Shown: positions 1 to 64,000 of the stretch, piece after piece | Position numbering within the stretch: the first letter of the stretch is position 1 | Layout of the letters: the number at the start of each line of letters is the position of its first letter | Assembly (NCBI GenBank): GCA_040755095.1 | Contig: JBFMBH010000005.1 | Coordinates: forward strand, 479 to 64,478 | Direction of reading: 5' to 3' | From: Thermodesulfobacteriota bacterium | Lineage (GTDB): Bacteria > Desulfobacterota > Desulfobulbia > Desulfobulbales > JBFMBH01 | Length of the DNA: 64,000 bases | The notes under the pieces: generated by a model | Database searches by the model: none | The model's input: the letters and a program-made list of their open reading frames with translations, nothing else | What the model was told of the DNA's origin: nothing | Made by a program: the position numbers and the translations under genes

Positions 1-1
1 G

Positions 2-910
2 GTGCAGGGCGCCATCCGGCTGAGCACCGGCCGCGTCCATCGGGGGGCGGTGACCGGCCTGGCCCTGAGCCAGGATGGATCGGTCCTGGCCAGCGCCGGC
101 CGGGACGGCCGGGTGATCCTCCGGCGGCTGGTGCCGCCCAAGGGCAGCCGTGAGGTCCTGGGACCCGATCTGGGCAGCGGCTGCCTGGCCTTGAGCCCCA
201 AGGGTCAACGCCTGGTCACCGGCGGCCGTGATGGCACGGTCAGCCTCTGGAGCTTCGACCGGCCCGAGCCCCTGTCCACGGTCCACGCCCACAGCGGTGC
301 GGTGTCCGCGGTGGCGGTGAGCGAGGACGGTCGCTTCCTGGCCTCCGCCGGCATGGACGGCCGCTGCCGGGTGGTCGACTTGGTGGACAAGAAGGAGCGG
401 ACCCTGGACGTGAGCGCCGCCGGCGCCATGCGGGGGGTAGCCTTCCTGCCCCGCTCCCAGGAGCTGCTCACGACCAGCGATGACGGCACCGTCCGGGTCT
501 GGGCGCAGAGGGGCAAGGAATGCACCCGGGTTCTGCCGGCCCACGCCCTGCCGGTGACAGCGTTGGCAACTGCTGCCGATGGCCGCTTGTTCGCCACCGC
601 CAGCGCCGACCGGCGTATCTGCCTGTGGGAGGCGATGAGCGGCCGCTGCTTGAAGGTTCTGGAGGGGCAGCAGGAGGCGGTGACCGCCCTGGCGATGCTG
701 GCCGACGGCCACCATCTGGCGTCCGGCTGCGAGGATGATACCCTGTTCGTCTGGAGCCTGAGCCGGGGGGCTTGCGTCCTGGTTCTGGATGGTCGAGGCG
801 ATGGCATCGCTGCCCTGGCCACTGGTCCCAAGCCGCACATGCTGTCGGTGGGCCGGGCGGACGGCGCCATCGGCTTGTGGATGCTCATCTACGAGCTGGA
901 GCTCCGTTGA
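2..910 (+). CDS. WD40-repeat beta-propeller protein, C-terminal part (5' end lies outside window)
   Basis: ORF is open to the window edge. About seven tandem ~40-aa units of the form H-x-G-x-V-x-x-[LV]A-x-S-x-DG-x-x-LAS[AG]-x-DG-x-[VI]-x-[LV]W. Confidence 0.8.
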   Translation: MQGAIRLSTGRVHRGAVTGLALSQDGSVLASAGRDGRVILRRLVPPKGSREVLGPDLGSGCLALSPKGQRLVTGGRDGTVSLWSFDRPEPLSTVHAHSGAVSAVAVSEDGRFLASAGMDGRCRVVDLVDKKERTLDVSAAGAMRGVAFLPRSQELLTTSDDGTVRVWAQRGKECTRVLPAHALPVTALATAADGRLFATASADRRICLWEAMSGRCLKVLEGQQEAVTALAMLADGHHLASGCEDDTLFVWSLSRGACVLVLDGRGDGIAALATGPKPHMLSVGRADGAIGLWMLIYELELR

Positions 911-970
911 GCCCCCGGGACGGTGGGCGCAGGAGAAGAAGGTCCGGCGACGTGCTCAAAGGAGAAGGCT

Positions 971-1747
971 ATGACGCTCCTCAATCGACTTCTGCGCCGC
1001 TGCCTGACGCTGGCGGCCTTTGGCCGCACCGACACCGGCCTGGCCCGCGGCCATAACGAGGACAGCTTCTGCGTCCTGCCCGGCCAGCGTCTTTTTGTGG
1101 TCGCTGACGGCATGGGCGGCCACAACGCCGGCGAAGTGGCAAGCCGCATCGCGGTGGAGACCCTGGTGGTCGCCTTCCCCGGCGAGACGGTGAAGGGCCT
1201 CTTGGGCAAGCCGGAGGCCATCCGGCATGCCCTGATTCGGGGCGTGCGGGAGGCCAACGAGGCGGTGATGGCCGCTGCCGTGGCCGACGATGCCCGGGCC
1301 GGCATGGGCTGCACCCTGATCGCCGCGTTCTGCGACCGGGCCGCTCTCCACACCTGCCACCTCGGCGACGTCCGGTGCTATCTGGCCAGCCGCGGCTCCT
1401 TCCGCCAGATCACCACCGACCACTCCCAGGTCGCCCAGCAGGTGGCCGCCGGGCTTCTGGACCCGGAGGAAGCGCGGGTCGGCTTCGGCCGCAACATCGT
1501 CACCCGGGCCGTGGGCTTTCCCATGGCCGAGGATCCGGAGTGCCACCAGGTGGAGCTGGCCGAGGGCGACCGGGCGCTCCTGTGCTCGGATGGCCTGTGG
1601 TCCATGGTTCCCGATGCCAGGCTGGCCGAGATCCTGGCAGCGGGCAGCTCGGCAGAGGCGATCTGCAACCAGCTGGTGGATGCGGCCAACGAGGCTGGCG
1701 GCCGGGACAATATCACCGCCGTGGTCATCCTGTTCGGGAAGGCGTGA
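971..1747 (+). CDS. PP2C-family Ser/Thr protein phosphatase
   Basis: Motifs GRTDTGLARGHNEDSF, VADGMGGHNAGEVAS, LLCSDGLW and GGRDNITAVV. ATG at 971 follows GGAGAAGG; the ORF as drawn opens at 923. Confidence 0.85.
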   Translation: MTLLNRLLRRCLTLAAFGRTDTGLARGHNEDSFCVLPGQRLFVVADGMGGHNAGEVASRIAVETLVVAFPGETVKGLLGKPEAIRHALIRGVREANEAVMAAAVADDARAGMGCTLIAAFCDRAALHTCHLGDVRCYLASRGSFRQITTDHSQVAQQVAAGLLDPEEARVGFGRNIVTRAVGFPMAEDPECHQVELAEGDRALLCSDGLWSMVPDARLAEILAAGSSAEAICNQLVDAANEAGGRDNITAVVILFGKA

Positions 1748-1824
1748 TGGCGCGGCCGGGCGCCCGGCTCCGCCCCGGCCGGACCTCGCGCCCCGGCAGG
1801 CCCGACTGACCGGACCCGGCTGCC

Positions 1825-2577
1825 ATGGCTGCCCTTGCCTGCCGTTTCCTGGGGGACCTGCCCACCCTCCTCACCGTGCCCCATGACCGCGGCCTGGTCA
1901 GCCGGCCGCTGGGCCGGCGGACCTCGGTCAAGGACCTCATCGAGGCCTACGGCGTGCCGCACACCGAGGTGGCGGCCCTGACCATCAATGGCCAGGAAAG
2001 CGGGTTTGCGGCCCTCCTCCGGGATGGCGATGCGGTGATGGTGGCGCCGGTGCAAAGCCCGGACGATTTCTTCCGGCCCGGCTGCCTGCGGCCGGCCCTG
2101 GCCGCCAAGCCCGGTTTTCTGGTGGATATCAACGTCGGCCAGCTGGCCCGCCAGCTGCGGCTTCTGGGCCTGGACGCCCTCTATGACCCCCGGGCCGGCG
2201 ACGAGGAGCTGGCGGCCCAGGCGGCGGCCAGCGGCCGGGTGCTTTTGACCCGGGACCGGCGGCTCCTGAAGCGAAAGGGGGTGGTCTTCGGCCGCCTCAT
2301 CCGGGCCGGCGCACCGGAAGAGCAGCTCCTGGAGGTGGTGCGGCTCTTTGGCCTTGAGGAGCACTTCCAGCCCCTCAGCCGCTGCCTGCGCTGCAACGCC
2401 CTCCTGCAGCCGGTGGCCAAGGAGGCGATCGAGCACCGCCTCCTGCCCCTCACCCGCCTCTATTACCACAGCTTTCGTCGCTGCCCCGCCTGCGACCGCC
2501 TCTACTGGGCCGGCTCCCATCAGGAGGGGATGCGCCGCTTCCTGGCGGGTCTGCAAGGCCGGTTGGCTCGGCCTTGA
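1825..2577 (+). CDS. Ubiquitin-like (beta-grasp) + Mut7-C/PIN-like RNase domain protein with C-terminal zinc ribbon
   Basis: N-terminal ThiS/MoaD-like segment (SVKDLIEAYGVPHTEV...INGQ...DGDAVMVAP). Then FLVDINVGQLARQLRLLGLDALY...VLLTRDRRLLKR and CLRCN...CPACDRLYWAGSH, typical of Mut7-C (DUF82) proteins. Confidence 0.7.
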   Translation: MAALACRFLGDLPTLLTVPHDRGLVSRPLGRRTSVKDLIEAYGVPHTEVAALTINGQESGFAALLRDGDAVMVAPVQSPDDFFRPGCLRPALAAKPGFLVDINVGQLARQLRLLGLDALYDPRAGDEELAAQAAASGRVLLTRDRRLLKRKGVVFGRLIRAGAPEEQLLEVVRLFGLEEHFQPLSRCLRCNALLQPVAKEAIEHRLLPLTRLYYHSFRRCPACDRLYWAGSHQEGMRRFLAGLQGRLARP

Positions 2578-2649
2578 CTTCCTCCTCTGGCCCGGGCATG
2601 ATGCGAACCTGTAGGAATTTGACCATTCTTGGCAGGGAGGATGGCGACC

Positions 2650-3624
2650 ATGGGCAACGGGGTGTTTTCTCTTGTGGTGGCGGCGGTGGCAGGCGTCCTG
2701 GCCGTGGCCGGCTGCGAGCACCGGCCTGCGGTCAAGCCGAAGAAGGTGGGCATTGTCAACCCCAGCGCCGGCCTGGAGCAGGTGGTGGCAGGATTCAAGG
2801 CCGGCCTGGCCGAGCGGGGCCACCAGGAGGGCGAGACCATCGTCTTCCGCTATGACGGTCCCCTCCAGGGCTCAGGCGAGGTCGACAGCAGGATCGCCGC
2901 CCTCATCGCCGAGGATGTCGACCTTATCCTCGGCCTCACCACGCCGGTGGCCAGGAGGCTCAAGGAGGCTCTGACCGGGACGGCCATCCCCGGGCTCTTT
3001 GCCCCGGTCTTCGCGCCAGCGGAGGCCGGGCTGGTGGAAAGCCTGGCCCGGCCCGGCGGGCCTGTAACCGGGATCAGGATCCGGGGCAGCACGGCCAAGG
3101 CCCTGGAGTATCTCCTGGCCGTGGTGCCGGGGGTCAGGCGGGTGTACGTCCCCTGTCATGCCGGGGACATGGCCTCGTGTCTGACCCGGGACGATCTTGA
3201 GGCCGGCGCCGTGAAGCTGGGCGTTGAGCTGGTCTCGACCGAGGTGGACGGTCTGCCCGCCCTGCAGGCGGCCCTGGCCGCCATCCCCCCGGACGTGCAG
3301 GCGGTCTGGCTGACCTGCTCGCACCTTCTGACCTCCCAGGTGCGGGAGTATGTGGTGGCCGCCACGGCCCGGGGTATCCCGGTGGCCTCCTGCGCCCATC
3401 TCTTCTCCGGCAGCGGCGTCATGATCTCCTATGGCGAGAACGACTTCCGGATGGGGGAGCAGGCCGGCCGGATGGCAGACCGGCTTCTGAACGGCGCCTC
3501 CCCGCAGACCATGCCGGTGGAGACCGCCTCGTTCTATCTGCGGATCAACCGCGGCAAGGCCCGGGAGCTGGGCATCGAGGTGCCGGAGCGGCTCTTGCAG
3601 CAGGCAACGTTCATCGAGGACTGA
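2650..3624 (+). CDS. Lipoprotein, ABC-transporter-type substrate-binding protein (ABC_sub_bind/PF04392-like), copy 1
   Basis: Lipobox LAVAGC. Shares the KKVGIVN...GF..GL.E.G..EG....Y pattern with copies at 6611 and 20878. GGAGG lies 9 nt before ATG 2650; alternative starts are TTG 2629 and ATG 2641. No permease or ATPase gene is adjacent. Confidence 0.75.
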   Translation: MGNGVFSLVVAAVAGVLAVAGCEHRPAVKPKKVGIVNPSAGLEQVVAGFKAGLAERGHQEGETIVFRYDGPLQGSGEVDSRIAALIAEDVDLILGLTTPVARRLKEALTGTAIPGLFAPVFAPAEAGLVESLARPGGPVTGIRIRGSTAKALEYLLAVVPGVRRVYVPCHAGDMASCLTRDDLEAGAVKLGVELVSTEVDGLPALQAALAAIPPDVQAVWLTCSHLLTSQVREYVVAATARGIPVASCAHLFSGSGVMISYGENDFRMGEQAGRMADRLLNGASPQTMPVETASFYLRINRGKARELGIEVPERLLQQATFIED

Positions 3625-6455
3625 TGCCCGAGCCCTTCCCTCCCATGCCGCCGGCGGCGCCCGGCGGCGGTGCCCAGGCACCGGCAGGACGGCCAGGTCG
3701 CGGCCTGCGCCAGCGGTTCGCCGTGGCCGTCTGTCTGGTGGTCATTGTGCCTCTGATCCTCCTGGGGCTGACCTTGTCGGTTCTGGTCTACAGCTCCCAG
3801 AGGGAGCAGATCCTGGACCTGGAGCGGGAGGTGGTGAAGAGGGCGAGGAACGAGATTGCCCTGGCCACCCACGAGTTGGAGAGCATGCTCCACGTCGCCA
3901 TGCTCACGGGCGAGATCCTGGACCTGGGCCCGGCCGACCGCGAAAACCTCCTGCAGCAGCTCATCTTTGTCGAGAACGCCGGCGGGCAGGAGATCATCGA
4001 GGAGCTGCTCCTGGTCGACCGGAGCGGCCAGGAGCGGGCCCATGTCTCCCGGGTCGATATCTTCACCAGCGCCGACCGCCGGGACTGGGCCGGCAGGGCC
4101 GAGATCCAAGAGCCCCTGGCCACCGGCAAGCACGCCTACGGTCCGGTGGTCGTGGACGAGGAGAACCTGGAGCCCTGGATCCTGCACTCCATGCCCATCA
4201 CCAACTACCCGGGCGGCCCGGTGCAAGGGGTGCTCCTGGCCAAGCTTCGCATCAGCGCCATCTGGCGGCCGGTGGTGGACCGGCCGTTCGGCGAGCGGGG
4301 CCTCCTTTTCATCACCGATGCCACCGGCCGGGTCGTCGCCCACCCCAACATCTCCGCGACGCTCAGCAGCACCTTTTTCCTGCCGGGCATCGATGAGGGC
4401 CGCGGTCACGGACTGGAGGGGGAGGATCTGCTCCTGGTCCGGGAGCACTTCGATCTGCACCAGCAGCGCTTCTTCCTGGTCGCCACCACCCCCCACAGCG
4501 AGGTGCTCCACACGGCCTGGCACTCGCTGGGCACCACCGGCGTCTTTGTGCTGGTCTTTCTGGTCGCCGGCACCGCTCTGGGCCTGGCGGTGATCGGCCG
4601 GCTGGTCGGTCCCATCGAGAACCTGGCCCAGCGGGCCCGGCAGATCGGGGCCGGCGATCTGGGCGTCCGGGCGCCGCTGGTCGGCAGCGACGAGCTGGGC
4701 GACCTGGCGGCCAGCTTCAACGCCATGACCGACGAACTGGTGGCGAAGATTGACCTCCTGGCCACCCGGGAGGCGGCCATCCAGGACAGCTACCAGGTGC
4801 AGGCCCTGCTCAACCGCCTTCTGGAGCTCTCGTTGACCGGTCAGGGCCTGGACGAGATCCTGCGCCGGTTCATCGAGACCGTGACCTCGTTCCACGTCTT
4901 CGGTCTCGAGCACACCGGTGTGGTTTTCCTGCGGGAGGGCGATGTTCTCAAGATGAAGGCGGCCAGCAACCTGGCAGAGCCGTTGCGGGCGCTTTGCGCC
5001 GAGGTGGCTCTGGGACAGTGCTGTTGCGGCAAGACGGCCTTGAGCCGGGAGGTGCTGTTCGCGGACCGGGTTGATGAGCGTCACGACATCACCTATCCCG
5101 GGATGCCGCCCCATGGCCACTACTGCGTGCCGATCGTCACCGAGGGCAGCGAGGTGCTCGGCGTCTTCACCTGCTACACCAAGGCCGGCTACCGCCGCTC
5201 CGACAAGCTGGAGGCCGCTCTCAAGGCAGCCGGCAGCCTGGCGGCCCGGATCATCCGCGCCAAGCTGGCCGAAGAGGAGCAGGACAAGCTCCGGGCCCAG
5301 CTGCGGCAATCCCAGAAACTGGAGGCGATCGGCACCCTGGCCGGCGGCATCGCCCATGATTTCAACAACATCCTCTGCCCGATCGTCGCCTACAGCGAGC
5401 TGGGCCTGGCCGAGGTGCCCAGGGACAGCAAGGTCCACGGCTACCTGGCCGGCATCGGCCAGGCAGCCCGGCGAGCCAGCCAGCTGGTCCAGCAGATCCT
5501 GTCCTTCAGCCGCCGGAACAGCCAGGAGGTGGCGCCGGTGGAGCTGCAGGTGGTGATCAAGGAGGCCTTGAAGCTCCTGCGGGCCTCGATCCCCACCTTC
5601 ATCCAGATCCGGACCAACATCGATCCCCGGTGCGGGCCGGTGCTGGCCAACCCGGTGCAGATCCACCAGGTGCTCATGAATCTGTGCACCAACGCCTACC
5701 ATGCCATGCGCACCAGCGGCGGCACGCTGGGCGTCACCCTGCTGCCGGTCCGGATCAGCGCCGGCGACAAGGTCAAGGGCCTGCACCTGGCCCCCGGACC
5801 CTATCTGCGCCTGGAGGTGAGCGACACCGGCTCGGGCATGGAGCGGGCGGTTCTGGAGCGGATCTTCGAGCCCTATTTCACCACCAAGGAGAAGGGCGAG
5901 GGTACGGGTCTGGGCCTGGCGGTGGTGCATGGGATCATGCAGAGCCTGGGTGGACACGTCACCGTGTACAGCGAGGTCGGCCAGGGCACCACCTTTCACC
6001 TCTACTTCCCGGAGAGGCCAGCCACCTCTGCGGCCGCGGCGATCGACTCGGAGGCCCCCCTGCCGAAGGGCAGCGAGCGGCTGCTGTTTGTGGATGACGA
6101 GGCCGTCATTGTGGACATGGCCCGGCAGGTCCTGGCCGAGCTGGGGTACCAGGTGACGGCCTTCACCGATCCCCAGGAGGCTCTGGCCAGCTTCCAGGCG
6201 GCTCCGGATGGCTTCGATCTGCTGATGACCGACATGACGATGCCCAAGCTCACCGGCGACCGGTTGGCCCATGAGGCGAGGGCCTTGCGACCTGGGCTCC
6301 CGGTGGTGCTGTGCACGGGCTTCAGCGAGATCCTCAACGAGGAGAGCGCCAAGGCAGCCGGCATCGATGAATACGTGACCAAGCCGATGGGGATCCGGAC
6401 CATCGCCACCGTGGTCCGGCGGGCCCTGGACCGGGCCGCGGCCCGGCGGCCGTAG
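3624..6455 (+). CDS. Hybrid sensor histidine kinase (TM - Cache-like periplasmic domain - TM - HAMP - GAF - HisKA - HATPase - receiver)
   Basis: H-box LAGGIAHDFNNIL; G-boxes DTGSGM and GTGLGLAVVHGI; receiver LLFVDDE...LLMTDMTMPKLTG. Its ATG overlaps the stop of the upstream SBP gene (cTGATGc at 3622-3626). Confidence 0.9.
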   Translation: MPEPFPPMPPAAPGGGAQAPAGRPGRGLRQRFAVAVCLVVIVPLILLGLTLSVLVYSSQREQILDLEREVVKRARNEIALATHELESMLHVAMLTGEILDLGPADRENLLQQLIFVENAGGQEIIEELLLVDRSGQERAHVSRVDIFTSADRRDWAGRAEIQEPLATGKHAYGPVVVDEENLEPWILHSMPITNYPGGPVQGVLLAKLRISAIWRPVVDRPFGERGLLFITDATGRVVAHPNISATLSSTFFLPGIDEGRGHGLEGEDLLLVREHFDLHQQRFFLVATTPHSEVLHTAWHSLGTTGVFVLVFLVAGTALGLAVIGRLVGPIENLAQRARQIGAGDLGVRAPLVGSDELGDLAASFNAMTDELVAKIDLLATREAAIQDSYQVQALLNRLLELSLTGQGLDEILRRFIETVTSFHVFGLEHTGVVFLREGDVLKMKAASNLAEPLRALCAEVALGQCCCGKTALSREVLFADRVDERHDITYPGMPPHGHYCVPIVTEGSEVLGVFTCYTKAGYRRSDKLEAALKAAGSLAARIIRAKLAEEEQDKLRAQLRQSQKLEAIGTLAGGIAHDFNNILCPIVAYSELGLAEVPRDSKVHGYLAGIGQAARRASQLVQQILSFSRRNSQEVAPVELQVVIKEALKLLRASIPTFIQIRTNIDPRCGPVLANPVQIHQVLMNLCTNAYHAMRTSGGTLGVTLLPVRISAGDKVKGLHLAPGPYLRLEVSDTGSGMERAVLERIFEPYFTTKEKGEGTGLGLAVVHGIMQSLGGHVTVYSEVGQGTTFHLYFPERPATSAAAAIDSEAPLPKGSERLLFVDDEAVIVDMARQVLAELGYQVTAFTDPQEALASFQAAPDGFDLLMTDMTMPKLTGDRLAHEARALRPGLPVVLCTGFSEILNEESAKAAGIDEYVTKPMGIRTIATVVRRALDRAAARRP

Positions 6456-6610
6456 CGCCCGACGCTGCTCCGACCTTCCTGTACGCCCGCGGCTGCACCG
6501 GGCGGGTGCCCCTGTTCGTCGCGGAACGTGAAGGCGCTTGACATGAAGGGCACTTTTTGGGAAGGTGACCGTACAGTCGGGCGTAACCCCAGCCCCAGGA
6601 GGGAGGTGTC

Positions 6611-7585
6611 ATGCGTGTGCAGCTCGGCAGTCCCCTGGTTGTCCTGGCCCTCTTCTGGCTGCCTTTGCTCGGCGGATGCTCGACCGAAGAGCCCGAATCC
6701 CGGATGAAGATCATCGGCGTGCTCAACGCCAACGACAAGCACCTGCCCATGGTGGCCGGCTTCAAGGCCGGCCTGGCGGATCTGGGCTACCAGGAAGGGG
6801 AGAGCATCGTCTATCTGGAGGCCGGGCGGGTCTGCTCGGAAGGGGAGCTGGGGGCGGCAATGGGGGATCTGCTCCGCCGGCGGGTGGATCTGGTGCTGGC
6901 CCTGTCCACCAAAGCGGCGCAGGCTGCGGTGGCGGCGACCGCCGGCACGGCCGTCCCGGTGATCTTTGCCGGGGTCGTCGATCCGCTCGGGTCCGGTCTG
7001 GCCACCAGTATGCGGGCGCCGGATCGGAACGCCACCGGCGTCCGGGCCAGCCCTGGCACCGGCAAGGCCCTGGAGTGGCTGCTCCGCATCCGGCCCGGGG
7101 TGAAGAGGATCCTGGTCCCCTTTGCTGACGACAGTCCCCCGGCGGCCCAAAGCCTGGCCGCCCTCCGCGAGGCGGCGGAGAAGCTTCAGGTGGAGCTGGT
7201 CGTGCCTACCGTCGCCTCGTTGCCGGAGCTGGAGCAGGCTCTGGCCTCGCCGCCCAATGGGGTGGACGGGCTGTTCCTGCTGAGCTCGGCGCTGCTCGCC
7301 CGGCACATGGACCGGTTCGTGGCCGCCGCCATCCGGCACCAGCTGCCGTTGGCCTCGGCCATCGGCCATGAGAACGGGGTGCCGGTCACGGTCGGCCAGG
7401 ACCGCTTCCAGGTGGGGCGCCAGGCGAGTCGTCAGGCCCATGCCGTCCTCCAGGGTACCCCCGCCTGGCGCATCCCCATCGAGCAGCCTGATGTGCTCCT
7501 GCAGCTCCACCTGCCCACTGCCGCTGCCAGCGGCCTGGCCATCCCCCCGGAAGTCCTGATCCTGGCCCAGGATGTCATCCGCTGA
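6611..7585 (+). CDS. Lipoprotein, ABC-transporter-type substrate-binding protein (PF04392-like), copy 2
   Basis: Lipobox LLGGC, GGAGGGAGG RBS, paralogous to 2650..3624 and 20878..21843. Confidence 0.8.
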   Translation: MRVQLGSPLVVLALFWLPLLGGCSTEEPESRMKIIGVLNANDKHLPMVAGFKAGLADLGYQEGESIVYLEAGRVCSEGELGAAMGDLLRRRVDLVLALSTKAAQAAVAATAGTAVPVIFAGVVDPLGSGLATSMRAPDRNATGVRASPGTGKALEWLLRIRPGVKRILVPFADDSPPAAQSLAALREAAEKLQVELVVPTVASLPELEQALASPPNGVDGLFLLSSALLARHMDRFVAAAIRHQLPLASAIGHENGVPVTVGQDRFQVGRQASRQAHAVLQGTPAWRIPIEQPDVLLQLHLPTAAASGLAIPPEVLILAQDVIR

Positions 7586-7609
7586 CCGGCTCCGGCAGGC
7601 GATCGGCGC

Positions 7610-10600
7610 TCAGGGCCGGTACTCGTCCGCCCCCATGTCGTAGTCATCGGTGCCATCACCCAGGCCGGCCACGTCGTACGGCCGGCCCTGGCCGTCGTAG
7701 TCGTCCGCCGGCGCGTTGGCGGTGCCCGCCACGTCGATGGCCCCGGAGGCGCCGAGGCAGCCGGCCACCGGGTCGTCGACGCCGCGGCAGATATGGAAGT
7801 TCCCGCCGGCGTTGGGATTGCCGGCCGTGGCGAACTGCAGGTCCACGAAGACCGGATCGAGGTCGATATTGCCGGTCTTGTCCACACAGGCCGTGCAGCC
7901 GCCGGCGATATCGGTGTAGGTGGTGGTGGGCGAGCCGTTGATCTGGTGGTTGGTGCCGCCGGCGGTATTGCCCCAGAAGATGGAGTTGCGGATGGTGCCG
8001 CCGCCTTGCCAGCCGCCGCCGTTCCTGGCAGCCCGGTTGCCGGCCACCGTCGAGCTGTACAGGCTCATGGTGCCGCTGGTATAGACGCCACCACCGTCGT
8101 TGTACGAGACCCCCTCGATGAGGTTGCCGGTGATCATGCTGTTGGTGACGGTGGCGGTGGCGGTATTGTAGATGCCGCCGCCGTAGGTCTTGGCCTTGTT
8201 GGCCCTGAGCCAGGCCTTGCTCACGCTGGCGGTGGCGTTGCCGGCGACGGTGAGGCCGCCGCCGTAGCCGTTGATCGCCTCGTTCTCCTGGATGGTGGTG
8301 CCGGTGATGTTGAGGACCAGGGCCGGACTGTTGGTGCCGCTCACCGCGGTGTGGATGCCGCCGCTGTTGCGGGCCGAGTTGTTGCTGATGGTGCCGCCGG
8401 TGATGTTGGCGGTCAGGGTCAGCCCGGCCACGTTGCTGGCGGCCAGGTACAGACCGCCGCCGTCGGAGCCGGCGGTGTTGGTGACGGTGTTGGTGTCGAT
8501 GGTGCAGTTGGTGAGCGAAAAGGTCAGGCTGGTGCCGGCCGAGAGGTAGATGCCGGCGCCCTGGGCGGAGGTGGAGTTGTTGGTGATCGCCGTGTTGGTC
8601 ACGGTAATGCTGCTGGTCATGGCGGTCAGGTGCATGCCCCCGCCCATGCCGGTGGAACTGGTGTTGGCGTTCAGCGTGGTATCGGAGACCGAGACGGTCC
8701 CGATGCCGTTGGCATAGATGCCCGGACCGTGGCGGGAGGAGTTGTGGCTGATCGAGGTGGGGCCGGTGATGGTGAGGGTGGTGGCAGCGCCGGTCAGATA
8801 CAGGCCGCCGCCTTCATAGTTGGTGGGGGTTGAATTGTACTCGATGGTGCTGCTGTTGATCACCAGAGGCGAATTGGCGCAGTAGATGCCGCCGGCATGC
8901 TGGCCCGCGGTGTTGTTGCTCACGGTGGTGCCGGTGATCGTGGTGGTGGAGCTGCGGTTGTTGAGATAGATTGCGCCGCCCATGAAGATGGTCTGGTTGG
9001 AGACCAGGCTGCTGTTGGTGATGGTCAGGGCGCCACCGGCATTGGCCGCGTAGACCCCGGAGCCGTAGCGGGAGGAGTTGGGGGCCACGGCGTCACCGAT
9101 GGTGCAGCTGTCGATGGTCGCTCCGCCGCCGTCGATGTGGATCCCGGCGCCCCCATTGTAGTTGTTGGCCGGCGTGTGGCCCTTGACGATGCAGTTCTTG
9201 ATCGTCGGCGCCGCGTTGTTGGAGATGAAGATGCCCCGGTCCTTCTCGGCGCCGGAGAACTGGTTGTCGATGGTGAAGCCGTCCACCACGGCGCTGGCTG
9301 TCTCGCCGTTGCTGAAGGTGAGCACCGGGTTGTTGCCGGCAGCGCCCTGGATGGTGGTATTGGCGGCGCCGTTCTCGGAATAGACGTAGACGTTCTTGCC
9401 GCCGAAGTTGACGTTCTCCGAGTAGGTGCCGTTCTTGACCAGGATGTAGGCGCCGCTCGGGGTGCTGCCGCTGCTGATCGCCCCCTGGATGGAGGTGTAG
9501 TCGCAGCCCGAGGCGCAGACCGTGATGGGGTTGACCACCGTCAAGGTGCCGCCCGGGTCGGCTGGCGTCCCGGTGGCCTCCGCCGCCTCCGTATCCTGGG
9601 CGTAGAAGCGGTACTTGAGGGTGCCGTCGCCGTTGTAGGCCACGGCCCGGCTGGCGGTGAAGAGCTTGCCGTCGGTGTAGGTGGTGTCGCCGGCGTCCAC
9701 CGCGGTCATGTCGTGCTTTTCGCCGGCCTCGTAGGCCAGGTTGTCGTTGGCATCGATCCACACCTGCACAGCGCTGGGGGCGTCGTTGTCTGTGTCGCTG
9801 TACGACACCCGGAAGACGAAGGTGTTGCCGCCAGGACCGGAATCCGGGGCGACGCCGTCGGCGGTGTAGCCGGCCTCGCCGGTCCAGGCCAGGGTGGGGG
9901 CGTTGTTGGGGGTGAAGGTCACGGTGACCGTGCTGTTGGCCGTGGGCGGGCCGGTGGCATCGGCCGTGCCGTCGTTGGCGAAGAAGCGGTAGGTGTAGAC
10001 GCCGTCACCGGTGTAGGCCAGGGGCTGGGTGGCGGCGTACCGCTTGCCGTCGGTCACGGTGGTATCGCCAGCATCCGTGGCGGTCAGGGCCATCTTCTCG
10101 CCCGGCTCGTAAGTGCTGTTGTCGTTGGCGTCCACCCAGACCTGGATCAGGGCCGGCAGGGTGTTGTCGGTATCGGTGTAGTCCACCCGGAACTGGAAGC
10201 TGCTGGCATCCGGACCGCTGTCCGGGTTGACGCCGTCGCTGGCATAGCCGGCCTCGCCGGTCCAGGCCAGGGTGGGGGCATTGTTGGTCACGGTCAGGGT
10301 CTGGTCGGCGGTGGGCAGCCCGGTGGCGTCGTCGCTGCCGTCGGAGGCGAAGAACCGGTACTTGAGGCTGCCGTCGCCGGCAAAGAGCACCGGGACCGCA
10401 GCGGCGTACCGTTTGCCGTCGCTGTACGTGGCGTCGCCGCCGTCCGTGGCGGTCAGGGCGTGCTTTTCGCCCGCCCCGTAAGTGTTGTTGTCATCGGCGT
10501 CCACCCAGACCTCGATGAAGGCCGGCGCCGTGTTGTCAGCATCGGTGTAGTCCACCCGGAAGGCAAAGCTGGTGCCGCCGATGGCGCTGTCCGGATGGAC

Positions 10601-13600
10601 GCCGTCGGCAACGTAATTGGCTTCGCCGGTCCAGGCCAGGGTGGGCGGGTTGTTGGTGACCGTGAGGCTGCCGCCAGCCACCGGCGCGCCGGTGGCCTCG
10701 AAGGTCCCGTCCTGGGCGGAGAAGCGGTACGGGATGCTGCCATCGCCCGCCATGCTCACCGCCAGGGTCAAGGTGTACCGCTTGCCGTCGGAATAGGTGG
10801 TGTCGCCGGCATCGGCGGCAGTCATGGCGTGCTTTTCGCTGGGGCCGTATGTCCCGTTGTCGTCGGCATCCACCCAGACCTCCATCGCCACCGGCGGGTC
10901 GTTGTCGGCATCGGTGTAGTCGACCCGGAAGACAAAGCCGGTGCCGCTGCCGCCGCTGTCCGGGCTGACGCCGTCGGCGGTGTAGCCGGCTTCGCCGGTC
11001 CAGGCCAGGCTGGGCGCGCTCACGGCCGAGCGGTACTCGTCGGCGCCGAGGTCATCCGCCGCCCCCTGGGGCCGGGCATCGCCGTCGAGATCCGTGGCCG
11101 GCGCGTAGGCGGCGTTGCCGTGGTCGACGGCCGCCGAGACGCTCTGGAGGTGGAAGTCGCCGGCCGCCGCATCCACGAACAGGGGGTCGCTGTCCGACAG
11201 ATAGCCCTCGACGGTGAGGGTGTAGGCGGCTCCGGTGTGGTCCAGGTACGGGCGGTTGGTGAAGATGCCGTCGTGGCCGCTGGCCAGGAGGGCGTCCTGG
11301 ATGGTGACCGAGCCGGCGTTGAAATGGACGACATGGCCGCCGCTGGTGGCGCTGTTGTCCCAGAGGATGCAGTTCCGGAAGACGCTGCTGGCGCCCTGGT
11401 TGTAGATGACGCCGCCGCTGCCGGCCGTAGCCTGGTTGCCGGCAAAGGTGGAGTTGACTGCGGTCAGGCTGCCGGTGTTGACGTAGGAAACGCCGCCCTG
11501 GGTGCCCCGGTTGTTGGCCACCAGGCAGCTCTCGAACAGGATGCTGGTGCCGGCGTTGGACGGGTAGACCACGCCACTGGTACCGCTGGCCGTATTGCCG
11601 GTGATGGTGCAACGGACGAAGCTGGCGCCGGAGCCGTTGGCATACACCGCACCACCGGCACCGGTCGCGGTGTTGTCCTTGAGGACGACATCGATGAAGT
11701 CCGCAGAGCCGTTCTGGGAGAAGACCGCACCACCGCCGCCACTGGCGGTGTTGTTGCGGATGGTGCAGTTGGTGAAGGAATGACCAGTGGCCGCATTGAA
11801 GAAGGCACCGGCGCCGTTGCCGGCGGTGTTGTTGTAGATCTCCGAATTGGTGATGGTGGCCACTGCCGCGATGTTGGCGGTGTAGATGCCGCCGCCGTTG
11901 GCGCCCGGGTTGTTGTTGCTGTGGATCTTGCAGTTGTTCACCGTGGCGGTGGCGGAGTTGAAGTAGACACCGATGGTGCCGCCGGTGACGGTGAAGCCGT
12001 CCAGCAGGTTGCCGGAGTTGCTCAAGAACAGCACCACGGTGCCCGGGTTGCTGATCGTGGTCACCTCGGGGCCGCAGACCGAGCGGACCGTGGTGTCGGC
12101 ATCATTGACTCCGGAGAAGGACAGGTTCTCGTTGTAGGTCCCGTCGTAGACCAGGACCGTGTGGGCGCCGTCGACGGCATCGATCGCCCCCTGGATGGTG
12201 GCATACCAGCCTACGCCGCCGCCCGGCCGCACCTTTTGGGCATTGACCACGGTCAGGGTGCTGCCGGTGACCGGCGTGCCGATGGCCGGGTCTGTGCCGT
12301 CCGAGGCGGCGAAGCGGTACGCGAGGACATTGTCGCCGGCCAGGGCCAGGGACATGGTCTTCTTGTACAGCTTGCCATCGGCGCAATTGGCGTCACCGGG
12401 ATCGTCGGCACTGAGATTGTACTTCTCGCCCGGCTCGTAGGCGCTGTTGTCGTTGACATCCACCCAGACCTGGATGTCGCTGGCCGCTGGCGGGCACTGA
12501 TTCTCGGGGTCGGTATAGCGGACGAAAAACTCGAAGTCGGCGCCCGTGGCGCCTGCCGCGGGCTTCACCCCTTCGGCCCGGCAGGTGGCCGCCACCCACT
12601 CCAGAAGCGGTGGGCTGTTGGCCCCGGCCACCACGCTGAAGGTGCTGTCCGCGGCCGGCAGCCCGGTGGCGGCGCTGCTGCCGTCGCTGGCATAGAAGCG
12701 GTAGCCAAGAGTGCCGTCGCCGGCAAAGGCTACCGCCCTGGTGGTGGCGTAGAGCTTGCCGTCGGCATAATTGGTGTCGCCGCCGTCCATCGCGGTCAGG
12801 TCGTGCTTCTCTCCAGCCTCGTACGAGCCGTTGTCGTTGGCGTCGATCCAGACCTGGATGCTCGCCGGCGCCTGGTTGTCGGCATCGGTGTAGCTGACCC
12901 GGAAGGTGAAGCTGGCGCCGTTACCGCCGGTATTGGGGCTGACGCCGTCGTCGGTGAAGGATGCCTCGCCGGTCCAGGCCAGGGTCGGGCCGTTGTTGAG
13001 GATGGTCACGGAGCCATCGCCAGTGGGGGCACCGGTGGCGCTGTTGCTGCCGTCCGAGGCGGTGAAGCGGTAGCGGATGATGTTGTCGCCGGCACTGGTC
13101 AGGGTGAGGCTCTTGGTATAGATCTTGCCGTTCATGACATTGACGTCGCCGGCATCGACCCCGGTCATGGCGTGCTTTTCGCCCGCCTCGTAGGAGCCGT
13201 TGTCGTTGGCATCCACCCAGACCTCGACGAAGCTGGGCGGCTCATTGTTGAAGTCTGTGTATTCCACCCGGAAGGTGAAGGTGGAGGAGGAAGGACCGCT
13301 GTCCGGGCTGGCGCCATCGGCGGTGTAGCCGGTCTCGCCGGTCCAGGAGAGGAAGGGGGCCTGATCCGTGCTCTGGTATGGATTCCGGTCCTTGCCCTCC
13401 AGGTTGTTGTTGCCATGGCAGCCGACACAGATATTGGTCACCGAGTGGTTGATCCAGGCGGTGCCGTCGCTGGCCGCCAGGGGCACATCGGCGGGATCGG
13501 GCGGAACGGGAGCGCCCAGGATGGTGGTGATGGCGTTCTTGTACCAGATCTCCAGGCCCGGCTCGCGGCCGGTGAGCTTGCCGTCCCGGACCATGGCCAA

Positions 13601-15412
13601 CCGCGTGGAGCCATGGACGTTATGACAGTTGGGACAGGTCATCAGGCTGGTGTTGCCGCCGCTCCAGTCCGCCGGATACTGGTAGTTGTTGATCACCATG
13701 TGGTACTCGTGGCGGTTGACGCCAGCGGTGACTAGGTTGGTGCTCATGTTGCTGGAGCTGAGGAACGGGCCCGAGTCGTGGCAGTTGTAGCACAGTCGGG
13801 ACTGGTTGATCAGGTTGCCGGAGTTGGGGGGCCGCGGGACCAGCATGGGCTCCCGGGTGCTGGTGCCGGTGCCCTGGCCCATGCCCACCAGCTTCAGCCG
13901 GAACCCCTCCCGGTAGACGCTGGGGTCGGTGGTCGCCGATTCACCGTCGTCAAAGGTCCTGGGGTCCGCGTCGATGTTGTGGTCGCTGGCGTAATCGTGG
14001 CAGGAGTCGCAGTGCACCGGCCGTCCGGCCAGGGTCTGGATTCCCCCTTTCGAGGGGTAGTTTTCGCCGGCCACCAGGCCGTGGCCGGTCTTGTAGTAGC
14101 CCCAGCCGGTGCCGTAGGTGTAGCTGCCGTCCTCGTCGCCCACCACGTTGGGGGCGCTCACGCCATAGATCTCGGAAGGCTCCTTGTCATGGCAGGTGGC
14201 GCACCACTTCTCCTTGCCCGACCGCAAGGTGCTGTTGTTGGTGGCCAGATAGACGCCGGCATCCCAGTTGGCCTTGGCGCCGAGGATCGGATCGTCGACC
14301 CCGTCGTAATCGCCGCCCGGAGAGTGGCAGGGGTTGCAGACCGTGGTGGCGGCCAGGGTGGTGGCGCTGTCCTTGAAGTTGGGGAAGGCGTTGGTGTCGT
14401 GGCAGCCGTCGCAGCCGATGTTCGGGCCTTTGGCGTCGTCGGTGTCGTTCTCGGTGTGGGTGGAGTGGCTGGCAAAGGTGCCGGCGCCACCCGTGGCGCC
14501 GCCGTAGCCCAGGTCGTGGCCGTGGCAGTCCGGGCAGGTGCCGCCCCCGACGCCGCTGCCGTGGGCAAAGCCGTTGTCGTGGCTGTGGCAGGGGATGCAG
14601 TACGCGCCGGCCTGGCCGCCGCGCACGTTGGTGTGCAACTGGTCCGGGGCCGAGCCGTCGTTGCGGAAATGCCGGGGCAGGGTGTGGCAGACCTCGCAGA
14701 CCCCGTCGTAGACGGCATTGCCATCGGCGTAGGAGTTGGCGCCCTCCTTGCGGAAGAACTTCACGGTCTTCGTGCCGCTGTTGGGGGTGGGCAGGCTGGA
14801 CTTCACCAGCTTGCCGTAGAAGATGGCAAAGGTGTTGCCGGCACTGGCCTTGCCGAGCTCCATGGCCGGATCCACGGTCAGGGTCTCGGCGGAGTTGCCG
14901 GTGATCCGGTAGTTGTACGAGATCTGGCTGGTGTTGGGCATGAGGATGTAGCCCACCAGCGCATCCGGCTCCCAGCCGGCGCCGTCCATGGTCAGGGTGG
15001 TGGCGGTCAGTCCGGTGGAGGTCCCGGTGGCCACGTAGCTGGCGGCACCGTATGTGCGCATCTGCATCTGGTGGTGGGGCCAGTGGCAGGTCCGGCATTC
15101 GATGGACCAGGTGCCACGCTGGCTGTTGGTGGTCCGGCTGGAGTGGGGCACCACGTAGGGGGCCCGCACGTCGTTGTGGCAGCTCCAGCACAGGTTGTTG
15201 AACGGCGTGTCGTCGATGTTCTGAGGCTCATGATCCACCCAGGCAGGGTGCTGATCCTCGACGATGTAGTGGCAGGAGTCGCAGCCGATGGTCTCCTGCG
15301 CATAGTGGGGATAGTCGACCCCCAACTGGTCCGCCCGCACCGTCCGAACCCAGCCCCCGGCCAGCACCAGCACGGTGGTCACGGCCAACGCTGTCATCAT
15401 CCTGATCTTCAT
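7610..15412 (-). CDS. Giant secreted multidomain protein (~2,600 aa): 13-haem cytochrome c module + 7 tandem ~124-aa repeats + 2 right-handed parallel beta-helix blocks
   Basis: Signal peptide MKIRMMTALAVTTVLVLAGGWVRTVRA; RBS GAGAGGG before ATG 15412. Thirteen CxxCH motifs between about 13417 and 15283. Repeats start with LAWTGE.GY..DGV.PD. PbH1-like N-x-[ST]-x-x-x-N-x-A-x-x-GG-[AG]-[IV]-[YF] rungs. Both helix blocks end in D.DG..RP......D[LM]GADEY. Confidence 0.9.
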   Translation of the reverse strand: MKIRMMTALAVTTVLVLAGGWVRTVRADQLGVDYPHYAQETIGCDSCHYIVEDQHPAWVDHEPQNIDDTPFNNLCWSCHNDVRAPYVVPHSSRTTNSQRGTWSIECRTCHWPHHQMQMRTYGAASYVATGTSTGLTATTLTMDGAGWEPDALVGYILMPNTSQISYNYRITGNSAETLTVDPAMELGKASAGNTFAIFYGKLVKSSLPTPNSGTKTVKFFRKEGANSYADGNAVYDGVCEVCHTLPRHFRNDGSAPDQLHTNVRGGQAGAYCIPCHSHDNGFAHGSGVGGGTCPDCHGHDLGYGGATGGAGTFASHSTHTENDTDDAKGPNIGCDGCHDTNAFPNFKDSATTLAATTVCNPCHSPGGDYDGVDDPILGAKANWDAGVYLATNNSTLRSGKEKWCATCHDKEPSEIYGVSAPNVVGDEDGSYTYGTGWGYYKTGHGLVAGENYPSKGGIQTLAGRPVHCDSCHDYASDHNIDADPRTFDDGESATTDPSVYREGFRLKLVGMGQGTGTSTREPMLVPRPPNSGNLINQSRLCYNCHDSGPFLSSSNMSTNLVTAGVNRHEYHMVINNYQYPADWSGGNTSLMTCPNCHNVHGSTRLAMVRDGKLTGREPGLEIWYKNAITTILGAPVPPDPADVPLAASDGTAWINHSVTNICVGCHGNNNLEGKDRNPYQSTDQAPFLSWTGETGYTADGASPDSGPSSSTFTFRVEYTDFNNEPPSFVEVWVDANDNGSYEAGEKHAMTGVDAGDVNVMNGKIYTKSLTLTSAGDNIIRYRFTASDGSNSATGAPTGDGSVTILNNGPTLAWTGEASFTDDGVSPNTGGNGASFTFRVSYTDADNQAPASIQVWIDANDNGSYEAGEKHDLTAMDGGDTNYADGKLYATTRAVAFAGDGTLGYRFYASDGSSAATGLPAADSTFSVVAGANSPPLLEWVAATCRAEGVKPAAGATGADFEFFVRYTDPENQCPPAASDIQVWVDVNDNSAYEPGEKYNLSADDPGDANCADGKLYKKTMSLALAGDNVLAYRFAASDGTDPAIGTPVTGSTLTVVNAQKVRPGGGVGWYATIQGAIDAVDGAHTVLVYDGTYNENLSFSGVNDADTTVRSVCGPEVTTISNPGTVVLFLSNSGNLLDGFTVTGGTIGVYFNSATATVNNCKIHSNNNPGANGGGIYTANIAAVATITNSEIYNNTAGNGAGAFFNAATGHSFTNCTIRNNTASGGGGAVFSQNGSADFIDVVLKDNTATGAGGAVYANGSGASFVRCTITGNTASGTSGVVYPSNAGTSILFESCLVANNRGTQGGVSYVNTGSLTAVNSTFAGNQATAGSGGVIYNQGASSVFRNCILWDNSATSGGHVVHFNAGSVTIQDALLASGHDGIFTNRPYLDHTGAAYTLTVEGYLSDSDPLFVDAAAGDFHLQSVSAAVDHGNAAYAPATDLDGDARPQGAADDLGADEYRSAVSAPSLAWTGEAGYTADGVSPDSGGSGTGFVFRVDYTDADNDPPVAMEVWVDADDNGTYGPSEKHAMTAADAGDTTYSDGKRYTLTLAVSMAGDGSIPYRFSAQDGTFEATGAPVAGGSLTVTNNPPTLAWTGEANYVADGVHPDSAIGGTSFAFRVDYTDADNTAPAFIEVWVDADDNNTYGAGEKHALTATDGGDATYSDGKRYAAAVPVLFAGDGSLKYRFFASDGSDDATGLPTADQTLTVTNNAPTLAWTGEAGYASDGVNPDSGPDASSFQFRVDYTDTDNTLPALIQVWVDANDNSTYEPGEKMALTATDAGDTTVTDGKRYAATQPLAYTGDGVYTYRFFANDGTADATGPPTANSTVTVTFTPNNAPTLAWTGEAGYTADGVAPDSGPGGNTFVFRVSYSDTDNDAPSAVQVWIDANDNLAYEAGEKHDMTAVDAGDTTYTDGKLFTASRAVAYNGDGTLKYRFYAQDTEAAEATGTPADPGGTLTVVNPITVCASGCDYTSIQGAISSGSTPSGAYILVKNGTYSENVNFGGKNVYVYSENGAANTTIQGAAGNNPVLTFSNGETASAVVDGFTIDNQFSGAEKDRGIFISNNAAPTIKNCIVKGHTPANNYNGGAGIHIDGGGATIDSCTIGDAVAPNSSRYGSGVYAANAGGALTITNSSLVSNQTIFMGGAIYLNNRSSTTTITGTTVSNNTAGQHAGGIYCANSPLVINSSTIEYNSTPTNYEGGGLYLTGAATTLTITGPTSISHNSSRHGPGIYANGIGTVSVSDTTLNANTSSTGMGGGMHLTAMTSSITVTNTAITNNSTSAQGAGIYLSAGTSLTFSLTNCTIDTNTVTNTAGSDGGGLYLAASNVAGLTLTANITGGTISNNSARNSGGIHTAVSGTNSPALVLNITGTTIQENEAINGYGGGLTVAGNATASVSKAWLRANKAKTYGGGIYNTATATVTNSMITGNLIEGVSYNDGGGVYTSGTMSLYSSTVAGNRAARNGGGWQGGGTIRNSIFWGNTAGGTNHQINGSPTTTYTDIAGGCTACVDKTGNIDLDPVFVDLQFATAGNPNAGGNFHICRGVDDPVAGCLGASGAIDVAGTANAPADDYDGQGRPYDVAGLGDGTDDYDMGADEYRP
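9530..11008 (-). repeat. Intragenic tandem repeat block B: 4 copies of the same ~124-aa domain
   Basis: The DNA string ctcgccggtccaggccagg (antisense of LAWTGE) recurs near 9885, 10255, 10625 and 10995, and also at 12970. Copies are more alike than those in block A. Confidence 0.85.
12242..13357 (-). repeat. Intragenic tandem repeat block A: 3 copies of a ~124-aa (about 370-bp) domain
   Basis: Protein consensus [LF][AS]WTGE.GYT.DG.SP..G....F.FRV.YTD.DN..P..++VW+D.NDNG.YE.GEKH.+T..D.GD.....GK.Y.......AGD....YRF.ASDGS..ATG.P. The third copy (LLEWVAATCRAEGVKP...) is diverged. Confidence 0.85.
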
Positions 15413-15476
15413 GCCGCCCTCTCTTTGCGATCCTGCGTTGCCAGTCAACCCGCGCACGGCCAACGTGCCTGCGGCC

Positions 15477-17876
15477 CTAAGGGGTCACCCGGAGCACGGC
15501 CCCGTCCGCCAGCAGCGCCGCCGGTGTCAGCCGGCCGTTGGCCACAAAGTCCACCAGGTAGTAGAAGGTGTAGCTGCCCGGCGGCAGGGGTGGCAGCTCC
15601 ACCACCGGCCGGTGGGCGTAGGAGCTTTCGTCCAGGGCTCCCCGCCAGAAGGGCACCAGCCGGCGCTGCCAGATCTGCCGCGTGCTGTCGTAGGCCAGCC
15701 ATTGCTGGCCGGCCCGGATGAGCAGATACCATTCGCAGTTCACTCCCAGGGCAGCGCCCGGGGCCACGGCTACGCTCAGGCGTCCCCGCCCGGCGGCCGC
15801 CAGATCGACCGTATCGAGATCGTTGGCCTTGAGATCCGGCACCGGATAGGGCGAAGGCGCCACGATCGGCGGCAGCGAGACGTCATCCAGCCAGGCCATG
15901 CCGGCCGCTGTCTGCTCCGCCCCTTGCGCCAAGTATTCCCAGCGCAGGACATGGCGGCCCGGCTCCACGGCGAAGCGCTCTTCGTCCCAGTCCCGCTCGC
16001 CGGACCAGCGTCCCCTCTCCTCGCCGTCCACCAGGAAGCGCAGGAGCTGGCCTTCGGGCAGGGTCGAGATCCGGGCCCAGAATCCTACCTCACCCGGGGC
16101 GGTGGCCTCCAGCGCCACCTCCAGGAAGCTGAGTCCCGCATCGCCCACCGCGCCCGCTGCCATGGCCCCGCTGCCGGAGCGGCTGACCCCATTTTGCAGC
16201 TGCCAGGGCGCCACGCCGCCGGAGATCCAGGGCAGGGTCCCCAGCCCGCTCTCGTCAAAGGTCACCAGGCTTGCCGCCGGCAGGAAGCGGGCGGCGGCCG
16301 TCTTGGCCTCGTCCATGGTCAGCTGGCAGCTGGGCTGGGCACCGGTGCAGGCACCGCTCCAGCCGGCAAAGACCTGCTCGGCGCCGGCCGTGGCCACCAG
16401 AGTCACCGGGGTGCCCTCCGGGTACTGGGCGCTGCAGTCGTCCGGGCAGGCAATGCCTGCCGCTGCCACCGAGCCCAGGCCTTGCACCTGAACGGTCAGC
16501 GGCCAGTTGACCGGCTCGGCCCCGAACAGGGCATGGATGATGTGGCTCCGGTCCACGGCCCGGAAGGTGTAGCTGGCCACCGGTCCCTGGGAAACGCCGT
16601 CCACCAGCACGTCAAGGATGGCAAGCCCCGGATCCGGGGTGATCTCGTAGCCTTGATCCTGGCCGTGCAGCACCGGGGAGAGGCCGGGAGGCGAGATGGC
16701 GCCGCCCGGGCTGCTCGTGGCCTCGATCGTATACTCGTTGAGGGCAAAGCGGGCCTCCACCGCGTGGCTCATGAGCACCCGGGGCATGGTCAGCTCGGCC
16801 AGCGGGCCGGCGTCGTCGCCGTCTACCAGCACCGCGGCCACGTGGTAGCCGGCTTCGGCGCTGACCGCCAGGCGCAGGTCCTGGCCGGCGGGCACCGGAA
16901 TGCGGCCCGCCGGTGCAATCCGGCCGCCGGCCCGGGCCCAGGCCTCCACCACCGGGGTGGGGGCAGGGCCGAAGACCTCCACGGTGCCGGCGTTGAGGGA
17001 GGCGACCAGCACCTGGCCGGTGCTGGCCACCGCCACGGACAGGGGGGTGCGCAAGGGGCTCTCCAAGTCGAAGATGGTGCTCAGATGCTCGCCGTCGCCA
17101 GCGAAGACCTGAACCACGTTCTGGTACGCATCGCTGACCAGCACCCGGCCGGCGTCGTCCACGGCCAGGCCCAGGGGCTTGATCAGCAGGCCGTCGCCGA
17201 TGCCAAAGGTGCCGAAGGCGCGCCGGTAGCGGCCCGCCAGATCGAAGACCTGCACCCGCGCCCCTTCATGGGGTCCCATGGCCGAGGTGACCAGGGGCAG
17301 GTCAGCCACCAGAAGCTCGTGCCGGACGTCATCCACGGCCAGGGCCGTGGGGTGGTTGAGCTGCCCGGCGCCACTCCCGGCCCCGGCAAAGGAGAAGAGC
17401 CGCCGGCCGTTCCCGTCATAGACCTTGATCACGCCGTCCCGGTCGTCGGCCACATAGACGGTGCCATTGGCAGCAACGGCAATGGCCAACGGCCGGCCAA
17501 GCTCGCCATCCCCTTGGCCCAGTGCATGGAGTCTCTTGCGGTCGGCGCCGAACACCTGCACCGAGCCGTTGGTCACGCTGCCGGCGAAGATCCGGTCGTC
17601 CGGGCCCACCGCCAGACTGACCGGCTGGGTCAGACCGTCGAGGCCCGGCAGAGACCGTCCCTCCCGATCCCACGCCGCCACCCGGTTCTCACCGGCCGGA
17701 ATGCCGTAGATTCGGTCCTGCCGGTCCAGCGCCATGGCGGTGACCTTGCCGGTGAGGATGGGCGCCTGGCGTCCGAAGCCTTCGGCCGGACCGGCGGCCC
17801 CGGCCGCCGGCAGGAAGGGTGCCAGGACCAGAACAGCCAGCAGCAACAGGATCCCGCATCGCCACGTTCCCTTCAT
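15477..17876 (-). CDS. Secreted NHL-repeat beta-propeller protein with two divergent InlB-B-repeat-like domains and a ~300-aa C-terminal extension
   Basis: Signal peptide MKGTWRCGILLLLAVLVLAPFLPAAGAAG, with ATG at 17876. NHL units such as LGRPLAIAVAANGTVYVADDRDGVIKVYD and KPLGLAVDDAGRVLVSDAYQNVVQVF. InlB-B-like WPLTVQVQGLGSVAAAGIACPDDCSAQYPEGTPVTLVATAGAEQVFAGWSGACTG...CQLTMD. Confidence 0.85.
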   Translation of the reverse strand: MKGTWRCGILLLLAVLVLAPFLPAAGAAGPAEGFGRQAPILTGKVTAMALDRQDRIYGIPAGENRVAAWDREGRSLPGLDGLTQPVSLAVGPDDRIFAGSVTNGSVQVFGADRKRLHALGQGDGELGRPLAIAVAANGTVYVADDRDGVIKVYDGNGRRLFSFAGAGSGAGQLNHPTALAVDDVRHELLVADLPLVTSAMGPHEGARVQVFDLAGRYRRAFGTFGIGDGLLIKPLGLAVDDAGRVLVSDAYQNVVQVFAGDGEHLSTIFDLESPLRTPLSVAVASTGQVLVASLNAGTVEVFGPAPTPVVEAWARAGGRIAPAGRIPVPAGQDLRLAVSAEAGYHVAAVLVDGDDAGPLAELTMPRVLMSHAVEARFALNEYTIEATSSPGGAISPPGLSPVLHGQDQGYEITPDPGLAILDVLVDGVSQGPVASYTFRAVDRSHIIHALFGAEPVNWPLTVQVQGLGSVAAAGIACPDDCSAQYPEGTPVTLVATAGAEQVFAGWSGACTGAQPSCQLTMDEAKTAAARFLPAASLVTFDESGLGTLPWISGGVAPWQLQNGVSRSGSGAMAAGAVGDAGLSFLEVALEATAPGEVGFWARISTLPEGQLLRFLVDGEERGRWSGERDWDEERFAVEPGRHVLRWEYLAQGAEQTAAGMAWLDDVSLPPIVAPSPYPVPDLKANDLDTVDLAAAGRGRLSVAVAPGAALGVNCEWYLLIRAGQQWLAYDSTRQIWQRRLVPFWRGALDESSYAHRPVVELPPLPPGSYTFYYLVDFVANGRLTPAALLADGAVLRVTP

Positions 17877-17934
17877 GATTGCAGACCTCGCCTCGGAATG
17901 GTCGGCCTCTGGAGGTCGGGGAGCCCAGGGGGCC

Positions 17935-19065
17935 TCAGATCCCGTCCTTGGTGGAATGACATTTGAAACAGCCCGTGCCGGCGGCGGCGCCGGTGGTGCC
18001 CACCACCATGGCTGTCCGGTCCCAGCGCAGCATGTCCGGGAAAGGACTGCCATGGGCGCGGTGGCAGGACAGGCAGATGACCTTGTCGGTGCCTGGACGT
18101 ACGACGTTGGCCGCAAAACCGGTCAGGGTCGGCTCCGGCCGGCCCACCGGCACCTGGGGGTCATAGACCGTGTAGCTGGTGTACTCGGACCCCGCCTCGC
18201 CGGGAATGACCGCATCGGCGGGGTGCCGCAGCCAGGGGCTGGCGCCGCCGCCGTTGTCGGTGCCCATGAAGGTGGTGGCAAAGCCGGGAGAGTGGAAGTT
18301 GTAGTGGCAGCCGGCACAAAACTTGCCAATCGATTGCGGACTCTGGTTGTCCGAGCCGTCGCCGCCGTAATAGGTGTTGTGAGCGGTACCGGTCGGGCTC
18401 TGCTCCCAGTCAGGATCCTCGATGCCAGTGACACCGGCACCGCCCAGGAAATCGTGACCGGAGGGGGCGGCCAGGAAGCGGTACCAGCCGCCGTCTGCGC
18501 CCACCGGCTGGCCGGCCGGGTCGCCGCCGTGGTGCCTGACGCTGTTGTGGCAGCCCTGGCAGCCGTTCTTGCGGCCGCCGGTGGTCTGGGCATCGGTCAG
18601 GGTCAGGGAGACATGGCAGCTGTTGGCGCAGCCGACCGCGCCCGGCGCCACCTCGAGGGCGGCGTCTCTGGCCGAGACGCCCCGGACGTTGTGGCCGTGC
18701 TCGTCGCCCAGCGCGGCCACCCAGTAGAAGTTGCCTCCAGCCAGCGGGTCGGCGGGCGGAACCAGATTGTAGACGATGGGAATGCGGGAATCGGCGACAC
18801 TGACGATGGTTGCCCCGGCACTGCTTGTGTGGCAGCCGACGCAGTCGGTGACCAGGAGGGCGCCCTGGGGGCCGCTACCGGTGCCACCGCTCAGGCTGCC
18901 GCCGCTCCAGCCCGCCCCGGTGCCACTGGCCACCACCGCGGCGCCGGCCTGGCTGTTGTGCATGGTGTGGCAATTGCTGCACAGGCCGCTCACCCGAGCG
19001 TGACTGGTCGATTCCCAGCACAGCACCATGCCCATCGCCAGAGCCATGATCCGTCCGTCGTGCAT
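17935..19065 (-). CDS. OmcS-like multihaem cytochrome c, paralogue 1 (7 haem motifs, one of them CX3CH)
   Basis: Motifs CSNCHTMHNSQ, CVGCH, CANSCH, CQGCH, CAGCH, WLRHP, CLSCHRAHGS and C-terminal GCFKCHSTKDGI. GGAG lies 7 nt before ATG 19065 (MHDGRIMALAMG...). The longer ORF back to 19455 has a Pro/Arg-rich, non-protein-like N-terminus. Confidence 0.8.
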   Translation of the reverse strand: MHDGRIMALAMGMVLCWESTSHARVSGLCSNCHTMHNSQAGAAVVASGTGAGWSGGSLSGGTGSGPQGALLVTDCVGCHTSSAGATIVSVADSRIPIVYNLVPPADPLAGGNFYWVAALGDEHGHNVRGVSARDAALEVAPGAVGCANSCHVSLTLTDAQTTGGRKNGCQGCHNSVRHHGGDPAGQPVGADGGWYRFLAAPSGHDFLGGAGVTGIEDPDWEQSPTGTAHNTYYGGDGSDNQSPQSIGKFCAGCHYNFHSPGFATTFMGTDNGGGASPWLRHPADAVIPGEAGSEYTSYTVYDPQVPVGRPEPTLTGFAANVVRPGTDKVICLSCHRAHGSPFPDMLRWDRTAMVVGTTGAAAGTGCFKCHSTKDGI

Positions 19066-19393
19066 GCCCGTGCTCCATCCGCCATTCGGCGCCGGGGCCG
19101 CGAATCCTTGGCCCCGGTGCAGCGCGCCGCCGGCCGTGCTGGCCTCGGAGCTGCGCTGGCTGGCCCCCCGATCATCACGTGGCCCGGATGGCCGACAAGG
19201 CTTCCTTTTCCCTTTATCGCGGCACTGTTCCGATGTCTTTTCTAGGGGTTGGCGTGAGCTGGCAACACTCAAGCCATAATCCCATAGTACGAAATAGCCC
19301 CTGCCAGGACAATGGAAGCCATTTCTCGGAAGCTTGACCTTGTGGGAAGGGACTTCTCGTAACGTTCCTGGGGCGGGGCCGGGGCAGGACCTT

Positions 19394-19798
19394 TCAGCCA
19401 GCGTTTCCGGCGTTGCGCAGGGTCCGGCTGGGGGGAGTCGGACGGCAGGGGGCACGTTGGGCCGCGAGCCTGTCCAGAAACAGGGACAGCTCCAGAAAGA
19501 GATCCGAGGGCAGCTGGCAGAAGGCGACGCCCAGACGGAAGAGGCGGCGGTGCCCTGCTCCGACCTCGGTGCATGAGGTCACCCGGCCGCTGAGGCGAAC
19601 CCGGGAGGTCAGGCGGAACGGAAACTGGACCACCAGCTCCAGGTGGGCTCCTGGAGGCAGGCACTGCTCGCAGACCAGACAGAGGCCACCCTGGCTCAGG
19701 TCCTGACTCTGGGCCATGCAAAAGGGAGCCTGGGATCCTTGCCGCCGCAGGCTCAGGACCAGCGGGCGGTCAAGACGGCAGTACTGGCGCGTTTCCAT
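19394..19798 (-). CDS. PilZ-domain (putative c-di-GMP binding) protein
   Basis: RQYCRLDRP (RxxxR-like) followed by DLSQGG (D-x-S-x-x-G). GGAGGAG RBS before ATG 19798. Confidence 0.65.
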   Translation of the reverse strand: METRQYCRLDRPLVLSLRRQGSQAPFCMAQSQDLSQGGLCLVCEQCLPPGAHLELVVQFPFRLTSRVRLSGRVTSCTEVGAGHRRLFRLGVAFCQLPSDLFLELSLFLDRLAAQRAPCRPTPPSRTLRNAGNAG

Positions 19799-19841
19799 GG
19801 CTGGCTCTCCTCCTGTCCGGCTGCCGTCCCGTACAAAACGA

Positions 19842-20537
19842 TCACGGGGCAGCTGCGCCGGTTCCCGGCAGCTCGGCGAGGCGCTGCCGGGCCCGGCCGG
19901 CCAACTGCCCATCGGGGTAGCGGTCGATCAATGTCTGGAATCCCTGGCGGGCTGCCGTCAGGTCGCCCAGCTGGCTCTGGGACTCGGCACGGTAGAACAG
20001 CCACAGGGGCGACTTGCTGTCGATCCTGTCCGGGGATGCGGTGGCGGTAGCAGACAACTGCAGGAGCTCGGCCCAGGAGCCGTTCAAATACAACGCCCTG
20101 GCCATGGAGATCTCTGCGGCCGGCAGCACCGGGGAGGCGGGATAGCGGCTTCGGAGCTGGGCACGGCGTGCCAGCGCTGCCGCCACCCGGGGCGGCTGAT
20201 AGTCCCGCAGATCCATCTCGATCAGGCGCCAGTAGCTTTCCTGGGCCAGGGGCACATCCGGACACTGGTCGATGATCTCCTGGTACAGATCCGTCATCCG
20301 CCCCAGGTTCGCGGTCCGGTCCGGTCCTTGCGCCAGGTCGTGGATGGTGGAGAAGAGGGCCATGGCCCTCTTCTCCTGGTCATCACGGGACATCGGCGCC
20401 TTGTGCACGGGGCCCGCCTGGGAATCGGCCGTGATCCCTGCCGCCTCCGGTTGGGCAGCGGGGGCAGACGGCGGCCGCCACAGATGGGGGGCAAGAAGAA
20501 GGCTCGTGATCAGGACGACAAGAGCGGTTGGCGGCAT
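19842..20537 (-). CDS. Exported TPR-like protein (YbgF/BamD-like helical repeats)
   Basis: Signal-like N-terminus MPPTALVVLITSLLLAPHLW; GGAGAAAAAATG start context. C-terminal TPR-like LWLFYRAESQSQLGDLTAARQGFQTLIDRYPDGQLAGRARQRLAEL. Confidence 0.55.
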   Translation of the reverse strand: MPPTALVVLITSLLLAPHLWRPPSAPAAQPEAAGITADSQAGPVHKAPMSRDDQEKRAMALFSTIHDLAQGPDRTANLGRMTDLYQEIIDQCPDVPLAQESYWRLIEMDLRDYQPPRVAAALARRAQLRSRYPASPVLPAAEISMARALYLNGSWAELLQLSATATASPDRIDSKSPLWLFYRAESQSQLGDLTAARQGFQTLIDRYPDGQLAGRARQRLAELPGTGAAAP

Positions 20538-20877
20538 TTTTTCTCCTGGTCGACGCGGTGTTGATCGTTCAACAAGTCGGGGCGCGCAGTGTGATCCATG
20601 CTTCCATGCTAGGCAATGGCCAGCCGCCGGACAAGAGAAGAGAGCTGTGTGTTTCCTGGATCGTGCGTGAATCAGCTTCACATGTGGCGCGAGCCAGCAG
20701 CCAGGCAGGCAGAGGGCAGCGAAAGCTGCATGGGTGGCGCGGCCTTGGCAATGTCGGAGCCATGATTGCCATCCACCGCCCGGGTTGCTATTCTGAACCT
20801 GACCGGGGCTCGGCCCGCTGGACGTGACCGGTGGAGCCGCCTGTTCGCGGGGCGGATCCGGAAGGAGGGAAGCGATC

Positions 20878-21843
20878 GTGCGCAGCACCCGAGGGCTGAG
20901 CCTGGTGCTCGGCCTGGCCATGCTGGTGGGATGCGGGATGGGGCCGGAAGAGAAGCCCGTCCCGGTGGTGGGCATCGTCAATGCGAACCCCGCCATGGGC
21001 AAGGCGGTGGCGGGCTTCCGGGAGGAGTTCGGCCGGGAGCAGCCCGGGGCCGGCCGGGGGGTGCGCTTTGTCGATCCTGGACAGCTGGCGGGCCCTGAAC
21101 AGGTGGACGCCGCCCTTCGGGAGATGGTGGCAGGCAAGGTGGACCTGGTGTTCGTCACCTCCACGCCTACGGCTCTTCAGGCCAAGGAGGTCCTGGCCGG
21201 GCGGGACGTACCGGTGGTCTTCGCGCCGGTATTCAACGTCCTGGCTTCCGGGCTAATGGAGAACCCGATGCGGCCCGGTGGCTTCATGACCGGGATCCAG
21301 GGCGGTGGGCATGCAGGCAAGGCCCTGGAGTGGCATCTGCGGGCAGTGCCCCACGCGCGCCGCCTGCTGGTTCCTCTCTTGCCTGCCGACCCCAGTGCCC
21401 AGCAGTGTCTGGCCGAGCTCCAGGACGCCGCCTTTCCCTTGGGCGTGGAGCTGCTCGTCCGGGAGATCCAGGACGAGACCCAGCTGCGGTCGGTTTCGGA
21501 CGGCCTCCCCGGGGACATCGATGCCTTGTGGCTTCTGAACTCACCCAAGCTGATTCGCCTGGTCAAGCTGTTCACCGAGGTGGCCATCGCGCAAGGCTGG
21601 GTGCTCTCCTCCGCCACCTCCCAGGTCGAGGGCGGGGTCATGGTGTCCTTTGGCCAGGATCTGACCGAGACGGGCCGGCGGGCCGGCCGCCTGGCCAGGC
21701 GCATCCTGGAGGGCGTGCCGCCCGCGCAGATCCCGGTGGAGCCCGCCGAGTACCGCTTGGGCATCAACCTGGGCACCGCCAGGGCCGCCGGGGTGACCAT
21801 TGCGGACGAGGTCCTGCGCCAGGCCGACATCATCGTGCAATGA
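20878..21843 (+). CDS. Lipoprotein, ABC-transporter-type substrate-binding protein (PF04392-like), copy 3
   Basis: GTG 20878 after GGAAGGAGGG; lipobox AMLVGC; paralogous to the copies at 2650 and 6611. Confidence 0.8.
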   Translation: MRSTRGLSLVLGLAMLVGCGMGPEEKPVPVVGIVNANPAMGKAVAGFREEFGREQPGAGRGVRFVDPGQLAGPEQVDAALREMVAGKVDLVFVTSTPTALQAKEVLAGRDVPVVFAPVFNVLASGLMENPMRPGGFMTGIQGGGHAGKALEWHLRAVPHARRLLVPLLPADPSAQQCLAELQDAAFPLGVELLVREIQDETQLRSVSDGLPGDIDALWLLNSPKLIRLVKLFTEVAIAQGWVLSSATSQVEGGVMVSFGQDLTETGRRAGRLARRILEGVPPAQIPVEPAEYRLGINLGTARAAGVTIADEVLRQADIIVQ

Positions 21844-21859
21844 ACGAGGACCTGCTGCT

Positions 21860-24800
21860 GTGACCGGCCGGTCATCGTCCCGGAGCCTCCGGCGCCAGTT
21901 GACGGGAGCCTTCCTGCTGCTGAGCCTGGGGCCGTTGCACATCCTGGGCGTTGTCTTCCTGTGGCAGAGCTGGTCCCTGCAGTTGGAGCAGGCTGTGCGC
22001 CTGCAGATGGAGATCTCGGAGCGGGTGGCGGCGACCATCGTCAGCTATTTCGAGCGCCTCGAGGATCACCTCCTGACGGTGCTGGGCACGGAGCGTCTGG
22101 TCTCCCTGAGCCTCGACCAGCAGCGTTGGCTCCTGGAGCACGCGCGCTCCCATCGCATGAGCTCGACCGACCACCCCCAGGAAGCATTCCAGGAGCTGGC
22201 GCTTCTCGACAGCCGTGGCGTAGAGCGGGCGCGGGTATCCCGGACTGCGGTGGTCACCGGCCCTGACCTGCGGGATCGCTCCCAGGATGACGCATTTGTC
22301 GTGCCCATGATCAGCTCTGCGACGTATTTCGGACCGGTCCATTTCCACGCGGACCTGGGGGAGCCGACCATGACCATGGCGGTCCCGATTCAGGATCTGG
22401 TGCAGGACCGCCGCCGCGGGGTGCTGGCAGCAGAGATTCGCCTGCGGGAGCTGTGGGGGCTCATCACCCAGCTGCGGATCGGGGACAAGGGAGAGGCGTA
22501 TCTCGTCGACGCGAGCGGCGCGGTGGTGGCCCATCGGGATCCATCCGTGGTGCTGCGCGGCACCCGGACCATGCTGCCGGAGCGGCAGGGGCTCCGGCAG
22601 GGCCTGTCCGGCAGGTGGGTGGTGTCCGCTTCTCGGCCGGTGGCGCTGGGCGGCCAACGCCTCGTCATTGTGACGGAAAGGCCCCTCCTGGAGGCCGTGG
22701 GCTTCACCCTCTTTCTTTCCCTGACCATCACCCTGTGTGTGGCCCTGGCGGTGGGCCTGGTGGCGACCCTGGCCATCCTGGTGCGGCGGCGGATCGTGGC
22801 GCCCATCGAGCTTCTGGCCAGAGTTTCCCAGGCCATCAGCAGCGGCGATTTGTCGCGGCGGGTGGAATTCGCCAGCGACAACGAGCTGGGACTCCTGGCC
22901 GACAGCTTCAACCGCATGGCGGCCCGCCTGACTGGGACCATCAGCGCGCTGGAGGCGGGGATCGTCGCCCGGGAAGAGGCCAATGCTGAGCTGGCAGCGG
23001 AGATGGAGCGTCGCCATCAGGCGGAGCGCCAGTGGCAGGAGAGCGAGGCCCGCATGGCCGCCATCGTGCGAGCCTTTGACGGTTTCCTCTATCTGGTCGA
23101 TGCCAGGGGGCGGATCCAATTCATGAACCAGCGCCTCATCGAGCACCTGGGGCGTGACGCCACCGGCGAGCAGTGCTTCGAGGCCCTCCATGATGTCGTT
23201 CCCCCATGCCCCTGGTGCGTGCGGGATGCCGGGGTGGTCCGGGAGACGCTGCGCGTCGAGGGGCGCGCCCCCAGGAACGGCCGCTGGTACTACGCGGTGA
23301 GCACGCCGGTGCAGCACGCTGACGGTTCGTTCTCGCAGCAGATCATGCTCCTCGACATCACCGACCGGAAGCTGGCGGAGCAGCGGCTGGTAGAGGCCCA
23401 CGAGCGGCTGCTGACCGTCTTCGACAGCCTGGATGCGGCGGTCTATGTTGCCGACATGACCACCTACGAGCTGCTGGTGGTGAACCGCAAGGTCAGGGAA
23501 GCCTTCGGCGAGGTGGAGGGACGACTGTGCTACGCGGCCCTGCAGGAGGGGCAGACCGGTCCCTGCTCCTTCTGCACGAACGATCGGCTCCTGGACGAAG
23601 CCGGCTGGCCCACCGGGGTCTGCCAGTGGGAGACCAGGAACCCGGTCACCGGTCGCTGGTACGACCTGCGGGATCAGGCCATTCCCTGGCTGGATGGCCG
23701 CATGGTACGCATGGAGATCGCCACCGATATTACCGAGCGCAAGCTCATGGAGGAGAGCTTGGCTGCCGAGAAGGAGAGGCTGGCGGTGACCCTGGCGGCC
23801 ATTGCCGAAGGGGTGCTGGCCACCGATACTGGCGGTCGGGTCGTGCTCATGAACCGGGTGGCCGCGGAGCTGACCGGCTGGGATCCGGTCGAGGCCATGA
23901 CCAGGACGGTGGCCGAAGTGCTGCCGCTGCTGGATGAGGCCTCCCGTGGGCCCCTGCCCATCGCCGAGCCGCAGGCAGCGGACACCGGCCACAGCGAAGG
24001 GCGGTTTCAGGAGGCGCTGCTACGCTGCCGCAGCGGCCAGGAACGGCCGATCGCCGTGGCGGCGACGCCCATTTTTGACCAGAGCCAGATCCGACTGGGC
24101 GCGGTGTGGGTCTTCCGGGACGTTACCGAAGAGCGACGCCTGGCCCGCCAGCTGCTGGAGGTGGAGCGGCTCCGCTCTCTGGGCACCCTGGCAGCCGGGG
24201 TGGCCCACGAGATCAACAACCCCCTGGCCAGTGCCTCCCTCAATCTCCAGGTTCTGCTCCAGAGGCTGGAGTCCCGCTCGGAGGAGGACCGGCAGGCCTG
24301 TCTGCCCAAGCTGCTGTCGGCGGAGCGCAACATCGAGCGGGCCTCCACCATCGCCCGGGAGCTTCTCCAGTTCTCCCGCCCCGACCGCCCCGGCTGCAGC
24401 ACCCAGCCCCTCGGACTTTGCGAGGTTCTCTCCCACAGTCTGGCCCTCATCGAGGACCGTCTGGGGGGCGTGGTGGTCGATCTGCGGTGCGAAGGCCTCC
24501 CGGAGGTGCCAGGCGATCCCTCGCGGCTGCAACAGGTGTTCACCAATCTGCTGATCAACGCCGTCGAGGCAATGCCCGCCGGCGGCCGGGTCAGTATCAC
24601 GGGCCAGTGCCTGGGCGACCAGGTCGAGATCGCCATCAGCGACGAGGGCGCAGGTATTCCGCCCGCACAGCTCGGCCGGATCATGGATCCGTTCTTCACC
24701 ACCAAGGAGCCCGGCAAGGGCACTGGTCTCGGGCTTTTCGTCTCCTACTGGATCGTCCGGCAGCACGGTGGGATGCTGCGGCTGGAGAACAGACCGGGCG

Positions 24801-24868
24801 GCGGGGCTACAGCATTCATCACTCTACCTGTCTGGAGGGGCCATGCAGCGGATCCTGCTTGTCGATGA
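21860..24868 (+). CDS. Sensor histidine kinase (TM - Cache-like - TM - HAMP - 3 PAS - HisKA - HATPase)
   Basis: H-box LAAGVAHEINNPL; DEGAGI; GKGTGLGLFVSYWIV. The periplasmic domain is paralogous to that of the 3624 kinase (LLDSRGVERARVSR / LVDRSGQERAHVSR). Start assigned to in-frame GTG 21860, just after the SBP3 stop. Confidence 0.88.
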   Translation: MTGRSSSRSLRRQLTGAFLLLSLGPLHILGVVFLWQSWSLQLEQAVRLQMEISERVAATIVSYFERLEDHLLTVLGTERLVSLSLDQQRWLLEHARSHRMSSTDHPQEAFQELALLDSRGVERARVSRTAVVTGPDLRDRSQDDAFVVPMISSATYFGPVHFHADLGEPTMTMAVPIQDLVQDRRRGVLAAEIRLRELWGLITQLRIGDKGEAYLVDASGAVVAHRDPSVVLRGTRTMLPERQGLRQGLSGRWVVSASRPVALGGQRLVIVTERPLLEAVGFTLFLSLTITLCVALAVGLVATLAILVRRRIVAPIELLARVSQAISSGDLSRRVEFASDNELGLLADSFNRMAARLTGTISALEAGIVAREEANAELAAEMERRHQAERQWQESEARMAAIVRAFDGFLYLVDARGRIQFMNQRLIEHLGRDATGEQCFEALHDVVPPCPWCVRDAGVVRETLRVEGRAPRNGRWYYAVSTPVQHADGSFSQQIMLLDITDRKLAEQRLVEAHERLLTVFDSLDAAVYVADMTTYELLVVNRKVREAFGEVEGRLCYAALQEGQTGPCSFCTNDRLLDEAGWPTGVCQWETRNPVTGRWYDLRDQAIPWLDGRMVRMEIATDITERKLMEESLAAEKERLAVTLAAIAEGVLATDTGGRVVLMNRVAAELTGWDPVEAMTRTVAEVLPLLDEASRGPLPIAEPQAADTGHSEGRFQEALLRCRSGQERPIAVAATPIFDQSQIRLGAVWVFRDVTEERRLARQLLEVERLRSLGTLAAGVAHEINNPLASASLNLQVLLQRLESRSEEDRQACLPKLLSAERNIERASTIARELLQFSRPDRPGCSTQPLGLCEVLSHSLALIEDRLGGVVVDLRCEGLPEVPGDPSRLQQVFTNLLINAVEAMPAGGRVSITGQCLGDQVEIAISDEGAGIPPAQLGRIMDPFFTTKEPGKGTGLGLFVSYWIVRQHGGMLRLENRPGGGATAFITLPVWRGHAADPACR

Positions 24869-25496
24869 CGATACGGAGTTCAGGACCAATCTGGAGGAGG
24901 TCCTTGCCGAGGCCGGCTACGAGGTGGCGGCGGCCTCCAACGGCAATGAGGCCCTGGAGCTGCTGCGAGCGGAGAGCTTCGACGTCGCGCTGCTGGACGT
25001 GATGATGCCGGGCATCAAGGGGACTGACCTCCTGACGGCTTTGCGGCTGACCAGGCCGCGGATGCGGATCATCATGCTCACCGCCTTTGCCACGGTGGAG
25101 AATGCCGTGGATGCCATTCACCGGGGGGCCAGTGATTACATCGCCAAGCCGTTCAAGATTCCCAATCTCCTGGTGGCGATCCGCAAGGCGCTGGAGGACG
25201 CCCGGTTCGAGGAGAGCCTGGGCCAGCTGCAGCTGGACCATGCCATCCAGAGCCTTTCCAACTCCATCCGGCGGGGTATCATCTCGTCGCTGGCCCGGGT
25301 CCCCGGCATGCGGCTCATGGAATTGACGCGGGAGCTGGGCGTGGATGACCACACCAAGGTGGTCTTTCACCTGAAGATCCTGCGCGAATCGGCAGTCATC
25401 GAGCAGGGGACGGACAAGGGCTACCGTCTGACCACCGCTGGCCACAACCTGAGCTCCATCCTCAAGCTTCTGGCCGATCGCTTTCCGGGCAGCTGA
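24843..25496 (+). CDS. Response regulator: receiver + ArsR-type winged-helix DNA-binding domain
   Basis: MQRILLVDDD...LLDVMMPGIKG...DYIAKPF, then SIRRGIISSLARVPGMRLMELTRELGVDDHTKVVFHLKILRESAVIEQ. Its start overlaps the kinase stop by 26 nt. Confidence 0.85.
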   Translation: MQRILLVDDDTEFRTNLEEVLAEAGYEVAAASNGNEALELLRAESFDVALLDVMMPGIKGTDLLTALRLTRPRMRIIMLTAFATVENAVDAIHRGASDYIAKPFKIPNLLVAIRKALEDARFEESLGQLQLDHAIQSLSNSIRRGIISSLARVPGMRLMELTRELGVDDHTKVVFHLKILRESAVIEQGTDKGYRLTTAGHNLSSILKLLADRFPGS

Positions 25497-25556
25497 CGCG
25501 GGAGGGGGCAGGACACAAGGCTGCTGCCCGCAGGGAAGAACGCCGGGCGCCGGGGC

Positions 25557-25946
25557 CTATTCGCGGTCGGCGTCGGCGAAGGGGTGGGGGGCGAGCTGGC
25601 GGCGGATGCGGTTGTCTGCATCCAGGAGGATGATGGCCGGCTGGAAATCCGCCAGCTCGGCATCGGAATAGAAGGCGTAGCTGGCCACGATCACCAGGTC
25701 GCCGACCGCCACCTTGCGGGCGGCGGCGCCGTTCACACAGATGATTCCCGAGTCGGGCGGGCCTTCGATCACATAGGTGCTGAACCGTTCTCCGTTGTTG
25801 ATGTCATAGACATCCACCGCCTCGAACGGCAGCAGGCCGACGGCGTCCATGAGGGCCCGGTCCACGGTCAGACTCCCCTCGTACCGGAGGTTGGCGTCGG
25901 TAACCGTGGCCCGGTGGATCTTCGATTTCAGCATCGAGCGCATCAT
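25557..25946 (-). CDS. panD: Aspartate 1-decarboxylase
   Basis: MMRSMLKSKIHRATVTDANLRYEGSLTVD...; 129 aa. Confidence 0.95.
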   Translation of the reverse strand: MMRSMLKSKIHRATVTDANLRYEGSLTVDRALMDAVGLLPFEAVDVYDINNGERFSTYVIEGPPDSGIICVNGAAARKVAVGDLVIVASYAFYSDAELADFQPAIILLDADNRIRRQLAPHPFADADRE

Positions 25947-26812
25947 GACCGGCCTTGCTCCTCGCCGGGCAGCAAGAGCCCGTTGTCGATGAGGCGGGTC
26001 TCCCCTATCCAGACTGCCATGGCCAGAATCGAGCGGCGGTCCACGATCTGCTGGCGGTCCATGGTCTCCTGGTCGACGATGGTGGCGTAGTCGATGCGCG
26101 TGCCGCGGTGGCCGGCGATGGAGGCCCGGACCGCCTCCTCCAGCCGTTCGGACGCGGTCTCGCCGGCCGCCACCAGCTGGCGCGCCAGCTGCAGCCCCTG
26201 CCAAAGGGCCAGGGCTGGCCCCCGCCGTTGCTCATCACTCAGGTAGCGGTTGCGGGAGCTCATCGCCAGGCCGTCCGCTTCCCGCACCGTGGGATGGCCC
26301 ACCACGGTCAGGTCCCAGTCCAGGTCTTGCACCATGCGGCGGATCACTGCCAGCTGCTGCCGGTCTTTCTCGCCGAAGATGGCCACGTGGGGCGCGACGA
26401 TGTGGAAGAGCTTGGCTACCACAGTGGCCACCCCTTCGAAATGCCCCGGCCGACTGGCCCCGCACAGCCCCGCGCCCACCCCCTCGACCCGGATGCGGGT
26501 CCGGTGGCCGGGGGGATACATGGCGGCGGCTGGAGGGGTGAAGAGAACATCGACACCGGCCTTGGCAGCCAGGGCGGTATCCCGGGTCAGATCCCGCGGG
26601 TAGCGCTCCAGGTCCTCGTTGGCCCCGAATTGCAGTGGATTGACGAAAAGACTTGCCACCACCCGATCCGCGTGCCGGTGGCCAGCGGCCATGAGGGCCA
26701 GATGGCCGGCATGGAGAGCGCCCATGGTGGGCACCAGGGCCAGGGTGCGGCCGCTGGCCCGGGCGGCCTTGGACCAGCCGGACATGGCAGCAGGCGAAGC
26801 GATCGTCTCCAT
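25943..26812 (-). CDS. panC: Pantoate--beta-alanine ligase
   Basis: LVPTMGALHAGHLAL...SLFVNPLQFG..EDL..YPR; 289 aa. Its stop overlaps the panD start (ATGA). Confidence 0.93.
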   Translation of the reverse strand: METIASPAAMSGWSKAARASGRTLALVPTMGALHAGHLALMAAGHRHADRVVASLFVNPLQFGANEDLERYPRDLTRDTALAAKAGVDVLFTPPAAAMYPPGHRTRIRVEGVGAGLCGASRPGHFEGVATVVAKLFHIVAPHVAIFGEKDRQQLAVIRRMVQDLDWDLTVVGHPTVREADGLAMSSRNRYLSDEQRRGPALALWQGLQLARQLVAAGETASERLEEAVRASIAGHRGTRIDYATIVDQETMDRQQIVDRRSILAMAVWIGETRLIDNGLLLPGEEQGRS

Positions 26813-26829
26813 GAGGGTACTGGGAGGAA

Positions 26830-27516
26830 TTACTGCGCCTTCAAGCGAGCCAGGCGCTCCGCCACCCGCTCCTTGGGCAGGGCGCTGTTCTGGTCGGCCC
26901 GGGCGAGATAGGCCTCGTAGGTCTGACGGGCCTGGTCCAAGGCCCCCTGGGCCTCGTGGAGCCGCCCCATGCCCAGGCAGGCCTGCTCGGCAAAGCCGTC
27001 CCAGGCGGCCAGGCCCTGGTAGTGGCTCATGGCCTCGCCAGGCTGCCCTTTGATCTCCAGGGTGACCGCCAGGGCCAGCTCCACCAGGGGAGCCAGGGGA
27101 CTCTTCCTGTTCAGCTCTTCCGCCACCGCCCGGTAATGGCTGAGGGCCTCGTCCAAGCGTCCGGCCTGCCGTTCCAGATGGCCCAGCTCCAGCCGCGCCC
27201 ACAACCCGGCGCCAGTGCTGCCGTACCGATCTCCCACCTCGGCCAGAAGCCGTTGGCGCTCGCCGCTGTCGACAGCCTCCAAGGCCAAAGCCAACCGGGC
27301 CGCTCCCTCATCTGCCGTGCGCTCCTGCCAGGCCGAGAAGGCCTGCCAGCCCACCACAGCCAGCACCACGACCACGCCGGCGACCTGCAGCTTCAGGGCG
27401 TGCTCCCTCAGGAAGGCAGCGGCCCGAGGAGGCACGTTCAGCTGCTCCAGGAGGCCCTGCTTCTCGGCCACCAGGGTTTCCAGCCGCTTCTTGCTGAAGG
27501 CACTGTCGTCTGCCAT
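26830..27516 (-). CDS. Single-pass membrane TPR protein (YfgM-like)
   Basis: TM segment LKLQVAGVVVVLAVVGWQAF followed by TPR-like helices. Only the 3' third of the long ORF 26830..29148 is protein-like. Confidence 0.6.
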   Translation of the reverse strand: MADDSAFSKKRLETLVAEKQGLLEQLNVPPRAAAFLREHALKLQVAGVVVVLAVVGWQAFSAWQERTADEGAARLALALEAVDSGERQRLLAEVGDRYGSTGAGLWARLELGHLERQAGRLDEALSHYRAVAEELNRKSPLAPLVELALAVTLEIKGQPGEAMSHYQGLAAWDGFAEQACLGMGRLHEAQGALDQARQTYEAYLARADQNSALPKERVAERLARLKAQ

Positions 27517-27702
27517 GCATTCCTCGCTGTCCAACGGCACGGCCGCCGGGGGCATCTGTCCTCTTCGGGACGACATCACAAGCGACGGGGATCGCGGCAC
27601 GAGACATGGCCGCCATCGAAAAGGTGGATTGTGACACAGGCCGACAGGGTTGTCAAAATCAAATCCGGCTCTGGCCGCGGGTTTTGACGGCCGGGCGGGG
27701 CC

Positions 27703-29076
27703 GTGGTAAGAGACCAGACCATGTTCGCCACCACCATTCCGGTGCAGACGGTCAGCGAGCTGACCCGATCCATCCGAGGCCTCATCGAAGCCCATTTCCC
27801 CTTTGTCGCCGTTGCCGGCGAGATCTCCAACCTGCGCCGGCCCCTGTCCGGTCACCTCTATTTTTCCCTGAAAGACCAGGAGGCCCAGCTCAAGGCGGTG
27901 CTCTTCAAGCCGCAGCTGCGCTACCTGGCCATGACCCCGGCCGATGGGCTGGAAGTCGTCTGCCGGGGACGGCTGTCGGTCTACGAGCCGCGGGGTGAGT
28001 ACCAGCTGGTGGTGGATCTCATGGAGCCCCGCGGGGTGGGGGCCCTGCAGCTGGCCTTCGAGGCCCTGAAGGGGCGGCTGGCCGCGGAGGGCCTTTTCGC
28101 TGCCGAGCGCAAGCGGCCGCTGCCGGTCCTGCCAGAGCGGATCGCCCTCATCACCTCGCCCGCCGCGGCCGCCCTGTTTGACTTCCTGCGGCTGGCCCGC
28201 CAGCGCTGCCCCGGGGTGGCCATCGATATCCATCCGGCACGGGTGCAGGGCGAGGGAGCGGCCGCCGAGATGGTGGAAGCCCTGACCCGGATCCAGGCCT
28301 TGCGGCCGGCGGACGTTATCGTCTTGTGCCGAGGGGGCGGCTCGGCAGAAGACTTGGCCCAGTTCAACGACGAGGGCCTGGCCAGGGCCATCGCGGCCTC
28401 GACCATTCCGGTCGTCTCGGCGGTGGGCCACGAGACCGATTTCACCATTGCCGATCTCGTGGCCGATCTTCGCGCCCCCACCCCTACCGCCGCCGTGGCG
28501 CTGGTCCTGCCGGATCGGCGCCGGCTCCTGGAGGCGATCTGCGAGCTGGAGGGACGTCTGGGGCGGGCGCTCGGGCGGCGGCTTGTCCAGGAGCGGCAGG
28601 CGCTTGTCGGCCTGCGCCGGGCCCTGGGCGACCCGCGGGCGCTCCTGGATCACCAGCTCTTGCGCCTCGACTATGGTGTCCAGGGGCTGCGGCAGGCCAT
28701 GATTGCCCGCCTGCAGGCAGGCACCGGCGCCCTGCTTCGGCTGCAGGCGCTGCTGGGCTCGCAGAGTCCCGCAGAGCGCCTCTTCCGGCAGGCCCAACGT
28801 CGGGAGCACCTGCGCCGGGAGTTGAATCAGCTCATGCGCCAGAGACTGGCTTTCGGCCGCAGCCGGCTGGAGCGACTGGTCGGGGTGTTGCAGGCAGTGA
28901 GTCCCTTGGCGGTGCTGGGACGGGGCTACGCCCTGGTGCGGACGACACCGGACGGGGTGGTGGTGCGGGACAGCGGGCAGGTGGCCAGGGGGCAGGAGCT
29001 GTCGGTGCGCCTGGCCGCGGGGCAGCTCCTGGTGCGGGTGCTGGAGACAGGGCGGGGTGAAGACGGAGGGAAATAA
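27703..29076 (+). CDS. xseA: Exodeoxyribonuclease VII large subunit
   Basis: [21 protein letters not shown]......GH.YFSLKD, then ITSP.AAA..D and RGGGS.EDL..FN.E. The start may instead be ATG 27721. Confidence 0.9.
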
Positions 29077-29111
29077 GAAAGCCCCCGGAGGATCTTCCCC
29101 CGGGGGCTTTC
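29077..29111. terminator. GC-rich hairpin between xseA (+) and tRNA-Pro (-), probably a bidirectional intrinsic terminator
   Basis: GAAAGCCCCCGG-N11-CCGGGGGCTTTC. On the minus strand it is followed by TTATTTCC. Confidence 0.6.
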
Positions 29112-29121
29112 CCAGCGCGTG

Positions 29122-29198
29122 TGGTCGGGACGAGTGGATTCGAACCACCGACCCCAGCGTCCCGAACGCTGTGCTCTACCAGGCTGAGCCACGTCCCG
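29122..29198 (-). tRNA. tRNA-Pro (anticodon CGG), CCA encoded
   Basis: Cloverleaf folded by hand. Acceptor CGGGACG/CGTCCCG; D arm GCTC-AGCCTGGTA-GAGC; anticodon arm CAGCG-TTCGGGA-CGCTG; T arm GGTGG-TTCGAAT-CCACT; discriminator A + CCA. 77 nt. Confidence 0.93.
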
Positions 29199-29259
29199 AC
29201 ACGATGAGCTGTATCCGCCTTACGCCGTCTCCTGTCTCGAATACACCTTACGAACCGTA

Positions 29260-29532
29260 CTACTTGATATTGTCCGTCAACCGGCTGCCCGGCTTGAAGC
29301 GTGCCACCTTGCGGGCCTCGATCTTCATCATGCTACCGGTGCGGGGATTGCGCCCCTGGCGAGCAGCCCGCTCCGCCACTGAGAAGGTGCCGAAGCCAAC
29401 CAGCGTTACCCGATCCCCGCTGCCGAGGGCATCGACGATGCCATCGATCAGGCCGTTGAGAGCCTTTTCCGCGGCGGCCTTGCTGATGTCGGCTTCACTG
29501 GCCATTCTCTCCACCAAGTCACTTTTGTTCAT
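29260..29532 (-). CDS. HU-family nucleoid-associated DNA-binding protein
   Basis: [11 protein letters not shown]...[30 protein letters not shown]; 90 aa. Confidence 0.95.
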
Positions 29533-29688
29533 GCTGCCTTCCTCCTCAGTGTGTTGTGGGTTCGAGCCAGGTTCTCATGTGCGTCGGCGTCTGTCACAGG
29601 CCCCTCACCGCGATGCAGAGCCGGATTGTAGCAAATCGAAGTCGGTTGTCAAACAAAAAAATGGCCAGCAAAGCGCCTTTGCAGCCGG

Positions 29689-30594
29689 CTAACAGGTGTC
29701 GCGGGCGGCCAGATTGACGGTGACCTCCTGGACACCCAGCGCATCGAAGCGCGTGACTACAGACCGCCGCCAGGCGGGATCCGCTATCCGGGGGAAATCG
29801 CCAGCGGTGATCTCGATGCGGCAAGCTGCATCGGCCACCAGGCGCACCCGGCAGTCACCGATAGCACAGGCCTTCAGCACGGCCTCCAGCTCGGCCACCA
29901 GGGCCAGCCTTTCCCGGGTTACCGCCAGGCCGCTGGCCAGGCGGGTGGCCAGGCAGGAGCCGGCCGGCCGGTTCCAGGTGACAAGGCCCAGGAGCCGGCT
30001 CGCTTCCCGGACCTCGGCCTTGGTCAGGGTGGCCGTTGCCAAGGGAGTGCCGACGCCCAGCTCGGCCAGGGCACGCCGGCCTGGCCGGGTCTCCCTGGTG
30101 TCATCGGCATTGGTGCCATCGACCAGACTGCCCCCGCCGGCGCCGGCCAGATGGGCCAGGAAGGCCTGATACAGCCGCCGCTTGCAGTGATAACAGCGAT
30201 CGGCTGGGTTGGCCACCAGCTCAGGCCAGTCCAGAGGCGACGTCCGGATTGCGGTGACCGCGGCGCCCAGGCCGCGGGCCACGGTCTCGGCCCAGCCCCG
30301 GTCCGCGGGAGGCTGCAGAATGGAGTGGGCGTGGAGAGCCAGGACCCGGCCGGGTCGCGCGGCAAGGGCGGTGGCCAGGAGCAGGGTGCTGTCCGCGCCG
30401 CCGGAGAAGGCTACGGCCAGCAGTCCGCCTCCGCCCAACAGGTCGTGAAGATGCCGAAGTTTGGCGGCCAGGGCCGGGGGCCAGACCGCGGCCGCCGCCG
30501 GCCCACCCGTCAGCCAGTCTTGGCTGGGGAAGCCAGAGAGGACGGCAGGGGCGTGATCGGTTGCGTGAGGAGGAGCTTGTCGTCCACGATCCAT
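29689..30594 (-). CDS. PP-loop ATP pyrophosphatase, LarE-like putative sulfur transferase (TIGR00268-like)
   Basis: PP-loop AFSGGADSTLLL and CYHCK motif. The start is uncertain: ATG 30594 overlaps the upstream gene by 85 nt, and no ATG/GTG/TTG lies between it and the PP-loop. Confidence 0.7.
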   Translation of the reverse strand: MDRGRQAPPHATDHAPAVLSGFPSQDWLTGGPAAAAVWPPALAAKLRHLHDLLGGGGLLAVAFSGGADSTLLLATALAARPGRVLALHAHSILQPPADRGWAETVARGLGAAVTAIRTSPLDWPELVANPADRCYHCKRRLYQAFLAHLAGAGGGSLVDGTNADDTRETRPGRRALAELGVGTPLATATLTKAEVREASRLLGLVTWNRPAGSCLATRLASGLAVTRERLALVAELEAVLKACAIGDCRVRLVADAACRIEITAGDFPRIADPAWRRSVVTRFDALGVQEVTVNLAARDTC

Positions 30595-31703
30595 CGCTTC
30601 AGAGTCTCCGCGATCTCCCGCGCCCGCACCACACTCGACAAGGGCGCGGTGGGGATCTTCTTCCCGGCCACCTCGATCACACCACTCTTGAGCTGGGCGT
30701 ACGAGACCTCGCCGTAGTTGCGGGCGACGCCGTTCGGGTAGTCGTAGGCGTAGTCAACCACCTGGGTGAGGAGATCGCCGTCCGAAACCCCGGTGAAGGC
30801 GGCCATGGCCGCGTCCAGGATCGGGATCGGCACTCCCAGGCCTACGGCCAGCGAGCTGCCGTACCCCTGCATGCTCACCCCGCGGAGCCAACGGGGATGC
30901 ATGGCCCTGAGGTCCCCTTGCACCATGAGGGTACCGGCGGGCCGGCGTGGTGTGCCGTTCTTGCGCCGGGCCTGATCCGGGTTGTGCTGAGTACCGTGCC
31001 AGGTGACATAGCCGATTCCGCCTCCCAGGAAGATGCGGGTGCCGAGGCCGATGGTCCGGTACAGGGGGTCATTCATGAGTGGGCTCAGCTCGCCGGCGCT
31101 GCAGTATGTGGCGTTGCGGCCCTGGGATTTCAGGGTCCCCATGTAGGTGTAAATGGTGCGGTCGGAAAGATTGATGGCGCAGTTGTAGTTCTGGTAGCCG
31201 TTGCGGGGGTTGCACAGGAGCGCGTAGGGCAGGTCGTCCAGGGTGACCTCCCGGTCGAGCCGCTTGTTGGGGTAACAATGGGTGCCGTAGCCCTCGACCC
31301 GCAAGCGCACCTTGCGCCGGGCAACCAGGTCCTCGATGACGTGGCCGCCGCCGTACCGGAACTCCCCTGGGAAGACCTTGTTCAAGGGGTCATCTTCACT
31401 GGGCTCGGTGGCGCCGATGTAGATGTCCACCGCTGCCAGGCCGGCGTACGCCGGAACGTCGTTGAGCCAGACCCGGGAGCCCTTGATGGTGGGCTTGGCA
31501 TGGCCGAAATTGATGAAGGCCCCTGAGGAGCACATGGGGGCAAAGGTGCCGGTGGTGACGACGTCGACGCTGCGGGCCGCGTCCTCAGGACCGACGCGCC
31601 GCACGACTTCCACCATCTCTTCTGCGGTCACCACCACCGCCTCGCCGGCCAGAATCCGGCGATTGATCTCTTCATACGTTTTGATGCAGGGCTGTTCGCT
31701 CAT
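30510..31703 (-). CDS. COG1900/DUF39 homocysteine-biosynthesis protein (HcyBio family)
   Basis: KTYEEINRRI..GEAVVVTAEEM...VDVVTTGTF.PMCSSGAF.NFGH..P.IK....LNDV.AY.G.AAVD.Y.GAT; 397 aa. Confidence 0.85.
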   Translation of the reverse strand: MSEQPCIKTYEEINRRILAGEAVVVTAEEMVEVVRRVGPEDAARSVDVVTTGTFAPMCSSGAFINFGHAKPTIKGSRVWLNDVPAYAGLAAVDIYIGATEPSEDDPLNKVFPGEFRYGGGHVIEDLVARRKVRLRVEGYGTHCYPNKRLDREVTLDDLPYALLCNPRNGYQNYNCAINLSDRTIYTYMGTLKSQGRNATYCSAGELSPLMNDPLYRTIGLGTRIFLGGGIGYVTWHGTQHNPDQARRKNGTPRRPAGTLMVQGDLRAMHPRWLRGVSMQGYGSSLAVGLGVPIPILDAAMAAFTGVSDGDLLTQVVDYAYDYPNGVARNYGEVSYAQLKSGVIEVAGKKIPTAPLSSVVRAREIAETLKRWIVDDKLLLTQPITPLPSSLASPAKTG

Positions 31704-31819
31704 GGACAGGGTTGGCCTTGCGGCCTGGTCATACCGGGAAGAGGGGCGGAAGAAGGGTCGGGGCCGAGCACGGGATCGGCCGCGCAGGCGCCTCCGGGGC
31801 GGGCCAGGGACTGGCGCTG

Positions 31820-32419
31820 TCAGCTCATGACCGACAGGACCTTGTGCCCAGCCCGCTCCAGGGCGTCAACGATGGGATCCATGTCGCCCTTCTCCAGACG
31901 GAAATAGTAGATCTTGCGACGGGAGGAATGGGTTTCGGTGGCGAAGCTGATGATCTCGCCATGGTGCTCCTTGATGATGCGGGTGACCTCGGCGAGACCG
32001 CCCTTCTTGCCAATGACGATATCCAGACGGGAGGAGGCCTTGAGCACCCCCATGACCTCGATGAAGGACGAGAGGATGTCGGTCGCGGTGATGATGCCCA
32101 CCAGCCGCTTCTTCTCCAGAACTGGCAGGCCACCGATCTTGTAGTCGTGGATCAGCTTGGCCGCCGATTCGATGTTGGCACTGCTGTTGATGGTAATGGG
32201 GTTGATGATCATCACCTGCTCCACCGGGATGTCTTCCATCATCGAAGGAAAGAAGAACTGCCGGAGGTCGCTCTCGGTGATGAACCCCACCAGCTCCTCG
32301 CTGTCCATCACCGGCAAGTGACGGATCGAGTGCTTGCGCATCAGCTGCGCCGCATCCTGCAGGAGGGCACGCCGATCGATGGTGACCGGATCCTTCGTCA
32401 TCCAGGTTTTGATCTTCAT
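31820..32419 (-). CDS. CBS-pair + ACT-like domain protein
   Basis: Two CBS motifs (MTKDPVTI...IRHLPVMD...LVGFITESDL and IGGLPVLEKKRLVGIITATDI) plus a C-terminal small regulatory domain. Confidence 0.85.
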   Translation of the reverse strand: MKIKTWMTKDPVTIDRRALLQDAAQLMRKHSIRHLPVMDSEELVGFITESDLRQFFFPSMMEDIPVEQVMIINPITINSSANIESAAKLIHDYKIGGLPVLEKKRLVGIITATDILSSFIEVMGVLKASSRLDIVIGKKGGLAEVTRIIKEHHGEIISFATETHSSRRKIYYFRLEKGDMDPIVDALERAGHKVLSVMS

Positions 32420-32663
32420 GGCGCGTCCGGAGCGGGTCAGGGAGCGGCCAGCAGGCCGGGCCAGGGGATGATGGCAGTCGGCTGGGCTGCTGCACAGTAG
32501 AATACTTTGCTGTTCTTTTCAAGGCTATTCCTGCCCGGGCCGGCCGCCTGGATCCGGCCGGCCGCAAGGATTTTCCTTTCCAAGGCCGGCCGGATGCTTT
32601 ACAGTTCTGGCTCTCCTGTGACCTGGAACGACGTGTTGCCCTGTCCCTTCTTCGACCGTTGCC

Positions 32664-33779
32664 ATGACCATCGAGCACGATCTGGACGACGATCTGGATG
32701 CCATCCGGCATCGGATTGATGCCATTGACAGCCAGCTCCTGGGTCTCCTCCATGAGCGGTTGGCCTGCGCCCGGGAGATCGGCCGCCTCAAGGCGCAAGA
32801 CAATCGGGCCAGTTGGGATCCGCGGCGGGAGCAGCAGATTCACGAACGGCTGGCAGCACAGAACCGTGGTGTCTTCCCGGAGGACGCGCTCCACAGCATA
32901 GTTCACGAGATCATCACCACCTGCCGCCTGGCGCAGCGGCCGACGACAGTGGCCTACCTCGGCCCTGAGGGCACCTTCACCCAGGAGGCGGCTGAGCTTC
33001 ATTTCGGCCGGCAAGCGTTGTTTCTGCCCAGGGAGAGCGCCGAGGACATCTTCGAGGATGTGGCTCGGGGCCGCTCGGAGTACGGCGTGGTGCCGGTGGA
33101 GAATTCCATCGAGGGCTCGGTGACCTCCACGCTCGATGGCTTCATCCGGTGCCGGGTGCAGATTGTCGCCGAGCTGTACCTGCCGATCCGTCACCATCTG
33201 TTGTGCCGATCCGGTGACCGGGAGGCGATCCGGACGGTCACCTCCCACCCCCAGGCCCTGGCCCAATGCCGGGGCTGGCTGCAGAAGAACCTGCCTGGGA
33301 TCCCTTGTCAGCCGGTGCTCAGCACCGCGCTCGCTGCGCAGCTGGCAGCCCAGGACGGGAGCGTGGCTGCCATCGCCAGCCACGAGGCTATGAAGCGGTA
33401 TCGGCTGCAGGTGGTGGCGCCCCGCATCGAGGATCGGGCCGGCAACACGACCCGCTTCCTGGTCATTGGCCGCCAGTCCCCCATGCGAACCGGCCGTGAC
33501 AAGACCTCGGTGCTCATCGGTCTCATGGACCGTCCGGGTGCCCTTCAGGCCACCTTGAGCCTCCTGGCCGACCGCCACATCAACCTGACCCGCATCGAGT
33601 CCCGGCCCAACCGGGATCAGCCCTGGAGCTACCTGTTCTTCCTGGATCTGGAGGGACACTACGACGACGACGTGGTGCAGGACGGCTGCCAGCGGCTGCG
33701 GGAGGCGTGCACCGCCTTTGTCTGGCTGGGCTCTTATCCCAAGGCTGACCGCCGGGATGAGCCGGCGGCGGGCTGTTGA
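32664..33779 (+). CDS. pheA: Bifunctional chorismate mutase / prephenate dehydratase (P-protein)
   Basis: CM helix LDAIRHRIDAIDSQLLGLLHERLACAREIGRLK; PDT VAYLGPEGTFTQEAA and TRFLVIG; ACT TSVLIGL.DRPGAL...L......INLTRIESRP. Confidence 0.92.
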   Translation: MTIEHDLDDDLDAIRHRIDAIDSQLLGLLHERLACAREIGRLKAQDNRASWDPRREQQIHERLAAQNRGVFPEDALHSIVHEIITTCRLAQRPTTVAYLGPEGTFTQEAAELHFGRQALFLPRESAEDIFEDVARGRSEYGVVPVENSIEGSVTSTLDGFIRCRVQIVAELYLPIRHHLLCRSGDREAIRTVTSHPQALAQCRGWLQKNLPGIPCQPVLSTALAAQLAAQDGSVAAIASHEAMKRYRLQVVAPRIEDRAGNTTRFLVIGRQSPMRTGRDKTSVLIGLMDRPGALQATLSLLADRHINLTRIESRPNRDQPWSYLFFLDLEGHYDDDVVQDGCQRLREACTAFVWLGSYPKADRRDEPAAGC

Positions 33780-33823
33780 CAGACGCCCTGTTGCCGGATG
33801 CCGGCAGGCGCCTCCGGTGAGCT

Positions 33824-34846
33824 ATGCTGGTCCTGGGTATCGAGACCTCCTGCGACGAGACAGCGGCCGCGGTGCTGACCGAGGACGGTCGGGTGCTGGC
33901 CTCGGTGGTGGACTCCCAGGTGGCGATCCACAGCCGTTTCGGCGGCGTGGTGCCGGAGCTGGCCTCCCGCCGGCACATGGAGGCCGTTGCCCCGGTGGTC
34001 TTTGCCGCCTTGGATGGGGCCGGGGTTGGCCTGGAGGCCATTGACTTCGTGGCCGCTACCCAGGGGCCGGGCCTGGTGGGCTCGCTCCTGGTGGGCTTCT
34101 CGTTTGCCAAGGCCCTTGCCTACGTGCGCCGGCTGCCCCTGGTGGGGGTCAATCACATGGCCGGTCATGTCGCGTCCGTGTTCCTGACCGAGGATCCGCC
34201 TGCCTTCCCCTTCGTCTGCCTCGTGGCATCCGGCGGGCACTCCAGCCTGTTCCTGGTCGAGGCGCCTGCGAGGCTCCGCCTTCTGGGTCAGACGCGGGAT
34301 GACGCTGCCGGTGAGGCCTTCGACAAGGTGGCCAAGATCCTTGGCCTGGGCTATCCGGGTGGTCCCCTGGTGAGTGCGGCGGCGCAGGGGGCGGATCCGG
34401 CGGCGATCCGTTTCCCCCGAGCCCTGCTGGAAGAGGACAGCCTGGATTTCAGCTTCAGCGGCATCAAGACCGCCGTGGCCCAGCATGTCTGGCAGGAGGC
34501 GAGGGCGGGCCGACCGGTCAGCCCCGGGGAGGTCTGCGCCGGCTTCCAGGAGGCAGTAGTGGAGGTGTTGGTTGCCAAGCTGCTGCGGGCGGCGGCACAG
34601 TGTCGCTGTCCGCGGTTGGCCCTGGCCGGCGGGGTGGCGGCCAACGAGCGGCTGCGTGCACTGCTCGCGGCCCGGGCCACTGCCTCCGGGCTGGCGGTTT
34701 GGCTGCCGGCGCCGGCCTGGTGCACCGATAACGCTGCCATGATCGCCTTGGCTGGGCTTGCCAAGTACGATCCCGGCTTGCCATCGGCCTTGGACGCTGA
34801 TGTCTACTCCCGCTCTTCATTTCCGGGCGGTCTTCTTGCGGTCTAG
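33824..34846 (+). CDS. tsaD: tRNA N6-adenosine threonylcarbamoyltransferase
   Basis: MLVLGIETSCDETAAAV...HSRFGGVVPELASRRH...VNHMAGH...SGGHS. Confidence 0.95.
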   Translation: MLVLGIETSCDETAAAVLTEDGRVLASVVDSQVAIHSRFGGVVPELASRRHMEAVAPVVFAALDGAGVGLEAIDFVAATQGPGLVGSLLVGFSFAKALAYVRRLPLVGVNHMAGHVASVFLTEDPPAFPFVCLVASGGHSSLFLVEAPARLRLLGQTRDDAAGEAFDKVAKILGLGYPGGPLVSAAAQGADPAAIRFPRALLEEDSLDFSFSGIKTAVAQHVWQEARAGRPVSPGEVCAGFQEAVVEVLVAKLLRAAAQCRCPRLALAGGVAANERLRALLAARATASGLAVWLPAPAWCTDNAAMIALAGLAKYDPGLPSALDADVYSRSSFPGGLLAV

Positions 34847-34854
34847 GGACGCCT

Positions 34855-35379
34855 ATGGCCCTGTTGCAGCCTCGCCGGGCTTTGCGCTACTACTCCCTGC
34901 GGCTGCAGCGGCTCCGGGGTGAGCCTCGGGGGCTGGCCCTGGGAGTGGCCATCGGCGTCTTCATAGGCATCACCCCCACCATCCCTCTGCATTCCCTCCT
35001 GATCATCGCTTTGACCTTGGCCTGCCGGGCCAGCACCCTGGCCGGAATCCTGGCCAGTTGGCTAGTCAGCAACCCGGCAACCTTTGTCCTCCAGTATTAT
35101 TTGTCCTGGTGGCTGGGGGAGGCCCTCTTGCGACGAGGGCTGTGCTGGAGTCAAGTCCAGGGGGTGGTGGCCTGCGTCCTTTCCGAGGCTCCCTTTCTGG
35201 AACGGCTGTCCGCCGTCTGTCGGCTGGGTCTCGACAGCTTGTCGGTGCTTCTGGTGGGCGGTGCGGTTCTTGCCCTGCCGTTTGGACTGGTGAGCTATTT
35301 CGTGGCCTGGCGTTTCTTCCGGATGCTGGCCAAACGGCGACCGTTGCGGTCTGGTGCCGCCCGGACATCGGAGGAGTAG
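34855..35379 (+). CDS. DUF2062-family membrane protein
   Basis: GLALGVAIGVFIGITPTIPLHSLLIIALTLACRAS...SNP.TF; three or four TM segments. Confidence 0.7.
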   Translation: MALLQPRRALRYYSLRLQRLRGEPRGLALGVAIGVFIGITPTIPLHSLLIIALTLACRASTLAGILASWLVSNPATFVLQYYLSWWLGEALLRRGLCWSQVQGVVACVLSEAPFLERLSAVCRLGLDSLSVLLVGGAVLALPFGLVSYFVAWRFFRMLAKRRPLRSGAARTSEE

Positions 35380-35384
35380 CCGCC

Positions 35385-36311
35385 ATGAGTCGCCGTGGTC
35401 GGCGCCCGGAAGCGCCGGGGCAGGATGGGCCTGGGGAAGGCCGGTCCACGGTTCGCGAGGTGCTGGACCGGCAGGGCCTCGCCCCCAGCCGCCGGCTGGG
35501 GCAGAACTTTCTGGTCCATCCCGGGCTGGCGCAGAGGATCGTCGACCAGGCAGGGATTGAGGCCGGCGATCTGGTGGTGGAGCTGGGGGTCGGGCTTGGC
35601 GCTCTCACCAATCTTCTGGCCGCCCGGGCCCATACCGTGGTGGGGTTGGAGATCGATGCCGGACTGGTGCGCTGGCACCAAGAGGCCGCCGGCCTGGCCG
35701 CCAACGTCCGCCTCCTCCACGCCGACCTGCTGCACTTCGACTTGGCTTCCCTGGCCGCGGAAGAGGGACGGCCGCTCAAGATCGTCGCCAACCTGCCCTA
35801 TTCGGTATCGTCGCCATTCCTGTTCCGCCTTCTGGATCTGCGGTCCGCCGTGGCCTGGGCGGTGATCATGCTCCAGAAGGAGGTGGCGACCCGCCTGGCC
35901 GCCCTTCCCGGCTCCAGGGACTACGGTATCCTCTCGGTGCTGCTGGGGGCCTGCGCCCGGGTCCAGACCCTGTTCACGGTGGGGGCGGCCCATTTTCACC
36001 CCAGGCCCCGGGTGGATTCCGCGGTGGTGCGGGTCACCTTCCTCCCTCCGCCACCGGCAGTGGCCAACCTCCCGTTGCACGATCCCGACTGGCTAAGGGC
36101 GGTGGTCAAGGCCGCCTTCGGCCAGCGCCGGAAGACGCTGGCCAATGCCCTGTCCGCTGGCCTGGGCCTTGAGCGGTCGCTGGTGGAGGAGGCGACCACT
36201 GGTCTGGGCTGGGCCGGGGAGCGGCGGGCCCAGGAGCTGGGGGTGGCCGAGTTCGTCCGCCTGGCCAATGCCTTGGCCCCCCATCGTCCCGTCCCCGGCC
36301 GGAGGGGATGA
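35385..36311 (+). CDS. rsmA: 16S rRNA (adenine1518/1519-N6)-dimethyltransferase
   Basis: RLGQNFLVHPGLAQRIVD...VVELGVGLGALT...KIVANLPYSVSSP. In-frame ATG 35385 lies just after the DUF2062 stop. Confidence 0.92.
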   Translation: MSRRGRRPEAPGQDGPGEGRSTVREVLDRQGLAPSRRLGQNFLVHPGLAQRIVDQAGIEAGDLVVELGVGLGALTNLLAARAHTVVGLEIDAGLVRWHQEAAGLAANVRLLHADLLHFDLASLAAEEGRPLKIVANLPYSVSSPFLFRLLDLRSAVAWAVIMLQKEVATRLAALPGSRDYGILSVLLGACARVQTLFTVGAAHFHPRPRVDSAVVRVTFLPPPPAVANLPLHDPDWLRAVVKAAFGQRRKTLANALSAGLGLERSLVEEATTGLGWAGERRAQELGVAEFVRLANALAPHRPVPGRRG

Positions 36312-36319
36312 CCTGAGCC

Positions 36320-37090
36320 ATGCAGATCCTCATCACCAACGATGACGGCATCCATGCCCCGGGCCTCGTGGCCTTATGGACGGCGCTGGCACCCCGCCAC
36401 CAGGTGAGGGTGGTGGCACCGGACAGCGAGCAGAGCGCTGTCGGTCATGCCATCAGCTTGCATACACCACTTCGGGTGCGCCGCCTGCCCGGGGACGCCG
36501 GCGATCCCTGGCTGGCAGTCAGCGGCACCCCCGCAGACTGCGTGAAGATCGCCGTCGCCGAGCTTCTGGAGAGACCGCCGGACCTGGTGGTCTCCGGCGT
36601 CAACCGCGGTCCCAATGTCGGCATCAACCTTCTGTACTCCGGCACGGTATCGGCGGCCACCGAGGCCGGCATCCTGGGCATCCCGGCCCTGGCCGTTTCC
36701 CTGGATACCTACGAGGACGTGGATTTCTCCCTGGCAGCTCAGGTTGCCGCTCGACTGGTGGATTGGGGGGGCTGGCGAGCAGGTCCCGGTCCGGCGATCC
36801 TCAACGTCAATGTGCCGGCGTTGCCCCGGGAAGCCATACGCGGCCTGCGCTGGGCGCGCCAGGCCCTGGGCGCGCCCCGGGAGCGCTACGAGCGACGCCA
36901 GGACCCCCGGGCCAACACCTATTACTGGCTGGCCGGCGAGGCGCCTCCCCCAGCCGAGGCTGTTTCGGATCGGGCGGCCCTGGCTGCAGGCTACATCACC
37001 CTTACGCCCTTGCGCTACGACCTCACCGATGAGGCGGCGCTGGCCAGCCGTCTGGGGGCGGCGATCGAGTCGGCGGACCTGGGGCTCTGA
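36320..37090 (+). CDS. surE: 5'/3'-nucleotidase SurE
   Basis: MQILITNDDGIHAPGL...VVAPDSEQSAVGHAIS...VSGVNRGPN.G....YSGTVSAA.E. Confidence 0.95.
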   Translation: MQILITNDDGIHAPGLVALWTALAPRHQVRVVAPDSEQSAVGHAISLHTPLRVRRLPGDAGDPWLAVSGTPADCVKIAVAELLERPPDLVVSGVNRGPNVGINLLYSGTVSAATEAGILGIPALAVSLDTYEDVDFSLAAQVAARLVDWGGWRAGPGPAILNVNVPALPREAIRGLRWARQALGAPRERYERRQDPRANTYYWLAGEAPPPAEAVSDRAALAAGYITLTPLRYDLTDEAALASRLGAAIESADLGL

Positions 37091-37325
37091 CGCGGGACCG
37101 CATGGAGATGGTGGAAGCAGGAGGCGTCCCGGGCTGGCGTGGTGCGGGCGGAGTGCCGGTTTGGGCCTGGAATGACTGCCGGCCGCCGGTGCGCAACCCT
37201 GGTTGATTTCAGTCCAGGGGGCAGAGTATGATGGTTTCTGGTAACTGGGCGTCCTGAAAGGACGTTCCTGTTCGGTCGGAGCTCGGATCGCCAGCAGGCC
37301 GGGAGCGGAACGGAGGCACAGCCCT

Positions 37326-37979
37326 ATGGTCCGGATCATGATCGTCGACGATCATACCATTCTCAGGCAGGGGGTGAAAGAGCTCCTGTCCCTCAACGAT
37401 GAGTTCGAGGTGGTGGGAGAGGCAGCCGACGGCCGCGAGGCCCTGGCCCTGGTGGAGCGCTGCCACCCGGATGTGGTCTTCATGGACATCTCCATGCCCG
37501 GAATGGGGGGGATCGCCGCCACCCGGGAGATCAAGAAGCGCTCCCCCGAGGTGAAGGTGATCATTCTCACCATGTACCACAACAGCCAGTATGTTCACGA
37601 GAGCTTCCAGGCCGGCGCCAGCGGTTACCTTCTCAAGGCGGCCTCCTTCAACGAGCTGGCCTTGGCCGTGCAATCGGTGGTGGAGGGCAAGACCTACCTG
37701 AGCCCTGGCATCTCCGACCAGATTGTCCGCACCTTCCTGGCGGCCGGTGACGAAGCCGCCAAGAGGAGCCCCTGGGACACCTTGTCTCCCCGGGAGAAGG
37801 AGGTGGTACGCCTGGCGGTGGCTGGGAAGACCAGTCAGGAGATTGGCGATATCCTGTGCATCAGCTCCAAGACGGTGCGGGTGCACCTGTCCAACATCAT
37901 GAAGAAGCTGGACATCCATTCCCGCACCGATTTGGTGCGCTTCGTGCACGCCATGGAAGAGATGGGGCGGGATGTCTGA
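37326..37979 (+). CDS. NarL/FixJ (LuxR-type HTH) response regulator
   Basis: IMIVDDH...VFMDISMPGMGG...GYLLK, then LSPREKEVVRLAVAGKTSQEIGDILCISSKTVRVHLSNIMKKL. Confidence 0.9.
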   Translation: MVRIMIVDDHTILRQGVKELLSLNDEFEVVGEAADGREALALVERCHPDVVFMDISMPGMGGIAATREIKKRSPEVKVIILTMYHNSQYVHESFQAGASGYLLKAASFNELALAVQSVVEGKTYLSPGISDQIVRTFLAAGDEAAKRSPWDTLSPREKEVVRLAVAGKTSQEIGDILCISSKTVRVHLSNIMKKLDIHSRTDLVRFVHAMEEMGRDV

Positions 37980-38006
37980 GAAGGCCGTCGAAGTCCAGGG
38001 GGGCAT

Positions 38007-38042
38007 CAACACAAAAGGGGCCGCAAGGCCCCTTTTGTGTTG
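38007..38042. terminator. Strong bidirectional intrinsic terminator between convergent genes
   Basis: Perfect 14-bp stem ACACAAAAGGGGCC-gcaa-GGCCCCTTTTGTGT with a GNRA-type loop. Both arms contain A/T runs, so it reads as a U-tailed hairpin on either strand. Confidence 0.75.
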
Positions 38043-38073
38043 GCAGGAGTCTGGAGCTGCTTCGGGCGCCGGT

Positions 38074-38613
38074 CTAGAGCATGAACCGCTCCAGGCGCTC
38101 TCGACAGGCCGCCAGGGCCTGGCGGGCCCGATTCAGGTCTTCCTGCTCCAGGGCCTGTGCCGCGGCTGATTCCCCGTTCCGCACCTCCCGCAGGCCGTCC
38201 CGCAGGCTGGCCAGCGTGGCATTGATGGTCGCGGCCAGGTCCTTCATGGTGTCATGCTCCCGGAGGCGAACCTGGACGGTGAGGTCCCCTCTCTGGACGG
38301 CCTGCAGATCCTGCTCGATCCGGTACATGGGGCCGGCGATCTTCTGGGGCAGGAAGATCGCGAGCAAGGCTCCCCCCAGGAGGCTGACCAGAGAGCCGGC
38401 AATCACCACCGGCAGCAGGAGGTCGCTCACCCGGCGGATCTTCAGATGGGCCTCGTAGAAGGAGGCGGCCGTTTCGTGGCGGGCATAGAAATAGAGGATC
38501 AGCGCCGCCACCAGGGAGCTGAGGATGATGGTGCCCAGGATGCGCACCAGGAGCCAGACCTGGAATTGCCTCTTGACGTTGAGATTGAGCTTTTTGCGCT
38601 TGTAGTGCGGCAT
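38074..38613 (-). CDS. Small two-TM membrane protein with HAMP-like domain
   Basis: TM1 VWLLVRILGTIILSSLVAALILYFY; TM2 LLLPVVIAGSLVSLLGGALLAIFL. Followed by PQKIAGPMYRIEQDLQAVQRGDLTVQVRLREHDTMKDLAATINATL (HAMP pattern). Confidence 0.65.
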   Translation of the reverse strand: MPHYKRKKLNLNVKRQFQVWLLVRILGTIILSSLVAALILYFYARHETAASFYEAHLKIRRVSDLLLPVVIAGSLVSLLGGALLAIFLPQKIAGPMYRIEQDLQAVQRGDLTVQVRLREHDTMKDLAATINATLASLRDGLREVRNGESAAAQALEQEDLNRARQALAACRERLERFML

Positions 38614-38719
38614 TCCCCCCTCCTCGCAACGCTTGGGTGGTCCCCTTGGTTCCCTTCTCTATTCCCGTTCGCAGATGGTGGCGGCGCCGGACCGGAAAGC
38701 ATCCGCTGCTGCCGCCCGC

Positions 38720-39904
38720 CTACGCGAGATCCTTGTGACAGCCGATGCACAGCTCCTTCTTGGACGGCTTGCGCAGCCGGAATTCAATGCTGGCGCCATG
38801 GTCGGCATGACAGGAGTTGCAGGTGATCCGTCCGTCCTCCAGGGTGTTGTATTCCTCCGGGATGGTCATCCCTTCCCGGGGGTAGACGTTCACAGGATGG
38901 GAGAGGACGTCCTTGGCTTCCTTGTGGCAGGTGTAGCAGATGGTGATGTTGGTCTCGAGCTCACTCCGCAAAGGAGGATGGTCGTCCGGCTTGCTGGCCC
39001 GCGCTCGTGGCTCGGGGGCCGCGGCTGTCCTCACCGGGGGCGGCGCTCCCACGGCCAGGCGCACTGGCTGGTTGGCGGCGAAGCGGACCAGGTAGCGATC
39101 GCCGTTGCGCAGGATGGTGTGCTCAAGCTCGATCACCTCGCTGCCCGCCTCCGCCGCCACCTCGACCGGTGAGACCGAGGTGGCCGTGGAGAGCTCCATG
39201 GCCTGCGATTCGCTCCGATTGCCGAACATGTCCTGGGATGCCACCCGGAAGCTGTATGTGGTCTTGGCCTTGAGGCCGGACAGGAGCACTTCGTGCTTGA
39301 GGCTCAGGTCATTGTCCGTGGGGGACTCGTTGTCCATGGCGCCGACACCGTAGAGCACCCGACTGTCCGCCACCTCGTCGGTGCGCCAGGCAATGGTGGC
39401 CGAGTAGAAGACCCCTCGCCGCACCTCTTTGACCTTGAGATCAGCGATCCGGGGCGGCGTGTGGTCATTGACCAGGGGGGGCAGGTCCTCCAGAGGGGGC
39501 AGGTCGAGCTGCTCGCTCACCAGGCCGCCGTGGCCATTGCTGGCCTTGACATAGAGGACATCGTCCACATCCGCCGGCGGGATCACAAACACATGCTCGG
39601 GCTGCGCCAGACCGCTTTCTCCCAGCCAGCGCAGATTGCGGGGCATGTCCGTGGTGGCGCGGCCCCTGGCGCCCTTGGTAGCGGTCCGGGTGGGGGCCAG
39701 ATGGCAGACGTGGCACTCGCGCCGCAGGAACGGCAGATGGATGAAGGGCTTGGCCAAGCTCTCGTCGCATTCCTGCTTGTGGCATTCGTAGCACGCCTCC
39801 GGGTCGTTGGGATCAGCGGCCGGGGCGCTGTGGGCAGCGGGACCGAGGGCGGCCAGGGCAGCGGCCAGCCCGGTGGCCAGAACGAGGTACTTGGGAGCAG
39901 CCAT
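38720..39904 (-). CDS. Secreted pentahaem cytochrome c with central fibronectin-type-III-like domain
   Basis: Signal peptide MAAPKYLVLATGLAAALAALGPAAHSA. Haem motifs CYECH, CHVCH, CYTCH, CNSCH and CIGCH. The middle segment ...YSATIAWRTDEVADSRVLYG...LLSGLKAKTTYSFRVASQDMFGN is FN3-like. Confidence 0.85.
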   Translation of the reverse strand: MAAPKYLVLATGLAAALAALGPAAHSAPAADPNDPEACYECHKQECDESLAKPFIHLPFLRRECHVCHLAPTRTATKGARGRATTDMPRNLRWLGESGLAQPEHVFVIPPADVDDVLYVKASNGHGGLVSEQLDLPPLEDLPPLVNDHTPPRIADLKVKEVRRGVFYSATIAWRTDEVADSRVLYGVGAMDNESPTDNDLSLKHEVLLSGLKAKTTYSFRVASQDMFGNRSESQAMELSTATSVSPVEVAAEAGSEVIELEHTILRNGDRYLVRFAANQPVRLAVGAPPPVRTAAAPEPRARASKPDDHPPLRSELETNITICYTCHKEAKDVLSHPVNVYPREGMTIPEEYNTLEDGRITCNSCHADHGASIEFRLRKPSKKELCIGCHKDLA

Positions 39905-40269
39905 GATGCATCCTCAGCGAGCAATGAGCACGAAGCGCCCCACCTGAGGACCTTGACGCCTTCCCTCCTCCATCGGGGGCTTGTCAGGGTCCGGGCCGAC
40001 CGCAACGCCTCGATCGTGTGCGCAGACGAGGTCGCACCTGGCGACCTCGCCCATCAGCAGGAAGCCCGAGGGGCGATCCTGCGACGTCAATGGAGAGGGT
40101 GGGAGTCAGCTCCCTGTGAACGGTGGGTGGCGTGTGGCGCCGGTGGGGCACCGAAGCTCCACAAAGCCATTATAGAACAATGGCCGAGGCATTTCCAGAT
40201 GCCGCTGCCGGTCGCGGTTGCGAGAAAATCCCTTGACAAGGGCAGCGGGGGGCGACTAATGGACAAGGC

Positions 40270-41718
40270 ATGCGCTCCTTCATCCTCCTTCTTGCGTTGG
40301 TGCTTGCTGCCTGTACCCCCGGTCCTGGCAAGCCTGGGCGTCAGGTGCCGCCGGCCGACGCCGCTGGCCTGGCCGTCTATCTCACCGCCTCGGAGCCGCT
40401 GGCCACGGAGGTTTCGTTCGAGCTCAATGGGCTCGCCCTCTTCAATGGCGTCGAATGGCTGCTCCTGGATCCGGGGCCCCAGACGATCAGCGCCCAGGCC
40501 GTGGGGGAGGGTCAGATGCTGTTGGGCTTTTTTGCGGTGCCGCCCGGGGATTACACCCGGCTGCGGGGCACCGTCGGCCCGGCTCGGGTCTCCGAACGGG
40601 GCGACGGCGTCCGCCTGGTGGGCCAGGCCGAGGAGCGGGAGCTGGGCTTTGAGGCCAAGATGCGGCTGGTGGCCGGTCAGCGGGCCTGCCTGCTGGTGGA
40701 CTGGCGGGTGCGCTCGTCTCTCCAGGACAAGGACTGGACCCCGGTCCTGACCGTGACGCCGCAGATGCCGGCCATGACCCGGGAGCTCCTCTATGTGGCC
40801 TGCGACGATATCGACACGGTATTCGTGGTGCGCATGGATACCAACCACGTGGTGGCCGCCTTTGGGGTCCGGGGCGGGCCCACTCAGCTGCGCTACGATG
40901 ACGCCGTGCCCATCCTCTATATACTGGCAAGAGAGACTCGCCTGATCACCGGCCACGACCCCTACGGCAACCGCCAGCTGTCGCGGGCCTTCCTGGGAGG
41001 GCTGCCCGAGCCCCGGTACTGGGATCTGTCCAGGGATGGCCGCTGGGCGTTCGTGACCGACACCGACCAGGCGCTCCTGCAGAAGATCGATGTCACCTCC
41101 GGCTTCGTGGCCCGCCAGCAGTCCTTGAGCCAGCGTCCGGGACGGGTGTTGTTTGTGGCCGAGGCGGAGTCGGGACGGCTGCGCCGGGAGCTGGTGGCGG
41201 TCGCCATGCCCCAGGCCCAGCTGGTGGCCTTCTTCGACCCCGAGACCCTGGAGGTGCTGGAGCCGGCCAGCCTGACGCCGGTCGGTGCCGGCGCCTTGAC
41301 CGGCGTTGACTCGGGCATGGAGCCCGGCCAGATGCTGATGGTGCAGGGCCTCCTCCATGTGGCGGATCGGTTGTCCGGCACCGTGACCATCTACGACCTC
41401 AACCGGGGGCGGCATCTGGCGCGGGTGGCTGTGGGCCTGGAGCCGGTGGCCCTGCTGGCCGGCAAGCAGGACCGCGTCTATGTCAGCCACGCCGGCAGCA
41501 GCAACGTCATGGCCCTGGCCCGGGGCCATCACGCGGTGCTCAAGGATGTGTTCGTGGGGCCGCAGCTGGGGGAGATGGCTCGCCACCTGCGGCGGGGCAG
41601 CCTCTATGTGGCGGTGCAGGGGACCCAGGCCGTGGCGGTCCTGGATCTCAACTCCGACGCCCTGCGGGCGCAGATCCCCTTGCCGGGGCGGCCGGTCTCC
41701 CTGCTGGCCGTCGAATAG
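40270..41718 (+). CDS. Lipoprotein with N-terminal beta-sandwich (DUF4382-like) and YVTN/YncE-like beta-propeller
   Basis: Lipobox LVLAAC. Repeated units such as LYVACDDIDTVFVVRMDTNHVVAAF, RWAFVTDTDQALLQKIDVTSGFV and LYVAVQGTQAVAVLDLNSDAL. Confidence 0.7.
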   Translation: MRSFILLLALVLAACTPGPGKPGRQVPPADAAGLAVYLTASEPLATEVSFELNGLALFNGVEWLLLDPGPQTISAQAVGEGQMLLGFFAVPPGDYTRLRGTVGPARVSERGDGVRLVGQAEERELGFEAKMRLVAGQRACLLVDWRVRSSLQDKDWTPVLTVTPQMPAMTRELLYVACDDIDTVFVVRMDTNHVVAAFGVRGGPTQLRYDDAVPILYILARETRLITGHDPYGNRQLSRAFLGGLPEPRYWDLSRDGRWAFVTDTDQALLQKIDVTSGFVARQQSLSQRPGRVLFVAEAESGRLRRELVAVAMPQAQLVAFFDPETLEVLEPASLTPVGAGALTGVDSGMEPGQMLMVQGLLHVADRLSGTVTIYDLNRGRHLARVAVGLEPVALLAGKQDRVYVSHAGSSNVMALARGHHAVLKDVFVGPQLGEMARHLRRGSLYVAVQGTQAVAVLDLNSDALRAQIPLPGRPVSLLAVE

Positions 41719-41729
41719 GCGGAAAAAGA

Positions 41730-41758
41730 GCGGCCCCCTGGCTGAGCCAGGGGGCCGC
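41730..41758 (-). terminator. Intrinsic terminator downstream of OmcS-like gene 2 (also closes the convergent + strand gene)
   Basis: 13-bp stem GCGGCCCCCTGGC-tga-GCCAGGGGGCCGC. On the minus strand it is followed by TCTTTTTCC. Confidence 0.7.
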
Positions 41759-41838
41759 GGTCATGTGGCCCGGGGCGGCAGGAGGAGGGAGGAGATGGCG
41801 AGAGGAGCCGCCCCGGAAAAGGATCTTCCTCAGGAGAT

Positions 41839-42939
41839 CTAGTCCTTGTTGGTATGACACTTGAAGCAGCCCGAGTCTGCAGCTGCGCCGGCATTGTGGG
41901 CGTTCATGGTGGCGTAGTCCCAGCGGAGCAGGTCGTCGAAGGATGTGCCGTGTGCCCGGTGGCAGGAGATGCAGGTGACGATGGCCTGGCCGGCCACCGC
42001 CGGATTGACCGCTGCGGCCAGGTTGACCACGCCCACCGGCGCCTCGGCGTTGTCGACGTACGCGGCGTACTCGGAGCCGGTGGCGTCGCTCAGGTCGAAG
42101 TCCACCGGATGCCGCAGCCAGGGCGCGCCGAAGGTGGAGTCAACGCCGGTGTTGCCGGTGCCGCTGTGGAAGTTGCCGTGGCACTCGGCGCACAGGAAGC
42201 TGATGGTGCTCTTGTCCACCGAGGCCAGCTCGTCGCTGATCCGGTCCTTGCCCTTGTACTTGTTGCGATCAACGCTGGTCTCGTTCTCCCAGTCGTTGTC
42301 CTCGACGCCGGTGATCCCCATCAGGAAGCGGAAGCTCTTGCCCACGGTGCTGCCGTCGAGGGTGGCATCATCGGCATGGTGGGCGCCGGAGATGTCCTGG
42401 AAGTCGTCCGCTGCCGCATGCTTGCCGTGGCAGCCATAGGAGCCGGCGCAGGTCAGCTGGCTGGCCCAGGAGGCGGCACCGCCCGCCACCTGCGAGCCGC
42501 CGGTGGGGGTGAAGGTGGCGTCGTTGCTCCAGCCGGGGGGCGTCAGGCCAAAGGCCGCGCCATCCTGGGTGGCGATCCCCTTGACGTTGTGGCCCTTCTT
42601 GTCGACATCACCCTGGGCGTCCGCCACCCAGTAGAAGTTGCCGCCGGCCAGCACGCTGGTCACCGGCGAGGGGGCAGCGTCGGTCTTCAGGACCAGGGGG
42701 ATGTTGCTGGAGCCGCCCAGGAGCGCCGTGCCGCTGTGGCAGCCGACGCAGTCGCCCCGGGTCAGGGCCCGTTGCGGGGTGTTTGTGCCGTCATTGGCCA
42801 TGCTGGCGCCGTTCTGGGAGTTGTGCATGGTGTGACAGTCCGAGCAGACGCCGGTGACCCGGGCCTCGGCATTCCCGCTCAAGCCGCAGAATGCCAGCGC
42901 GAAACCGAAGGCAACGATGGAACCATACAGCTTCTTCAT
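41839..42939 (-). CDS. OmcS-like hexahaem cytochrome c, paralogue 2
   Basis: Signal peptide MKKLYGSIVAFGFALAFCGLSGNAEA. Motifs CSDCHTMHNSQ, CVGCH, CAGSYGCH, CAECH, WLRHP, CISCHRAHG and C-terminal GCFKCHTNKD. GAAGGAG RBS before ATG 42939. Confidence 0.85.
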   Translation of the reverse strand: MKKLYGSIVAFGFALAFCGLSGNAEARVTGVCSDCHTMHNSQNGASMANDGTNTPQRALTRGDCVGCHSGTALLGGSSNIPLVLKTDAAPSPVTSVLAGGNFYWVADAQGDVDKKGHNVKGIATQDGAAFGLTPPGWSNDATFTPTGGSQVAGGAASWASQLTCAGSYGCHGKHAAADDFQDISGAHHADDATLDGSTVGKSFRFLMGITGVEDNDWENETSVDRNKYKGKDRISDELASVDKSTISFLCAECHGNFHSGTGNTGVDSTFGAPWLRHPVDFDLSDATGSEYAAYVDNAEAPVGVVNLAAAVNPAVAGQAIVTCISCHRAHGTSFDDLLRWDYATMNAHNAGAAADSGCFKCHTNKD

Positions 42940-43607
42940 GTCAGTGCTCCTTCTTCGAGAAGAGGTGTCGGTGATGCATGACCTGCGATGTTGTTGTTGG
43001 TAAGTCACATCCCTCCCTGTGGTCGCATTATGCTCATTTGGGCCTCATCCCGGTAATGAGCGTACTGTCCATCCCATAATGACCTCCTCATCCCCAAGAG
43101 TTGTCGTTGAGAGCACTCCTTGCTCCAATTATCTCAGATTCCGATCCCTCATTCCATAAGGCAAGTGCTGTATTCTTCTCTGAGCACCTGCTCATCATCC
43201 GTCAGCCGTCTGCTTTGCTGCTACGCGGATCAGTCACTCGGGCTCATGGCGTTGAAACCAGTCCTTGGAATCAGTGTATCATAGCTGCCAAGGGGATTGA
43301 ATGGGATAAGTGTTTATTTTTGCCTAAGCCCATGCTTAGCATGCAGTAAGCCCAGGTGATTTGGCGATGGGCAGTTTTTGGCCATTGTTCAATGTAAAGA
43401 AAACGGTATGGCTTCGGCAAGAGAGCATGTCTTCACCTCTGGCGGGCAGAAGATGAAGCGACTTGACAGATCCGGAGTGGGCGAAGGGGGGAGGAGCGGG
43501 GAATACCCCTCAGACAACGGCGCGTCCAGACGGACCTGGACGCTGCTTCAGGCCCGGTACCGCTTCGAGAAGGGCGAGCTTCTGAGAGGGCGAGGCAGGT
43601 GAAACGC
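42940..43607 (-). promoter_or_regulatory. Long, visibly A+T-enriched non-coding leader/promoter region upstream of OmcS-like gene 2
   Basis: 668 bp without a credible ORF, clearly lower in G+C than the flanks. Possible sigma70-like TTGCCG-N18-TACATT (minus strand, 43391-43420). Nested hairpin ATTAT...GCTCATT-N16-AATGAGC-ATAAT at about 43024-43080. Palindrome CTAAGC-ccat-GCTTAG at 43324-43339. Confidence 0.4.
43522..43543 (-). terminator. Possible terminator after the 12-haem cytochrome gene
   Basis: 8-bp stem GCGTCCAG-N6-CTGGACGC, followed on the minus strand by GCCGTTGTCTG (only a weakly U-rich tail). Confidence 0.4.
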
Positions 43608-44408
43608 CTACATCATCATGGCGTGGGGATCGATATGGCAGGAAAGGCAGTTGGTGGGGTTGGCAATGCTCTTGTCATGGGGATTGCCGTGGCAGGTCAG
43701 GCACTCCGGCAGCAGGTCCGGGCCGTGGCCGAAGCGGTGGCAGAACACGCAGATGAAGGCACCGTGCTTGGTCTTGTTGGTCCGCTGCAGCTCCAGCTGC
43801 TCCGGGTGACAGCCGCCACAGTACGTGGACGGGATGTCCGTTGACCAGGCCACATGGGTCGGCTCATGGGGCTGGTGGCAGCGTAGGCAGGCGCCGTAAT
43901 CCATGCCCTCCACATGGGCCTGGTGGCATTTGAGGCAGGTCTTGAAGGTGCGGTGCACCGGGTGGCAGAAGGAGCAGTCCACCTCGGCATGGGCGCTGGG
44001 GAATTCCTGCATGGCGTCCCCGGGGTAGGGGTGGCAGGACAGGCAGGCCGGCTTGTTGTCGCTATCCTCCCGGAAGGTGATGAGCAGGGGCCGGTGGGGA
44101 TCCTGGTGGCAGGTCAGACACTCGGCCCGGGCGGCGAAGTGCTTGTTGGCAGCGGGCTGGTGGCAACGGGAGCATGCGGGCACCGCGTTCGTGCCCCGGG
44201 GGGGGTGCTCCACGTGGCAGTCCAGGCAGGTGACCCGGGTGCGGTGGCGCTCGCCGTCCTCGAAGATCGCCTTCTGCTGGTCGGGATGGCACTTCTTGCA
44301 GTCGGCGTTGGTCAGGACAGGGGGCTGGGCCCCGGCCTCCAGCACGGCAACCAAGAGACTTGCTGCCAGCACGCCCGCGATACCTGCCCAATAACCTTTG
44401 CTGTCCAC
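43608..44408 (-). CDS. Dodecahaem cytochrome c (12 CxxCH in 266 aa; poly-c7/c3-like)
   Basis: GTG start after GGGAGG. N-terminal hydrophobic segment WAGIAGVLAASLLVAVLEAGA. Twelve CxxCH motifs spaced about 15-25 aa apart. Confidence 0.9.
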   Translation of the reverse strand: MDSKGYWAGIAGVLAASLLVAVLEAGAQPPVLTNADCKKCHPDQQKAIFEDGERHRTRVTCLDCHVEHPPRGTNAVPACSRCHQPAANKHFAARAECLTCHQDPHRPLLITFREDSDNKPACLSCHPYPGDAMQEFPSAHAEVDCSFCHPVHRTFKTCLKCHQAHVEGMDYGACLRCHQPHEPTHVAWSTDIPSTYCGGCHPEQLELQRTNKTKHGAFICVFCHRFGHGPDLLPECLTCHGNPHDKSIANPTNCLSCHIDPHAMMM

Positions 44409-44470
44409 CGTCGCCTCCCGCCGGTGGGCCCACCGGCATGTGCCCAGGCCAGTCGCCCAGGAAGCCTGGG

Positions 44471-45445
44471 CTACTTCTGATGGATCTCGAAAACCTGCAC
44501 GCGCTTGTTGAAGGTGTCAGCGACGATGACCCGGCCGTAGGCGTCCACGCAAACGTCGGACGGGTAGGCCAGCCACCCCCGTCCCGAGCCCTGGCCGCCG
44601 AACTCGAACAGATAGCGTCCCTTCAGGTCGTAGACGTTGACCCCATGCCGCAAATAGTCCGCCACGTAAATGCGGCCGGCCCGGTCGTCCACCGCCACCC
44701 CCCGGGCTCGGGCGAGCTTCCCTGACGAGCCACCCTTCTCGCCGAACCGGAACAGGAAGCGCTCCTCGGCGTCGTAGACATAGACCCTGCCCATGCCCTC
44801 ACTGAGGAGGTAGAGATTCCCTTCCCGGTCGGTGTCCAAGGCGATGATATCCGCCACCTGGCGGCCGCCCCGCACCGTGTCCGTGGGGGCGATGACGTGG
44901 AGAAACCGGCCCTCCCGGTCCAGGACCAGGGCACCCGGATAGTTGCTGCCAGCCATGATGAGGCGGCCTCGGGATCCTTCCACCAGATGGCGGGGGGAGA
45001 ATTCGCTGGCGCCCTCGAAGCCGTCCAGGGTCATTTCCCGCACCTTGATGAAGGCGCCGTCATAGACCTTGATCGCCGGCAGCTCGCCCTGGGCCAGAGG
45101 GCCCCGGCCGGCGTAGAGCAGGCCGTCACCGGTCACCAGCACCGCCGAGGCCCGCCCCAGCTCGCGCCCCTCTCCCAGGGTGAAGGTCGGAAAGTAGTCG
45201 GCTCCGGCATAGAGGGCGATCCGGCCGCCGGCCCCGGAATGCAGGACGTAGAGCTCCTCGGCCTTGCGGTCGTAATGGAGGACCGAGGTGTAGCCCAGGG
45301 CCATGCTGTTGGCATCCACCTCGAGGACCTTGATCACCGCCGTCTCCACATTGGCTGCCGTGGTGGCGGCGGCGCCGGCTGGCTGGGGCCAGAGCGTGGC
45401 CAGGAGCAGGATCAGGAGGAGGACAGGGCTCAGCATGGCGCCCAT
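44471..45445 (-). CDS. Secreted NHL-repeat six-bladed beta-propeller protein
   Basis: Signal peptide MGAMLSPVLLLILLLATLWPQPAGA. NHL units such as ARGVAVDDRAGRIYVADYLRHGVNVYD and YPSDVCVDAYGRVIVADTFNKRVQVFE. No SD-like sequence before either candidate ATG (45445 or 45436). Confidence 0.85.
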   Translation of the reverse strand: MGAMLSPVLLLILLLATLWPQPAGAAATTAANVETAVIKVLEVDANSMALGYTSVLHYDRKAEELYVLHSGAGGRIALYAGADYFPTFTLGEGRELGRASAVLVTGDGLLYAGRGPLAQGELPAIKVYDGAFIKVREMTLDGFEGASEFSPRHLVEGSRGRLIMAGSNYPGALVLDREGRFLHVIAPTDTVRGGRQVADIIALDTDREGNLYLLSEGMGRVYVYDAEERFLFRFGEKGGSSGKLARARGVAVDDRAGRIYVADYLRHGVNVYDLKGRYLFEFGGQGSGRGWLAYPSDVCVDAYGRVIVADTFNKRVQVFEIHQK

Positions 45446-45496
45446 ATTATATGGTAGGCTCGACCGGGAACAAGGGAAAAGTGGCCAAGAAACAAG

Positions 45497-45522
45497 AAGG
45501 GCGGCCCGAACGGGCCGCCCTT
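45497..45522 (-). terminator. Intrinsic terminator/attenuator between OmcS-like gene 3 and the downstream NHL gene
   Basis: AAGGGCGGCCC-gttc-GGGCCGCCCTT, followed on the minus strand by CTTGTTTCTT. Confidence 0.7.
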
Positions 45523-45565
45523 GGAGGAGCTTCTCGAACAGCTCCGAAAGAGGCCGGCGATGAGG

Positions 45566-46675
45566 CTAGTCCTTGTTGGTGTGGCAGCGGAAGCAGCCGG
45601 TGTCGCTGTTGGCGCCGCCGCCGCCGGCGATCATGTTGTCGTAGTTCCAGCGTAGGAGGTCCGCGTTGTCGGAGCCGTGGGCCCGGTGGCAAGAGATGCA
45701 CAGCACGATGCCGTCCGCCGGAGTGGCGGGAAGGGCAGCGGTGCCGCGGGTCGTGGCGCTCAACGGCGCGCCTACCGGAACTTCCTCGTCATAGGCGTTG
45801 GTGCCCGCCGTGCCGTAGGAGGCATAGGAATCCCAGGCCTGGGAGGCGTTGCCGAGCCGGAAATCGGTGGGATGACGCAGCCAGGGAGTGCCCCCGGGGT
45901 CAGCCTGGCGGGTGGTGTTCAGGTTGGTGTTGGCCGAGGCGCCGACGCTGTGGAACAGGCCATGGCATTCGCCGCACAGGTAGCTGATGGTGGTGGTGTC
46001 CTCGTAGCCGGTGATGGTGCCGGATCCCACGGTGGCGCTGTTGCCGTTGATGCCGTCGTAGGCATTGCCGTCCGTGTCGCCGAAGCCCTTGTAGCTGGCC
46101 GAGGACTCCGTGCCGTCGATGCCCGCCAGCAGCCGGAAGCCGACCGCGGTGTCGTTGTGGTGACCGCCGGCGATGGCCACGGTCTCGTTGGCGTAGCTGT
46201 GGTTGCCGTGGCAGCCGAAAGAGCCGGCGCAGGTCAGCCGGTTGGTGCCCCAGCCGGCGGCGTTGGCGGGCAGGCCTGCAGCCACCGCCATGTAACCGGG
46301 TGGGGTATTGGCCAGCACGCCGTCCTGGGCGCCGGTACCGTTGACGTTGTGCTTGGTGTTGTCGGCGTTGGCGCTGTTGATGTAGCCGCCGGGCAGGACT
46401 GTGGCGGTCGAAGCGGCGTCACCCCAGATCGCCGGCGCATCGACGCTGGTCAGCCGGTCGGCGGCGTTGTCCTGCTTGTGGCAGCCGGCACAGGTGTCAA
46501 TGGTGAGCGAGTCGTTGGTGGCGGTGGTGTTGCCCATCACCGTGCCGTTCTGGCTGTTGTGCATGGTGTGGCAGTTGGCGCAGGGGCCGGTGACCTTGGC
46601 ATCGGCGCTGCCACCCAGGCCAGCCAGCACAGCGGCCGCACCGACCGCAATCAGGGTGCCGTACAGCTTCTTCAT
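45566..46675 (-). CDS. OmcS-like hexahaem cytochrome c, paralogue 3
   Basis: Signal peptide MKKLYGTLIAVGAAAVLAGLGGSADA. Motifs CANCHTMHNSQ, CAGCH, CAGSFGCH, CGECH, WLRHP, CISCHRAHGS and C-terminal GCFRCHTNKD. AAGGAGG RBS before ATG 46675. Confidence 0.85.
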   Translation of the reverse strand: MKKLYGTLIAVGAAAVLAGLGGSADAKVTGPCANCHTMHNSQNGTVMGNTTATNDSLTIDTCAGCHKQDNAADRLTSVDAPAIWGDAASTATVLPGGYINSANADNTKHNVNGTGAQDGVLANTPPGYMAVAAGLPANAAGWGTNRLTCAGSFGCHGNHSYANETVAIAGGHHNDTAVGFRLLAGIDGTESSASYKGFGDTDGNAYDGINGNSATVGSGTITGYEDTTTISYLCGECHGLFHSVGASANTNLNTTRQADPGGTPWLRHPTDFRLGNASQAWDSYASYGTAGTNAYDEEVPVGAPLSATTRGTAALPATPADGIVLCISCHRAHGSDNADLLRWNYDNMIAGGGGANSDTGCFRCHTNKD

Positions 46676-46903
46676 GGTCTTGCCTCCTTGTTGTTTCGTT
46701 TTACGGGTTCTTGGGCCAGACTGCGGGACTACAGTTCGGCATCCCAGTCGTGGACTCCGGCCCGATGTCTTGTCTCCGTATGCTGCTCTACTACCCCATT
46801 TGCCATTTGCCTGCAAGGGAATTCGCCCTGCCATTCATGGTCGCCACTGTACGCGATCGGAAAGGGAAAAGATATACGGCGGCTGGCGTATTTTGTTCTG
46901 GCC

Positions 46904-46938
46904 GGTGCTTAGTTCATGATAAGCACTTCTTAAGCACC
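46904..46938. promoter_or_regulatory. Candidate operator: three GTGCTTA/TAAGCAC half-sites in the divergent intergenic region
   Basis: GGTGCTTA-gttcatga-TAAGCAC-ttct-TAAGCACC. It lies between OmcS-like gene 3 (minus) and the OM-barrel/lipoprotein cluster (plus). Confidence 0.4.
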
Positions 46939-47091
46939 CGCCAGGGCTGGCTTGCGCACTGCATTTCGCGGTAGCCGGACCGGGGCAAATATGGTAAGGG
47001 AATGCCCGGATCCAAGGCCCCGGGCCGGTTTTGGCGTCAGGCCAGGGGGGCGACAGCCGAGCGGCCACTCGCTGCTCACAAGGAGATCTCG

Positions 47092-49254
47092 TTGAAGTCC
47101 AGACAGACCTCGGTTGTCGGCCTTCTCGCCATGCTGGGGGCGGCATGCGGGCTTGGCGTTTCCTGGCGCCAGGCCGGGGCCGGGCCGGTGGCCATCAACG
47201 CCACCCTGGACTACTCCGAGACGCGGGGGGACAGGGACAATGACAACGCCTTCCGCCAGACCTTCCAGGTGAGCCTGGCGGATGATATCGCCGTCACCGA
47301 TACCGTAAGCCTCACCCCGGGCTTCCGGCTCAACAACGACTCCAGCGGCGAGCGCAGTGGCGCCTACGCCATCGACCCCAACCTGGGGCTGGCCATGAAT
47401 ACCGACCTGTTCAGCATGAACGGGTCGTACTCCACGACCACCCGCAAGTCCTCGGGGGATCAGCCCAAGACCTTCTCCCAGGCCTGGGACGTCACCTGGG
47501 CCAGCCGCTGGGACCAGCCCTGGCCCTCCTTCCCGGTGCCGGTGCCCTCGGTGCGCGTCGCCTACGGCGGCAACACCACCGAATCCGGGGACGACCTGAC
47601 CGGCCGCAGCTCCTTTGTCACCGGCACGGTGACCGAGGAGTACGACATCTCCATCTTCCAGCTCGCCTACCGCTTTTCCCGGAACATGAACTGGGACGAG
47701 ATCGACGAGATCACCGGCACCAACGACACCCATGATTTCAGTGTCGACGCCAGCGACCGCTATCTGGACGACCGGGTGCAGCTGTCCATGAGCCACCAGA
47801 CCACCCTGGACCGCCGGGTCACCGAATTCAAGGGCGGGGCCGGCAAGGTGATCGAGGAGGGCTTCACGTTGTCGGAGGACGCCTTTGCGGGGCAGGACCC
47901 TCGACCCGCAGAGGAAAATATCTTCATGGACCTCAGCCTCGCCAACGGGCTCGTGAACAGGACGCTCACGGATCGGGTCGTGAACATTCGAGCGGGGGTC
48001 GATACCCCTGGCGCCATTAGCGGGGAGGAGTTCTGGAATATCCTCGTGGAGGTGCCAGCGGCGTTACAGGAGGTCTCCCGCATCTCTCTCTGGCTGGCCG
48101 AGGAGCTTGCGCTGGAGCCGGAAGGTCTGGACACGGAAGGCGACTACAGCTTTGACGTCTACGGGGGCATGACCCAGAATGGTCCCTTCCACCGGCTGAC
48201 GGGGGCGGATGGGCTCGGCGTGTATCAGTCAGGCGTTTTCCCGTCGGCCGGCGGCCTGCCGTTGGGGGGAGGGCTGCGGCCCCGTTTCCTGATCGACCTG
48301 CCCGCTGGGGCGTGGAATGGGGAGAACTTCCTCAAGGTGGTGTGCCGGATTGAGAAGCCAGTCTCCGTGGCGGCCTGGATCAGCGAGGTGACGCTTTCCC
48401 ATGTGCGCACCCTCACCACCGACGACGAGAAGGACGTCAATATCAGCAACACCTACAAGACCGGTCTGACCATGAACGTCGTCCCGGCCATGGACTGGCG
48501 CTTCTCCACCGGCCTGGTGCACACCCTGCGGGAAAGCTCGCCCGGGGGCGAGCGCACGGACCTGACCCACAACATGAACCTGTACTGGACCCCCAACCGT
48601 TATTTCCGGCCAGTGACGGCGTTCAACCGCAGTATCTCCTCGGGGGACGAAGAGGATACCCTGGAGAACCGCTCCTACAGCATGCGGGTGGCCTCCATGC
48701 CCCTGGATGCCCTGTCCACCTCCCTGGGCTTCACCCGCACCGAGGGCTACACCAACCAGGCCCTGGAGACCATCGGGGATGCCCTGTTTCTGAGCCTGGA
48801 CTCCCAGATCCTCCCCGATTTGTCCGCCAGCCTGGCCGCTTCCTCCACCAAGACGACCAACCGGGTCAGCGGTGCCACGGCCTCGGCCATGCAGGTGGAT
48901 CTGACCGGCAACATGCGGGTGACGCCCCGGCTCACGGCGGACGCCACCCTGGAATTCAGCGAGGCGGACGAGGAGCCCTTCGGCTATGGCGCTGCCCTGT
49001 CCTGGCGGCCGACGGATGTTCTGGCCTGCACCTTGGACTACGAAGGGGGCAACGAAAGCACCATCACCTTGTCTCCGGCCGTGCGGCTGAGCCGGGAGCT
49101 GCAGCTGACCGGCTCATTCGTCCACAGTGACGAGGACGATCTGTTGTCCGTGCAGTCCAAATGGCTGCTCAACGAGCTCATGACCCTGGACCTCCGCTAC
49201 CGGTGGCGGGAGGAGGAATGGGCCTGGAACGTGCGCTTGACAGCAGGCCTGTGA
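47092..49254 (+). CDS. Putative outer-membrane beta-barrel protein with a large inserted soluble domain
   Basis: TTG 47092 lies 6 nt after AAGGAG. Signal peptide KSRQTSVVGLLAMLGAACGLGVSW. Both ends are rich in short alternating polar/hydrophobic strands with Asn/Asp/Gly/Ser turns (LDYSETRGDRDNDNAFRQTFQVSL...; ...LTGSFVHSDEDDLLSVQSKWLLNELMTLDLRYRW). No family recognised by eye. Confidence 0.6.
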   Translation: MKSRQTSVVGLLAMLGAACGLGVSWRQAGAGPVAINATLDYSETRGDRDNDNAFRQTFQVSLADDIAVTDTVSLTPGFRLNNDSSGERSGAYAIDPNLGLAMNTDLFSMNGSYSTTTRKSSGDQPKTFSQAWDVTWASRWDQPWPSFPVPVPSVRVAYGGNTTESGDDLTGRSSFVTGTVTEEYDISIFQLAYRFSRNMNWDEIDEITGTNDTHDFSVDASDRYLDDRVQLSMSHQTTLDRRVTEFKGGAGKVIEEGFTLSEDAFAGQDPRPAEENIFMDLSLANGLVNRTLTDRVVNIRAGVDTPGAISGEEFWNILVEVPAALQEVSRISLWLAEELALEPEGLDTEGDYSFDVYGGMTQNGPFHRLTGADGLGVYQSGVFPSAGGLPLGGGLRPRFLIDLPAGAWNGENFLKVVCRIEKPVSVAAWISEVTLSHVRTLTTDDEKDVNISNTYKTGLTMNVVPAMDWRFSTGLVHTLRESSPGGERTDLTHNMNLYWTPNRYFRPVTAFNRSISSGDEEDTLENRSYSMRVASMPLDALSTSLGFTRTEGYTNQALETIGDALFLSLDSQILPDLSASLAASSTKTTNRVSGATASAMQVDLTGNMRVTPRLTADATLEFSEADEEPFGYGAALSWRPTDVLACTLDYEGGNESTITLSPAVRLSRELQLTGSFVHSDEDDLLSVQSKWLLNELMTLDLRYRWREEEWAWNVRLTAGL

Positions 49255-49408
49255 TGTGCTCTACTCGCCCCGAAGTCTGCGCTGCTGCGTCCAGTCCAGG
49301 GCCGGCGGCCACGGATCCGGAACCGATTGTGCTGTGTGGGGCGACGGCATTGGCGGCAGGCGGCCGTGCTCCGGACCGGCGGCATTCTGGCAGAGAGGAC
49401 TTTTCCAT

Positions 49409-50041
49409 ATGGCTGGCTGGTGGCCGATCCGGCGGCAGGTGCGGAAGGCGGGCGGCAGGGGATGGCAGGGGGCCGTGGCGGCTCGCCTGGGGGGACTTCT
49501 GCTGGTGGTCCTGGTGGCCGGTTGCAGCTCCCATGCCCTGACCTATTATGTCCGGGAGGGCGCTGACCTGACCTTCATCAAGAAGGTGGCGGTCATGCCC
49601 CTGGCCAACAACACCAAGGAGAAGTTTGCCGCCGACCGGGTGCGCAACATCGTGCTGACCCAGGTTCTGGTGGACAGCCTGTTCGACGTCACCGAGACTG
49701 GCCAGCTGGAGAAGATCCTGGAGGAGGAGGCCGGCAAGGCGGATGCGCCTCTGGATGAGGCCCTGGCCCGCCGGCTCGGCAAGCGGTTGTCCGTACAGGC
49801 GTTTCTCCTGGGATCGGTGGATGCCTACGACGAGGAGCGCAAGGGCAACTACTCGTATCCCGTCGTTGCCATGACCTTGAAGCTGGTGGATGCCGAGACC
49901 GGTCTCATTCTGTGGCAGGCCAGCGGCTCTTACAGCGGCTACAGCAGCTGGAGCCGCATCCTCGGCACCCAGGGCAGGGATCAGTCGGCGGTGACCTTTC
50001 GTCTCGTGCGGTCGCTTCTGGCCAGTCTCAGCGGCGACTAG
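49409..50041 (+). CDS. Lipoprotein, PelC/CsgG-N/LpoB/DUF799-like alpha/beta fold, paralogue 1
   Basis: Lipobox LVAGC. KKVAVMPLANNT...DSLFDVTE...LGKRLSVQAFLLGSVDAY...VAMTLKLVDAETGLILWQA. Confidence 0.7.
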   Translation: MAGWWPIRRQVRKAGGRGWQGAVAARLGGLLLVVLVAGCSSHALTYYVREGADLTFIKKVAVMPLANNTKEKFAADRVRNIVLTQVLVDSLFDVTETGQLEKILEEEAGKADAPLDEALARRLGKRLSVQAFLLGSVDAYDEERKGNYSYPVVAMTLKLVDAETGLILWQASGSYSGYSSWSRILGTQGRDQSAVTFRLVRSLLASLSGD

Positions 50042-50098
50042 TCTGGCCTTCGCTCCGTGAGGACGCATCGTCCAGCAGGCCTGCCGTCCCACCGCCTC

Positions 50099-51640
50099 AT
50101 GAGCCTCGGCTTCTCCCCCGGTGCCTGGCCCCGCCTCCTGATCCTCCTCTTCCTGCTGGGCCTCCTGCCGGCAGCCCCGGCGCCGGCCGGTGCCGCCAGC
50201 GGCAAGGTGGCGCTTCTGCCCTTCGACGATCTGTCCCGGGGCGCCAATTCGGTGGACCTGGAGATGACCACCCAGGTCGCCGATCTCCTGACGGTGTCCG
50301 GAATCAACGTGGTGGATGCCCAGGCGGTGCGGGCGTATCTCGCGACCAACCGCGTGCGCCACACCGGGATGATCGATCTCTTCAACACCATGGGCATGCG
50401 GGAGGCCCTGGGTGTGGACTGGATCCTTACCGGCACGGTGACCCACCGCCGCCCCGAGCCGCAGCCGGCCCTGGGCCTGTCCCTTCTCCTGGTGGACGCC
50501 CACACCGGCAAGGCCGTCTGGGCCTGGAACGAGAGCCTGGCCGCCACCGAGCTGGTGAAACCCCTGGGAATCGACGCTGTCACCAGTCTGGCCGCGATCA
50601 CCGATCTGGTCCTGGCCCGGGTGCCGTTCCAGTTTCCGGAGCCCGGCGAAGCCCTGGTGGACCTGCCCATTCCGCCATACTCGGTGGAGAGCTTCGATCT
50701 GAGCTCCCGGTTCGTCGCCGGCAATGGCCGGATGGAGTGCCGGGTGGGCTTCCGTTTTGATGAGGAGCCGCCCACCGACGTCTTCCTGAAGCTGGGGGGC
50801 AAGCGCATCAGTCTGGTGTCCATGGCCAAGGAGAGCGGCACCTACTGGGCGAGCTGGCAGGCGCCGGAGGCAGAGGGGCGCTATTCGGTCGCCACGGTTC
50901 TGCGGTGGAAAGGCCGGCGGGAGGAGTCCAAGTTCCTGGCCTCCTACCGGGTGGTGAACGAGCCGCCGACCGTGTCCCTGCGCTTCGGCAACGGCGTGCC
51001 CCTGGGGGATTCCGGCGTCATCGCCTTCCGCTCCTTCCTGAGCATCAGCCCGGTCGTCAACAAGACCGCTCCCGTGGCTTCGTTCCGCATCCAGATCGAA
51101 GACCCGAAGACCGGCGCCTTCCTCATGGACTTCAAAAGCATCGAGAGCCTGCCCGAAGCCATGGTCTGGCGCGGTGCCGGTGATCAGGGGCCTCTGGGCT
51201 CCGGCTACTACCGGCTCATCCTCACCGTCACCGATGTCATGGGCAACGAGATCGCGGATTCGGCGGAGCTGTACCTGGGCAAGAATCAGCCCCGGGTGCT
51301 GCCCGCCATGGAGCGTCTCGAAGACGGGAGGGTTCAGCTCCACCTCATGGCGGTCCCCGATCCCCAGACCGGCGAGATGGAGCCGGTGCCGGTGAAGTAC
51401 TGGCAGCTGCGGGTCACGGATCGGGAGCGCAACTTCCTTCTGGAAGAGGAGGGAGAGACGCTGCCGGCCACCGTCACGCTGGATCCCGGCGCCGAGACGG
51501 TCTTTCTGGTCTCCTACCTGGTGCGGGATGTCCTGGGCAACGAGCGCCACGCCCGCAGCGAGACCGTGGAGCTGCCCGTTACCGGCGGCGGCGAGGACCA
51601 AGACAAGAAGGAGACCGATGTCTGGCATGAGGAGTTCTAG
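50099..51640 (+). CDS. Secreted protein: the same alpha/beta fold (paralogue 2) + three Ig-like/FlgD-Ig-like beta-sandwich domains
   Basis: Signal peptide ...LLILLFLLGLLPAAPAPAGA. GKVALLPFDDLS...GINVVD...LGVDWILTGTVTH...LSLLLVDAHTGKAVWAW. Later MVWRGAGDQGPLGSGYYRLILTVTDVMGNE (FlgD-Ig-like). Confidence 0.7.
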   Translation: MSLGFSPGAWPRLLILLFLLGLLPAAPAPAGAASGKVALLPFDDLSRGANSVDLEMTTQVADLLTVSGINVVDAQAVRAYLATNRVRHTGMIDLFNTMGMREALGVDWILTGTVTHRRPEPQPALGLSLLLVDAHTGKAVWAWNESLAATELVKPLGIDAVTSLAAITDLVLARVPFQFPEPGEALVDLPIPPYSVESFDLSSRFVAGNGRMECRVGFRFDEEPPTDVFLKLGGKRISLVSMAKESGTYWASWQAPEAEGRYSVATVLRWKGRREESKFLASYRVVNEPPTVSLRFGNGVPLGDSGVIAFRSFLSISPVVNKTAPVASFRIQIEDPKTGAFLMDFKSIESLPEAMVWRGAGDQGPLGSGYYRLILTVTDVMGNEIADSAELYLGKNQPRVLPAMERLEDGRVQLHLMAVPDPQTGEMEPVPVKYWQLRVTDRERNFLLEEEGETLPATVTLDPGAETVFLVSYLVRDVLGNERHARSETVELPVTGGGEDQDKKETDVWHEEF

Positions 51641-52304
51641 TTCGGCCAGCACCGGCTGCTGGCCGCCCGGGTCGAAAAGCCGCTCCGGGGGGACCCCTGG
51701 CGGTTCGCATCCAGGTCGGGTACACTGGCTCGTCACCGTTCTTCTGGCGTGTCTCGCCGCCGGCTGCGGCAAGGCCCAGCACAGTCTGGGCCTGGTGGCC
51801 GCGGGGGGGGAGGGGATCTGCCGGGTGGCGGTGCTGCCCTTCCGGGACCAGGGCAAGGTGCCCTTTGGCGGGCACGTGGTCCAGCGGACGTTCACCGCGG
51901 AGCTCATCGCCAGCGGCCGCTTCGATGTAGCCCTGGAGGGTGAGGTGCTGGCCTTTTTCCGGGAGAACCGGCAGCTGCCCCAGGCGACCCTGTCCCGGGA
52001 CTTCTACATCAAGATGGGCCAGACCATGGGCGTGGACGCCATCGTGGCGGGCACGGTGCTCGGCATGAGCGAAGGCTCCGAGGGCCGGGATATGGTGGTG
52101 CCAGAGGTGGCCTTCTCCCTGGAGCTGATCCGGATCCGGGATGGCAAGCCCCTGGTGGTGACCCACCACCACCGTGCCGGGGATGAGTATCGATGGCTCA
52201 TGCACGTCGGGGTGGTGCAGACCATTTCGGAGCTGGTGAGCCGGATGAGCAAGGAGGCGATCGAGGAATGGCGTATCTTGGGCTTCGAGGGTTGTCGGTT
52301 GTGA
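51618..52304 (+). CDS. Lipoprotein, same alpha/beta fold, paralogue 3
   Basis: Lipobox CLAAGC. CRVAVLPFRDQG...SGRFDVAL...MGVDAIVAGTVLGM...AFSLELIRIRDGKPLV. AAGGAG RBS; the start overlaps the upstream stop by 23 nt. Confidence 0.7.
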   Translation: MSGMRSSSSASTGCWPPGSKSRSGGTPGGSHPGRVHWLVTVLLACLAAGCGKAQHSLGLVAAGGEGICRVAVLPFRDQGKVPFGGHVVQRTFTAELIASGRFDVALEGEVLAFFRENRQLPQATLSRDFYIKMGQTMGVDAIVAGTVLGMSEGSEGRDMVVPEVAFSLELIRIRDGKPLVVTHHHRAGDEYRWLMHVGVVQTISELVSRMSKEAIEEWRILGFEGCRL

Positions 52305-53992
52305 AGCGGGCCAGCTTGCTGGGCCTCGTGACGGTGCTGGTGCTCTGGGGCTCCCTGGCACAGGCGGTGTGGCCCTTCGGGGAACGGCACCTCCTGGTTC
52401 TCAATGGCGCCGGGCACAGCAAGGCGGATTTTCTGCAATTCTGGGAGCAGTGGAAGGAAGAGGACAGCCCGGTTCCCGACAGCCCGGATTTCTGGATCGA
52501 CTGGCTGCTGTTTTATCAGGAGGCCGAGCAGATGGAGCTGGGCGATGCCCCGGCGGTGCAGGCCAAGCTGTTCACCTTCCTCAAGGTGCGGGCCCTCATG
52601 CAGCTGCGCCAGGACGAGGTGACCAGCAGGATGGCCGCCGTCGATGAGGAGCGCCTCTGGCAGCGCTATTTGCAGGACGAGGCGCCCCTGTACAAGATCG
52701 AGAGCGTGCTCATCGCCGACCAGGCGGCTGCTGGCCGCTTCGCTGAGCTGGCGCGGGCTGGCCGCCCGTTCGCCGAGGTCGTCACCGATCCCAGCCTCGG
52801 CCTGGCCGAGCCGCCCAAGGTGATCTCGTCGGACTGGCTGCGGAAGAGCAAGGTGCCCGAGACCTACCGGGAGGATCTGGCGAAGGCCGAGCTCGGCTCC
52901 GTGCTCGGTCCCCTGTTCTGGGAGCCCAAGAAGACCTACTACCTGGTGCGGAAGGTAGAGCAGCAGGCTGGCAGCCAAGAGGACTTCCAGAGGATCCGCA
53001 AGGACATCGAGGAGCGGCTCTTCAAGGAGGAGGACGGCCGCCTGACCAGAGACCTCCTGGTCCGTCTGATGAAGGAGTACGAGGTGGTGACCCACGACGA
53101 CCGGATCGAAGCCCTGCCCATGAACGGCGGCTCCCAGGAGCAGCTGAGCGCCGTGGTGGTGGAGATGAAGGGCGGCAGGACGGTCACCGGCGGTGAGCTC
53201 GTGCAGATGGTGATGCGGGATCTGTCCATGCGGATGCGGCCCAATGCCCAGGGCTCTTTCGACATGGTGCATGGCGATTTCAATGACGCCAAGCGCCGGG
53301 TGCTCATGGATTACCTGGGGGCGGAGCTGACGGTTCGGGCCGCCCTGGACCGTCACTATGAGCAGAAGCCGCCCATCAAGGATGTGTTCGATTTTTACCG
53401 CCAGCGGCGCATGATCCTCGAGCTGAAGAACCGGCTGTTCCGCACCCAGGTGGAGGTCAGCGACCAGGAGGCCCAGGCCTTCTACCAGGCCAACCAGCAG
53501 CTGTTCACCCACCCCGCCTCCCTGGAGCTCGCCATCCTGAGCACCCGGGACGAGAAGCTGGCCGATTTCCTGCGCAAGGAGCTTCTCTCGGGCAAGGATT
53601 TCTTCGAGGTGGCCAACCATGTGGTGGCCGGCGGGGTGAATCCGACCAATGTGCTGGTGAGCGATCTCGATCCGGCGATGGTCGAGGCCCTGTCCGGAGT
53701 GGCCGAGGGGGCGCAGGTGGGCCCGGTGAAGATCGGCGAGGATACCCACTTCATCAAGCTTATCCGCCGGCGGGAGTCGGTGGTGCGGCCCTTGGACGAA
53801 GTCAAGCACATGATCACCAGGAAGCTGCACGAGGAGCGGATCCAGGAGAAGGAGGAGGCCTTTCGGCAGAAGCTGCGGGCGGTCTCCAAGATCGAGGTGG
53901 ATGACGGCCAGTGGCAGGAGGTGGTCCGCACCCTGAAGGCCCAGGAGGCGGCCCGGCAACAGGAGAAGGACAAGCCGGCAAAGGGCAGTTGA
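52301..53992 (+). CDS. SurA/PpiD-like periplasmic chaperone with parvulin-type peptidyl-prolyl isomerase domain
   Basis: GTG 52301 overlaps the upstream stop (GTGA); the alternative is ATG 52268. Signal peptide VKRASLLGLVTVLVLWGSLAQA. C-terminal rotamase-like ...FFEVANHV...VSDLDPAMVEALSGVAEGAQVGPVKIGEDTHFIKLIRRR. Confidence 0.75.
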   Translation: MKRASLLGLVTVLVLWGSLAQAVWPFGERHLLVLNGAGHSKADFLQFWEQWKEEDSPVPDSPDFWIDWLLFYQEAEQMELGDAPAVQAKLFTFLKVRALMQLRQDEVTSRMAAVDEERLWQRYLQDEAPLYKIESVLIADQAAAGRFAELARAGRPFAEVVTDPSLGLAEPPKVISSDWLRKSKVPETYREDLAKAELGSVLGPLFWEPKKTYYLVRKVEQQAGSQEDFQRIRKDIEERLFKEEDGRLTRDLLVRLMKEYEVVTHDDRIEALPMNGGSQEQLSAVVVEMKGGRTVTGGELVQMVMRDLSMRMRPNAQGSFDMVHGDFNDAKRRVLMDYLGAELTVRAALDRHYEQKPPIKDVFDFYRQRRMILELKNRLFRTQVEVSDQEAQAFYQANQQLFTHPASLELAILSTRDEKLADFLRKELLSGKDFFEVANHVVAGGVNPTNVLVSDLDPAMVEALSGVAEGAQVGPVKIGEDTHFIKLIRRRESVVRPLDEVKHMITRKLHEERIQEKEEAFRQKLRAVSKIEVDDGQWQEVVRTLKAQEAARQQEKDKPAKGS

Positions 53993-54098
53993 AGGCAGCT
54001 GCGAGCGTCTTGCAGGGAGGGATGGAGCCTCGGCCGGTGGCCTGTGACCTGGGCGAAGGCCGGATCAGGGTACAACCGTTTGCGAAGAGGGACTCTCG

Positions 54099-56123
54099 AT
54101 GATGCAGGAGACACGCCAAGTGGGCAATGGCAGTCGGATGGGGCTCTTGGGGAGACAGGGAACGGTGTGGCTGTTGACCGCCGCGCTGCTCCTGGGGCTG
54201 GCCGCCTGCGTGCCCCAGCCGTCCGAGTCGTCCCGATCTGCCGGCAAGGCCAAGAAGAGCTGCGTGGAGTGCCACGAGACCGAGTACAAGGCCTTCCAGA
54301 CCGGGGTGGTGCACAAACCGGTACAGGAGGCCAAATGCGACGGCTGCCATGACCCCCACGGCATGATCGGCGGCACCTTGCTCAAAGCGGATGAGCCGGA
54401 GCTGTGCTATTCCTGCCACGCTGCCGTCCGCCAGGCGGTCCAGGGGGCGGCTCACGGCCATCCGCCGCTCCAGAGCACGACGGCCGCCTGCACCAGCTGC
54501 CATGCTGTCCACAACTCCCCCCATGCCAAGCTCCTCAAGGAGCCGGCCGCTACCTTGTGCTTCAAGTGTCACGATCAGACGGAGTTCGGCCGCACCAACC
54601 GTCACCAGCCGCTGCAAACCGGGTGTGCCTCATGCCACCAGGTGCATGGCGCCCCGGCAGCCAAGCTGCTGCCCAAGGAGCCGGACGCCTTCTGCCAGGA
54701 CTGCCACCAGCCGGACGGCAAGGGGATGGAGGCAGGCCACCGGGGGTACCCCGTGCAGGGGGGCTGCGTCTCTTGCCATCAGCCCCACTCGGCCAGTCGC
54801 GCCAAGCTGATCCGGGAGGTCCCGCACCAGCCGATGCTGGAGGGGCAGTGCGAGTCCTGCCATGCCGGCAAGGGCAAGCCCGAGCCACTCGCCCTGACCG
54901 GCACGGGCAGCAGCCTGTGCCGCGGCTGCCATGACGATGTGACCGCCGGTCAGACCCAGAGCGTCCATGCACCGGTCACCGGGGGCGAGTGTCTCTCCTG
55001 CCACGCCCCCCACGGCAGCAACCACCAGGCCATGTCCCGTCAGGCCCCGGAAAGGCTGTGCTTCGAGTGCCATACCTTCAAGCAGATCGGGCCGGAGAAG
55101 ACAGGGCAGACCGAGAACGGCCACCAGCCGGCTGCCGAAGGCCGGTGCCTGACCTGCCACGCGGCCCACGCCGCACCGGTCAAGCCGCTGCTCAAGAGCC
55201 CTGCCGCCGACCTGTGCTTCTCCTGCCATGGCAAGGAGCCGGGGTTGGCCGACCGGAGCCACCAGCCGGTGAAGGAGCGGCGCTGCACCTTGTGCCACTC
55301 GCCCCACGAGTCCCAGGGCAGCCATCTTCTGGCGGGAAGCGAGCAGGAGATCTGCCTGACCTGTCACAAGAAGACCGGGGACGATATGACCCTGGCCTAT
55401 CTCCATCATCCCTTTGCCAACGGCGATTGCACCGGCTGCCACGCCGCCCACGGCTCCAGAAGCGCCGGCATGCTCAAGGCCAGCGGCGTTGCCCTGTGCG
55501 CCTCCTGCCACCAGAAGCTCATCGAGGAGCGGACGGCCAATATGAAGAAGCATCAGCCCTTTGCCCAGGGCGAGTGCATGAAGTGCCACGCCCCCCATGG
55601 CTCGGACAACCCCTTCACCCTGGTGCACAAGCTGGCGGACACCTGCTTCACCTGTCACAGCGGCCTGGAGCGCCAGATCGGCTCGGCCCGGCAGGTCCAT
55701 GAACCGGTGGTCAAGCGGAACTGCACCGCCTGTCATACGCCGCATGCCTCGGCCCAGGACCACCTGATCACCCGGGCGATGCCCGAGCTGTGCCTGGCCT
55801 GCCACAAGGAGGTGGCGGAATTCTGGAGCGGCGGCTTCGCGCATGAGCCGGCGGTCTCCGGGCAGTGCGCCAGCTGCCACGTCAGCCATGCCGGCGCCGA
55901 GGCCAAGCTGCTGGCCCGCAGCGCCTCAGGTCTGTGCGCCACCTGCCATCAGATCAGTGATACGGAGATGGTGCGGATCCACAAGGGGATCCGGCCGTCG
56001 GAAAAGAGCTGCACCAGCTGCCACGACAGCCATGGCTCTCCCACCCAGAGCCTGACCTTTGCGGTGGAGCATGCCCCCTTCAAGGAGCGGGACTGCAAAC
56101 CATGCCACGAGGAGGCGAAGTGA
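54099..56123 (+). CDS. Lipoprotein multihaem cytochrome c with 26 CxxCH motifs
   Basis: Lipobox LLGLAAC. Twenty-six CxxCH motifs counted, in a paired arrangement (C..CH.[PV]H......L.......LC..CH). The start may be ATG 54138. Confidence 0.9.
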   Translation: MMQETRQVGNGSRMGLLGRQGTVWLLTAALLLGLAACVPQPSESSRSAGKAKKSCVECHETEYKAFQTGVVHKPVQEAKCDGCHDPHGMIGGTLLKADEPELCYSCHAAVRQAVQGAAHGHPPLQSTTAACTSCHAVHNSPHAKLLKEPAATLCFKCHDQTEFGRTNRHQPLQTGCASCHQVHGAPAAKLLPKEPDAFCQDCHQPDGKGMEAGHRGYPVQGGCVSCHQPHSASRAKLIREVPHQPMLEGQCESCHAGKGKPEPLALTGTGSSLCRGCHDDVTAGQTQSVHAPVTGGECLSCHAPHGSNHQAMSRQAPERLCFECHTFKQIGPEKTGQTENGHQPAAEGRCLTCHAAHAAPVKPLLKSPAADLCFSCHGKEPGLADRSHQPVKERRCTLCHSPHESQGSHLLAGSEQEICLTCHKKTGDDMTLAYLHHPFANGDCTGCHAAHGSRSAGMLKASGVALCASCHQKLIEERTANMKKHQPFAQGECMKCHAPHGSDNPFTLVHKLADTCFTCHSGLERQIGSARQVHEPVVKRNCTACHTPHASAQDHLITRAMPELCLACHKEVAEFWSGGFAHEPAVSGQCASCHVSHAGAEAKLLARSASGLCATCHQISDTEMVRIHKGIRPSEKSCTSCHDSHGSPTQSLTFAVEHAPFKERDCKPCHEEAK

Positions 56124-57307
56124 TGCGCGGCTTTTTCCTGATCGTCGTGATGGCGGCCGGCCTCGGCTTCACCCTCGCCGAGGCCCAGGCCGCCCGGACC
56201 AACTGCACGGCCTGCCACGACCCCGAGAGCTTCGCTGGCCGGGTGGTGCATGGCCCGGTGGCGGAGAAGAAATGCTTTTCCTGCCACAGCCCCCACGCCT
56301 CCCGCCATGAAGCCCTGCTCTATGGCAAATCCCCGGAGCTGTGCTTCAGCTGCCACAAGGATATCGACGAGGGGCTGAAGAAGCAGGAGATGCTGCACGG
56401 CCCGGTCCGGCAGGGCAAGTGCGCCGACTGCCACCTGCCGCATGCGGGCAAGGACGATGCCCTGCTCAAGGCCGGGGTACCGGAGTTGTGCTTCGGCTGC
56501 CACAAGGAGGTGGCCGGCCGGGGTGCCCGGCATACCCATGCGCCGTTTGCCCGGGGCCAGTGTCAGGCCTGCCACGTGGCCCACGGCTCCAGCACGGTCG
56601 CCCTGCTCAAGGCCGGGGTGCCGGGGCTGTGCCTGGGCTGCCACAAGGACGAAGGCGCGATCCGCGGCAAGCATTTGGGACGGGCCCTGGCGGGGATGGA
56701 CTGCCTCACCTGCCACAGCGGCCACGGCTCGGACCACAACGCCCTGGTGCGCAACAACCTCCACCCGCCGTTCAAAGACAAGGACTGCGGCACCTGCCAC
56801 AACCGTACCGACAAAGGGGTGGCCCTGTGCTTCGACTGCCACGAAGGCATCCAGAGCTCCTTCAACTACACCCACAACCACATGATGTCGGTGTCCGGGG
56901 TGGACAACATCTGTCTGTCCTGCCACAACGCCCATGCAGCGGACGACAAGAAGATGCTGGCCGGCACCCAGTACGGTGTCTGCAAGCGCTGTCACGCCGA
57001 CACCTTCAAGCGCCGGGAGGGGGCGTTGCACACCCATCCCAACTGGGGGGTCTGCACCAATTGCCATCAGGCCCACGGCTCCAACCAGATCGCCCTCATC
57101 CGGGGGGATGGCAATGGCACCTGTGAGCAGTGCCATGCCACCCAGGGCAAGTTTGTCCACCCCATCGGCGACAAGGTCCGGGATCCCCGTTCCGGCCAAC
57201 CGGTGACCTGTGTCACCTGCCACAATGTCCATGGCACCGCCTTCAAGTACAACCTCCGCCTGTCGGGGGAGAAGGACCTCTGTGTCCAGTGCCACAAGAG
57301 CTACTAG
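56123..57307 (+). CDS. Periplasmic/secreted multihaem cytochrome c with 16 CxxCH motifs
   Basis: Signal peptide MRGFFLIVVMAAGLGFTLAEAQA. Sixteen CxxCH motifs counted. Its ATG overlaps the upstream stop (TGATG). Confidence 0.9.
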   Translation: MRGFFLIVVMAAGLGFTLAEAQAARTNCTACHDPESFAGRVVHGPVAEKKCFSCHSPHASRHEALLYGKSPELCFSCHKDIDEGLKKQEMLHGPVRQGKCADCHLPHAGKDDALLKAGVPELCFGCHKEVAGRGARHTHAPFARGQCQACHVAHGSSTVALLKAGVPGLCLGCHKDEGAIRGKHLGRALAGMDCLTCHSGHGSDHNALVRNNLHPPFKDKDCGTCHNRTDKGVALCFDCHEGIQSSFNYTHNHMMSVSGVDNICLSCHNAHAADDKKMLAGTQYGVCKRCHADTFKRREGALHTHPNWGVCTNCHQAHGSNQIALIRGDGNGTCEQCHATQGKFVHPIGDKVRDPRSGQPVTCVTCHNVHGTAFKYNLRLSGEKDLCVQCHKSY

Positions 57308-57330
57308 CCCCGAGGAAGGAGACTCCGACC

Positions 57331-58206
57331 ATGAAGAGGACGCTCGCAGCCGCCCTGATGGCGGTCATCCTGGTCGCCGCGCCAGCGGCAGCCGATCGTT
57401 CCCCGTGGAAATGGGACAAGGCCCTGACCGGCGATGACGCCGGGGTGCATCTGCTCAGGCCGGCCAGCCTGTTCTGGGATGCGGCCGAGGAGCGCTACTA
57501 CGTGGTGGACACCATGAACTCCCGGCTTGCCTCCTACGATCGGGAGGGGGTCTTCCTCAAGCAGCTCCGGGCGGGCGGTCAGCTCGGGCTGCCGGTATCC
57601 ATGGGCCGGGATCCCCGGGGCGGGATCTGGGTGGTGGATCGCAAGCTCAATGCCCTGCAGTACGTGGATCTCAAGGCCCAGAAGGTGGAGGCCAAGACGG
57701 TCAAGTACAAGGACGGGGCAACGGTGTTCCTGGACCGGCTGTTCGTGGACCCGGCGGGCACCATCTACGTTCTGGACCGGAGCCGGGGGGGGGTTCTGCG
57801 CCTGGGCCCCGATCTGAGCGTGACCACAGAGCTCCGGGGCGAGGAGAAGGCCGCTTTCGTGGACTTCAAGGTGAGGAGTGACGGCGTCTGGGCCCTGGAC
57901 CAGAGAAACCGTGCGCTGGTGGTTTTTGGCGCCGACGGCTCGGTGTCCCGGAAGATCGGTCTGAAGGGGGATCTGGAGTTTCCGGTCTCCTTCGATGTCG
58001 ACGAGCACGGGCTCATCTACGTTCTGGACCGGCACGCCGGCGCCATTCGGGTCTTCGACCGTGGCGGCGAATTCCGCTACGGCTTCCTGGAGGTGGGCAG
58101 CGCCCGGGGCCAGCTCTATTTCCCCTCTCAGCTGCTGTTCGACGGCCTGGGCCGCCTGTGCGTGGCCAACGAGGGCAACGGCCGGGTGGATATTTACCGG
58201 CGCTAA
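57331..58206 (+). CDS. Secreted NHL-repeat beta-propeller protein
   Basis: AGGAAGGAG RBS. Signal peptide MKRTLAAALMAVILVAAPAAA. NHL-like units such as FPVSFDVDEHGLIYVLDRHAGAIRVFD and FPSQLLFDGLGRLCVANEGNGRVDIY. Confidence 0.85.
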   Translation: MKRTLAAALMAVILVAAPAAADRSPWKWDKALTGDDAGVHLLRPASLFWDAAEERYYVVDTMNSRLASYDREGVFLKQLRAGGQLGLPVSMGRDPRGGIWVVDRKLNALQYVDLKAQKVEAKTVKYKDGATVFLDRLFVDPAGTIYVLDRSRGGVLRLGPDLSVTTELRGEEKAAFVDFKVRSDGVWALDQRNRALVVFGADGSVSRKIGLKGDLEFPVSFDVDEHGLIYVLDRHAGAIRVFDRGGEFRYGFLEVGSARGQLYFPSQLLFDGLGRLCVANEGNGRVDIYRR

Positions 58207-58299
58207 CGGGCATGACCGGTCTCCACAGCGGATATCCAATGTCGAACAAGGAATGTCCAACCGCCTGAAGGGACCGGCGGAACGGGTCTGAAACGTCCA

Positions 58300-59097
58300 C
58301 TACCGGTCCCTTCGACCTTCGAAATTCCTTGTTGGACCTTCTGCGGTTCGTTCTTTCGGTTCTGGTGTGCCTTCCAGGAAGGCGTAGGCGCTGTGCTTGT
58401 GGATGGACTCGAAGCTCTCCACCCCCACCGAAAACCAGGCGATCTCCGGCAAGCCGGATGCCAGCTCCGCCACCCGGCGGACCACGTCCTCGACAAACAT
58501 CGGGTTCCGGTAGGCGGCCTCGGTCACGTACTTCTCGTCCGGCCTTTTGAGGAGAGCGAAGACCGGCGCCGAGGCGGCCCGCTCCACCAGGGCGATGAGG
58601 TCCTCCGCCCACAGGAAGCGGCGGCGGAAGCGGACGTTGAGGTTGACCTCGCCCCGCTGGTTGTGGGCCCCGAATTGACTGATCTCCTTGGAGCAAGGAC
58701 ACAGCGTGGTGATGGGCGCCCACACCCCGAGCACAAAGTCCCGGGTCTGGTCCCCCACCGTGCCGGTGAAGGCGCAGCGGTACTCCATCAGGCTGCGGGT
58801 GCCCGACACCGGCGCCTCCTTGGTGAGGAAGTAGGGAAAGCTCATGGCGAGTTGGGCGGACTGGGCGGCCAGCCGCTCCCGTACCTCCTCCAGAAGGCGG
58901 GAGAAGATCCGGACGCTCATCTGGGCCTGGTAGCGGTGCAGCACCTCGAGAAGACTGGCGGCGCAGGTGTCATGCCGGGAGCTGGGCATGGCGGCGGACA
59001 GGCAGACGGTGGCTACGGTCTGCTGCCGGCTGCCAGCCTTCTCCTCCACCTGGACCGGGTAACGGATGTTCTTGATGCCGACGCTGGCGAGCTTCAT
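58300..59097 (-). CDS. folE2: GTP cyclohydrolase FolE2/MptA family
   Basis: [54 protein letters not shown]. Confidence 0.8.
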
Positions 59098-59171
59098 GGG
59101 CGGCGCGGTTTCATGACCAAAGCCTCACGGGGAGGCGGGGGCTCTCCGAAAACGACAAGGAGCGTGGGAAG

Positions 59172-59768
59172 ATGACCAAGGTTGAGCGAGCGTTGATCAG
59201 TCTGACGGACAAGACGGGCATCGAGGCCTTTGCCAGGGAGCTGGCGGGGCTGGGGGTGGAGATCCTGTCCACCGGCGGCACGGCCAAACGCCTCCGGGAT
59301 GCCGGCATCCCGGTCAAGGACGTCTCGGAGCATACCGGCTTTCCGGAGATGCTGGACGGCCGAGTCAAGACCCTGCACCCGCTGGTGCACGGGGGCATCC
59401 TGGGCCAGCGGGCCAATCCGAGCCATCAGGCCCAGATGGCCCAGCACGGCATCAAGCCCATCGACCTGGTGGTGGTGAACCTCTATGCCTTCGAGAAGGC
59501 GATCCAAGAGCCGGGCTGTACCCTGGAGCACGCTATCGAGAACATCGATATCGGCGGCCCCACCCTGCTGCGGGCAGCGGCCAAGAACCATCGGGACGTC
59601 ACGGTGATCGTGGACCCGGCGGACTACCCGGCCGTGCTGGCGGAGATCCGGGCCAATGGCAACACCACCCTCGGGACCCGGTTCCGGCTGGCGGCCAAGG
59701 TTTTTGCGCTCACCAGCGGCTACGACCGCGCCATTGCCGACTATCTGGCCGCACACGTCAAGGCCTGA
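59172..59768 (+). CDS. Standalone IMP cyclohydrolase (PurH N-terminal MGS-like domain only, 198 aa)
   Basis: [34 protein letters not shown]...[14 protein letters not shown]...[10 protein letters not shown]...[18 protein letters not shown]. The ORF stops where full-length PurH would continue into the AICAR transformylase domain. Confidence 0.85.
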
Positions 59769-59805
59769 GGCACGCGACCGGCCGTGGGGCCGGTGAGGAG
59801 GGGGC

Positions 59806-60381
59806 ATGCAACAGCTGGCCGTACTTCTGTCCGGCAGCGGCCGGACCCTGGACAACTTCCACGAGCGCATTGCCGATGGCAGCCTGGATGCCCGCATCCA
59901 GGTGGTGGTCGCCAACGTGCCCCAGGCCCTGGGCCTGGAAAAGGCCAGGCGCTACGGCTACCCGGCCCTGGTCGCCCCGGACAGCGAGGCCACCAACCGG
60001 ATCCTCGCCGGCTACTCCCTGGACCTCATCTGTCTGGCCGGCTACCTCAAGCTCTACACCCCGCCCCCCCAACTGTCCCGGGCGGTGCTCAACATCCATC
60101 CCTCCCTCGTCCCGGCCTTTGCCGGTGCCGGCTTCTACGGCATGCGGGTGCACCGGGCAGTGCATGCCCGGGGGGTCAAGGTGAGCGGCTGCACGGTGCA
60201 TTTCGCCAACGAGGCGTATGACGAGGGCCCGATCATCGTCCAGCGCTGTGTGGCCCTGGACGATGACGAGACGCCGGAAAGCATTGCCGCCAAGGTCTTT
60301 GCGGCCGAGTGCGAGGCGTATCCTGCGGCGATCAACCGGGTGGGAGCGCTGGGCATCGACTTCTTCTGGCAGCGGCGCTAG
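59806..60381 (+). CDS. purN: Phosphoribosylglycinamide formyltransferase
   Basis: AVLLSGSGRTL...LAGYLKL...VLNIHPSL.PAF.G......VH...VK.SGCTVHF...YDEGPII.Q. Confidence 0.92.
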   Translation: MQQLAVLLSGSGRTLDNFHERIADGSLDARIQVVVANVPQALGLEKARRYGYPALVAPDSEATNRILAGYSLDLICLAGYLKLYTPPPQLSRAVLNIHPSLVPAFAGAGFYGMRVHRAVHARGVKVSGCTVHFANEAYDEGPIIVQRCVALDDDETPESIAAKVFAAECEAYPAAINRVGALGIDFFWQRR

Positions 60382-60432
60382 CCGGCGGCAAAGGCACGGG
60401 CCGCCCCGGGGAGGGCGGCCCGCGGCGCGTCC

Positions 60433-61731
60433 TCAATCGTCGAAATCGCCGGCCGGTCCCTTGTCCTGGGCCAGGTTCCGAGCCCGAGCCCGGATCTGCT
60501 CCTCGGTCCAGGCCGCGGGATCCTCGATCCGGCTGCCCTTGGGCCCGAGATCGAAGCTGCCCGCCGCCAGAATGGCCGCCACCGCCAGAGGCGCCGTATC
60601 CTGGGCGTTGAGGACCTCCACCAGCATCCGGTAGATGAAGTCCTCCACCCGCTTGGCCATCCTTTCGCGGATCTCCCGGGGCTGGGCCAGGATCCTGGTC
60701 TCGAAGGGCTGGTTGAGCCTCTTGTAGTTGCCGCCCCTGATGCCCTTCTCCTGGGCGTAGGCCTTCATCTCGGCCCACAGCTCCTCGCTCATCCCCGCGC
60801 CCGTGACCTTGATGAAGTCGCCGCTGGCGTCCATGAGGGCGTTGCCGTAGTCGTTGACCTCCAGGCCCCAGCTGATCATCTGCAGGGCGGTGGCGACGTT
60901 GGCCTTGGTGGTGCGGGTGCGGCCGGTGATCTCCCGCAGCCGCTCCGAGCTGTTGCCCGAGGTGCCGTGCTGGGCGCCGGACACCTGGTAAGGGGCCAGG
61001 GCCTCGTGGATCTGCCGGGTCAGCTCCACCTGAATGCCCTGGGCCGAGGCCTCGATGCCGTGCGTGGTGCCGTTGTTGAGGGCGATCCAGTCCGGGAAGA
61101 TGCCGTGGGCATTGAGGCCCTGAATGAGGAACAGGGCCTCGGCCCTGGTGGACAGGCCCTCCTTGCCTTTGATCTCGCCCACCTCGGTCTCCAGGCCAGC
61201 CCAGGCCGGCAGCATGGAGGCCACCCGCAGATTGGCCAGCAGGTTGTCGTCGTCGGGCATGTGGGAGGCGTCGACCGCAATGGAGGTGATGCCAGCGTCA
61301 AAGAGGCTGGGGATCTCCGCAACAGCCCGCTCCACATCGGCCCAGTTCTTGATCCCGTAGTGATCGGCGTGGATGGCCACCGGCACCGTGATGCCCAGCT
61401 CGTTGGCCAGGCTGTCCACCTGGCGGGCCATATTCCAGAAATTGACCGCGCAATAGCCGTTGGTGCCACCTTCGCTCTTGGCGATCTCGATGATGATGGG
61501 GGCGTTGGCCCGTTGGGCCGCCTGCAGGGCGCCCCGAATCACGAGATGGCTGCGGCCGTTGGCCGCCACGGCCACGGCCTGGCCTTTGGCCAGCATGGCC
61601 CGGTCCACCACCTTGCCGCTGACCAGGAGGGCACGGGAATGGGGAAAGAGACGCCGGATGTTGGGCGGCCGGCCGAGGTCCAGTGCCCGTTGGAAATCCT
61701 GCGCCGATACGCCCTGGCTGCCAGATGCCAT
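60433..61731 (-). CDS. fba: Class II (metal-dependent) fructose/ketose-bisphosphate aldolase family protein
   Basis: APIIIEIAKSE...VPVAIHADHYG...SIAVDASH...LETEVGEIKG...NNGTTHG...SGAQHGTSG. GGAGG RBS before ATG 61731. Confidence 0.85.
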   Translation of the reverse strand: MASGSQGVSAQDFQRALDLGRPPNIRRLFPHSRALLVSGKVVDRAMLAKGQAVAVAANGRSHLVIRGALQAAQRANAPIIIEIAKSEGGTNGYCAVNFWNMARQVDSLANELGITVPVAIHADHYGIKNWADVERAVAEIPSLFDAGITSIAVDASHMPDDDNLLANLRVASMLPAWAGLETEVGEIKGKEGLSTRAEALFLIQGLNAHGIFPDWIALNNGTTHGIEASAQGIQVELTRQIHEALAPYQVSGAQHGTSGNSSERLREITGRTRTTKANVATALQMISWGLEVNDYGNALMDASGDFIKVTGAGMSEELWAEMKAYAQEKGIRGGNYKRLNQPFETRILAQPREIRERMAKRVEDFIYRMLVEVLNAQDTAPLAVAAILAAGSFDLGPKGSRIEDPAAWTEEQIRARARNLAQDKGPAGDFDD

Positions 61732-61973
61732 GGTGTCCTCCTGGAAAGGGTCAAAGGTCAGGGAGCGGTCAGGCCGCCGCCCGGAAACAGTGTCAGCTCG
61801 ACAACCAGATAGCACGAAACCGGCGGCGGCCGCAACGGGGAACTGGCCTGGGGAGCGGTCCGGCAGCCTTGGTCCCCCTTGACGCCCGACAGGCGATTGA
61901 CTACACTGGCCTGATTGGGCCTCGCTGCCCGTGTCGCTATCCGGCAGGTGCCAGGTTAAGGGGGACACCGCTC

Positions 61974-62531
61974 GTGACCAGCAAGAAGACCACCCTGATG
62001 ACCGCCGAGGACATCGAGAGGGTGCTGCAAAGGATGGCGCTCCAGCTCTTGGAGCGGAACCGCAGCACCGACAAGATCGCGGTCATCGGCATCCACACCG
62101 GCGGGGTCTTCCTGGCCGACCGCCTGCAGCGGCTGATCCGCTCCCTGACCGGCGAGCGGGTGGTGCCGGCAGTGGGCAGCCTGGACATCACCCTCTACCG
62201 GGATGACTGGAGCCTGGCCTGGCAGAATCCGGTGGTGAAGAAGACGGACATCGCCTTCTCGGTGGACGACAAGACGGTGATCCTGGTGGACGACGTGCTG
62301 TTCACCGGCCGGACCATCCGGGCCGCCCTGGACGCCCTGATGGATTTCGGGCGGCCGCACTCCATTCAGCTGGCGGTGCTGGTGGATCGGGGCTGCCGGG
62401 AGCTGCCCATCCAGCCCGATTATGTGGGGCGGGTGGTCCGGACCACGGCCGATGAGCACGTGGACGTGCTTTTGCAGGAAACCGGGGCTACCGACGAGGT
62501 GCTGGTGGAGAGCTTCCGGCCACCCGCCTGA
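61974..62531 (+). CDS. pyrR: Bifunctional pyr mRNA-binding attenuation protein / uracil phosphoribosyltransferase PyrR
   Basis: IAVIGIHTGGVFLADRL...LDITLYRDD...KTVILVDDVLFTGRTIRAALDAL...GRP..IQLAVLVDRG.RELPIQPDYVG. The start is GTG 61974 or ATG 61998. Confidence 0.9.
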   Translation: MTSKKTTLMTAEDIERVLQRMALQLLERNRSTDKIAVIGIHTGGVFLADRLQRLIRSLTGERVVPAVGSLDITLYRDDWSLAWQNPVVKKTDIAFSVDDKTVILVDDVLFTGRTIRAALDALMDFGRPHSIQLAVLVDRGCRELPIQPDYVGRVVRTTADEHVDVLLQETGATDEVLVESFRPPA

Positions 62532-62574
62532 CGGGCGAGCCGTTGTCGTCAGGTCTCTGGGAGGACCCGTGCTC

Positions 62575-63927
62575 ATGATGGTCCGTCCTGATCTGGAGCT
62601 GATCCGGGATCGCATCCGGCAGAAGCGGGCCAACTACATCAAATACGATTTCACCCGCATCCAGAACGACCTCCTCAAGACGTTCTTCGATCTGGCCCAG
62701 GAATTCGACACCCTCCGGGATTTCTTCCGCATCTGCGTCTCCCTGCCTCTGGAGTTCATCAACGTCGAAAGCGCCCTCTATCTGGTCGACGAGGGCCGTG
62801 ACGAGCTGGTGCTGGTCTGCAGCAGCCTGGAAGGCGTCCGGGATGACCGGCCGCCGGCGCCGGCCGGTATCGCACTGGCCGCAGAATCGTACCGCACCGG
62901 CGACTCCTACGTGGTGCCCGTCCACGGCAAGCGGCTGGTGGCCGGCGACATGCCGCTCTTCGAGAAGGACCGGGTGATCGGCATGTTCGAGCTCTTTCCC
63001 AGCTCGCGCCTCACCGGCTCGGATCGCTTCTTTCTCACCAAGTACACCAACCGGATCGGCTTCAATCTCCACAACCGCATCATCTCCCGCCAGAACATCC
63101 GGCACCTCAAGTTCATCAATTCCCTGGTCCGGGACATCGAGCACGACGTCATCGTGCCCAACATGTACTACAAGTACCTGTTCCGGCAGCTCAGGAAGCG
63201 GATCACCGAGATCGCCGCCCTGGAGCAGCAGATGGACGAGGAGCCGGCTACCGGATTGGCGGAGATCCGCACCCGTCTGGCTGGGGTGCACCAGGACCTG
63301 TCCAGCCTGTACGAAGAGCTGCAGAAGCATCACGCCAACATCAGCCTGTTCCTGGAAAGCCTGTTCCGGCGGGACCATTTCGAGGCCGGCCACCTGGTGC
63401 TCCGGCCCCGCACCTGCATCGTCGGCAAGGAGATCGTCGAGCCCCAGCTGTCCCACTATCTCAAGCGCTTCGAGGGCCGGGGCATCGCCGTCGAGTACGC
63501 CGCGGAGATGGCCCAGGAGGAGGTCGCCCTGAGCGTCGATATCGGCCTTCTCTCCCAGGTGTACGCCAACCTCTTCTCCAACGCCCTCAAGTACACCGAG
63601 ACGATCCTCGACCGCTGGGGCCAGCCCCGCAAGACGGTGAGCTACGGCCGGGAATACCACCGCCACTACTTCGGCCCCAACAAGGACGGCATCAAGTTCA
63701 ATGTCTTCACCACCGGCCGGCATCTGAGCCCCGACGAGGGGGTGGCGGTGTTCTCGGAGGGGGTGCGTGGCTCCAACTGCGGCGTCGAGCCGGGAACCGG
63801 CCATGGCCTGTCCTTCGTCAAGCACGTCATCGAGATGCACGGCGGCCGGGTGGGCTACGAGCCCACGGAGCAGGGTAACAACTTCTACTTCGTCCTGCCC
63901 CTGAGCACCATGCCCCTGACCGAGTAG
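62575..63927 (+). CDS. Cytoplasmic sensor histidine kinase (GAF-like N-terminal domain + HATPase_c)
   Basis: No TM segment. GAF-like ...ALYLVDEGRDELVLVCSS...VIGMFEL. ATPase boxes YANLFSNALKYT and GTGHGLSFVKHVIEMHGGRVGYEP...NNFYFVLP. Confidence 0.8.
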   Translation: MMVRPDLELIRDRIRQKRANYIKYDFTRIQNDLLKTFFDLAQEFDTLRDFFRICVSLPLEFINVESALYLVDEGRDELVLVCSSLEGVRDDRPPAPAGIALAAESYRTGDSYVVPVHGKRLVAGDMPLFEKDRVIGMFELFPSSRLTGSDRFFLTKYTNRIGFNLHNRIISRQNIRHLKFINSLVRDIEHDVIVPNMYYKYLFRQLRKRITEIAALEQQMDEEPATGLAEIRTRLAGVHQDLSSLYEELQKHHANISLFLESLFRRDHFEAGHLVLRPRTCIVGKEIVEPQLSHYLKRFEGRGIAVEYAAEMAQEEVALSVDIGLLSQVYANLFSNALKYTETILDRWGQPRKTVSYGREYHRHYFGPNKDGIKFNVFTTGRHLSPDEGVAVFSEGVRGSNCGVEPGTGHGLSFVKHVIEMHGGRVGYEPTEQGNNFYFVLPLSTMPLTE

Positions 63928-64000
63928 GGGCGCCTCCCCTACCGGCCCTTTTCCTGGGCCAGCTCCGCTTCCAGGGCCATGGCCAGGGTCATCTCCTGGC

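Follow-up and report, generated by a model that had tools for sequence, protein, structure and literature searches.

PF04392 lipoproteins paired with dCache-HAMP sensor kinases as probable periplasmic co-receptors beside a multiheme cytochrome cluster

Three lipoproteins resembling substrate-binding proteins (SBPs) are encoded in the stretch of Thermodesulfobacteriota DNA analyzed here (64 kb, hereafter the window), and all three of these PF04392 genes adjoin kinases of one architecture. Judging from sequence comparison, we consider it fairly probable that SBP1 and SBP3 are not components of transporters but ligand-binding co-receptors in the periplasm, anchored to the membrane; the same probably holds for SBP2. 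This reading is preferred because the window SBPs adjoin kinases, no transporter accompanies them, and the pairing is widespread. It agrees with the original prediction, made from this locus, of an SBP-dependent sensing module in place of a transporter; the support gained is comparative, and consists of pairing across phyla, correlated divergence of the partners, lost ligand contacts, and the dCache fold of the sensor.

The expected arrangement of two PF04392 lipoproteins flanking a hybrid kinase was confirmed (module 1, Table 1). The SBP1 ORF extends over 2629-3624, and its best start is the ATG at 2650, with AGGGAGG (2634-2640) located 9 nt before. SBP1 and HK1 overlap as predicted, the A of the TGATG junction being common to the SBP1 stop codon (TGA, 3622-3624) and the HK1 start codon (ATG, 3624-3626). 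SBP2 shares 35% identity with SBP1 and has a separate RBS (AGGAGGGAGG) after a gap of 155 nt; a sigma-54 promoter 5' of SBP2 was unconvincing by eye. Because of these expression signals of its own, and because no close ortholog of SBP2 was found, the partner of SBP2 is uncertain. The paralogous module said to lie at the opposite end of the cytochrome cluster is indeed present (module 2, 20878-25496), with 16 nt between the SBP3 stop and the HK2 start. Over their sensor and HAMP portions, HK1 and HK2 share 31% identity (E = 8e-33).

Table 1. Positions in the window of the two modules, of HK1 domains, and of neighboring features
Feature	Position	Strand	Basis or remark
Putative sigma-70-like promoter, TTGACT-17-CATGAT, 5' of SBP1	2574..2602	+	Consensus scan, weak pattern match only
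SBP1, PF04392 substrate-binding-protein-like lipoprotein	2650..3624	+	Pfam, RBS, lipobox
TGATG junction, SBP1 stop and HK1 start sharing 1 nt	3622..3626	+	Read from sequence
HK1, hybrid sensor histidine kinase, 943 aa	3624..6455	+	Pfam domains
HK1 periplasmic dCache domain (predicted), residues ~56-300	3789..4523	+	AF2 model and Foldseek
HK1 HAMP domain	4590..4742	+	PF00672, 58.1 bits
HK1 cytoplasmic GAF domain	4845..5255	+	GAF_2, 33.9 bits
HK1 HisKA and HATPase_c kinase core	5331..6017	+	PF00512, 35.5 bits; PF02518, 84 bits
HK1 C-terminal REC	6084..6416	+	PF00072, 67.8 bits
SBP2, divergent PF04392 lipoprotein	6611..7585	+	Pfam, 109.5 bits; lipobox LGG-C
Spacer, 24 nt, between convergent stops of SBP2 and giant multiheme ORF	7586..7609	.	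Read from sequence
Multiheme ORF, 2617 aa, 13 CXXCH	7610..15463	-	Context; convergent with module 1
SBP3, PF04392 lipoprotein	20878..21843	+	93.6 bits; RBS GGAAGGAGGG; start GTG 20878; lipobox LVGC
HK2, dCache_1-HAMP-PAS-HisKA-HATPase kinase, without REC	21860..24868	+	Pfam; start GTG 21860
Response regulator, REC and DUF7347/HTH	24843..25496	+	Pfam; start ATG 24843; 26-nt overlap with HK2 end

The three proteins exceed the Pfam gathering cut-off of PF04392 (ABC_sub_bind), with 144.8, 109.5 and 93.6 bits for SBP1, SBP2 and SBP3 vs. 25.9, and by pattern each carries a lipobox after a hydrophobic N-terminus (VAG-C at the end of the SBP1 signal peptide, LGG-C in SBP2, LVG-C in SBP3). SBP1 is 100% identical to a Thermodesulfobacteriota protein from an NCBI MAG. 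The Pfam family and the fold are shared with TrpX/SP1069 (3LFT), VC_1101 (3LKV) and CD0873 (6HNI) at E = 1e-20 to 1e-27 (8e-27 for SBP1 against 3LKV), and CD0873 is likewise a lipoprotein (PMC6816091). According to the literature, TrpX and CD0873 belong to ABC importers (PMC9382623, PMC6816091). TrpX, VC_1101 and CD0873 bind Trp, Phe or Tyr, and the window SBPs also differ from them in adjoining kinases; in published work, only aromatic amino acids were found as characterized PF04392 ligands.

Ligand contacts common to TrpX, CD0873 and VC_1101 are known (PMC9382623, PMC6816091), and five of them (T108, A127, T129, D152 and N233 in TrpX numbering; PMC9382623) were compared with the window SBPs. 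The corresponding residues are T/P/F/I/H in SBP1, T/G/V/A/A in SBP2 and T/P/F/G/P in SBP3, so that the Thr alone is kept and four of the five contacts with aromatic amino acids are replaced in each protein. Since these transporter-type contacts are lost in SBP1-3, the ligand likely differs from aromatic amino acids. The TrpX equivalog NF041285, the one PF04392-related model in NCBIfam, gives 123.3, 92.5 and 61.7 bits for SBP1, SBP2 and SBP3, far below its cut-off of 390.

The adjoining kinase HK1 has the domain order TM, dCache, TM, HAMP, GAF, HisKA, HATPase, REC. Its HAMP, GAF, HisKA, HATPase_c and REC domains are all over their Pfam cut-offs, and the signature motifs of a hybrid kinase are present: an H-box (HDFNN, 578), G-boxes (DTGSGM, 734; GTGLGL, 760) and a receiver Asp motif (TDMTMP, 869). 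Hydrophobic segments near residues 33-55 and 303-325 enclose ~245 periplasmic residues, for which dCache_1 scores 35.5 bits, under the Pfam cut-off of 45 (59.8 bits in HK2). Few homologs of the HK1 sensor were found (residues 1-385 gave one weak match in a word-index search), and the AF2 model of the periplasmic domain was therefore built on a 3-sequence alignment; its confidence is moderate (pLDDT 72.8). With Foldseek, dCache ligand-binding domains from PctC, PctA and Mlp24 come out as the best PDB matches of this model (E ~1e-10, TM 0.64-0.71). At the level of a predicted structure, a dCache fold is thus confirmed, and HK1 would carry an extracytoplasmic ligand-binding domain between its two TM helices, as expected of a sensor kinase.

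By eye, HK1 has the R-x-W of ligand-binding dCache domains, but at the Asp position of the GV...D strand in the amino-acid motif, HK1 carries Lys and HK2 carries Glu. With R-x-W kept, the HK1 dCache domain could bind a ligand of its own, in which case the SBP would only be a modulator. Unusually, the GAF domain of HK1 has a GQCCCG motif (residue 466), which 12 related sensors lack.

Under the co-receptor reading, each SBP would capture a small molecule other than an aromatic amino acid and would bind to its kinase at the dCache domain. Docking would shift the TM helices and HAMP and so alter autokinase activity. In HK1, the signal would be relayed via the cytoplasmic GAF domain and the kinase would phosphorylate its own REC; the Hpt protein or regulator that would receive the signal from HK1 is not in the window. 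HK2 would phosphorylate the adjacent REC-HTH regulator.

Among known systems, LuxP/LuxQ, the AI-2 receptor of Vibrio, is similar in having a type-I SBP gene directly 5' of a hybrid HisKA-HATPase-REC kinase, a two-module dCache-like periplasmic domain in LuxQ, and no transporter (PMC8050422). However, LuxP is a soluble PF13407 protein whereas the window SBPs are lipid-anchored members of PF04392, and LuxQ differs from HK1 in its PF09308 domain and in having no HAMP-GAF relay. The LuxQ model NF041947 (NCBIfam) has a cut-off of 1200 bits; HK1 reaches 82.7, and the match is confined to the kinase core (residues 660-924). LuxP/LuxQ is an analog of SBP1/HK1, not an ortholog. TorT/TorS is similar as a transporter-independent SBP controlling a hybrid kinase over a respiratory system, but TorS has a helical-bundle sensor and HK1 a dCache domain; the TorS models TIGR02956 and NF008543 give 128.2 and 79.8 bits, below their cut-offs of 676.5 and 982. 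Thus, of the two analogies drawn in the original prediction, the one with LuxP/LuxQ holds in architecture and the one with TorT/TorS breaks down at the sensor fold. LuxQ and HptS bind their SBPs through a dCache-class domain (PMC8050422), and HptA/HptS (glucose-6-phosphate, Staphylococcus) as well as BasB/BasT and CosB/CosT (Halobacterium) combine adjacent genes with an SBP docked on the dCache-like domain of the receptor (PMC8050422). HptA, BasB and CosB belong to SBP families other than PF04392, and the outputs differ, BasT and CosT being chemoreceptors and HptS a non-hybrid kinase.

Related loci were retrieved with SBP1-subfamily motifs. An alignment in which SBP1-3 were combined with distant relatives was too divergent for this purpose, and a subfamily alignment was used. 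Across the 74 loci obtained, which come from one-genome-per-species contigs of many phyla, the gene that directly follows the SBP codes for HAMP at 51 loci, for dCache_1 at 32, and for another PF04392 protein at 4; the proportion of 51/74 describes SBP1 relatives, not the whole of PF04392. The window pairs, adjacent and co-oriented, follow this pattern. The pairing of SBP and sensor kinase is seen in many bacteria and some archaea. Among the closest relatives, a dCache_1-HAMP kinase lies immediately 3' in three (P0013, P0002, P0003) and a dCache-HAMP-GAF protein immediately 5' in one (P0016), in neighborhoods that are otherwise unrelated. Identity between SBPs is correlated with identity between sensor periplasmic domains (r = 0.86, 14 pairs), a relationship confounded by shared phylogeny. 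Modules 1 and 2 map to two old lineages, which also occur together in one Nitrospirae MAG.

The gene of the nearest SBP2 relative shares 1 nt with a HAMP-PAS-GGDEF gene, and the nearest relatives of SBP2 also adjoin signaling genes, including one possible adenylate/guanylate-cyclase. SBP2 was also considered as an ortholog of the second tandem SBP in two Nitrospirae loci (L010, L011); this was rejected, as the identity of 31-34% is no closer than to other SBPs.

As a family, PF04392 belongs to transporters (in Corynebacterium, SBP, permease and ATPase form a canonical operon), and the window SBPs could instead be true transport receptors for ABC components encoded elsewhere, the kinase regulating uptake or the SBP having a dual role. 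The membrane components could be encoded beyond the 64-kb window, orphan PF04392 genes with neither ABC nor kinase neighbors occur, and SBPs with dual transport and signaling roles are documented (BctC, ChvE, MBP; PMC8050422, PMC9602780). However, no ABC permease or ATPase is found among the GC3-supported ORFs of the 64-kb window, nor the adjacent PF02653 permease and ABC ATPase of a TrpX-type importer; the original description of the SBPs as orphans holds at the scale of this window. Among related loci, an ABC ATPase and permease accompany the SBP in only 4 of 78 (L056, L063, L080, L081), and none occurs in the ~10 to 12 kb around the other 74. The SBP is instead closely coupled to the transducer, with a median gap of 7 nt from SBP stop to transducer start, and the pocket residues constant in transporter-type proteins are gone. 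We therefore regard a transport function as unlikely.

The lipoproteins might also be ligand-free accessory regulators, inhibitors or scaffolds that kept the fold and lost binding, comparable to YfiR in its action on YfiN (TpbB). In that system, a periplasmic PF04392-like half-fold controls a transmembrane HAMP signaling enzyme, and YfiR is similar to the N-lobe in 3LFT and 3LKV, both of them PF04392 structures (PMC4655355). The small or atypical pocket residues of SBP2 (G/V/A/A) and SBP3 (P/F/G/P) and the high variability of the pocket columns over the clade would fit such a loss. But YfiR is a single lobe (DUF4154), with a diguanylate cyclase as the output of YfiN, whereas the window SBPs are full length and keep both lobes and the hinge. 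Moreover, the closest SBP1 relatives have P, F, S and H in common at pocket columns, and 67 columns in all are invariant in a 7-sequence alignment of the SBP1 subfamily. The conserved pocket positions suggest selection on the binding site, and ligand-free regulation appears improbable.

By analogy, the SBP1/HK1-type module would belong to the known class of SBP-dependent sensor kinases (LuxP/LuxQ, HptA/HptS). According to reviews, activation of a sensor kinase by an SBP has been characterized in only about ten instances, drawn from 13 SBP families (PMC8050422, PMC9602780). PF04392 is unnamed as an SBP family of sensor kinases in the reviews searched, "ABC_sub_bind" being absent from the main one, and no report of a signaling role for PF04392, ABC_sub_bind, COG2984, 3LKV or 3LFT was found in the literature searched. 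A profile search returned 3345 cluster representatives at E <= 1e-30, counted by sequence and not by gene neighborhood. Should the pairing prove functional, the labels "ABC transporter substrate-binding protein" and "tryptophan/tyrosine transport" would be wrong for thousands of proteins, which would be sensors instead. The SBP would then offer a soluble, screenable handle on the signals of intractable kinases, including those of organisms with extracellular electron transfer.

A far bolder and quite doubtful extension is that PF04392 lipoproteins and dCache-HAMP transducers form a large, old, undescribed class of two-protein extracytoplasmic receptors spanning both Bacteria and Archaea; the outputs would be kinases and diguanylate cyclases, as observed here, and possibly adenylate/guanylate cyclases. 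One clade would have a diversified pocket, and a second (Vibrio, Shewanella, Nitrosopumilus, CPR) a pocket frozen on one universal ligand; here, a pair of paralogous modules, of which one receives two SBP inputs, would gate extracellular electron-transfer cytochromes by periplasmic metabolites.

The SBP2 gene ends 24 nt from the 3' end of the giant cytochrome gene, exactly as had been noted (stop codons at 7583-7585 and 7610-7612). Since the two genes are convergent, module 1 abuts the cytochrome cluster and lies outside its operon. The tie between module and cytochromes that the original prediction implied comes down to proximity. A multiheme neighbor (at least 3 CXXCH) is found at just 1 of 78 SBP loci, and a PF04392 gene at 0 of 35 loci (each at least 8 kb) of 6-heme protein homologs, so a conserved SBP-cytochrome link was rejected from both sides. 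Both modules could still be dedicated regulators of the multiheme cluster they flank, passing a periplasmic cue to extracellular electron-transfer genes, which would supplement the co-receptor explanation and not replace it. The bracketing of one cluster by two paralogous modules is consistent with this, as are the divergent orientation of module 2 with its DNA-binding regulator and the presence of more multiheme clusters elsewhere in the window. Nonetheless, given the lack of conservation, the convergent giant gene, and no DNA-binding output for module 1 in the window, dedicated regulation of the cluster seems rather unlikely. The value for the present window is thus modest, with the module as a plausible candidate regulator whose cytochrome connection is positional only. 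Rfam, run over the complete window, gave one tRNA (29125-29198) as its only match, and thus no riboswitch or sRNA close to the modules or the cytochromes. The interval separating SBP3 from the first cytochrome gene holds PilZ and TPR ORFs in minus orientation (19394-20560), which corrects an earlier layout of the region.

The window has a G+C content of ~68%, and real genes were told apart from spurious ORFs by codon-position GC. Genes for WD40, PP2C and Mut7-C proteins precede module 1 (SBP1-HK1-SBP2) on the plus strand. Two lipoproteins of the PF04392 (ABC_sub_bind) substrate-binding family indeed flank the kinase, both scoring above the family cut-off of 25.9 bits, and the predicted translational coupling was also found, one base being common to the SBP1 TGA and the HK1 ATG. 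AGGGAGG lies 9 nt before the SBP1 start codon. HK1 is intact, with a ~245-residue periplasmic domain between two TM segments followed by HAMP, GAF, HisKA, HATPase_c and REC. Its dCache_1 score (35.5 bits) is below the Pfam cut-off of 45; an AF2 model of the periplasmic domain (pLDDT 72.8) matches the solved dCache ligand-binding domains of PctC, PctA and Mlp24 (E ~1e-10, TM 0.64-0.71). As predicted, the 64-kb window yielded neither an ABC permease nor an ABC ATPase, and 24 nt separate the SBP2 stop from the stop of the giant gene, which carries 13 CXXCH motifs. A triple-cysteine motif in the HK1 GAF domain, GQCCCG, was not found in 12 related sensors. The cysteines could form a redox, metal or cofactor site, in which case HK1 would gain a second, cytoplasmic input.

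The original prediction placed module 1 against a cytochrome operon with a paralogous module at its other end. The paralogous module exists: module 2 lies on the upstream side of the minus-strand cytochrome cluster and is transcribed divergently from it, HK1 and HK2 are 31% identical over the sensor and HAMP region (E = 8e-33), and SBP1, SBP2 and SBP3 share ~35% pairwise identity. On these identities and the module anatomy the observation holds with two corrections: module 1 and the giant gene are convergent, so that module 1 is no member of the cytochrome operon, and SBP3 is separated from the first cytochrome gene by PilZ and TPR ORFs.

Table. Features of the two modules and other loci in the window
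Feature	Position	Strand	Description
SBP1	2650-3624	+	PF04392, 144.8 bits; signal peptide with lipobox Cys
HK1	3624-6455	+	hybrid kinase
GQCCCG motif	5019-5036	+	HK1 residues 466-471
SBP2	6611-7585	+	PF04392, 109.5 bits; signal peptide with lipobox Cys
Giant gene	7610-15463	-	2617-aa multihaem ORF
6-haem gene	17938-19065	-	6 CXXCH
PilZ ORF	19394-19912	-	PF07238, 38 bits
TPR/YfiO-like ORF	19842-20560	-	heads minus-strand cluster
Sigma-70-like site	20766-20794	+	TTGCCA-17-TATTCT
SBP3	20878-21843		PF04392, 93.6 bits
HK2	21860-24868		dCache_1, HAMP, PAS, HisKA, HATPase
REC-HTH regulator	24843-25496		module 2
REC-LuxR regulator	37245-37979	+	orphan
Multihaem cluster	38720-46834	-	5, 5, 12, 5 CXXCH
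Multihaem cluster	54099-58206	+	26, 16 CXXCH
HATPase_c protein	62422-63927	+

The relatives of SBP1 form a distinct set at 42-52% identity, the next ones falling to ~33%. A dCache_1-HAMP kinase lies within a few nucleotides downstream of three of them (P0013, P0002, P0003), and a dCache-HAMP-GAF protein directly precedes a fourth (P0016); the surrounding genes are unrelated from one neighbourhood to another, and no ABC genes were found on these four contigs. P0014 is the exception, being followed by a glycosyltransferase-like gene and then a receiver domain. A scan of one-genome-per-species contigs yielded 78 loci from many phyla, including Nitrospirota, Desulfobacterota, Chloroflexota, Vibrio, Shewanella, Colwellia, CPR, Omnitrophota and Nitrosopumilus archaea. 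The downstream neighbour contains HAMP at 51 of 74 loci, dCache_1 at 32/74 and a second PF04392 at 4/74, and the median gap from SBP stop to transducer start is 7 nt (n = 42 loci); an ABC ATPase and permease are present at 4 of the 78. SBP identity tracks sensor periplasmic-domain identity (r = 0.86, n = 14 SBP-sensor pairs), a correlation that is partly phylogenetic and no proof of contact. Modules 1 and 2 belong to two lineages, which are present together in one Nitrospirae MAG. As controls, a Corynebacterium PF04392 gene lies in a canonical SBP-permease-ATPase operon, and one further relative is a true orphan. On a Desulfobulbaceae contig also bearing an SBP1 orthologue, an SBP of a different family, PF12974 (Phosphonate-bd), adjoins a HAMP-PAS hybrid kinase (L001, 13610-17118, minus strand).

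Module 1 had been read as a sensor in the manner of LuxP/LuxQ or TorT/TorS rather than a transporter. Membership in the LuxPQ, TorTS or TrpX families was rejected, every test having failed; in its proposed working the module most resembles LuxP/LuxQ. Beyond gene and domain anatomy, we infer each step of the mechanism. A periplasmic ligand would be captured by the lipid-anchored SBP, which would then dock on its kinase at the dCache domain; binding of an SBP to a dCache-like domain has structurally characterised precedents in LuxP/LuxQ and HptA/HptS (PMC8050422). From there the signal would travel via the TM helices and HAMP, with GAF as an added step in HK1, to the kinase core. HK1 would autophosphorylate its own receiver domain and require an Hpt protein or regulator not encoded in the window, and HK2 would phosphorylate the neighbouring REC-HTH regulator. 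The orphan REC-LuxR regulator and the additional HATPase_c protein are candidate HK1 partners.

HK1 may receive a second input through SBP2. SBP2 has no close relative (best identity 37%), and each of its nearest relatives either adjoins a HAMP-PAS-GGDEF gene, belongs to a seven-gene PF04392 array with a Cache fragment, or neighbours a cyclase. More than one SBP per sensor recurs among relatives, as tandem genes, as an array and as 3-5 fused domains. In two Nitrospirae MAGs (L010, 5971-10503; L011, 5959-10492) a tandem PF04392 pair precedes a dCache kinase, a layout like that of the window; the second SBP of each MAG, however, is no orthologue of SBP2. In L089 (1712-11305) a 175-aa Cache fragment lies amid seven consecutive PF04392 genes. 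Proteins of 950-1530 aa with 3-5 tandem PF04392 domains (P0139, P0147, P0152, P0162, P0166, P0167 and others) represent either true multi-SBP fusions or neighbouring genes joined in gene calling.

In PF04392 proteins of known structure the ligand is Trp, Phe or Tyr (PMC10443332, PMC6816091), and transporter-type members have five common contacts, T108, A127, T129, D152 and N233 in TrpX numbering (PMC9382623). The aligned columns read T/P/F/I/H in SBP1, T/G/V/A/A in SBP2 and T/P/F/G/P in SBP3. Since the Asp and Asn constant in transporter-type proteins are lost in all three, an aromatic amino acid in the known binding mode is unlikely. The NCBIfam TrpX model scores 62-123 bits against SBP1-3 (cut-off 390). 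These columns are highly variable among ~130 single-domain relatives, consistent with a family of diversified specificities. A second, much broader kinase-linked clade (L025-L086) includes Vibrio europaeus (L073, 5875-9963), Shewanella (L084) and Nitrosopumilales (L030, L039, L061, L075), usually with a HAMP transducer next downstream. Read at the 3LFT contact columns, its pocket signature (T-I/V-T-Y-N-D-T-N-F) is nearly invariant from Vibrio to archaea and CPR, which suggests one universal ligand.

Signalling roles for 13 SBP families, and roughly ten SBP-kinase systems, are listed in the reviews searched (PMC8050422, PMC9602780), the main one of which does not use the term ABC_sub_bind, and no paper tying PF04392 to signalling was found in the literature searched. 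The SBP-kinase modules are, in principle, ordinary for this window. They are a useful lead, since such pairing recurs widely and the proteins carry generic annotations as ABC-transporter or tryptophan/tyrosine-transport binding proteins.

The proximity of SBP and cytochrome genes could reflect real regulation or coincidence. A multihaem neighbour occurs at 1/78 SBP loci. Homologues of the 6-haem protein (39-60% identity) were found at 79 metagenome loci, retained from 390 tblastn-confirmed stretches, and no PF04392 gene was found near them at any of the 35 loci of at least 8 kb. The positional link is thus peculiar to this genome, and we regard real regulation as improbable. The 6-haem gene was mechanically listed as a 506-aa ORF; its start is probably the Met at 19065 (MHDGRIMALAMGMVLCWESTSHA), giving a 376-aa cytochrome. 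Directly upstream on the same strand, the PilZ ORF, with RxxxR and DxSxxG visible, hints at c-di-GMP input to the cluster. Only ~300 nt of divergent intergenic DNA separate the TPR/YfiO-like ORF from SBP3. The two further multihaem clusters are interleaved with NHL beta-propeller proteins, a theme also seen in the cluster at 7610-19065.

What the first reader, a model, noticed from the sequence alone, without database searches (positions are those of the whole stretch)
7610..15412. 2,600-aa secreted chimera: 13-haem cytochrome module fused to adhesin-like repeats and two pectate-lyase-type beta-helices
The N-terminal ~690 aa carry 13 CxxCH motifs, interrupted by a beta-rich insertion (aa ~140-250). 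Then come 3 repeats, a ~400-aa PbH1 beta-helix, 4 repeats and a ~640-aa beta-helix. Each helix block ends in a ...D.DG..RP......D[LM]GADEY cap. Beta-helix plus Ig-like repeat architecture is typical of surface adhesins or S-layer-associated fibres. Covalently attaching a 13-haem wire to it would place a redox module on a long rigid stalk. That could be a mineral- or partner-cell-contacting electron conduit, or an anchor for the OmcS-like filament encoded two genes upstream. I do not recognise this architecture as described.
Basis: partly seen in the sequence, partly recalled or inferred. Interest (0 to 1): 0.85.

Follow-up and report, generated by a model that had tools for sequence, protein, structure and literature searches.

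The report
Giant 13-haem cytochrome on adhesin stalk
This is a real 2,600-residue secreted protein with a conserved 13-haem electron-carrying head joined to a long adhesin-like stalk. It belongs to a family that is widespread in uncultured anaerobes, has never been studied experimentally, and probably fixes a redox module to surfaces outside the cell.

Summary
One uninterrupted ORF (7610-15412, minus strand) encodes 2,600 aa:
- a Sec-type signal peptide;
- 13 CxxCH motifs within aa 44-666, split by a compact beta-barrel insert;
- 3 + 4 copies of a ~123-aa Ig-like repeat;
- two right-handed beta-helices, each ending in the D.DG..RP...GADEY cap.

It is not an assembly chimera. Four independently assembled homologues align end to end across every module junction.

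It is also not a one-off. The 13-haem head is the best-conserved part of the protein. All 13 motifs and 11 further His are invariant in 57 sequences. Homologues fall into 451 protein clusters (50% identity) at E<=1e-30 and occur in at least 206 species-level genomes. About two thirds of the 85 retrieved loci also carry the repeats and a beta-helix.

The commonest neighbour is an NHL beta-propeller gene (24 of 85 loci). Here the cluster reads TPR, PilZ, OmcS homologue, NHL, giant cytochrome.

The most likely role is a secreted, surface- or matrix-tethered relay for extracellular electron transfer. That role is inferred, not shown.

I found no paper on this bacterial family. The closest described concept is the ANME archaeal MHC-C (multihaem plus pectin-lyase-like domain). 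A cultured relative, Desulfobacterota strain M19, makes the family testable.

The parts
7610..15412 (-). Gene for the 2,600-aa secreted multihaem/beta-helix protein (stop codon at 7610-7612)
   Evidence: 100% match to NCBI MEW6218264.1.
15332..15412 (-). Sec-type signal peptide, aa 1-27 (MKIRMM...VRTVRA|DQ). No lipobox cysteine.
   Evidence: Read from the sequence. Homologues have similar N-termini. No signal-peptide predictor was available.
15053..15331 (-). Haem sub-module A, aa 28-120: haems 1-3 (C44, C75, C106)
   Evidence: Cytochrom_c3_2, Cytochrome_C7, Paired_CXXCH_1. Motifs invariant. Present in 44 of 85 related loci.
14717..15052 (-). Beta-barrel insert, aa 121-232, with no Cys or His
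   Evidence: AF2 pLDDT >90, all strands. No Pfam family. No significant PDB fold match.
13358..14716 (-). Haem core, aa 233-685: haems 4-13. The most widely conserved module.
   Evidence: Found in all 85 loci. The equivalent of haems 5-9 matches Pfam Mtrc-MtrF_II-IV_dom in homologues P0055 and P0073.
12239..13357 (-). Ig-like (GEVED-type) repeats 1-3, aa 686-1058
   Evidence: GEVED, 37.7 bits. AF2 beta-sandwiches. Foldseek hits to xanthanase, FdeC, SiiE and ICAM.
11015..12238 (-). Right-handed beta-helix 1, aa 1059-1466
   Evidence: Pfam Beta_helix 50.8 bits and Chlam_PMP. AF2 model. Foldseek hits to LnbX 5gqc, pectin methylesterase 1xg2 and PL6 lyase 7dmk.
11033..11158 (-). Cap 1 (choice-of-anchor Q motif, aa 1419-1460, ...DLDGDARPQGAADDLGADEY)
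   Evidence: NCBIfam NF041518, 37.2 bits against a cut-off of 25. Motif located.
9527..11014 (-). Ig-like repeats 4-7, aa 1467-1962
7613..9526 (-). Right-handed beta-helix 2, aa 1963-2600. It ends in cap 2 (...DYDGQGRPYD...DMGADEYRP) at the extreme C-terminus.
   Evidence: Pfam Beta_helix 54.3 bits. Motif located. About two thirds of 120 homologues end with the same cap and have no anchor tail.
15477..17876 (-). Upstream neighbour: secreted NHL beta-propeller protein with InlB-type B-repeats (799 aa). There is a 64-nt gap to the giant gene.
   Evidence: Pfam NHL and Flg_new_2. Homologue next to the giant gene in 24 of 85 loci, 23 of them on the same strand.
17935..19065 (-). OmcS homologue (376 aa; 6 CxxCH plus one CxxxCH)
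   Evidence: phmmer E 8.8e-8 to OmcS 6ef8, aa 27-363 against 8-360. Sequence. Homologue present in 6 of 85 loci.
19394..19912 (-). PilZ-domain ORF between the TPR and OmcS-like genes (probable start at M39, nt 19798)
   Evidence: Pfam PilZ, 38.3 bits against a cut-off of 22.5.
19842..20537 (-). TPR protein with signal peptide (231 aa); first gene of the same-strand run
   Evidence: Pfam TPR_6 and YfiO-like. Start position read. Homologue present in 6 of 85 loci, including L001, L012, L016 and L043.

Best explanation
The gene encodes a secreted extracellular multihaem c-type cytochrome. Its conserved N-terminal 13-haem head is permanently joined to a haem-free stalk that is predicted to be rigid: seven Ig-like domains and two right-handed beta-helices.

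Proposed mechanism:
1. The protein is exported by Sec and matured in the periplasm, where haem is attached at 13 CxxCH sites. There are enough conserved His for bis-His ligation.
2. It is then moved across the outer membrane, presumably by type II secretion, as for other outer-surface cytochromes.
3. Outside the cell the stalk binds a polysaccharide, mineral or cell surface and holds the head in place.
4. The head relays electrons between the cell's other outer-surface cytochromes (the co-encoded OmcS homologue and the porin-cytochrome systems elsewhere in the window) and an insoluble partner.
5. The stalk cannot conduct, so it determines where the head sits, not how electrons travel.
6. The co-encoded NHL beta-propeller is the likeliest docking or assembly partner.

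Shown: the anatomy, conservation, fold, family size and gene linkage. Inferred: the export route, localisation, ligand, direction of electron flow and partners.
For: - Motifs and conservation: 13 CxxCH far above chance. All 13 motifs plus H36, 90, 113, 284, 316, 319, 444, 478, 568, 571, 600 and M607 are invariant, and H278 and H299 nearly so, in 36-57 homologues.
- The head is the best-conserved module: 40-61% identity over all 700 aa. The C-terminal decoration varies (Calx-beta, Laminin_G, FN3, Big_5).
- Stalk folds: the high-confidence model matches adhesins and carbohydrate-active beta-helices, and profile hits include Rhombotarget A and pectinesterases. No catalytic lyase or hydrolase family was hit.
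- Anchoring: there is a signal peptide, but no lipobox, no transmembrane tail and no sorting tail in this protein or in 120 homologues.
- Context here: TPR, PilZ, OmcS homologue, NHL and the giant gene lie on one strand, with 58- and 64-nt gaps between the last three.
- Context elsewhere: NHL linkage in 24 of 85 loci, and OmcS-NHL-TPR-giant in L012, L016 and L043.
- The window carries many further EET cytochromes.
- Literature: NHL propellers accompany outer-membrane cytochrome clusters in D. ferrophilus and in the Uet system (PMC5815863; PMC9900912). A pectin-lyase-like domain in ANME MHC-C was proposed to recognise partner cell walls (PMC9012536).
Against: - There are no expression, localisation or binding data for any family member.
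- The head could not be modelled with confidence (pLDDT 58.5) and has no solved relative. A continuous haem chain is therefore assumed, not seen.
- No secretion-system gene is linked in the window.
- Context is not conserved in many loci. OmcS linkage is rare.
- The stalk ligand is unknown.
- Family members also occur in iron and sulfur oxidisers, so the direction of electron flow is open.
Confidence: 0.55

Rival explanations
1. Electron-uptake or oxidation device. The architecture is the same, but the head accepts electrons from reduced solids (Fe(II) minerals, S0/polysulfide, a cathode or a donor partner cell) and passes them into the cell.
For: The haem core occurs in Sideroxydans, Ca. Thiodiazotropha, Sedimenticola and ANME-3 genomes. 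A full-architecture member occurs in the sulfur-disproportionating isolate Desulfobacterota M19. NHL-linked cytochrome clusters are implicated in electron uptake in D. ferrophilus and Uet.
Against: The oxidiser homologues are stand-alone ~790-820-aa decahaem proteins without the stalk. The window's own context is Geobacter-type, with OmcS homologues. Sequence alone cannot give haem potentials.
Confidence: 0.2
2. Structural matrix or fibre subunit. The beta-helices and Ig repeats self-associate side by side or end to end, as in mastigonemes or S-layer-like sheets, and build a haem-decorated sheath or fibre rather than binding a foreign ligand.
For: Foldseek hits include the mastigoneme fibre 8wa2. 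Tandem paralogues with the same head but different stalks are common. The extreme C-terminal cap is conserved without any anchor.
Against: There is no evidence of oligomerisation. Heads about 45 nm apart along a stalk would not form a conductive path unless packed laterally. No filament-type inter-subunit haem-ligation motif was identified.
Confidence: 0.12
3. Redox-coupled carbohydrate-active enzyme. One or both beta-helices are catalytic (lyase, hydrolase or esterase), and the haems supply or remove electrons or sense redox state.
For: The fold resembles LnbX, pectin methylesterase and PL6 alginate lyase. Some homologues hit NosD.
Against: Only generic Beta_helix, Chlam_PMP and DUF5123 families were hit, with no catalytic family at E<=1. 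Sequence identity to the enzymes is 10-15%. Stalk domains are freely swapped among paralogues, whereas the haem head is the constant part.
Confidence: 0.06
4. Artefact: a frameshift-fused or mis-assembled chimera of a cytochrome gene and an adhesin gene.
For: The contig is from a metagenome-assembled genome. The repeats could in principle mislead an assembler.
Against: There are end-to-end colinear homologues from independent assemblies, the same module order in P0002, P0006, P0008 and P0028, and uniform GC3 of 0.91 across the ORF.
Confidence: 0.01

Closest known systems
ANME MHC type C (large archaeal multihaem cytochromes with a pectin-lyase-like domain; Chadwick et al. 2022, PMC9012536)
   Same: A very large secreted multihaem cytochrome is fused to a pectin-lyase-type beta-helix with no membrane anchor. 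The proposed role is recognition of a partner's cell surface during extracellular electron transfer.
   Different: It is archaeal. The beta-helix is N-terminal and the haems follow, whereas here the haems come first. Homology between its haem region and this head was not tested. The only ANME-3 relatives found here are stand-alone 683-765-aa proteins without a helix.
OmcS of Geobacter sulfurreducens (PDB 6ef8) and OmcS-like DA_402 of Desulfurivibrio alkaliphilus (PMC12545173)
   Same: The neighbouring gene 17935-19065 is an OmcS homologue with 6 CxxCH plus one extra CxnCH motif, as described for DA_402. Both are part of outer-surface electron transfer.
   Different: The giant protein itself has no detectable similarity to OmcS. 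Its head has 13 haems and a non-haem stalk. Filament formation by the neighbour is untested.
MtrC/OmcA/MtrF outer-membrane decahaem cytochromes (Pfam PF22113, domains II/IV)
   Same: In homologues P0055 and P0073 the stretch equivalent to haems 5-9 passes the PF22113 cut-off (54.5 and 35.2 bits against 30), which suggests an MtrC-type pentahaem unit inside the core.
   Different: The window protein itself does not reach E<=1 for PF22113. It has no lipoprotein anchor, no flavin-binding beta-barrel domains I/III, and no adjacent MtrAB-type genes.
NHL-propeller-associated outer-membrane cytochrome clusters (D. ferrophilus DFE_0448-0451 and 0461-0465; Uet cluster UetHI)
   Same: An extracellular cytochrome gene is adjacent to a secreted NHL beta-propeller gene.
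   Different: Those cytochromes are small or medium sized and lack a beta-helix/Ig stalk. Homology of their haem domains to this head was not tested.
Giant bacterial adhesins built from Ig-like repeats or beta-helices (SiiE 2yn5, FdeC 4e9l; Chlamydia Pmp-type repeats; Rhombotarget A 9cdu)
   Same: They share tandem beta-sandwich arrays and a right-handed beta-helix with Pmp-type repeats.
   Different: None of them carries haem. They use T1SS, T5SS or sortase-type anchoring signals that are absent here.
OetF (fibronectin-domain cytochrome of the Oet conduit in syntrophic SRB; PMC10553843)
   Same: It is a cytochrome fused to an adhesion-type domain, proposed to contact the matrix or a partner cell.
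   Different: Its domain type (FN3), size and gene cluster are different.

Membership tests
Multihaem c-type cytochrome | Several CxxCH haem-attachment motifs in an exported protein | tested here: met
   13 CxxCH against 0.017 expected. Signal peptide present. Pfam Cytochrome_C7, Cytochrom_c3_2 and Paired_CXXCH_1 all above cut-off.
Multihaem c-type cytochrome | A conserved distal axial ligand for each haem | tested here: met
   11 invariant plus 2 nearly invariant non-motif His, and one invariant Met, in 36-57 homologues. Assignment of each ligand to a particular haem is not possible without a structure.
Multihaem c-type cytochrome | Covalent haem actually bound | not testable with these tools
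   Needs protein chemistry.
Right-handed parallel beta-helix repeat proteins (Pfam PF13229, pectin-lyase fold) | Profile match above the curated cut-off | tested here: met
   50.8 bits (helix 1) and 54.3 bits (helix 2) against a cut-off of 25.9.
Right-handed parallel beta-helix repeat proteins (Pfam PF13229, pectin-lyase fold) | Beta-helical three-dimensional fold | tested here: met
   AF2 pLDDT 90.8. Foldseek matches to LnbX, pectin methylesterase and PL6 lyase. Helix 2 was not modelled.
Pectate/pectin lyase enzymes | Match to a catalytic lyase family or a catalytic-site signature | tested here: not met
   No pectate-lyase or glycoside-hydrolase family at E<=1 in either helix. Only weak profile hits to pectinesterases. 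The term 'pectate-lyase-type' holds for the fold only.
Choice-of-anchor Q domain (NCBIfam NF041518) | Profile match above the cut-off | tested here: met
   aa 1419-1460, 37.2 bits against 25. NCBI gives the protein this name. The second cap shares the motif but was not reported as a separate hit.
OmcS family (applies to neighbour 17935-19065, not to the giant protein) | Full-length sequence homology with aligned haem motifs | tested here: met
   E 8.8e-8, aa 27-363 against 8-360 of 6ef8, with CxxCH motifs aligned.
OmcS family (applies to neighbour 17935-19065, not to the giant protein) | Polymerisation into a filament with inter-subunit haem ligation | not testable with these tools
   Needs cryo-EM or multimer modelling with haems.
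MtrC/OmcA-type outer-membrane cytochromes | PF22113 pentahaem domain II/IV | tested here: inconclusive
   No hit at E<=1 in the window protein. Hits above cut-off in homologues P0055 and P0073 at the equivalent region.
MtrC/OmcA-type outer-membrane cytochromes | N-terminal lipoprotein anchor | tested here: not met
   No Cys in the signal peptide region; the first Cys is C44 of haem 1.
ANME MHC-C | [quoted passage not shown] | tested here: not met
   The source is a bacterial MAG (Thermodesulfobacteriota) and the domain order is reversed. The family definition is taken from PMC9012536.
Type V (autotransporter) or type I (RTX) giant adhesins | C-terminal beta-barrel translocator, or C-terminal T1SS signal with RTX repeats and no Sec signal | tested here: not met
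   The protein ends at the cap motif with no further domain. It has an N-terminal signal peptide. No autotransporter or RTX family appears in Pfam or NCBIfam.

The most novel reading that the evidence does not exclude
These proteins are 'redox adhesins', a modular and so far unrecognised class. One conserved 13-haem head is displayed on interchangeable Ig/beta-helix/Calx/FN3 stalks. Each stalk targets a different surface (mineral, elemental sulfur, EPS or partner cell). The NHL propeller docks the head to the cell's OmcS-type wires or outer-membrane conduits. Tandem paralogues would then give one organism a repertoire of surface-specific electrical contacts.
Probability: 0.3. Interest if true: 0.75.

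Novelty: new variant of a known kind. Interest (0 to 1): 0.55.

Why it matters
Extracellular electron transfer is usually explained with small or medium-sized cytochromes: MtrC, and the OmcS, OmcE and OmcZ wires. How redox proteins are positioned and held at minerals, in the matrix or at partner cells is poorly understood.

This analysis defines a large and taxonomically broad family with a constant 13-haem head and variable adhesin-type stalks. Homologues of the head fall into 451 clusters (50% identity) at E<=1e-30, and at least 206 species-level genomes carry one. The family would be a direct molecular answer to the positioning problem.

It has no solved structure, no curated family model for the head, and no experimental study that I could find. 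A cultured carrier exists (Desulfobacterota strain M19, a sulfur disproportionator), so the hypothesis can be tested.

The shared core in ANME-3 archaea, iron oxidisers and sulfur-oxidising symbionts also suggests a widely exchanged haem module.

Tried and rejected
- Solved relatives of the haem head. phmmer with aa 1-694 found nothing at E<=1. The family profile gave only marginal NrfA-type two-haem matches.
- Structure of the head. AlphaFold2 with 36 homologues gave pLDDT 58.5. Foldseek against the PDB then found nothing at E<=0.001; the top hits match only the small beta-barrel insert. I draw no fold conclusion for the head.
- First structure job.
- Literature. Searches combining multihaem (various spellings) with beta-helix, pectin or pectate lyase, PbH1, NosD, choice-of-anchor and adhesin found no paper on the bacterial family. 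Only ANME MHC-C turned up. The OMC-prediction paper and the Desulfuromonadia cytochromome survey do not mention such fusions.
- OmcS linkage as a family trait. Rejected: 6 of 85 loci.
- Assembly chimera. Rejected.
- Exact-sequence contig lookup for the window protein. Nothing on record.
- Promoter and terminator scan. Uninformative: counts were at shuffle level.
- ANME-3 locus. Checked for an MHC-B/C-type neighbourhood; the neighbours are unrelated.
- Anchors in homologues. Looked for C-terminal sorting or transmembrane tails and found none.
Full report
**What is there**

The minus-strand ORF 7610..15463 is uninterrupted. The ATG at 15412 has a GAGAGGG Shine-Dalgarno-like sequence just upstream and gives a 2,600-aa product. 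That product is identical to the NCBI entry MEW6218264.1, 'MAG: choice-of-anchor Q domain-containing protein [Thermodesulfobacteriota bacterium]'. The window is about 68% G+C, and the ORF has GC3 of 0.91, like its neighbours. The long antisense ORFs across it are by-products of that composition.

**Anatomy**

- **Signal peptide.** Residues 1-27 look like a Sec signal peptide (basic N-region, hydrophobic core, VRA|DQ) with no lipobox cysteine.
- **Haem motifs.** Thirteen CxxCH motifs lie at aa 44-666 and none later. Composition predicts 0.017, and 2,000 shuffles never gave more than one.
- **Insert.** Haems 1-3 (aa 28-120) are separated from haems 4-13 (aa 233-685) by a Cys/His-free segment at aa 121-232. 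AlphaFold2 models this segment confidently as a small all-beta domain (pLDDT >90). The rest of the head is modelled poorly (mean pLDDT 58.5), as expected for a fold that depends on haem.
- **Repeats.** Seven ~123-aa repeats, arranged 3 + 4, are 43-59% identical to the first, with 36 invariant columns. They match Pfam GEVED.
- **Beta-helices.** Both intervening and terminal blocks pass Pfam Beta_helix (50.8 and 54.3 bits against a cut-off of 25.9), and helix 1 also has Chlamydia-Pmp-type repeats.
- **Model of the stalk.** The model of aa 686-1465 is of high confidence (pLDDT 90.8, pTM 0.80). It shows three beta-sandwiches followed by a right-handed beta-helix.
- **Fold matches.** For the sandwiches, Foldseek finds xanthanase accessory modules, ICAMs, the adhesins FdeC and SiiE, and macroglobulin domains. 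For the helix it finds LnbX, pectin methylesterase, a PL6 lyase and mastigoneme. A family profile also hits Rhombotarget A and pectinesterases.
- **Caps.** Each helix ends in D.DG..RP...GADEY. The first cap is the NCBIfam choice-of-anchor Q domain. The second is the very C-terminus of the protein.

The only adjustment is that the insert sits at about aa 121-232 rather than 140-250.

**Not an artefact**

| Homologue | Identity | Query residues aligned |
|---|---|---|
| P0002 | 57% | 1-2597 |
| P0008 | 47% | 32-2597 |
| P0028 | 42% | 1-2600 |
| P0007 | 46% | 2-2599 |

The same module order (head, 3 repeats, helix, 4 repeats, helix) recurs in P0002, P0006 (Nitrospirae), P0008 and P0028. A shorter form of about 1,450 aa (head, 2-3 repeats, one helix) is also common.

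**A family, with the haem head as its constant**

- A search of 5.8 billion proteins returned 323 hits. The top 120 are nearly all 1,400-4,200-aa proteins that combine multihaem Pfam families with Beta_helix, and they are unnamed or generically named.
- In most full-length hits, 10-13 CxxCH motifs lie within roughly the first 600-750 residues after a signal peptide; the exceptions carry further haem modules.
- The head aligns over all 700 aa at 40-61% identity in more than 80 of them.
- In alignments of 57 and 36 sequences, all 13 motifs are invariant. So are H36, H90, H113, H284, H316, H319, H444, H478, H568, H571, H600 and M607, and H278 and H299 are nearly so. That is enough distal ligands for 13 six-coordinate haems. 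This last point is an inference.
- An exhaustive phmmer search with the head against 1.84 billion cluster representatives found 1,156 clusters at E<=1e-3, 879 at E<=1e-10 and 451 at E<=1e-30.
- Among one genome per species, at least 206 encode a relative. They span Nitrospirota, Desulfobulbales/Desulfurivibrionaceae, Desulfuromonadales/Geobacteraceae, Zixibacteria, Polarisedimenticolaceae, Calditrichaceae, Actinomycetota, Gammaproteobacteria (Sedimenticola, Ca. Thiodiazotropha), Sideroxydans and ANME-3 archaea.
- Of the 85 loci retrieved, all contain the core (haems 4-13). Of these, 59 have the repeats, 56 a helix-1-type block, 44 the N-terminal three-haem sub-module and 35 a helix-2-type block.
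- The C-terminal decoration varies between paralogues and lineages (Calx-beta, Laminin_G_3, FN3, Big_5). Tandem paralogues are frequent.
- In homologues P0055 and P0073, the stretch equivalent to haems 5-9 passes Pfam's MtrC/MtrF domain II/IV model. The window protein does not.
- The head has no relative among solved structures, either by sequence or by fold as far as the weak model allows.

**Context**

The same strand carries five genes in a row:

| Coordinates | Product | Evidence |
|---|---|---|
| 19842-20537 | TPR protein with signal peptide | |
| 19394-19912 | PilZ-domain ORF | |
| 17935-19065 | OmcS homologue, E 8.8e-8 to 6ef8 across its length; 6 CxxCH plus one CxxxCH, the pattern described for DA_402 of Desulfurivibrio (PMC12545173) | |
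| 15477-17876 | Secreted NHL beta-propeller with InlB-type repeats | |
| 7610-15412 | The giant gene | |

The last three are separated by 58 and 64 nt, so co-transcription is likely. This is an inference; the consensus scan was uninformative.

Across the 85 loci an NHL homologue lies beside the giant gene in 24, on the same strand in 23 and usually directly upstream. OmcS-like and TPR genes each occur in only 6. The order OmcS-NHL-TPR-giant recurs in three Desulfobulbaceae/Desulfurivibrionaceae loci, and NHL plus TPR also precede the tandem pair in L001. Other loci have unrelated neighbours.

NHL propellers are already known as companions of outer-membrane cytochrome clusters in Desulfovibrio ferrophilus (PMC5815863, PMC9769857) and in the Uet system (PMC9900912).

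The rest of the window is rich in extracellular electron transfer (EET) genes.

**How it most likely works**

Haem attachment requires export to the periplasm. The protein has a signal peptide, but no lipobox, no transmembrane segment and no sorting tail. Almost none of 120 homologues has one either, and about two thirds end exactly at the GADEY.P cap.

The stalk folds are those of adhesins and carbohydrate-binding or carbohydrate-active beta-helices. No catalytic family is detected.

From textbook dimensions, seven Ig-like domains and about 40 helix rungs would span roughly 45 nm without any cofactor. The stalk therefore cannot conduct. It can only hold the head somewhere.

The best-supported reading (confidence about 0.55) is a secreted cytochrome tethered to a surface or to the matrix. 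The variable stalk chooses the attachment site (EPS, mineral, sulfur or partner cell). The constant head relays electrons to or from the cell's other outer-surface cytochromes. The NHL protein acts as a docking or assembly partner.

The export route (presumably type II), the ligand, which end of the protein faces the cell, and the direction of electron flow are all unshown.

**Rivals**

- **Same device used for electron uptake (0.2).** The core occurs in iron and sulfur oxidisers, and a full-architecture member occurs in a sulfur disproportionator.
- **Self-assembling haem-decorated fibre or sheath (0.12).**
- **Redox-coupled carbohydrate enzyme (0.06).**
- **Assembly artefact (0.01).**

**Comparison with what is known**

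The nearest published concept is ANME MHC type C. [quoted passage not shown] The present protein works like that in outline but is not a member. It is bacterial, its domain order is reversed, and homology of the haem regions is untested.

OetF (an FN3-bearing cytochrome) and the ANME S-layer cytochromes show that fusing adhesion or structural domains to cytochromes is a known theme.

I found no paper describing the bacterial 13-haem-head family. Pfam and NCBIfam have no dedicated model for the head.

I therefore rate it a new variant of a known kind. It is neither unique nor categorically new, but it is a large and coherent family that has not been studied. The cultured Desulfobacterota strain M19 (PMC12243485, PMC12998232) encodes a 1,517-aa member (P0073), which makes experiments feasible.

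**Verdict**

The architecture and the OmcS neighbour are right. 'Undescribed and rare' is wrong on rarity and only half right on description. The functional idea is plausible but untested, and it needs the correction that the stalk is a tether rather than a wire.
- Interest is 0.55.

Noticed in passing
window 19394-19912 (-): A PilZ-domain ORF (Pfam 38.3 bits against a cut-off of 22.5) sits between the TPR gene and the OmcS homologue on the same strand. This hints at c-di-GMP control of the cytochrome cluster.
   Followed up: partly
window 2629-3624, 3624-6455, 6611-7585, 20824-21843, 21800-24868 (+); L005 18966-22453: PF04392 'ABC_sub_bind' periplasmic binding proteins, two of them paired with dCache-HAMP sensor kinases, flank the cluster on both sides. 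The same pair lies beside the closest homologue P0002 in an unrelated assembly. This may be a dedicated sensory system.
   Followed up: partly
window 38720-46834 (-): A second EET island. It holds another OmcS homologue (41839-43008, E 7e-8 to 6ef8), two further ~390-420-aa five-CxxCH cytochromes (38720-39904 and 45566-46834), an NHL propeller (44471-45445) and a 12-haem c3/c7-type cytochrome (43608-44408).
   Followed up: partly
window 47002-57307 (+): This run of genes may be a porin-cytochrome-type module. It comprises a 750-aa protein with no family (only a weak KdgM-porin-like hit), an LpoB/CsgG-like lipoprotein (49256-50041), a PPIase (52193-53992), a 26-haem cytochrome (54099-56123) and a 16-haem cytochrome (56102-57307).
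   Followed up: no
L082 5064-7115; L085 9629-11926 (ANME-3 Methanosarcinaceae MAGs): These archaea carry stand-alone 683-765-aa proteins with 11-12 haems. They are 49-50% identical to aa 190-431 of the window protein. An unrelated stretch of about 70 extra residues (net) replaces the conserved 'EDGSYTYGTGWGYYKTGHG' region, and there is no beta-helix. The neighbouring genes are unrelated. This suggests inter-domain transfer of the haem core.
   Followed up: partly
L068, L070, L074, L075 (Ca. Thiodiazotropha, Sideroxydans, Sedimenticolaceae): Sulfur- and iron-oxidiser genomes carry stand-alone ~790-820-aa decahaem proteins built on the same core (36-40% identity) and lacking the stalk.
   Followed up: partly
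window 14717-15052 (-) (aa 121-232): The beta-barrel insert between haems 3 and 4 is modelled with high confidence and is conserved together with haems 1-3 in 44 of 85 loci. It has no Pfam family and no significant PDB fold match; the best hits are phage tail-tip proteins and ATPase N-terminal barrels at E>0.01.
   Followed up: partly
C-termini of P0001-P0120: About two thirds of homologues end within a few residues of the ...D.DG..RP...D.GADEY.P motif, with no anchor after it. A motif this conserved at the extreme C-terminus might itself be a recognition or secretion signal.
   Followed up: no
L001 1165-19897; L002 4962-22667; L003 114-14900: Tandem paralogues share the 12-13-haem head but carry different stalks (Calx-beta/Laminin_G, Beta_helix, GSu_C4xC__C2xCH, Big_5) and sit side by side in other genomes.
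   Followed up: partly
window 8897-13735 (+), 13778-15721 (+), 15375-17966 (+): Very long antisense ORFs (up to 1,612 aa) overlap the real genes. They are Ala/Gly/Val/Arg-rich and are by-products of the 68% G+C content and high GC3, not genes.
   Followed up: yes

What the first reader, a model, noticed from the sequence alone, without database searches (positions are those of the whole stretch)
17935..19065. Divergent heptahaem OmcS-like paralogue heading the operon with the giant haem/beta-helix protein
It keeps the N-terminal CSNCHTMHNSQ, WLRHP, CLSCHRAHGS and C-terminal GCFKCHSTKDGI landmarks. It differs in three ways. The signal peptide is atypical (MHDGRIMALAMGMVLCWESTSHA). There is a Gly/Ser-rich insertion after the first haem. 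The central region carries two motifs (CANSCH and CQGCH) where the other paralogues have one. It is co-directional and closely spaced (58 and 64 bp gaps) with the NHL/InlB-B protein and the 2,600-aa giant, suggesting one functional unit.
Basis: partly seen in the sequence, partly recalled or inferred. Interest (0 to 1): 0.7.

Follow-up and report, generated by a model that had tools for sequence, protein, structure and literature searches.

The report
Seven-haem OmcS-like secreted cytochrome gene
This gene encodes an exported, seven-haem relative of the Geobacter "nanowire" cytochrome OmcS. It belongs to a large, already recognised family used by sulfur-cycling bacteria to move electrons outside the cell, so it is a good annotation rather than a new kind of system.

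Summary
Window 17935-19065 (minus strand) is a real 376-aa gene with a Sec-type leader. It has six CXXCH motifs plus one CX3CH (CANSCH), and these hold all 14 cysteines of the mature protein. The 58- and 64-bp gaps to an NHL/InlB-B protein and a 2,600-aa 13-haem beta-helix protein are as described.

OmcS (PDB 6EF8) is the only significant solved relative, both by sequence (E 8.5e-8; profile 3.6e-19) and by fold (Foldseek E 1.3e-5, TM 0.45).

The protein is not a divergent oddity. The Gly/Ser loop and the two central motifs are hallmarks of the dominant subfamily. This subfamily includes about 195 of 227 relatives examined, and the superfamily spans 1,660 clusters at 50% identity. All seven motifs are invariant or nearly so.

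The family is already in the literature. Desulfurivibrio alkaliphilus DA_402 has seven predicted motifs, is induced more than 100-fold during Fe(III)-oxide respiration, and is modelled as an OmcS-like filament.

The order cytochrome, long NHL protein, giant cytochrome recurs in four loci of three other Desulfobulbales genomes, which supports one functional unit. An osc-like cluster lies at 38-58 kb.

Verdict: a new member of a known kind. The conserved three-gene cassette is the only part I did not find described.

The parts
17935..19065 (-). Gene A: 376-aa OmcS-family multihaem c-type cytochrome, seven-motif (DA_402-like) subfamily
   Evidence: Translation. GC3 0.85. Identical NCBI protein P0001. 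OmcS sole PDB hit.
18997..19065 (-). Predicted Sec signal peptide, residues 1-23: n-region MHDGR, h-region IMALAMGMVLCW, c-region ESTSHA, predicted cleavage before RVSGLC
   Evidence: N-terminal comparison with 60 homologues, hydrophobicity 2.52. A23, V25 and G27 are at least 90% conserved. AF2 models a helix at residues 2-16. No SignalP run was possible.
18967..18981 (-). Haem motif 1, CSNCH (residues 29-33). It is followed by TMH; His36 is equivalent to OmcS His16.
   Evidence: C29, C32, H33 and H36 are invariant.
18871..18939 (-). Gly/Ser-rich loop (about residues 43-65) between haems 1 and 2. It is a subfamily feature with a conserved Trp.
   Evidence: hhalign shows a 14-column gap in the hexahaem subfamily. 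Consensus.
18829..18843 (-). Haem motif 2, CVGCH (residues 75-79)
   Evidence: invariant.
18613..18630 (-). Haem motif 3, CANSCH (residues 146-151), a non-canonical CX3CH. The spacer length is hypervariable across the family.
   Evidence: C150 and H151 invariant, C146 at least 90% conserved.
18547..18561 (-). Haem motif 4, CQGCH (residues 169-173), followed by the invariant pair His178-His179
18304..18318 (-). Haem motif 5, CAGCH (residues 250-254), with NFH (His258)
18061..18075 (-). Haem motif 6, CLSCH (residues 331-335), with RAH (His338). This is the start of the Pfam Paired_CXXCH_1 match.
   Evidence: E 8.8e-11.
17956..17970 (-). Haem motif 7, CFKCH (residues 366-370), six residues from the C-terminus
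   Evidence: invariant.
19066..19393 (-). 328-nt non-coding leader and probable promoter region between the PilZ gene and gene A
   Evidence: Flat codon-position GC. No Rfam family. No significant RNA structure. Weak terminator-like site at 19310-19297.
17877..17934 (-). 58-nt gap between gene A and the NHL gene; no terminator-like hairpin; GAGG upstream of the ATG
   Evidence: z = +1.5.
15477..17876 (-). 799-aa secreted NHL beta-propeller + InlB B-repeat protein
   Evidence: Pfam NHL 8.9e-12, Flg_new_2 1.1e-10. Propeller homologous to the short NHL proteins of the 38-58 kb cluster. Orthologues follow the cytochrome in L002, L005, L010 and L014.
15413..15476 (-). 64-nt gap between the NHL gene and the giant gene; GAGGG 5 nt before the ATG; no terminator
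   Evidence: z = +1.05.
7610..15412 (-). 2,600-aa secreted giant protein: 13 CXXCH in residues 1-690, about eight ~100-aa repeats (GEVED-like), and two PbH1 beta-helix blocks with choice-of-anchor-Q ends
   Evidence: Orthologues found with E 1e-190 to 1e-290 in four syntenic loci.
19394..19798 (-). PilZ-domain protein immediately upstream (context; possible c-di-GMP link)
   Evidence: Pfam PilZ 8.9e-10.
38720..58206 (.). Second, osc/DIET-like EET cluster, a candidate trans-acting biogenesis system. It holds hexahaem OmcS-like paralogues (41839-43008, 45566-46834), a 12-haem protein (43608-44408), NHL propellers (44471-45445, 57130-58206), a 750-aa porin-like protein (47002-49254), LpoB/CsgG-like lipoproteins (49256-50041, 51528-52304), a PPIase (52193-53992), and 26-haem and 16-haem cytochromes (54099-57307).
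   Evidence: Literature.

Best explanation
Gene A encodes a Sec-exported multihaem c-type cytochrome of the OmcS superfamily. It belongs to the seven-motif subfamily typified by Desulfurivibrio alkaliphilus DA_402.

Proposed mechanism. After leader cleavage (predicted SHA|RV), periplasmic haem lyases attach haem to six CXXCH sites and, probably, to the CX3CH site. The result is a closely packed bis-His haem chain that runs from within 6 residues of the mature N-terminus to within 6 residues of the C-terminus. The protein is then placed outside the outer membrane, where it carries electrons between the cell and insoluble or partner-cell redox substrates.

It is most likely co-transcribed with, and works with, the downstream NHL-propeller/InlB-B protein and the 2,600-aa 13-haem beta-helix surface protein. 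Head-to-tail polymerisation like OmcS is plausible, via the invariant His36 of the CxxCHTMH motif ligating a haem of the next subunit. The osc-like PPIase/lipoprotein/propeller genes at 47-58 kb may assist.

Shown here: homology, motif conservation, leader features and conserved gene order. Inferred: haem occupancy, extracellular location, polymerisation and co-transcription.
For: - Relationship to OmcS. OmcS is the only significant solved relative: phmmer E 8.5e-8 over residues 28-364, family profile E 3.6e-19. A high-confidence AF2 model (pLDDT 85.8, pTM 0.85) has OmcS as its sole Foldseek hit (E 1.3e-5, probability 1.00, TM 0.45).
- Motifs. All seven Cys..CH motifs plus eight further His (36, 125, 178, 179, 229, 258, 281, 338) are invariant in 41-109 homologues. 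All mature Cys lie in motifs.
- Leader. The hydrophobic leader and AxA-type junction align with those of 60 homologues.
- Family size. 1,549 hits at E<1e-5 and 1,660 50%-identity clusters.
- Gene order. Cytochrome, long NHL, giant 12-13-haem protein occurs in L002, L005, L010 and L014.
- Gaps. No terminator or hairpin.
- Biogenesis candidates. The window carries osc-like components (osc roles quoted).
Against: - Fold match to OmcS is below TM 0.5.
- Haem occupancy of the CX3CH site is untested. The DA_402 authors discounted one of the seven motifs for lack of a paired His in their model.
- No signal-peptide predictor could be run, and the n-region carries only one Arg next to an Asp.
- No expression data exist for this MAG. 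Co-transcription is inferred from spacing and synteny only.
- Polymerisation has been shown only for Geobacter OmcS itself.
- Deleting the cytochrome genes of the loosely analogous cytochrome+NHL clusters in D. ferrophilus did not impair Fe(III)-oxide reduction (PMC9769857).
Confidence: 0.72

Rival explanations
1. The protein is a functional hexahaem. One of the two central motifs (CANSCH or CQGCH) does not carry a redox-active haem, as assumed for DA_402. The protein would then be an ordinary six-haem OmcS homologue with a vestigial or structural Cys pair.
For: The DA_402 analysis found that one motif lacked a paired His in the AF2 model. Alignments disagree on which central motif corresponds to OmcS haem 3. 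The spacer of motif 3 varies from 1 to 15 residues.
Against: C150 and H151 are invariant and C146 is at least 90% conserved, and C169, C172 and H173 are invariant, across 109 sequences at 44-76% identity to gene A. A dead site would be expected to have decayed over that range. Eight invariant non-motif His are enough for seven bis-His haems. Variable-spacer CXnCH sites are known to bind haem, for example CX3CH/CX4CH in Geobacter and Desulfovibrio cytochromes (NCBIfam TIGR01904, and general knowledge).
Confidence: 0.25
2. The protein does not polymerise. It is a monomeric, or complex-bound, surface or periplasmic cytochrome that passes electrons to or from the giant 13-haem protein, with the NHL propeller as scaffold.
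For: It is tightly linked to a giant surface multihaem protein in the closest relatives. NHL propellers accompany non-filament extracellular cytochromes in D. ferrophilus and in the Uet pathway. TM to OmcS is only 0.45.
Against: The CxxCHTMH motif is invariant; its His is the inter-subunit ligand in OmcS. The terminal haem motifs sit at both chain ends. The DA_402 oligomer model forms a filament. An osc-like biogenesis set is present in the window.
Confidence: 0.35
3. The three genes are merely neighbours in an EET gene island and are transcribed and used independently.
For: More distant seven-motif genes (below 50% identity) usually lack the long NHL protein and the giant. They sit instead next to hexahaem paralogues and short NHL proteins. 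Gaps of 58-64 nt are long enough to hold internal promoters.
Against: The same order and strand occur in four loci of three other genomes with different upstream genes. There is no terminator-like element or stable hairpin in either gap. Shine-Dalgarno sequences are placed for translation of each downstream gene.
Confidence: 0.2
4. Gene A is a decaying paralogue with a defective leader and no function.
For: The n-region is weak (MHDGR), and the leader contains Trp, Glu and Cys.
Against: Strong coding GC3. Every family-invariant residue is intact. Leader hydrophobicity is within the family range. The downstream cassette is conserved.
Confidence: 0.03

Closest known systems
OmcS of Geobacter sulfurreducens (GSU2504; PDB 6EF8/6NEF), the hexahaem nanowire cytochrome
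   Same: Full-length sequence homology (E 8.5e-8; profile 3.6e-19). Sole fold match. Shared N-terminal CxxCHTMHNS with the His16 equivalent, LRHP, CLSCHRAH and a C-terminal CxKCHxxKD. Size about 350-400 aa, loop-rich and Gly/Ser/Thr-rich. A companion NHL propeller and a PPIase are encoded nearby.
   Different: One extra central Cys..CH motif (seven against six), and one site is CX3CH. An HH pair and His229 are absent from OmcS. It lacks the roughly 35-residue insert that OmcS has before the last haem. TM is only 0.45. The host is a Desulfobulbales-like MAG. Polymerisation is untested.
DA_402 of Desulfurivibrio alkaliphilus and the 'OmcS-like sister clade' (Nature 2025, PMC12545173)
   Same: Same subfamily. 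Both have seven CX2-5CH motifs, a predicted leader and extracellular location, and OmcS-like predicted structure. Desulfurivibrio orthologues carrying the DA_402 primer site are 43-49% identical to gene A.
   Different: In Desulfurivibrio loci the gene sits beside a hexahaem paralogue, not beside the long NHL protein and the giant. There are no expression or physiology data for this MAG. DA_402 was treated as an effective hexahaem.
OmcS-like extracellular cytochromes of syntrophic sulfate reducers (Murali et al. 2023, PMC10553843; Skennerton et al. 2017, PMC5539420)
   Same: Several OmcS-like copies per genome within EET clusters. The 12-haem OmcX-like gene and the adjacent 26-haem and 16-haem genes are also present in this window. 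These proteins are proposed to form nanowires.
   Different: Those papers do not describe the seven-motif subtype or the cytochrome-NHL-giant cassette, as far as the held text shows.
Window paralogues at 41839-43008 and 45566-46834 (hexahaem subtype)
   Same: 46% and 37% identical to gene A. They share the same N- and C-terminal landmarks, the HH pair and the leader junction.
   Different: They have a single central motif, of the conserved non-canonical form QLTCAGxxGCHG (CX5CH). They lack the Gly/Ser loop. They are embedded in the osc-like cluster.
Cytochrome + NHL-propeller clusters: D. ferrophilus DFE_0448-0451 and DFE_0461-0465; Uet pathway UetHI; Geobacter OscD
   Same: A predicted extracellular multihaem cytochrome is encoded next to an NHL beta-propeller.
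   Different: Here the propeller carries a roughly 450-aa C-terminal extension with an InlB B-repeat. It is followed by a giant cytochrome/beta-helix protein. Homology of gene A to DFE_0450/0464 was not tested.

Membership tests
OmcS superfamily (OmcS/OmcT-like multihaem cytochromes) | Significant full-length sequence similarity to OmcS | tested here: met
   phmmer E 8.5e-8 over residues 28-364. Family profile E 3.6e-19. No other significant PDB sequence hit.
OmcS superfamily (OmcS/OmcT-like multihaem cytochromes) | The six OmcS haem-binding motifs in conserved order, including N-terminal CxxCHTMH and C-terminal CLSCHRAH...CxxCH | tested here: met
   The assignment of OmcS haem 3 to CANSCH or to CQGCH is ambiguous.
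OmcS superfamily (OmcS/OmcT-like multihaem cytochromes) | OmcS-like three-dimensional fold | tested here: inconclusive
OmcS superfamily (OmcS/OmcT-like multihaem cytochromes) | Export signal for periplasmic haem attachment | tested here: met
   Heuristic only: hydrophobic core 2.52, SHA|RV aligned with the AxA|[KR]V of homologues, AF2 helix at residues 2-16. SignalP was not available.
Cytochrome nanowire (polymerising OmcS-type filament) | Head-to-tail polymerisation with inter-subunit His-Fe ligation | not testable with these tools
   Only indirect evidence: His36 (the OmcS His16 equivalent) is invariant. The DA_402 oligomer model is from the literature.
Cytochrome nanowire (polymerising OmcS-type filament) | Companion osc biogenesis genes (PPIase chaperone OscH, channel-like OscEFG, beta-propeller OscD) | tested here: inconclusive
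   The window encodes a PPIase, LpoB/CsgG-like lipoproteins, a porin-like protein and NHL propellers at 44-58 kb. Direct comparison with Osc sequences was not possible because Shen 2025 is not held.
DA_402-like seven-motif OmcS sister clade (PMC12545173) | Seven CX2-5CH motifs on an OmcS-like scaffold | tested here: met
   The same pattern occurs in 195 of 227 relatives. The DA_402 primer maps only to seven-motif genes in Desulfurivibrio loci.
DA_402-like seven-motif OmcS sister clade (PMC12545173) | Induction during extracellular Fe(III)-oxide respiration | not testable with these tools
   No transcriptome exists for this MAG.
Pfam Paired_CXXCH_1 (PF09699) / TIGR01905 | Doubled CXXCH domain above the gathering score | tested here: met
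   41.8 bits against a cut-off of 20.6, residues 331-374. 36.3 bits against 25.2.
Cytochrome c3 family (the name NCBI gives this protein) | Match to class III cytochrome c (PF02085) or Cytochrom_c3_2 | tested here: not met
   Gene A gets no PF02085 or PF14537 hit. Cytochrome_C7 reaches 26.2 bits with no stretch passing on its own. The NCBI name is generic.

The most novel reading that the evidence does not exclude
The seventh haem is real. On this reading, the cytochrome, the long NHL/InlB-B protein and the giant 13-haem beta-helix protein form a self-contained 'wire plus anchor' cassette. A seven-haem-per-subunit filament would be nucleated on, and electrically plugged into, a giant cell-surface cytochrome. 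The propeller would act as assembly factor or cap. This would be a base structure for cytochrome nanowires that has not been identified in Geobacter.
Probability: 0.15. Interest if true: 0.75.

Novelty: new member of a known kind. Interest (0 to 1): 0.38.

Why it matters
OmcS-type cytochromes are the best-understood route for long-range extracellular electron transfer. Their relatives in Desulfobulbales and Desulfurivibrionaceae have just been linked to sulfide-driven iron-oxide respiration.

This locus adds two modest points. First, family-wide invariance argues that the seventh haem motif, discounted in the published DA_402 analysis, is functional. That would change the haem-chain geometry assumed for this clade. 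Second, a conserved cassette links the cytochrome to a long NHL protein and a giant multihaem beta-helix surface protein. This offers a concrete candidate for how such cytochromes are anchored and fed with electrons at the cell surface, a point still unclear even in Geobacter.

Neither point is surprising enough to change the field without experiments.

Tried and rejected
- Upstream riboswitch. Geobacter EET genes often carry GEMM-I riboswitches. Rfam found none at gathering score across the window, and none at E<=5 in 18900-19900.
- Promoter and terminator scan of 7000-21000. It gave nothing above shuffle expectation on the minus strand, and no terminator in the two gaps. RNA folding of the gaps and the leader showed no excess stability.
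- Which central motif is the 'extra' haem? This stays unresolved. MAFFT and hhalign pair CQGCH with the CX5CH of the hexahaem subtype. The profile-versus-OmcS alignment pairs OmcS CSSCH with CANSCH. A larger MAFFT alignment splits the CX5CH across both motifs.
- Does His229 co-vary with the extra motif? No. It is at least 90% conserved in the hexahaem subtype too, although the two window paralogues lack it.
- Genomic context of the two closest homologues (P0002, P0004) and of P0001 itself. They are not on record.
- Reading Shen et al. 2025 on the osc cluster. The paper is not held. Its content is known only through a citing paper.
- Supplement of Deng et al. 2018, wanted for DFE_0450/0464 haem counts. 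It is not held.
- The first AF2 run, with 41 sequences, was mediocre (pLDDT 67.6). It was replaced by a 109-sequence run.
- Literature search for 'OmcS-like' plus 'heptaheme'. No hits.
Full report
**1. What is there**

The minus strand of 17935-19065 carries an uninterrupted 376-codon ORF.
- Its third-position GC is 0.85, against 0.64 and 0.58 at positions 1 and 2. The in-frame stretch upstream (19066-19455) is flat at 0.66/0.66/0.64. The ATG at 19065, which has a GGAG 7 nt upstream, is therefore the start.
- NCBI's annotation of the source contig made the same call. P0001 ('MAG: cytochrome c3 family protein [Thermodesulfobacteriota bacterium]', 67-kb contig) is 100% identical over 100% of the length.
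- The protein has CSNCH(29), CVGCH(75), CANSCH(146), CQGCH(169), CAGCH(250), CLSCH(331) and CFKCH(366).
- CANSCH is a CX3CH motif, so the count is six canonical motifs plus one non-canonical.
- All 14 cysteines of the mature protein lie in these motifs. In 20,000 shuffles of the sequence, no more than two such motifs ever arose.
- The 58- and 64-bp same-strand gaps to the next two genes are exact.
- The next gene encodes a 799-aa protein with a classic leader, NHL repeats and an InlB-B (Flg_new_2) domain.
- The gene after that encodes a 2,600-aa protein with a leader and 13 CXXCH motifs in the first 690 residues. These are followed by about eight ~100-residue repeats and two PbH1-type beta-helix blocks that end in choice-of-anchor-Q motifs.

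**2. Is it OmcS-like?**

Yes.
- Against all PDB sequences, the only significant hit is OmcS (6EF8/6NEF), at E 8.5e-8 over residues 28-364.
- A profile of 41 homologues raises this to 3.6e-19.
- A first AF2 model was mediocre (pLDDT 67.6). With 109 homologues the model reached pLDDT 85.8 and pTM 0.85.
- Its only Foldseek hit in the PDB is again OmcS: E 1.3e-5, probability 1.00, TM 0.45/0.42. The fold relationship is real but loose, and the model lacks haems.
- Pfam and NCBIfam recognise only the generic C-terminal Paired_CXXCH_1 domain. The NCBI name 'cytochrome c3 family' is not supported by a c3 domain match.

**3. Is it divergent?**

Only relative to its two neighbours in the window.
- The word-indexed search returned 1,549 relatives at E<1e-5.
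- The exhaustive search of 1.84 billion cluster representatives found 1,660 clusters at E<=1e-3 and 541 at E<=1e-30.
- Nearly all of the top 120 hits have the same seven-motif layout: a third motif, CXnCH, followed about 20 residues later by CXXCH.
- In a 227-sequence alignment, 195 have two central motifs, with n = 2-8. Twenty-four have the single CX5CH of the window paralogues. Eight appeared to have a single central motif to a scan limited to n = 2-8; the six printed also carry a first motif with n outside that range, roughly 1 or 9-16.
- Among 50%-identity representatives the split is roughly 64 to 39.
- Profile-profile alignment of the two subtypes (E 1e-110) shows two things. The Gly/Ser loop after haem 1 is a conserved feature of the seven-motif subtype, with a conserved Trp. 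The hexahaem subtype has its own conserved non-canonical motif, QLTCAGxxGCHG.
- Gene A is 46% identical to one window paralogue and 37% to the other; those two are 48% identical to each other.
- The accession numbers of the 79%- and 71%-identical hits (MEW6218022, MEW6217976) bracket that of gene A's product (MEW6218266). This indicates that the same MAG carries at least three seven-motif copies (inference).

**4. Seven haems?**

The seven C..CH motifs are conserved throughout 109 sequences that are 44-76% identical to gene A. C146 is at least 90% conserved and the other motif residues are invariant. Eight additional histidines are also invariant (36, 125, 178, 179, 229, 258, 281, 338), which is enough for seven bis-His haems. 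This argues that both central sites are functional.

Two caveats apply.
- Alignments disagree on which central motif is the addition relative to OmcS.
- His229 does not co-vary with the extra motif.

Haem occupancy is inferred, not shown.

**5. Export**

No signal-peptide predictor was available, so the leader was compared with those of 60 homologues.
- All have an N-terminal hydrophobic segment ending in a small-x-small junction directly before [KRQ]V[TSK]G-x-C.
- Gene A has MHDGR / IMALAMGMVLCW / ESTSHA | RVSGLC.
- Its best 10-residue hydrophobicity is 2.52, within the family range of 1.1-4.1.
- A23, V25 and G27 are at least 90% conserved, and AF2 models residues 2-16 as a helix.
- The n-region is weak (one Arg, one Asp) but otherwise ordinary.
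- Covalent haem attachment itself requires export (established biochemistry of c-type cytochrome maturation).

**6. One functional unit?**

- A scan of one genome per species found more than 500 related loci, of which 79 were retained.
- The order seven-motif cytochrome, then long NHL protein (1,150-1,210 aa, E 1e-68 to 1e-86 to the window protein), then giant 12-haem protein (E 1e-190 to 1e-290) recurs on one strand with tight spacing in four loci.
- These loci are L002 (Desulfobulbaceae MAG127, with a small TPR gene inserted; called genes), L005 (Desulfobulbaceae UBA5123), and L010 and L014 (two copies in one Desulfurivibrionaceae MAG). The upstream genes differ between loci.
- Two further loci (L032, L050) pair a seven-motif gene with an NHL gene and a different large multihaem ORF.
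- Below about 50% identity the usual context changes to tandem hexahaem paralogues (14 of 79 loci) and short NHL propellers. An NHL gene of any kind is present in 25 of 79 loci.
- In the window neither gap contains a terminator-like site or a stable hairpin: z = +1.5 and +1.05. Both downstream genes have Shine-Dalgarno sequences.
- Upstream of gene A lie 328 nt of non-coding DNA, then a PilZ gene. There is no Rfam element there.
- Gene A therefore plausibly heads a three-gene transcript. This is inferred from synteny and spacing, not from RNA data.

**7. Wider context in the window**

- Housekeeping genes at 25-37 kb separate the cassette from a second EET cluster at 38-58 kb.
- That cluster contains a 5-haem FN3 protein, the two hexahaem OmcS-like paralogues, a 12-haem protein and two short NHL propellers. 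It also has a 750-aa porin-like protein, two LpoB/CsgG-like lipoproteins, a PPIase-domain protein, and adjacent 26-haem and 16-haem cytochromes.
- This matches published descriptions in three respects:
  - the Geobacter omcS-companion (osc) cluster: PPIase chaperone OscH, OscE/F/G required for secretion, and OscD, which affects filament morphology (as summarised in PMC13194489);
  - the 26+16-haem operon and the 11/12-haem OmcX relatives of SEEP-SRB1 (PMC5539420);
  - the OmcS-like/OmcX cassette of syntrophic sulfate reducers, proposed to form nanowires (PMC10553843).
- The propeller of the 799-aa protein is homologous to the short propellers: 32% identity, E 6e-18.

**8. What is already known**

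The decisive paper is 'Microbial iron oxide respiration coupled to sulfide oxidation' (Nature 2025, PMC12545173).
- In Desulfurivibrio alkaliphilus the extracellular multihaem cytochrome DA_402 is induced more than 100-fold during this metabolism.
- DA_402 has seven predicted CX2-5CH motifs. Six align with OmcS; the seventh was set aside because the model showed no paired His.
- It defines an 'OmcS-like sister clade' widespread in Desulfurivibrionaceae.
- The published DA_402 forward qPCR primer matches 17/20 only inside the seven-motif genes of three Desulfurivibrio loci (L008, L018, L020). About 0.07 such matches are expected by chance in the roughly 1.2 Mb searched (my own estimate). Those genes are 43-49% identical to gene A.
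- Gene A is therefore a member of a described clade.
- Cytochrome+NHL pairings are also known in D. ferrophilus (PMC9769857) and in the Uet pathway (PMC9900912).
- I found no description of the cytochrome / long NHL-InlB-B / giant beta-helix cytochrome cassette in the held literature. That library is incomplete.

**9. Mechanism and verdict**

Most likely the protein is exported and loaded with six or seven haems. It would then be displayed or polymerised outside the cell as part of an extracellular electron-transfer route, together with its two operon partners. The invariant CxxCHTMH His, and haem motifs within six residues of both mature termini, fit an OmcS-like head-to-tail chain.

The main rivals are that it is effectively a hexahaem, that it does not polymerise and instead acts as a redox partner of the giant protein, or that the three genes are transcribed independently. 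All remain open and are testable as listed under next steps.

The finding is a correct and careful reading of the sequence, but the gene is a new member of a known kind. The family-wide conservation of the seventh motif and the conserved three-gene cassette are the only points that go beyond published work. Interest is moderate to low (0.38).

Noticed in passing
window 38720-58206: A complete osc/DIET-like extracellular electron-transfer cluster. It holds two hexahaem OmcS-like genes, a 12-haem OmcX-like gene, two short NHL propellers, a porin-like 750-aa protein, two LpoB/CsgG-like lipoproteins and a PPIase. It also has adjacent 26-haem and 16-haem cytochromes, the same pair described for SEEP-SRB1.
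   Followed up: partly
window 41839-43008 and 45566-46834; family alignment A2: The hexahaem paralogues use a conserved non-canonical CX5CH haem motif (QLTCAGxxGCHG) in place of the OmcS CSSCH. Both window copies also lack a His (the column of His229 in gene A) that is at least 90% conserved in their own subfamily.
   Followed up: partly
homologues P0065, P0073, P0077, P0092, P0093, P0095: The spacer of the third haem motif in the seven-motif family is hypervariable. It ranges from CX1CH to about CX16CH with Gly-rich inserts, reminiscent of the MccA CX15CH site that needs a dedicated lyase. Whether these long-spacer sites are matured is unknown.
   Followed up: no
proteins P0124 (841 aa, 19 motifs), P0185, P0217, P0227, P0135: Some family members are fusions: tandem OmcS-like domains, or an OmcS-like domain behind an N-terminal extension of about 350 aa.
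   Followed up: no
window 3624-7585 and 20824-24868: The cytochrome cassette is bracketed on both sides by paralogous pairs. Each pair is an ABC_sub_bind periplasmic binding protein plus a dCache-HAMP histidine kinase. These are possible dedicated sensors for the cassette, or traces of its insertion.
   Followed up: no
window 19394-19798 (-) and 19842-20420 (-): A PilZ-domain protein and a small leader-bearing protein with no Pfam match lie directly upstream of gene A on the same strand. The PilZ gene hints at c-di-GMP-linked control of surface cytochrome production.
   Followed up: partly
L010 and L014 (contig JAQYVW010000010.1): One Desulfurivibrionaceae MAG carries two cytochrome-NHL-giant cassettes one after the other on a single 63-kb contig.
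   Followed up: partly
accessions MEW6217976, MEW6218022, MEW6218266: The two closest homologues of gene A (79% and 71% identity) appear to come from the same MAG, on other contigs (117 and 159 kb). Their neighbourhoods could not be retrieved.
   Followed up: partly
window 7610-15412, protein residues about 690-1050 and 1460-1950: The giant protein contains about eight copies of a ~100-residue module: LAWTGEAGYTADGV..F.FRV.YTD.DN..P..v.VWVDANDNG.YE.GEKH...DGK.Y.....aGDG...YRF.A.DG. The module is only partly covered by Pfam GEVED/DUF7151.
   Followed up: no
window 29125-29198 (-): A tRNA gene, the only Rfam hit at gathering score in the window.
   Followed up: no
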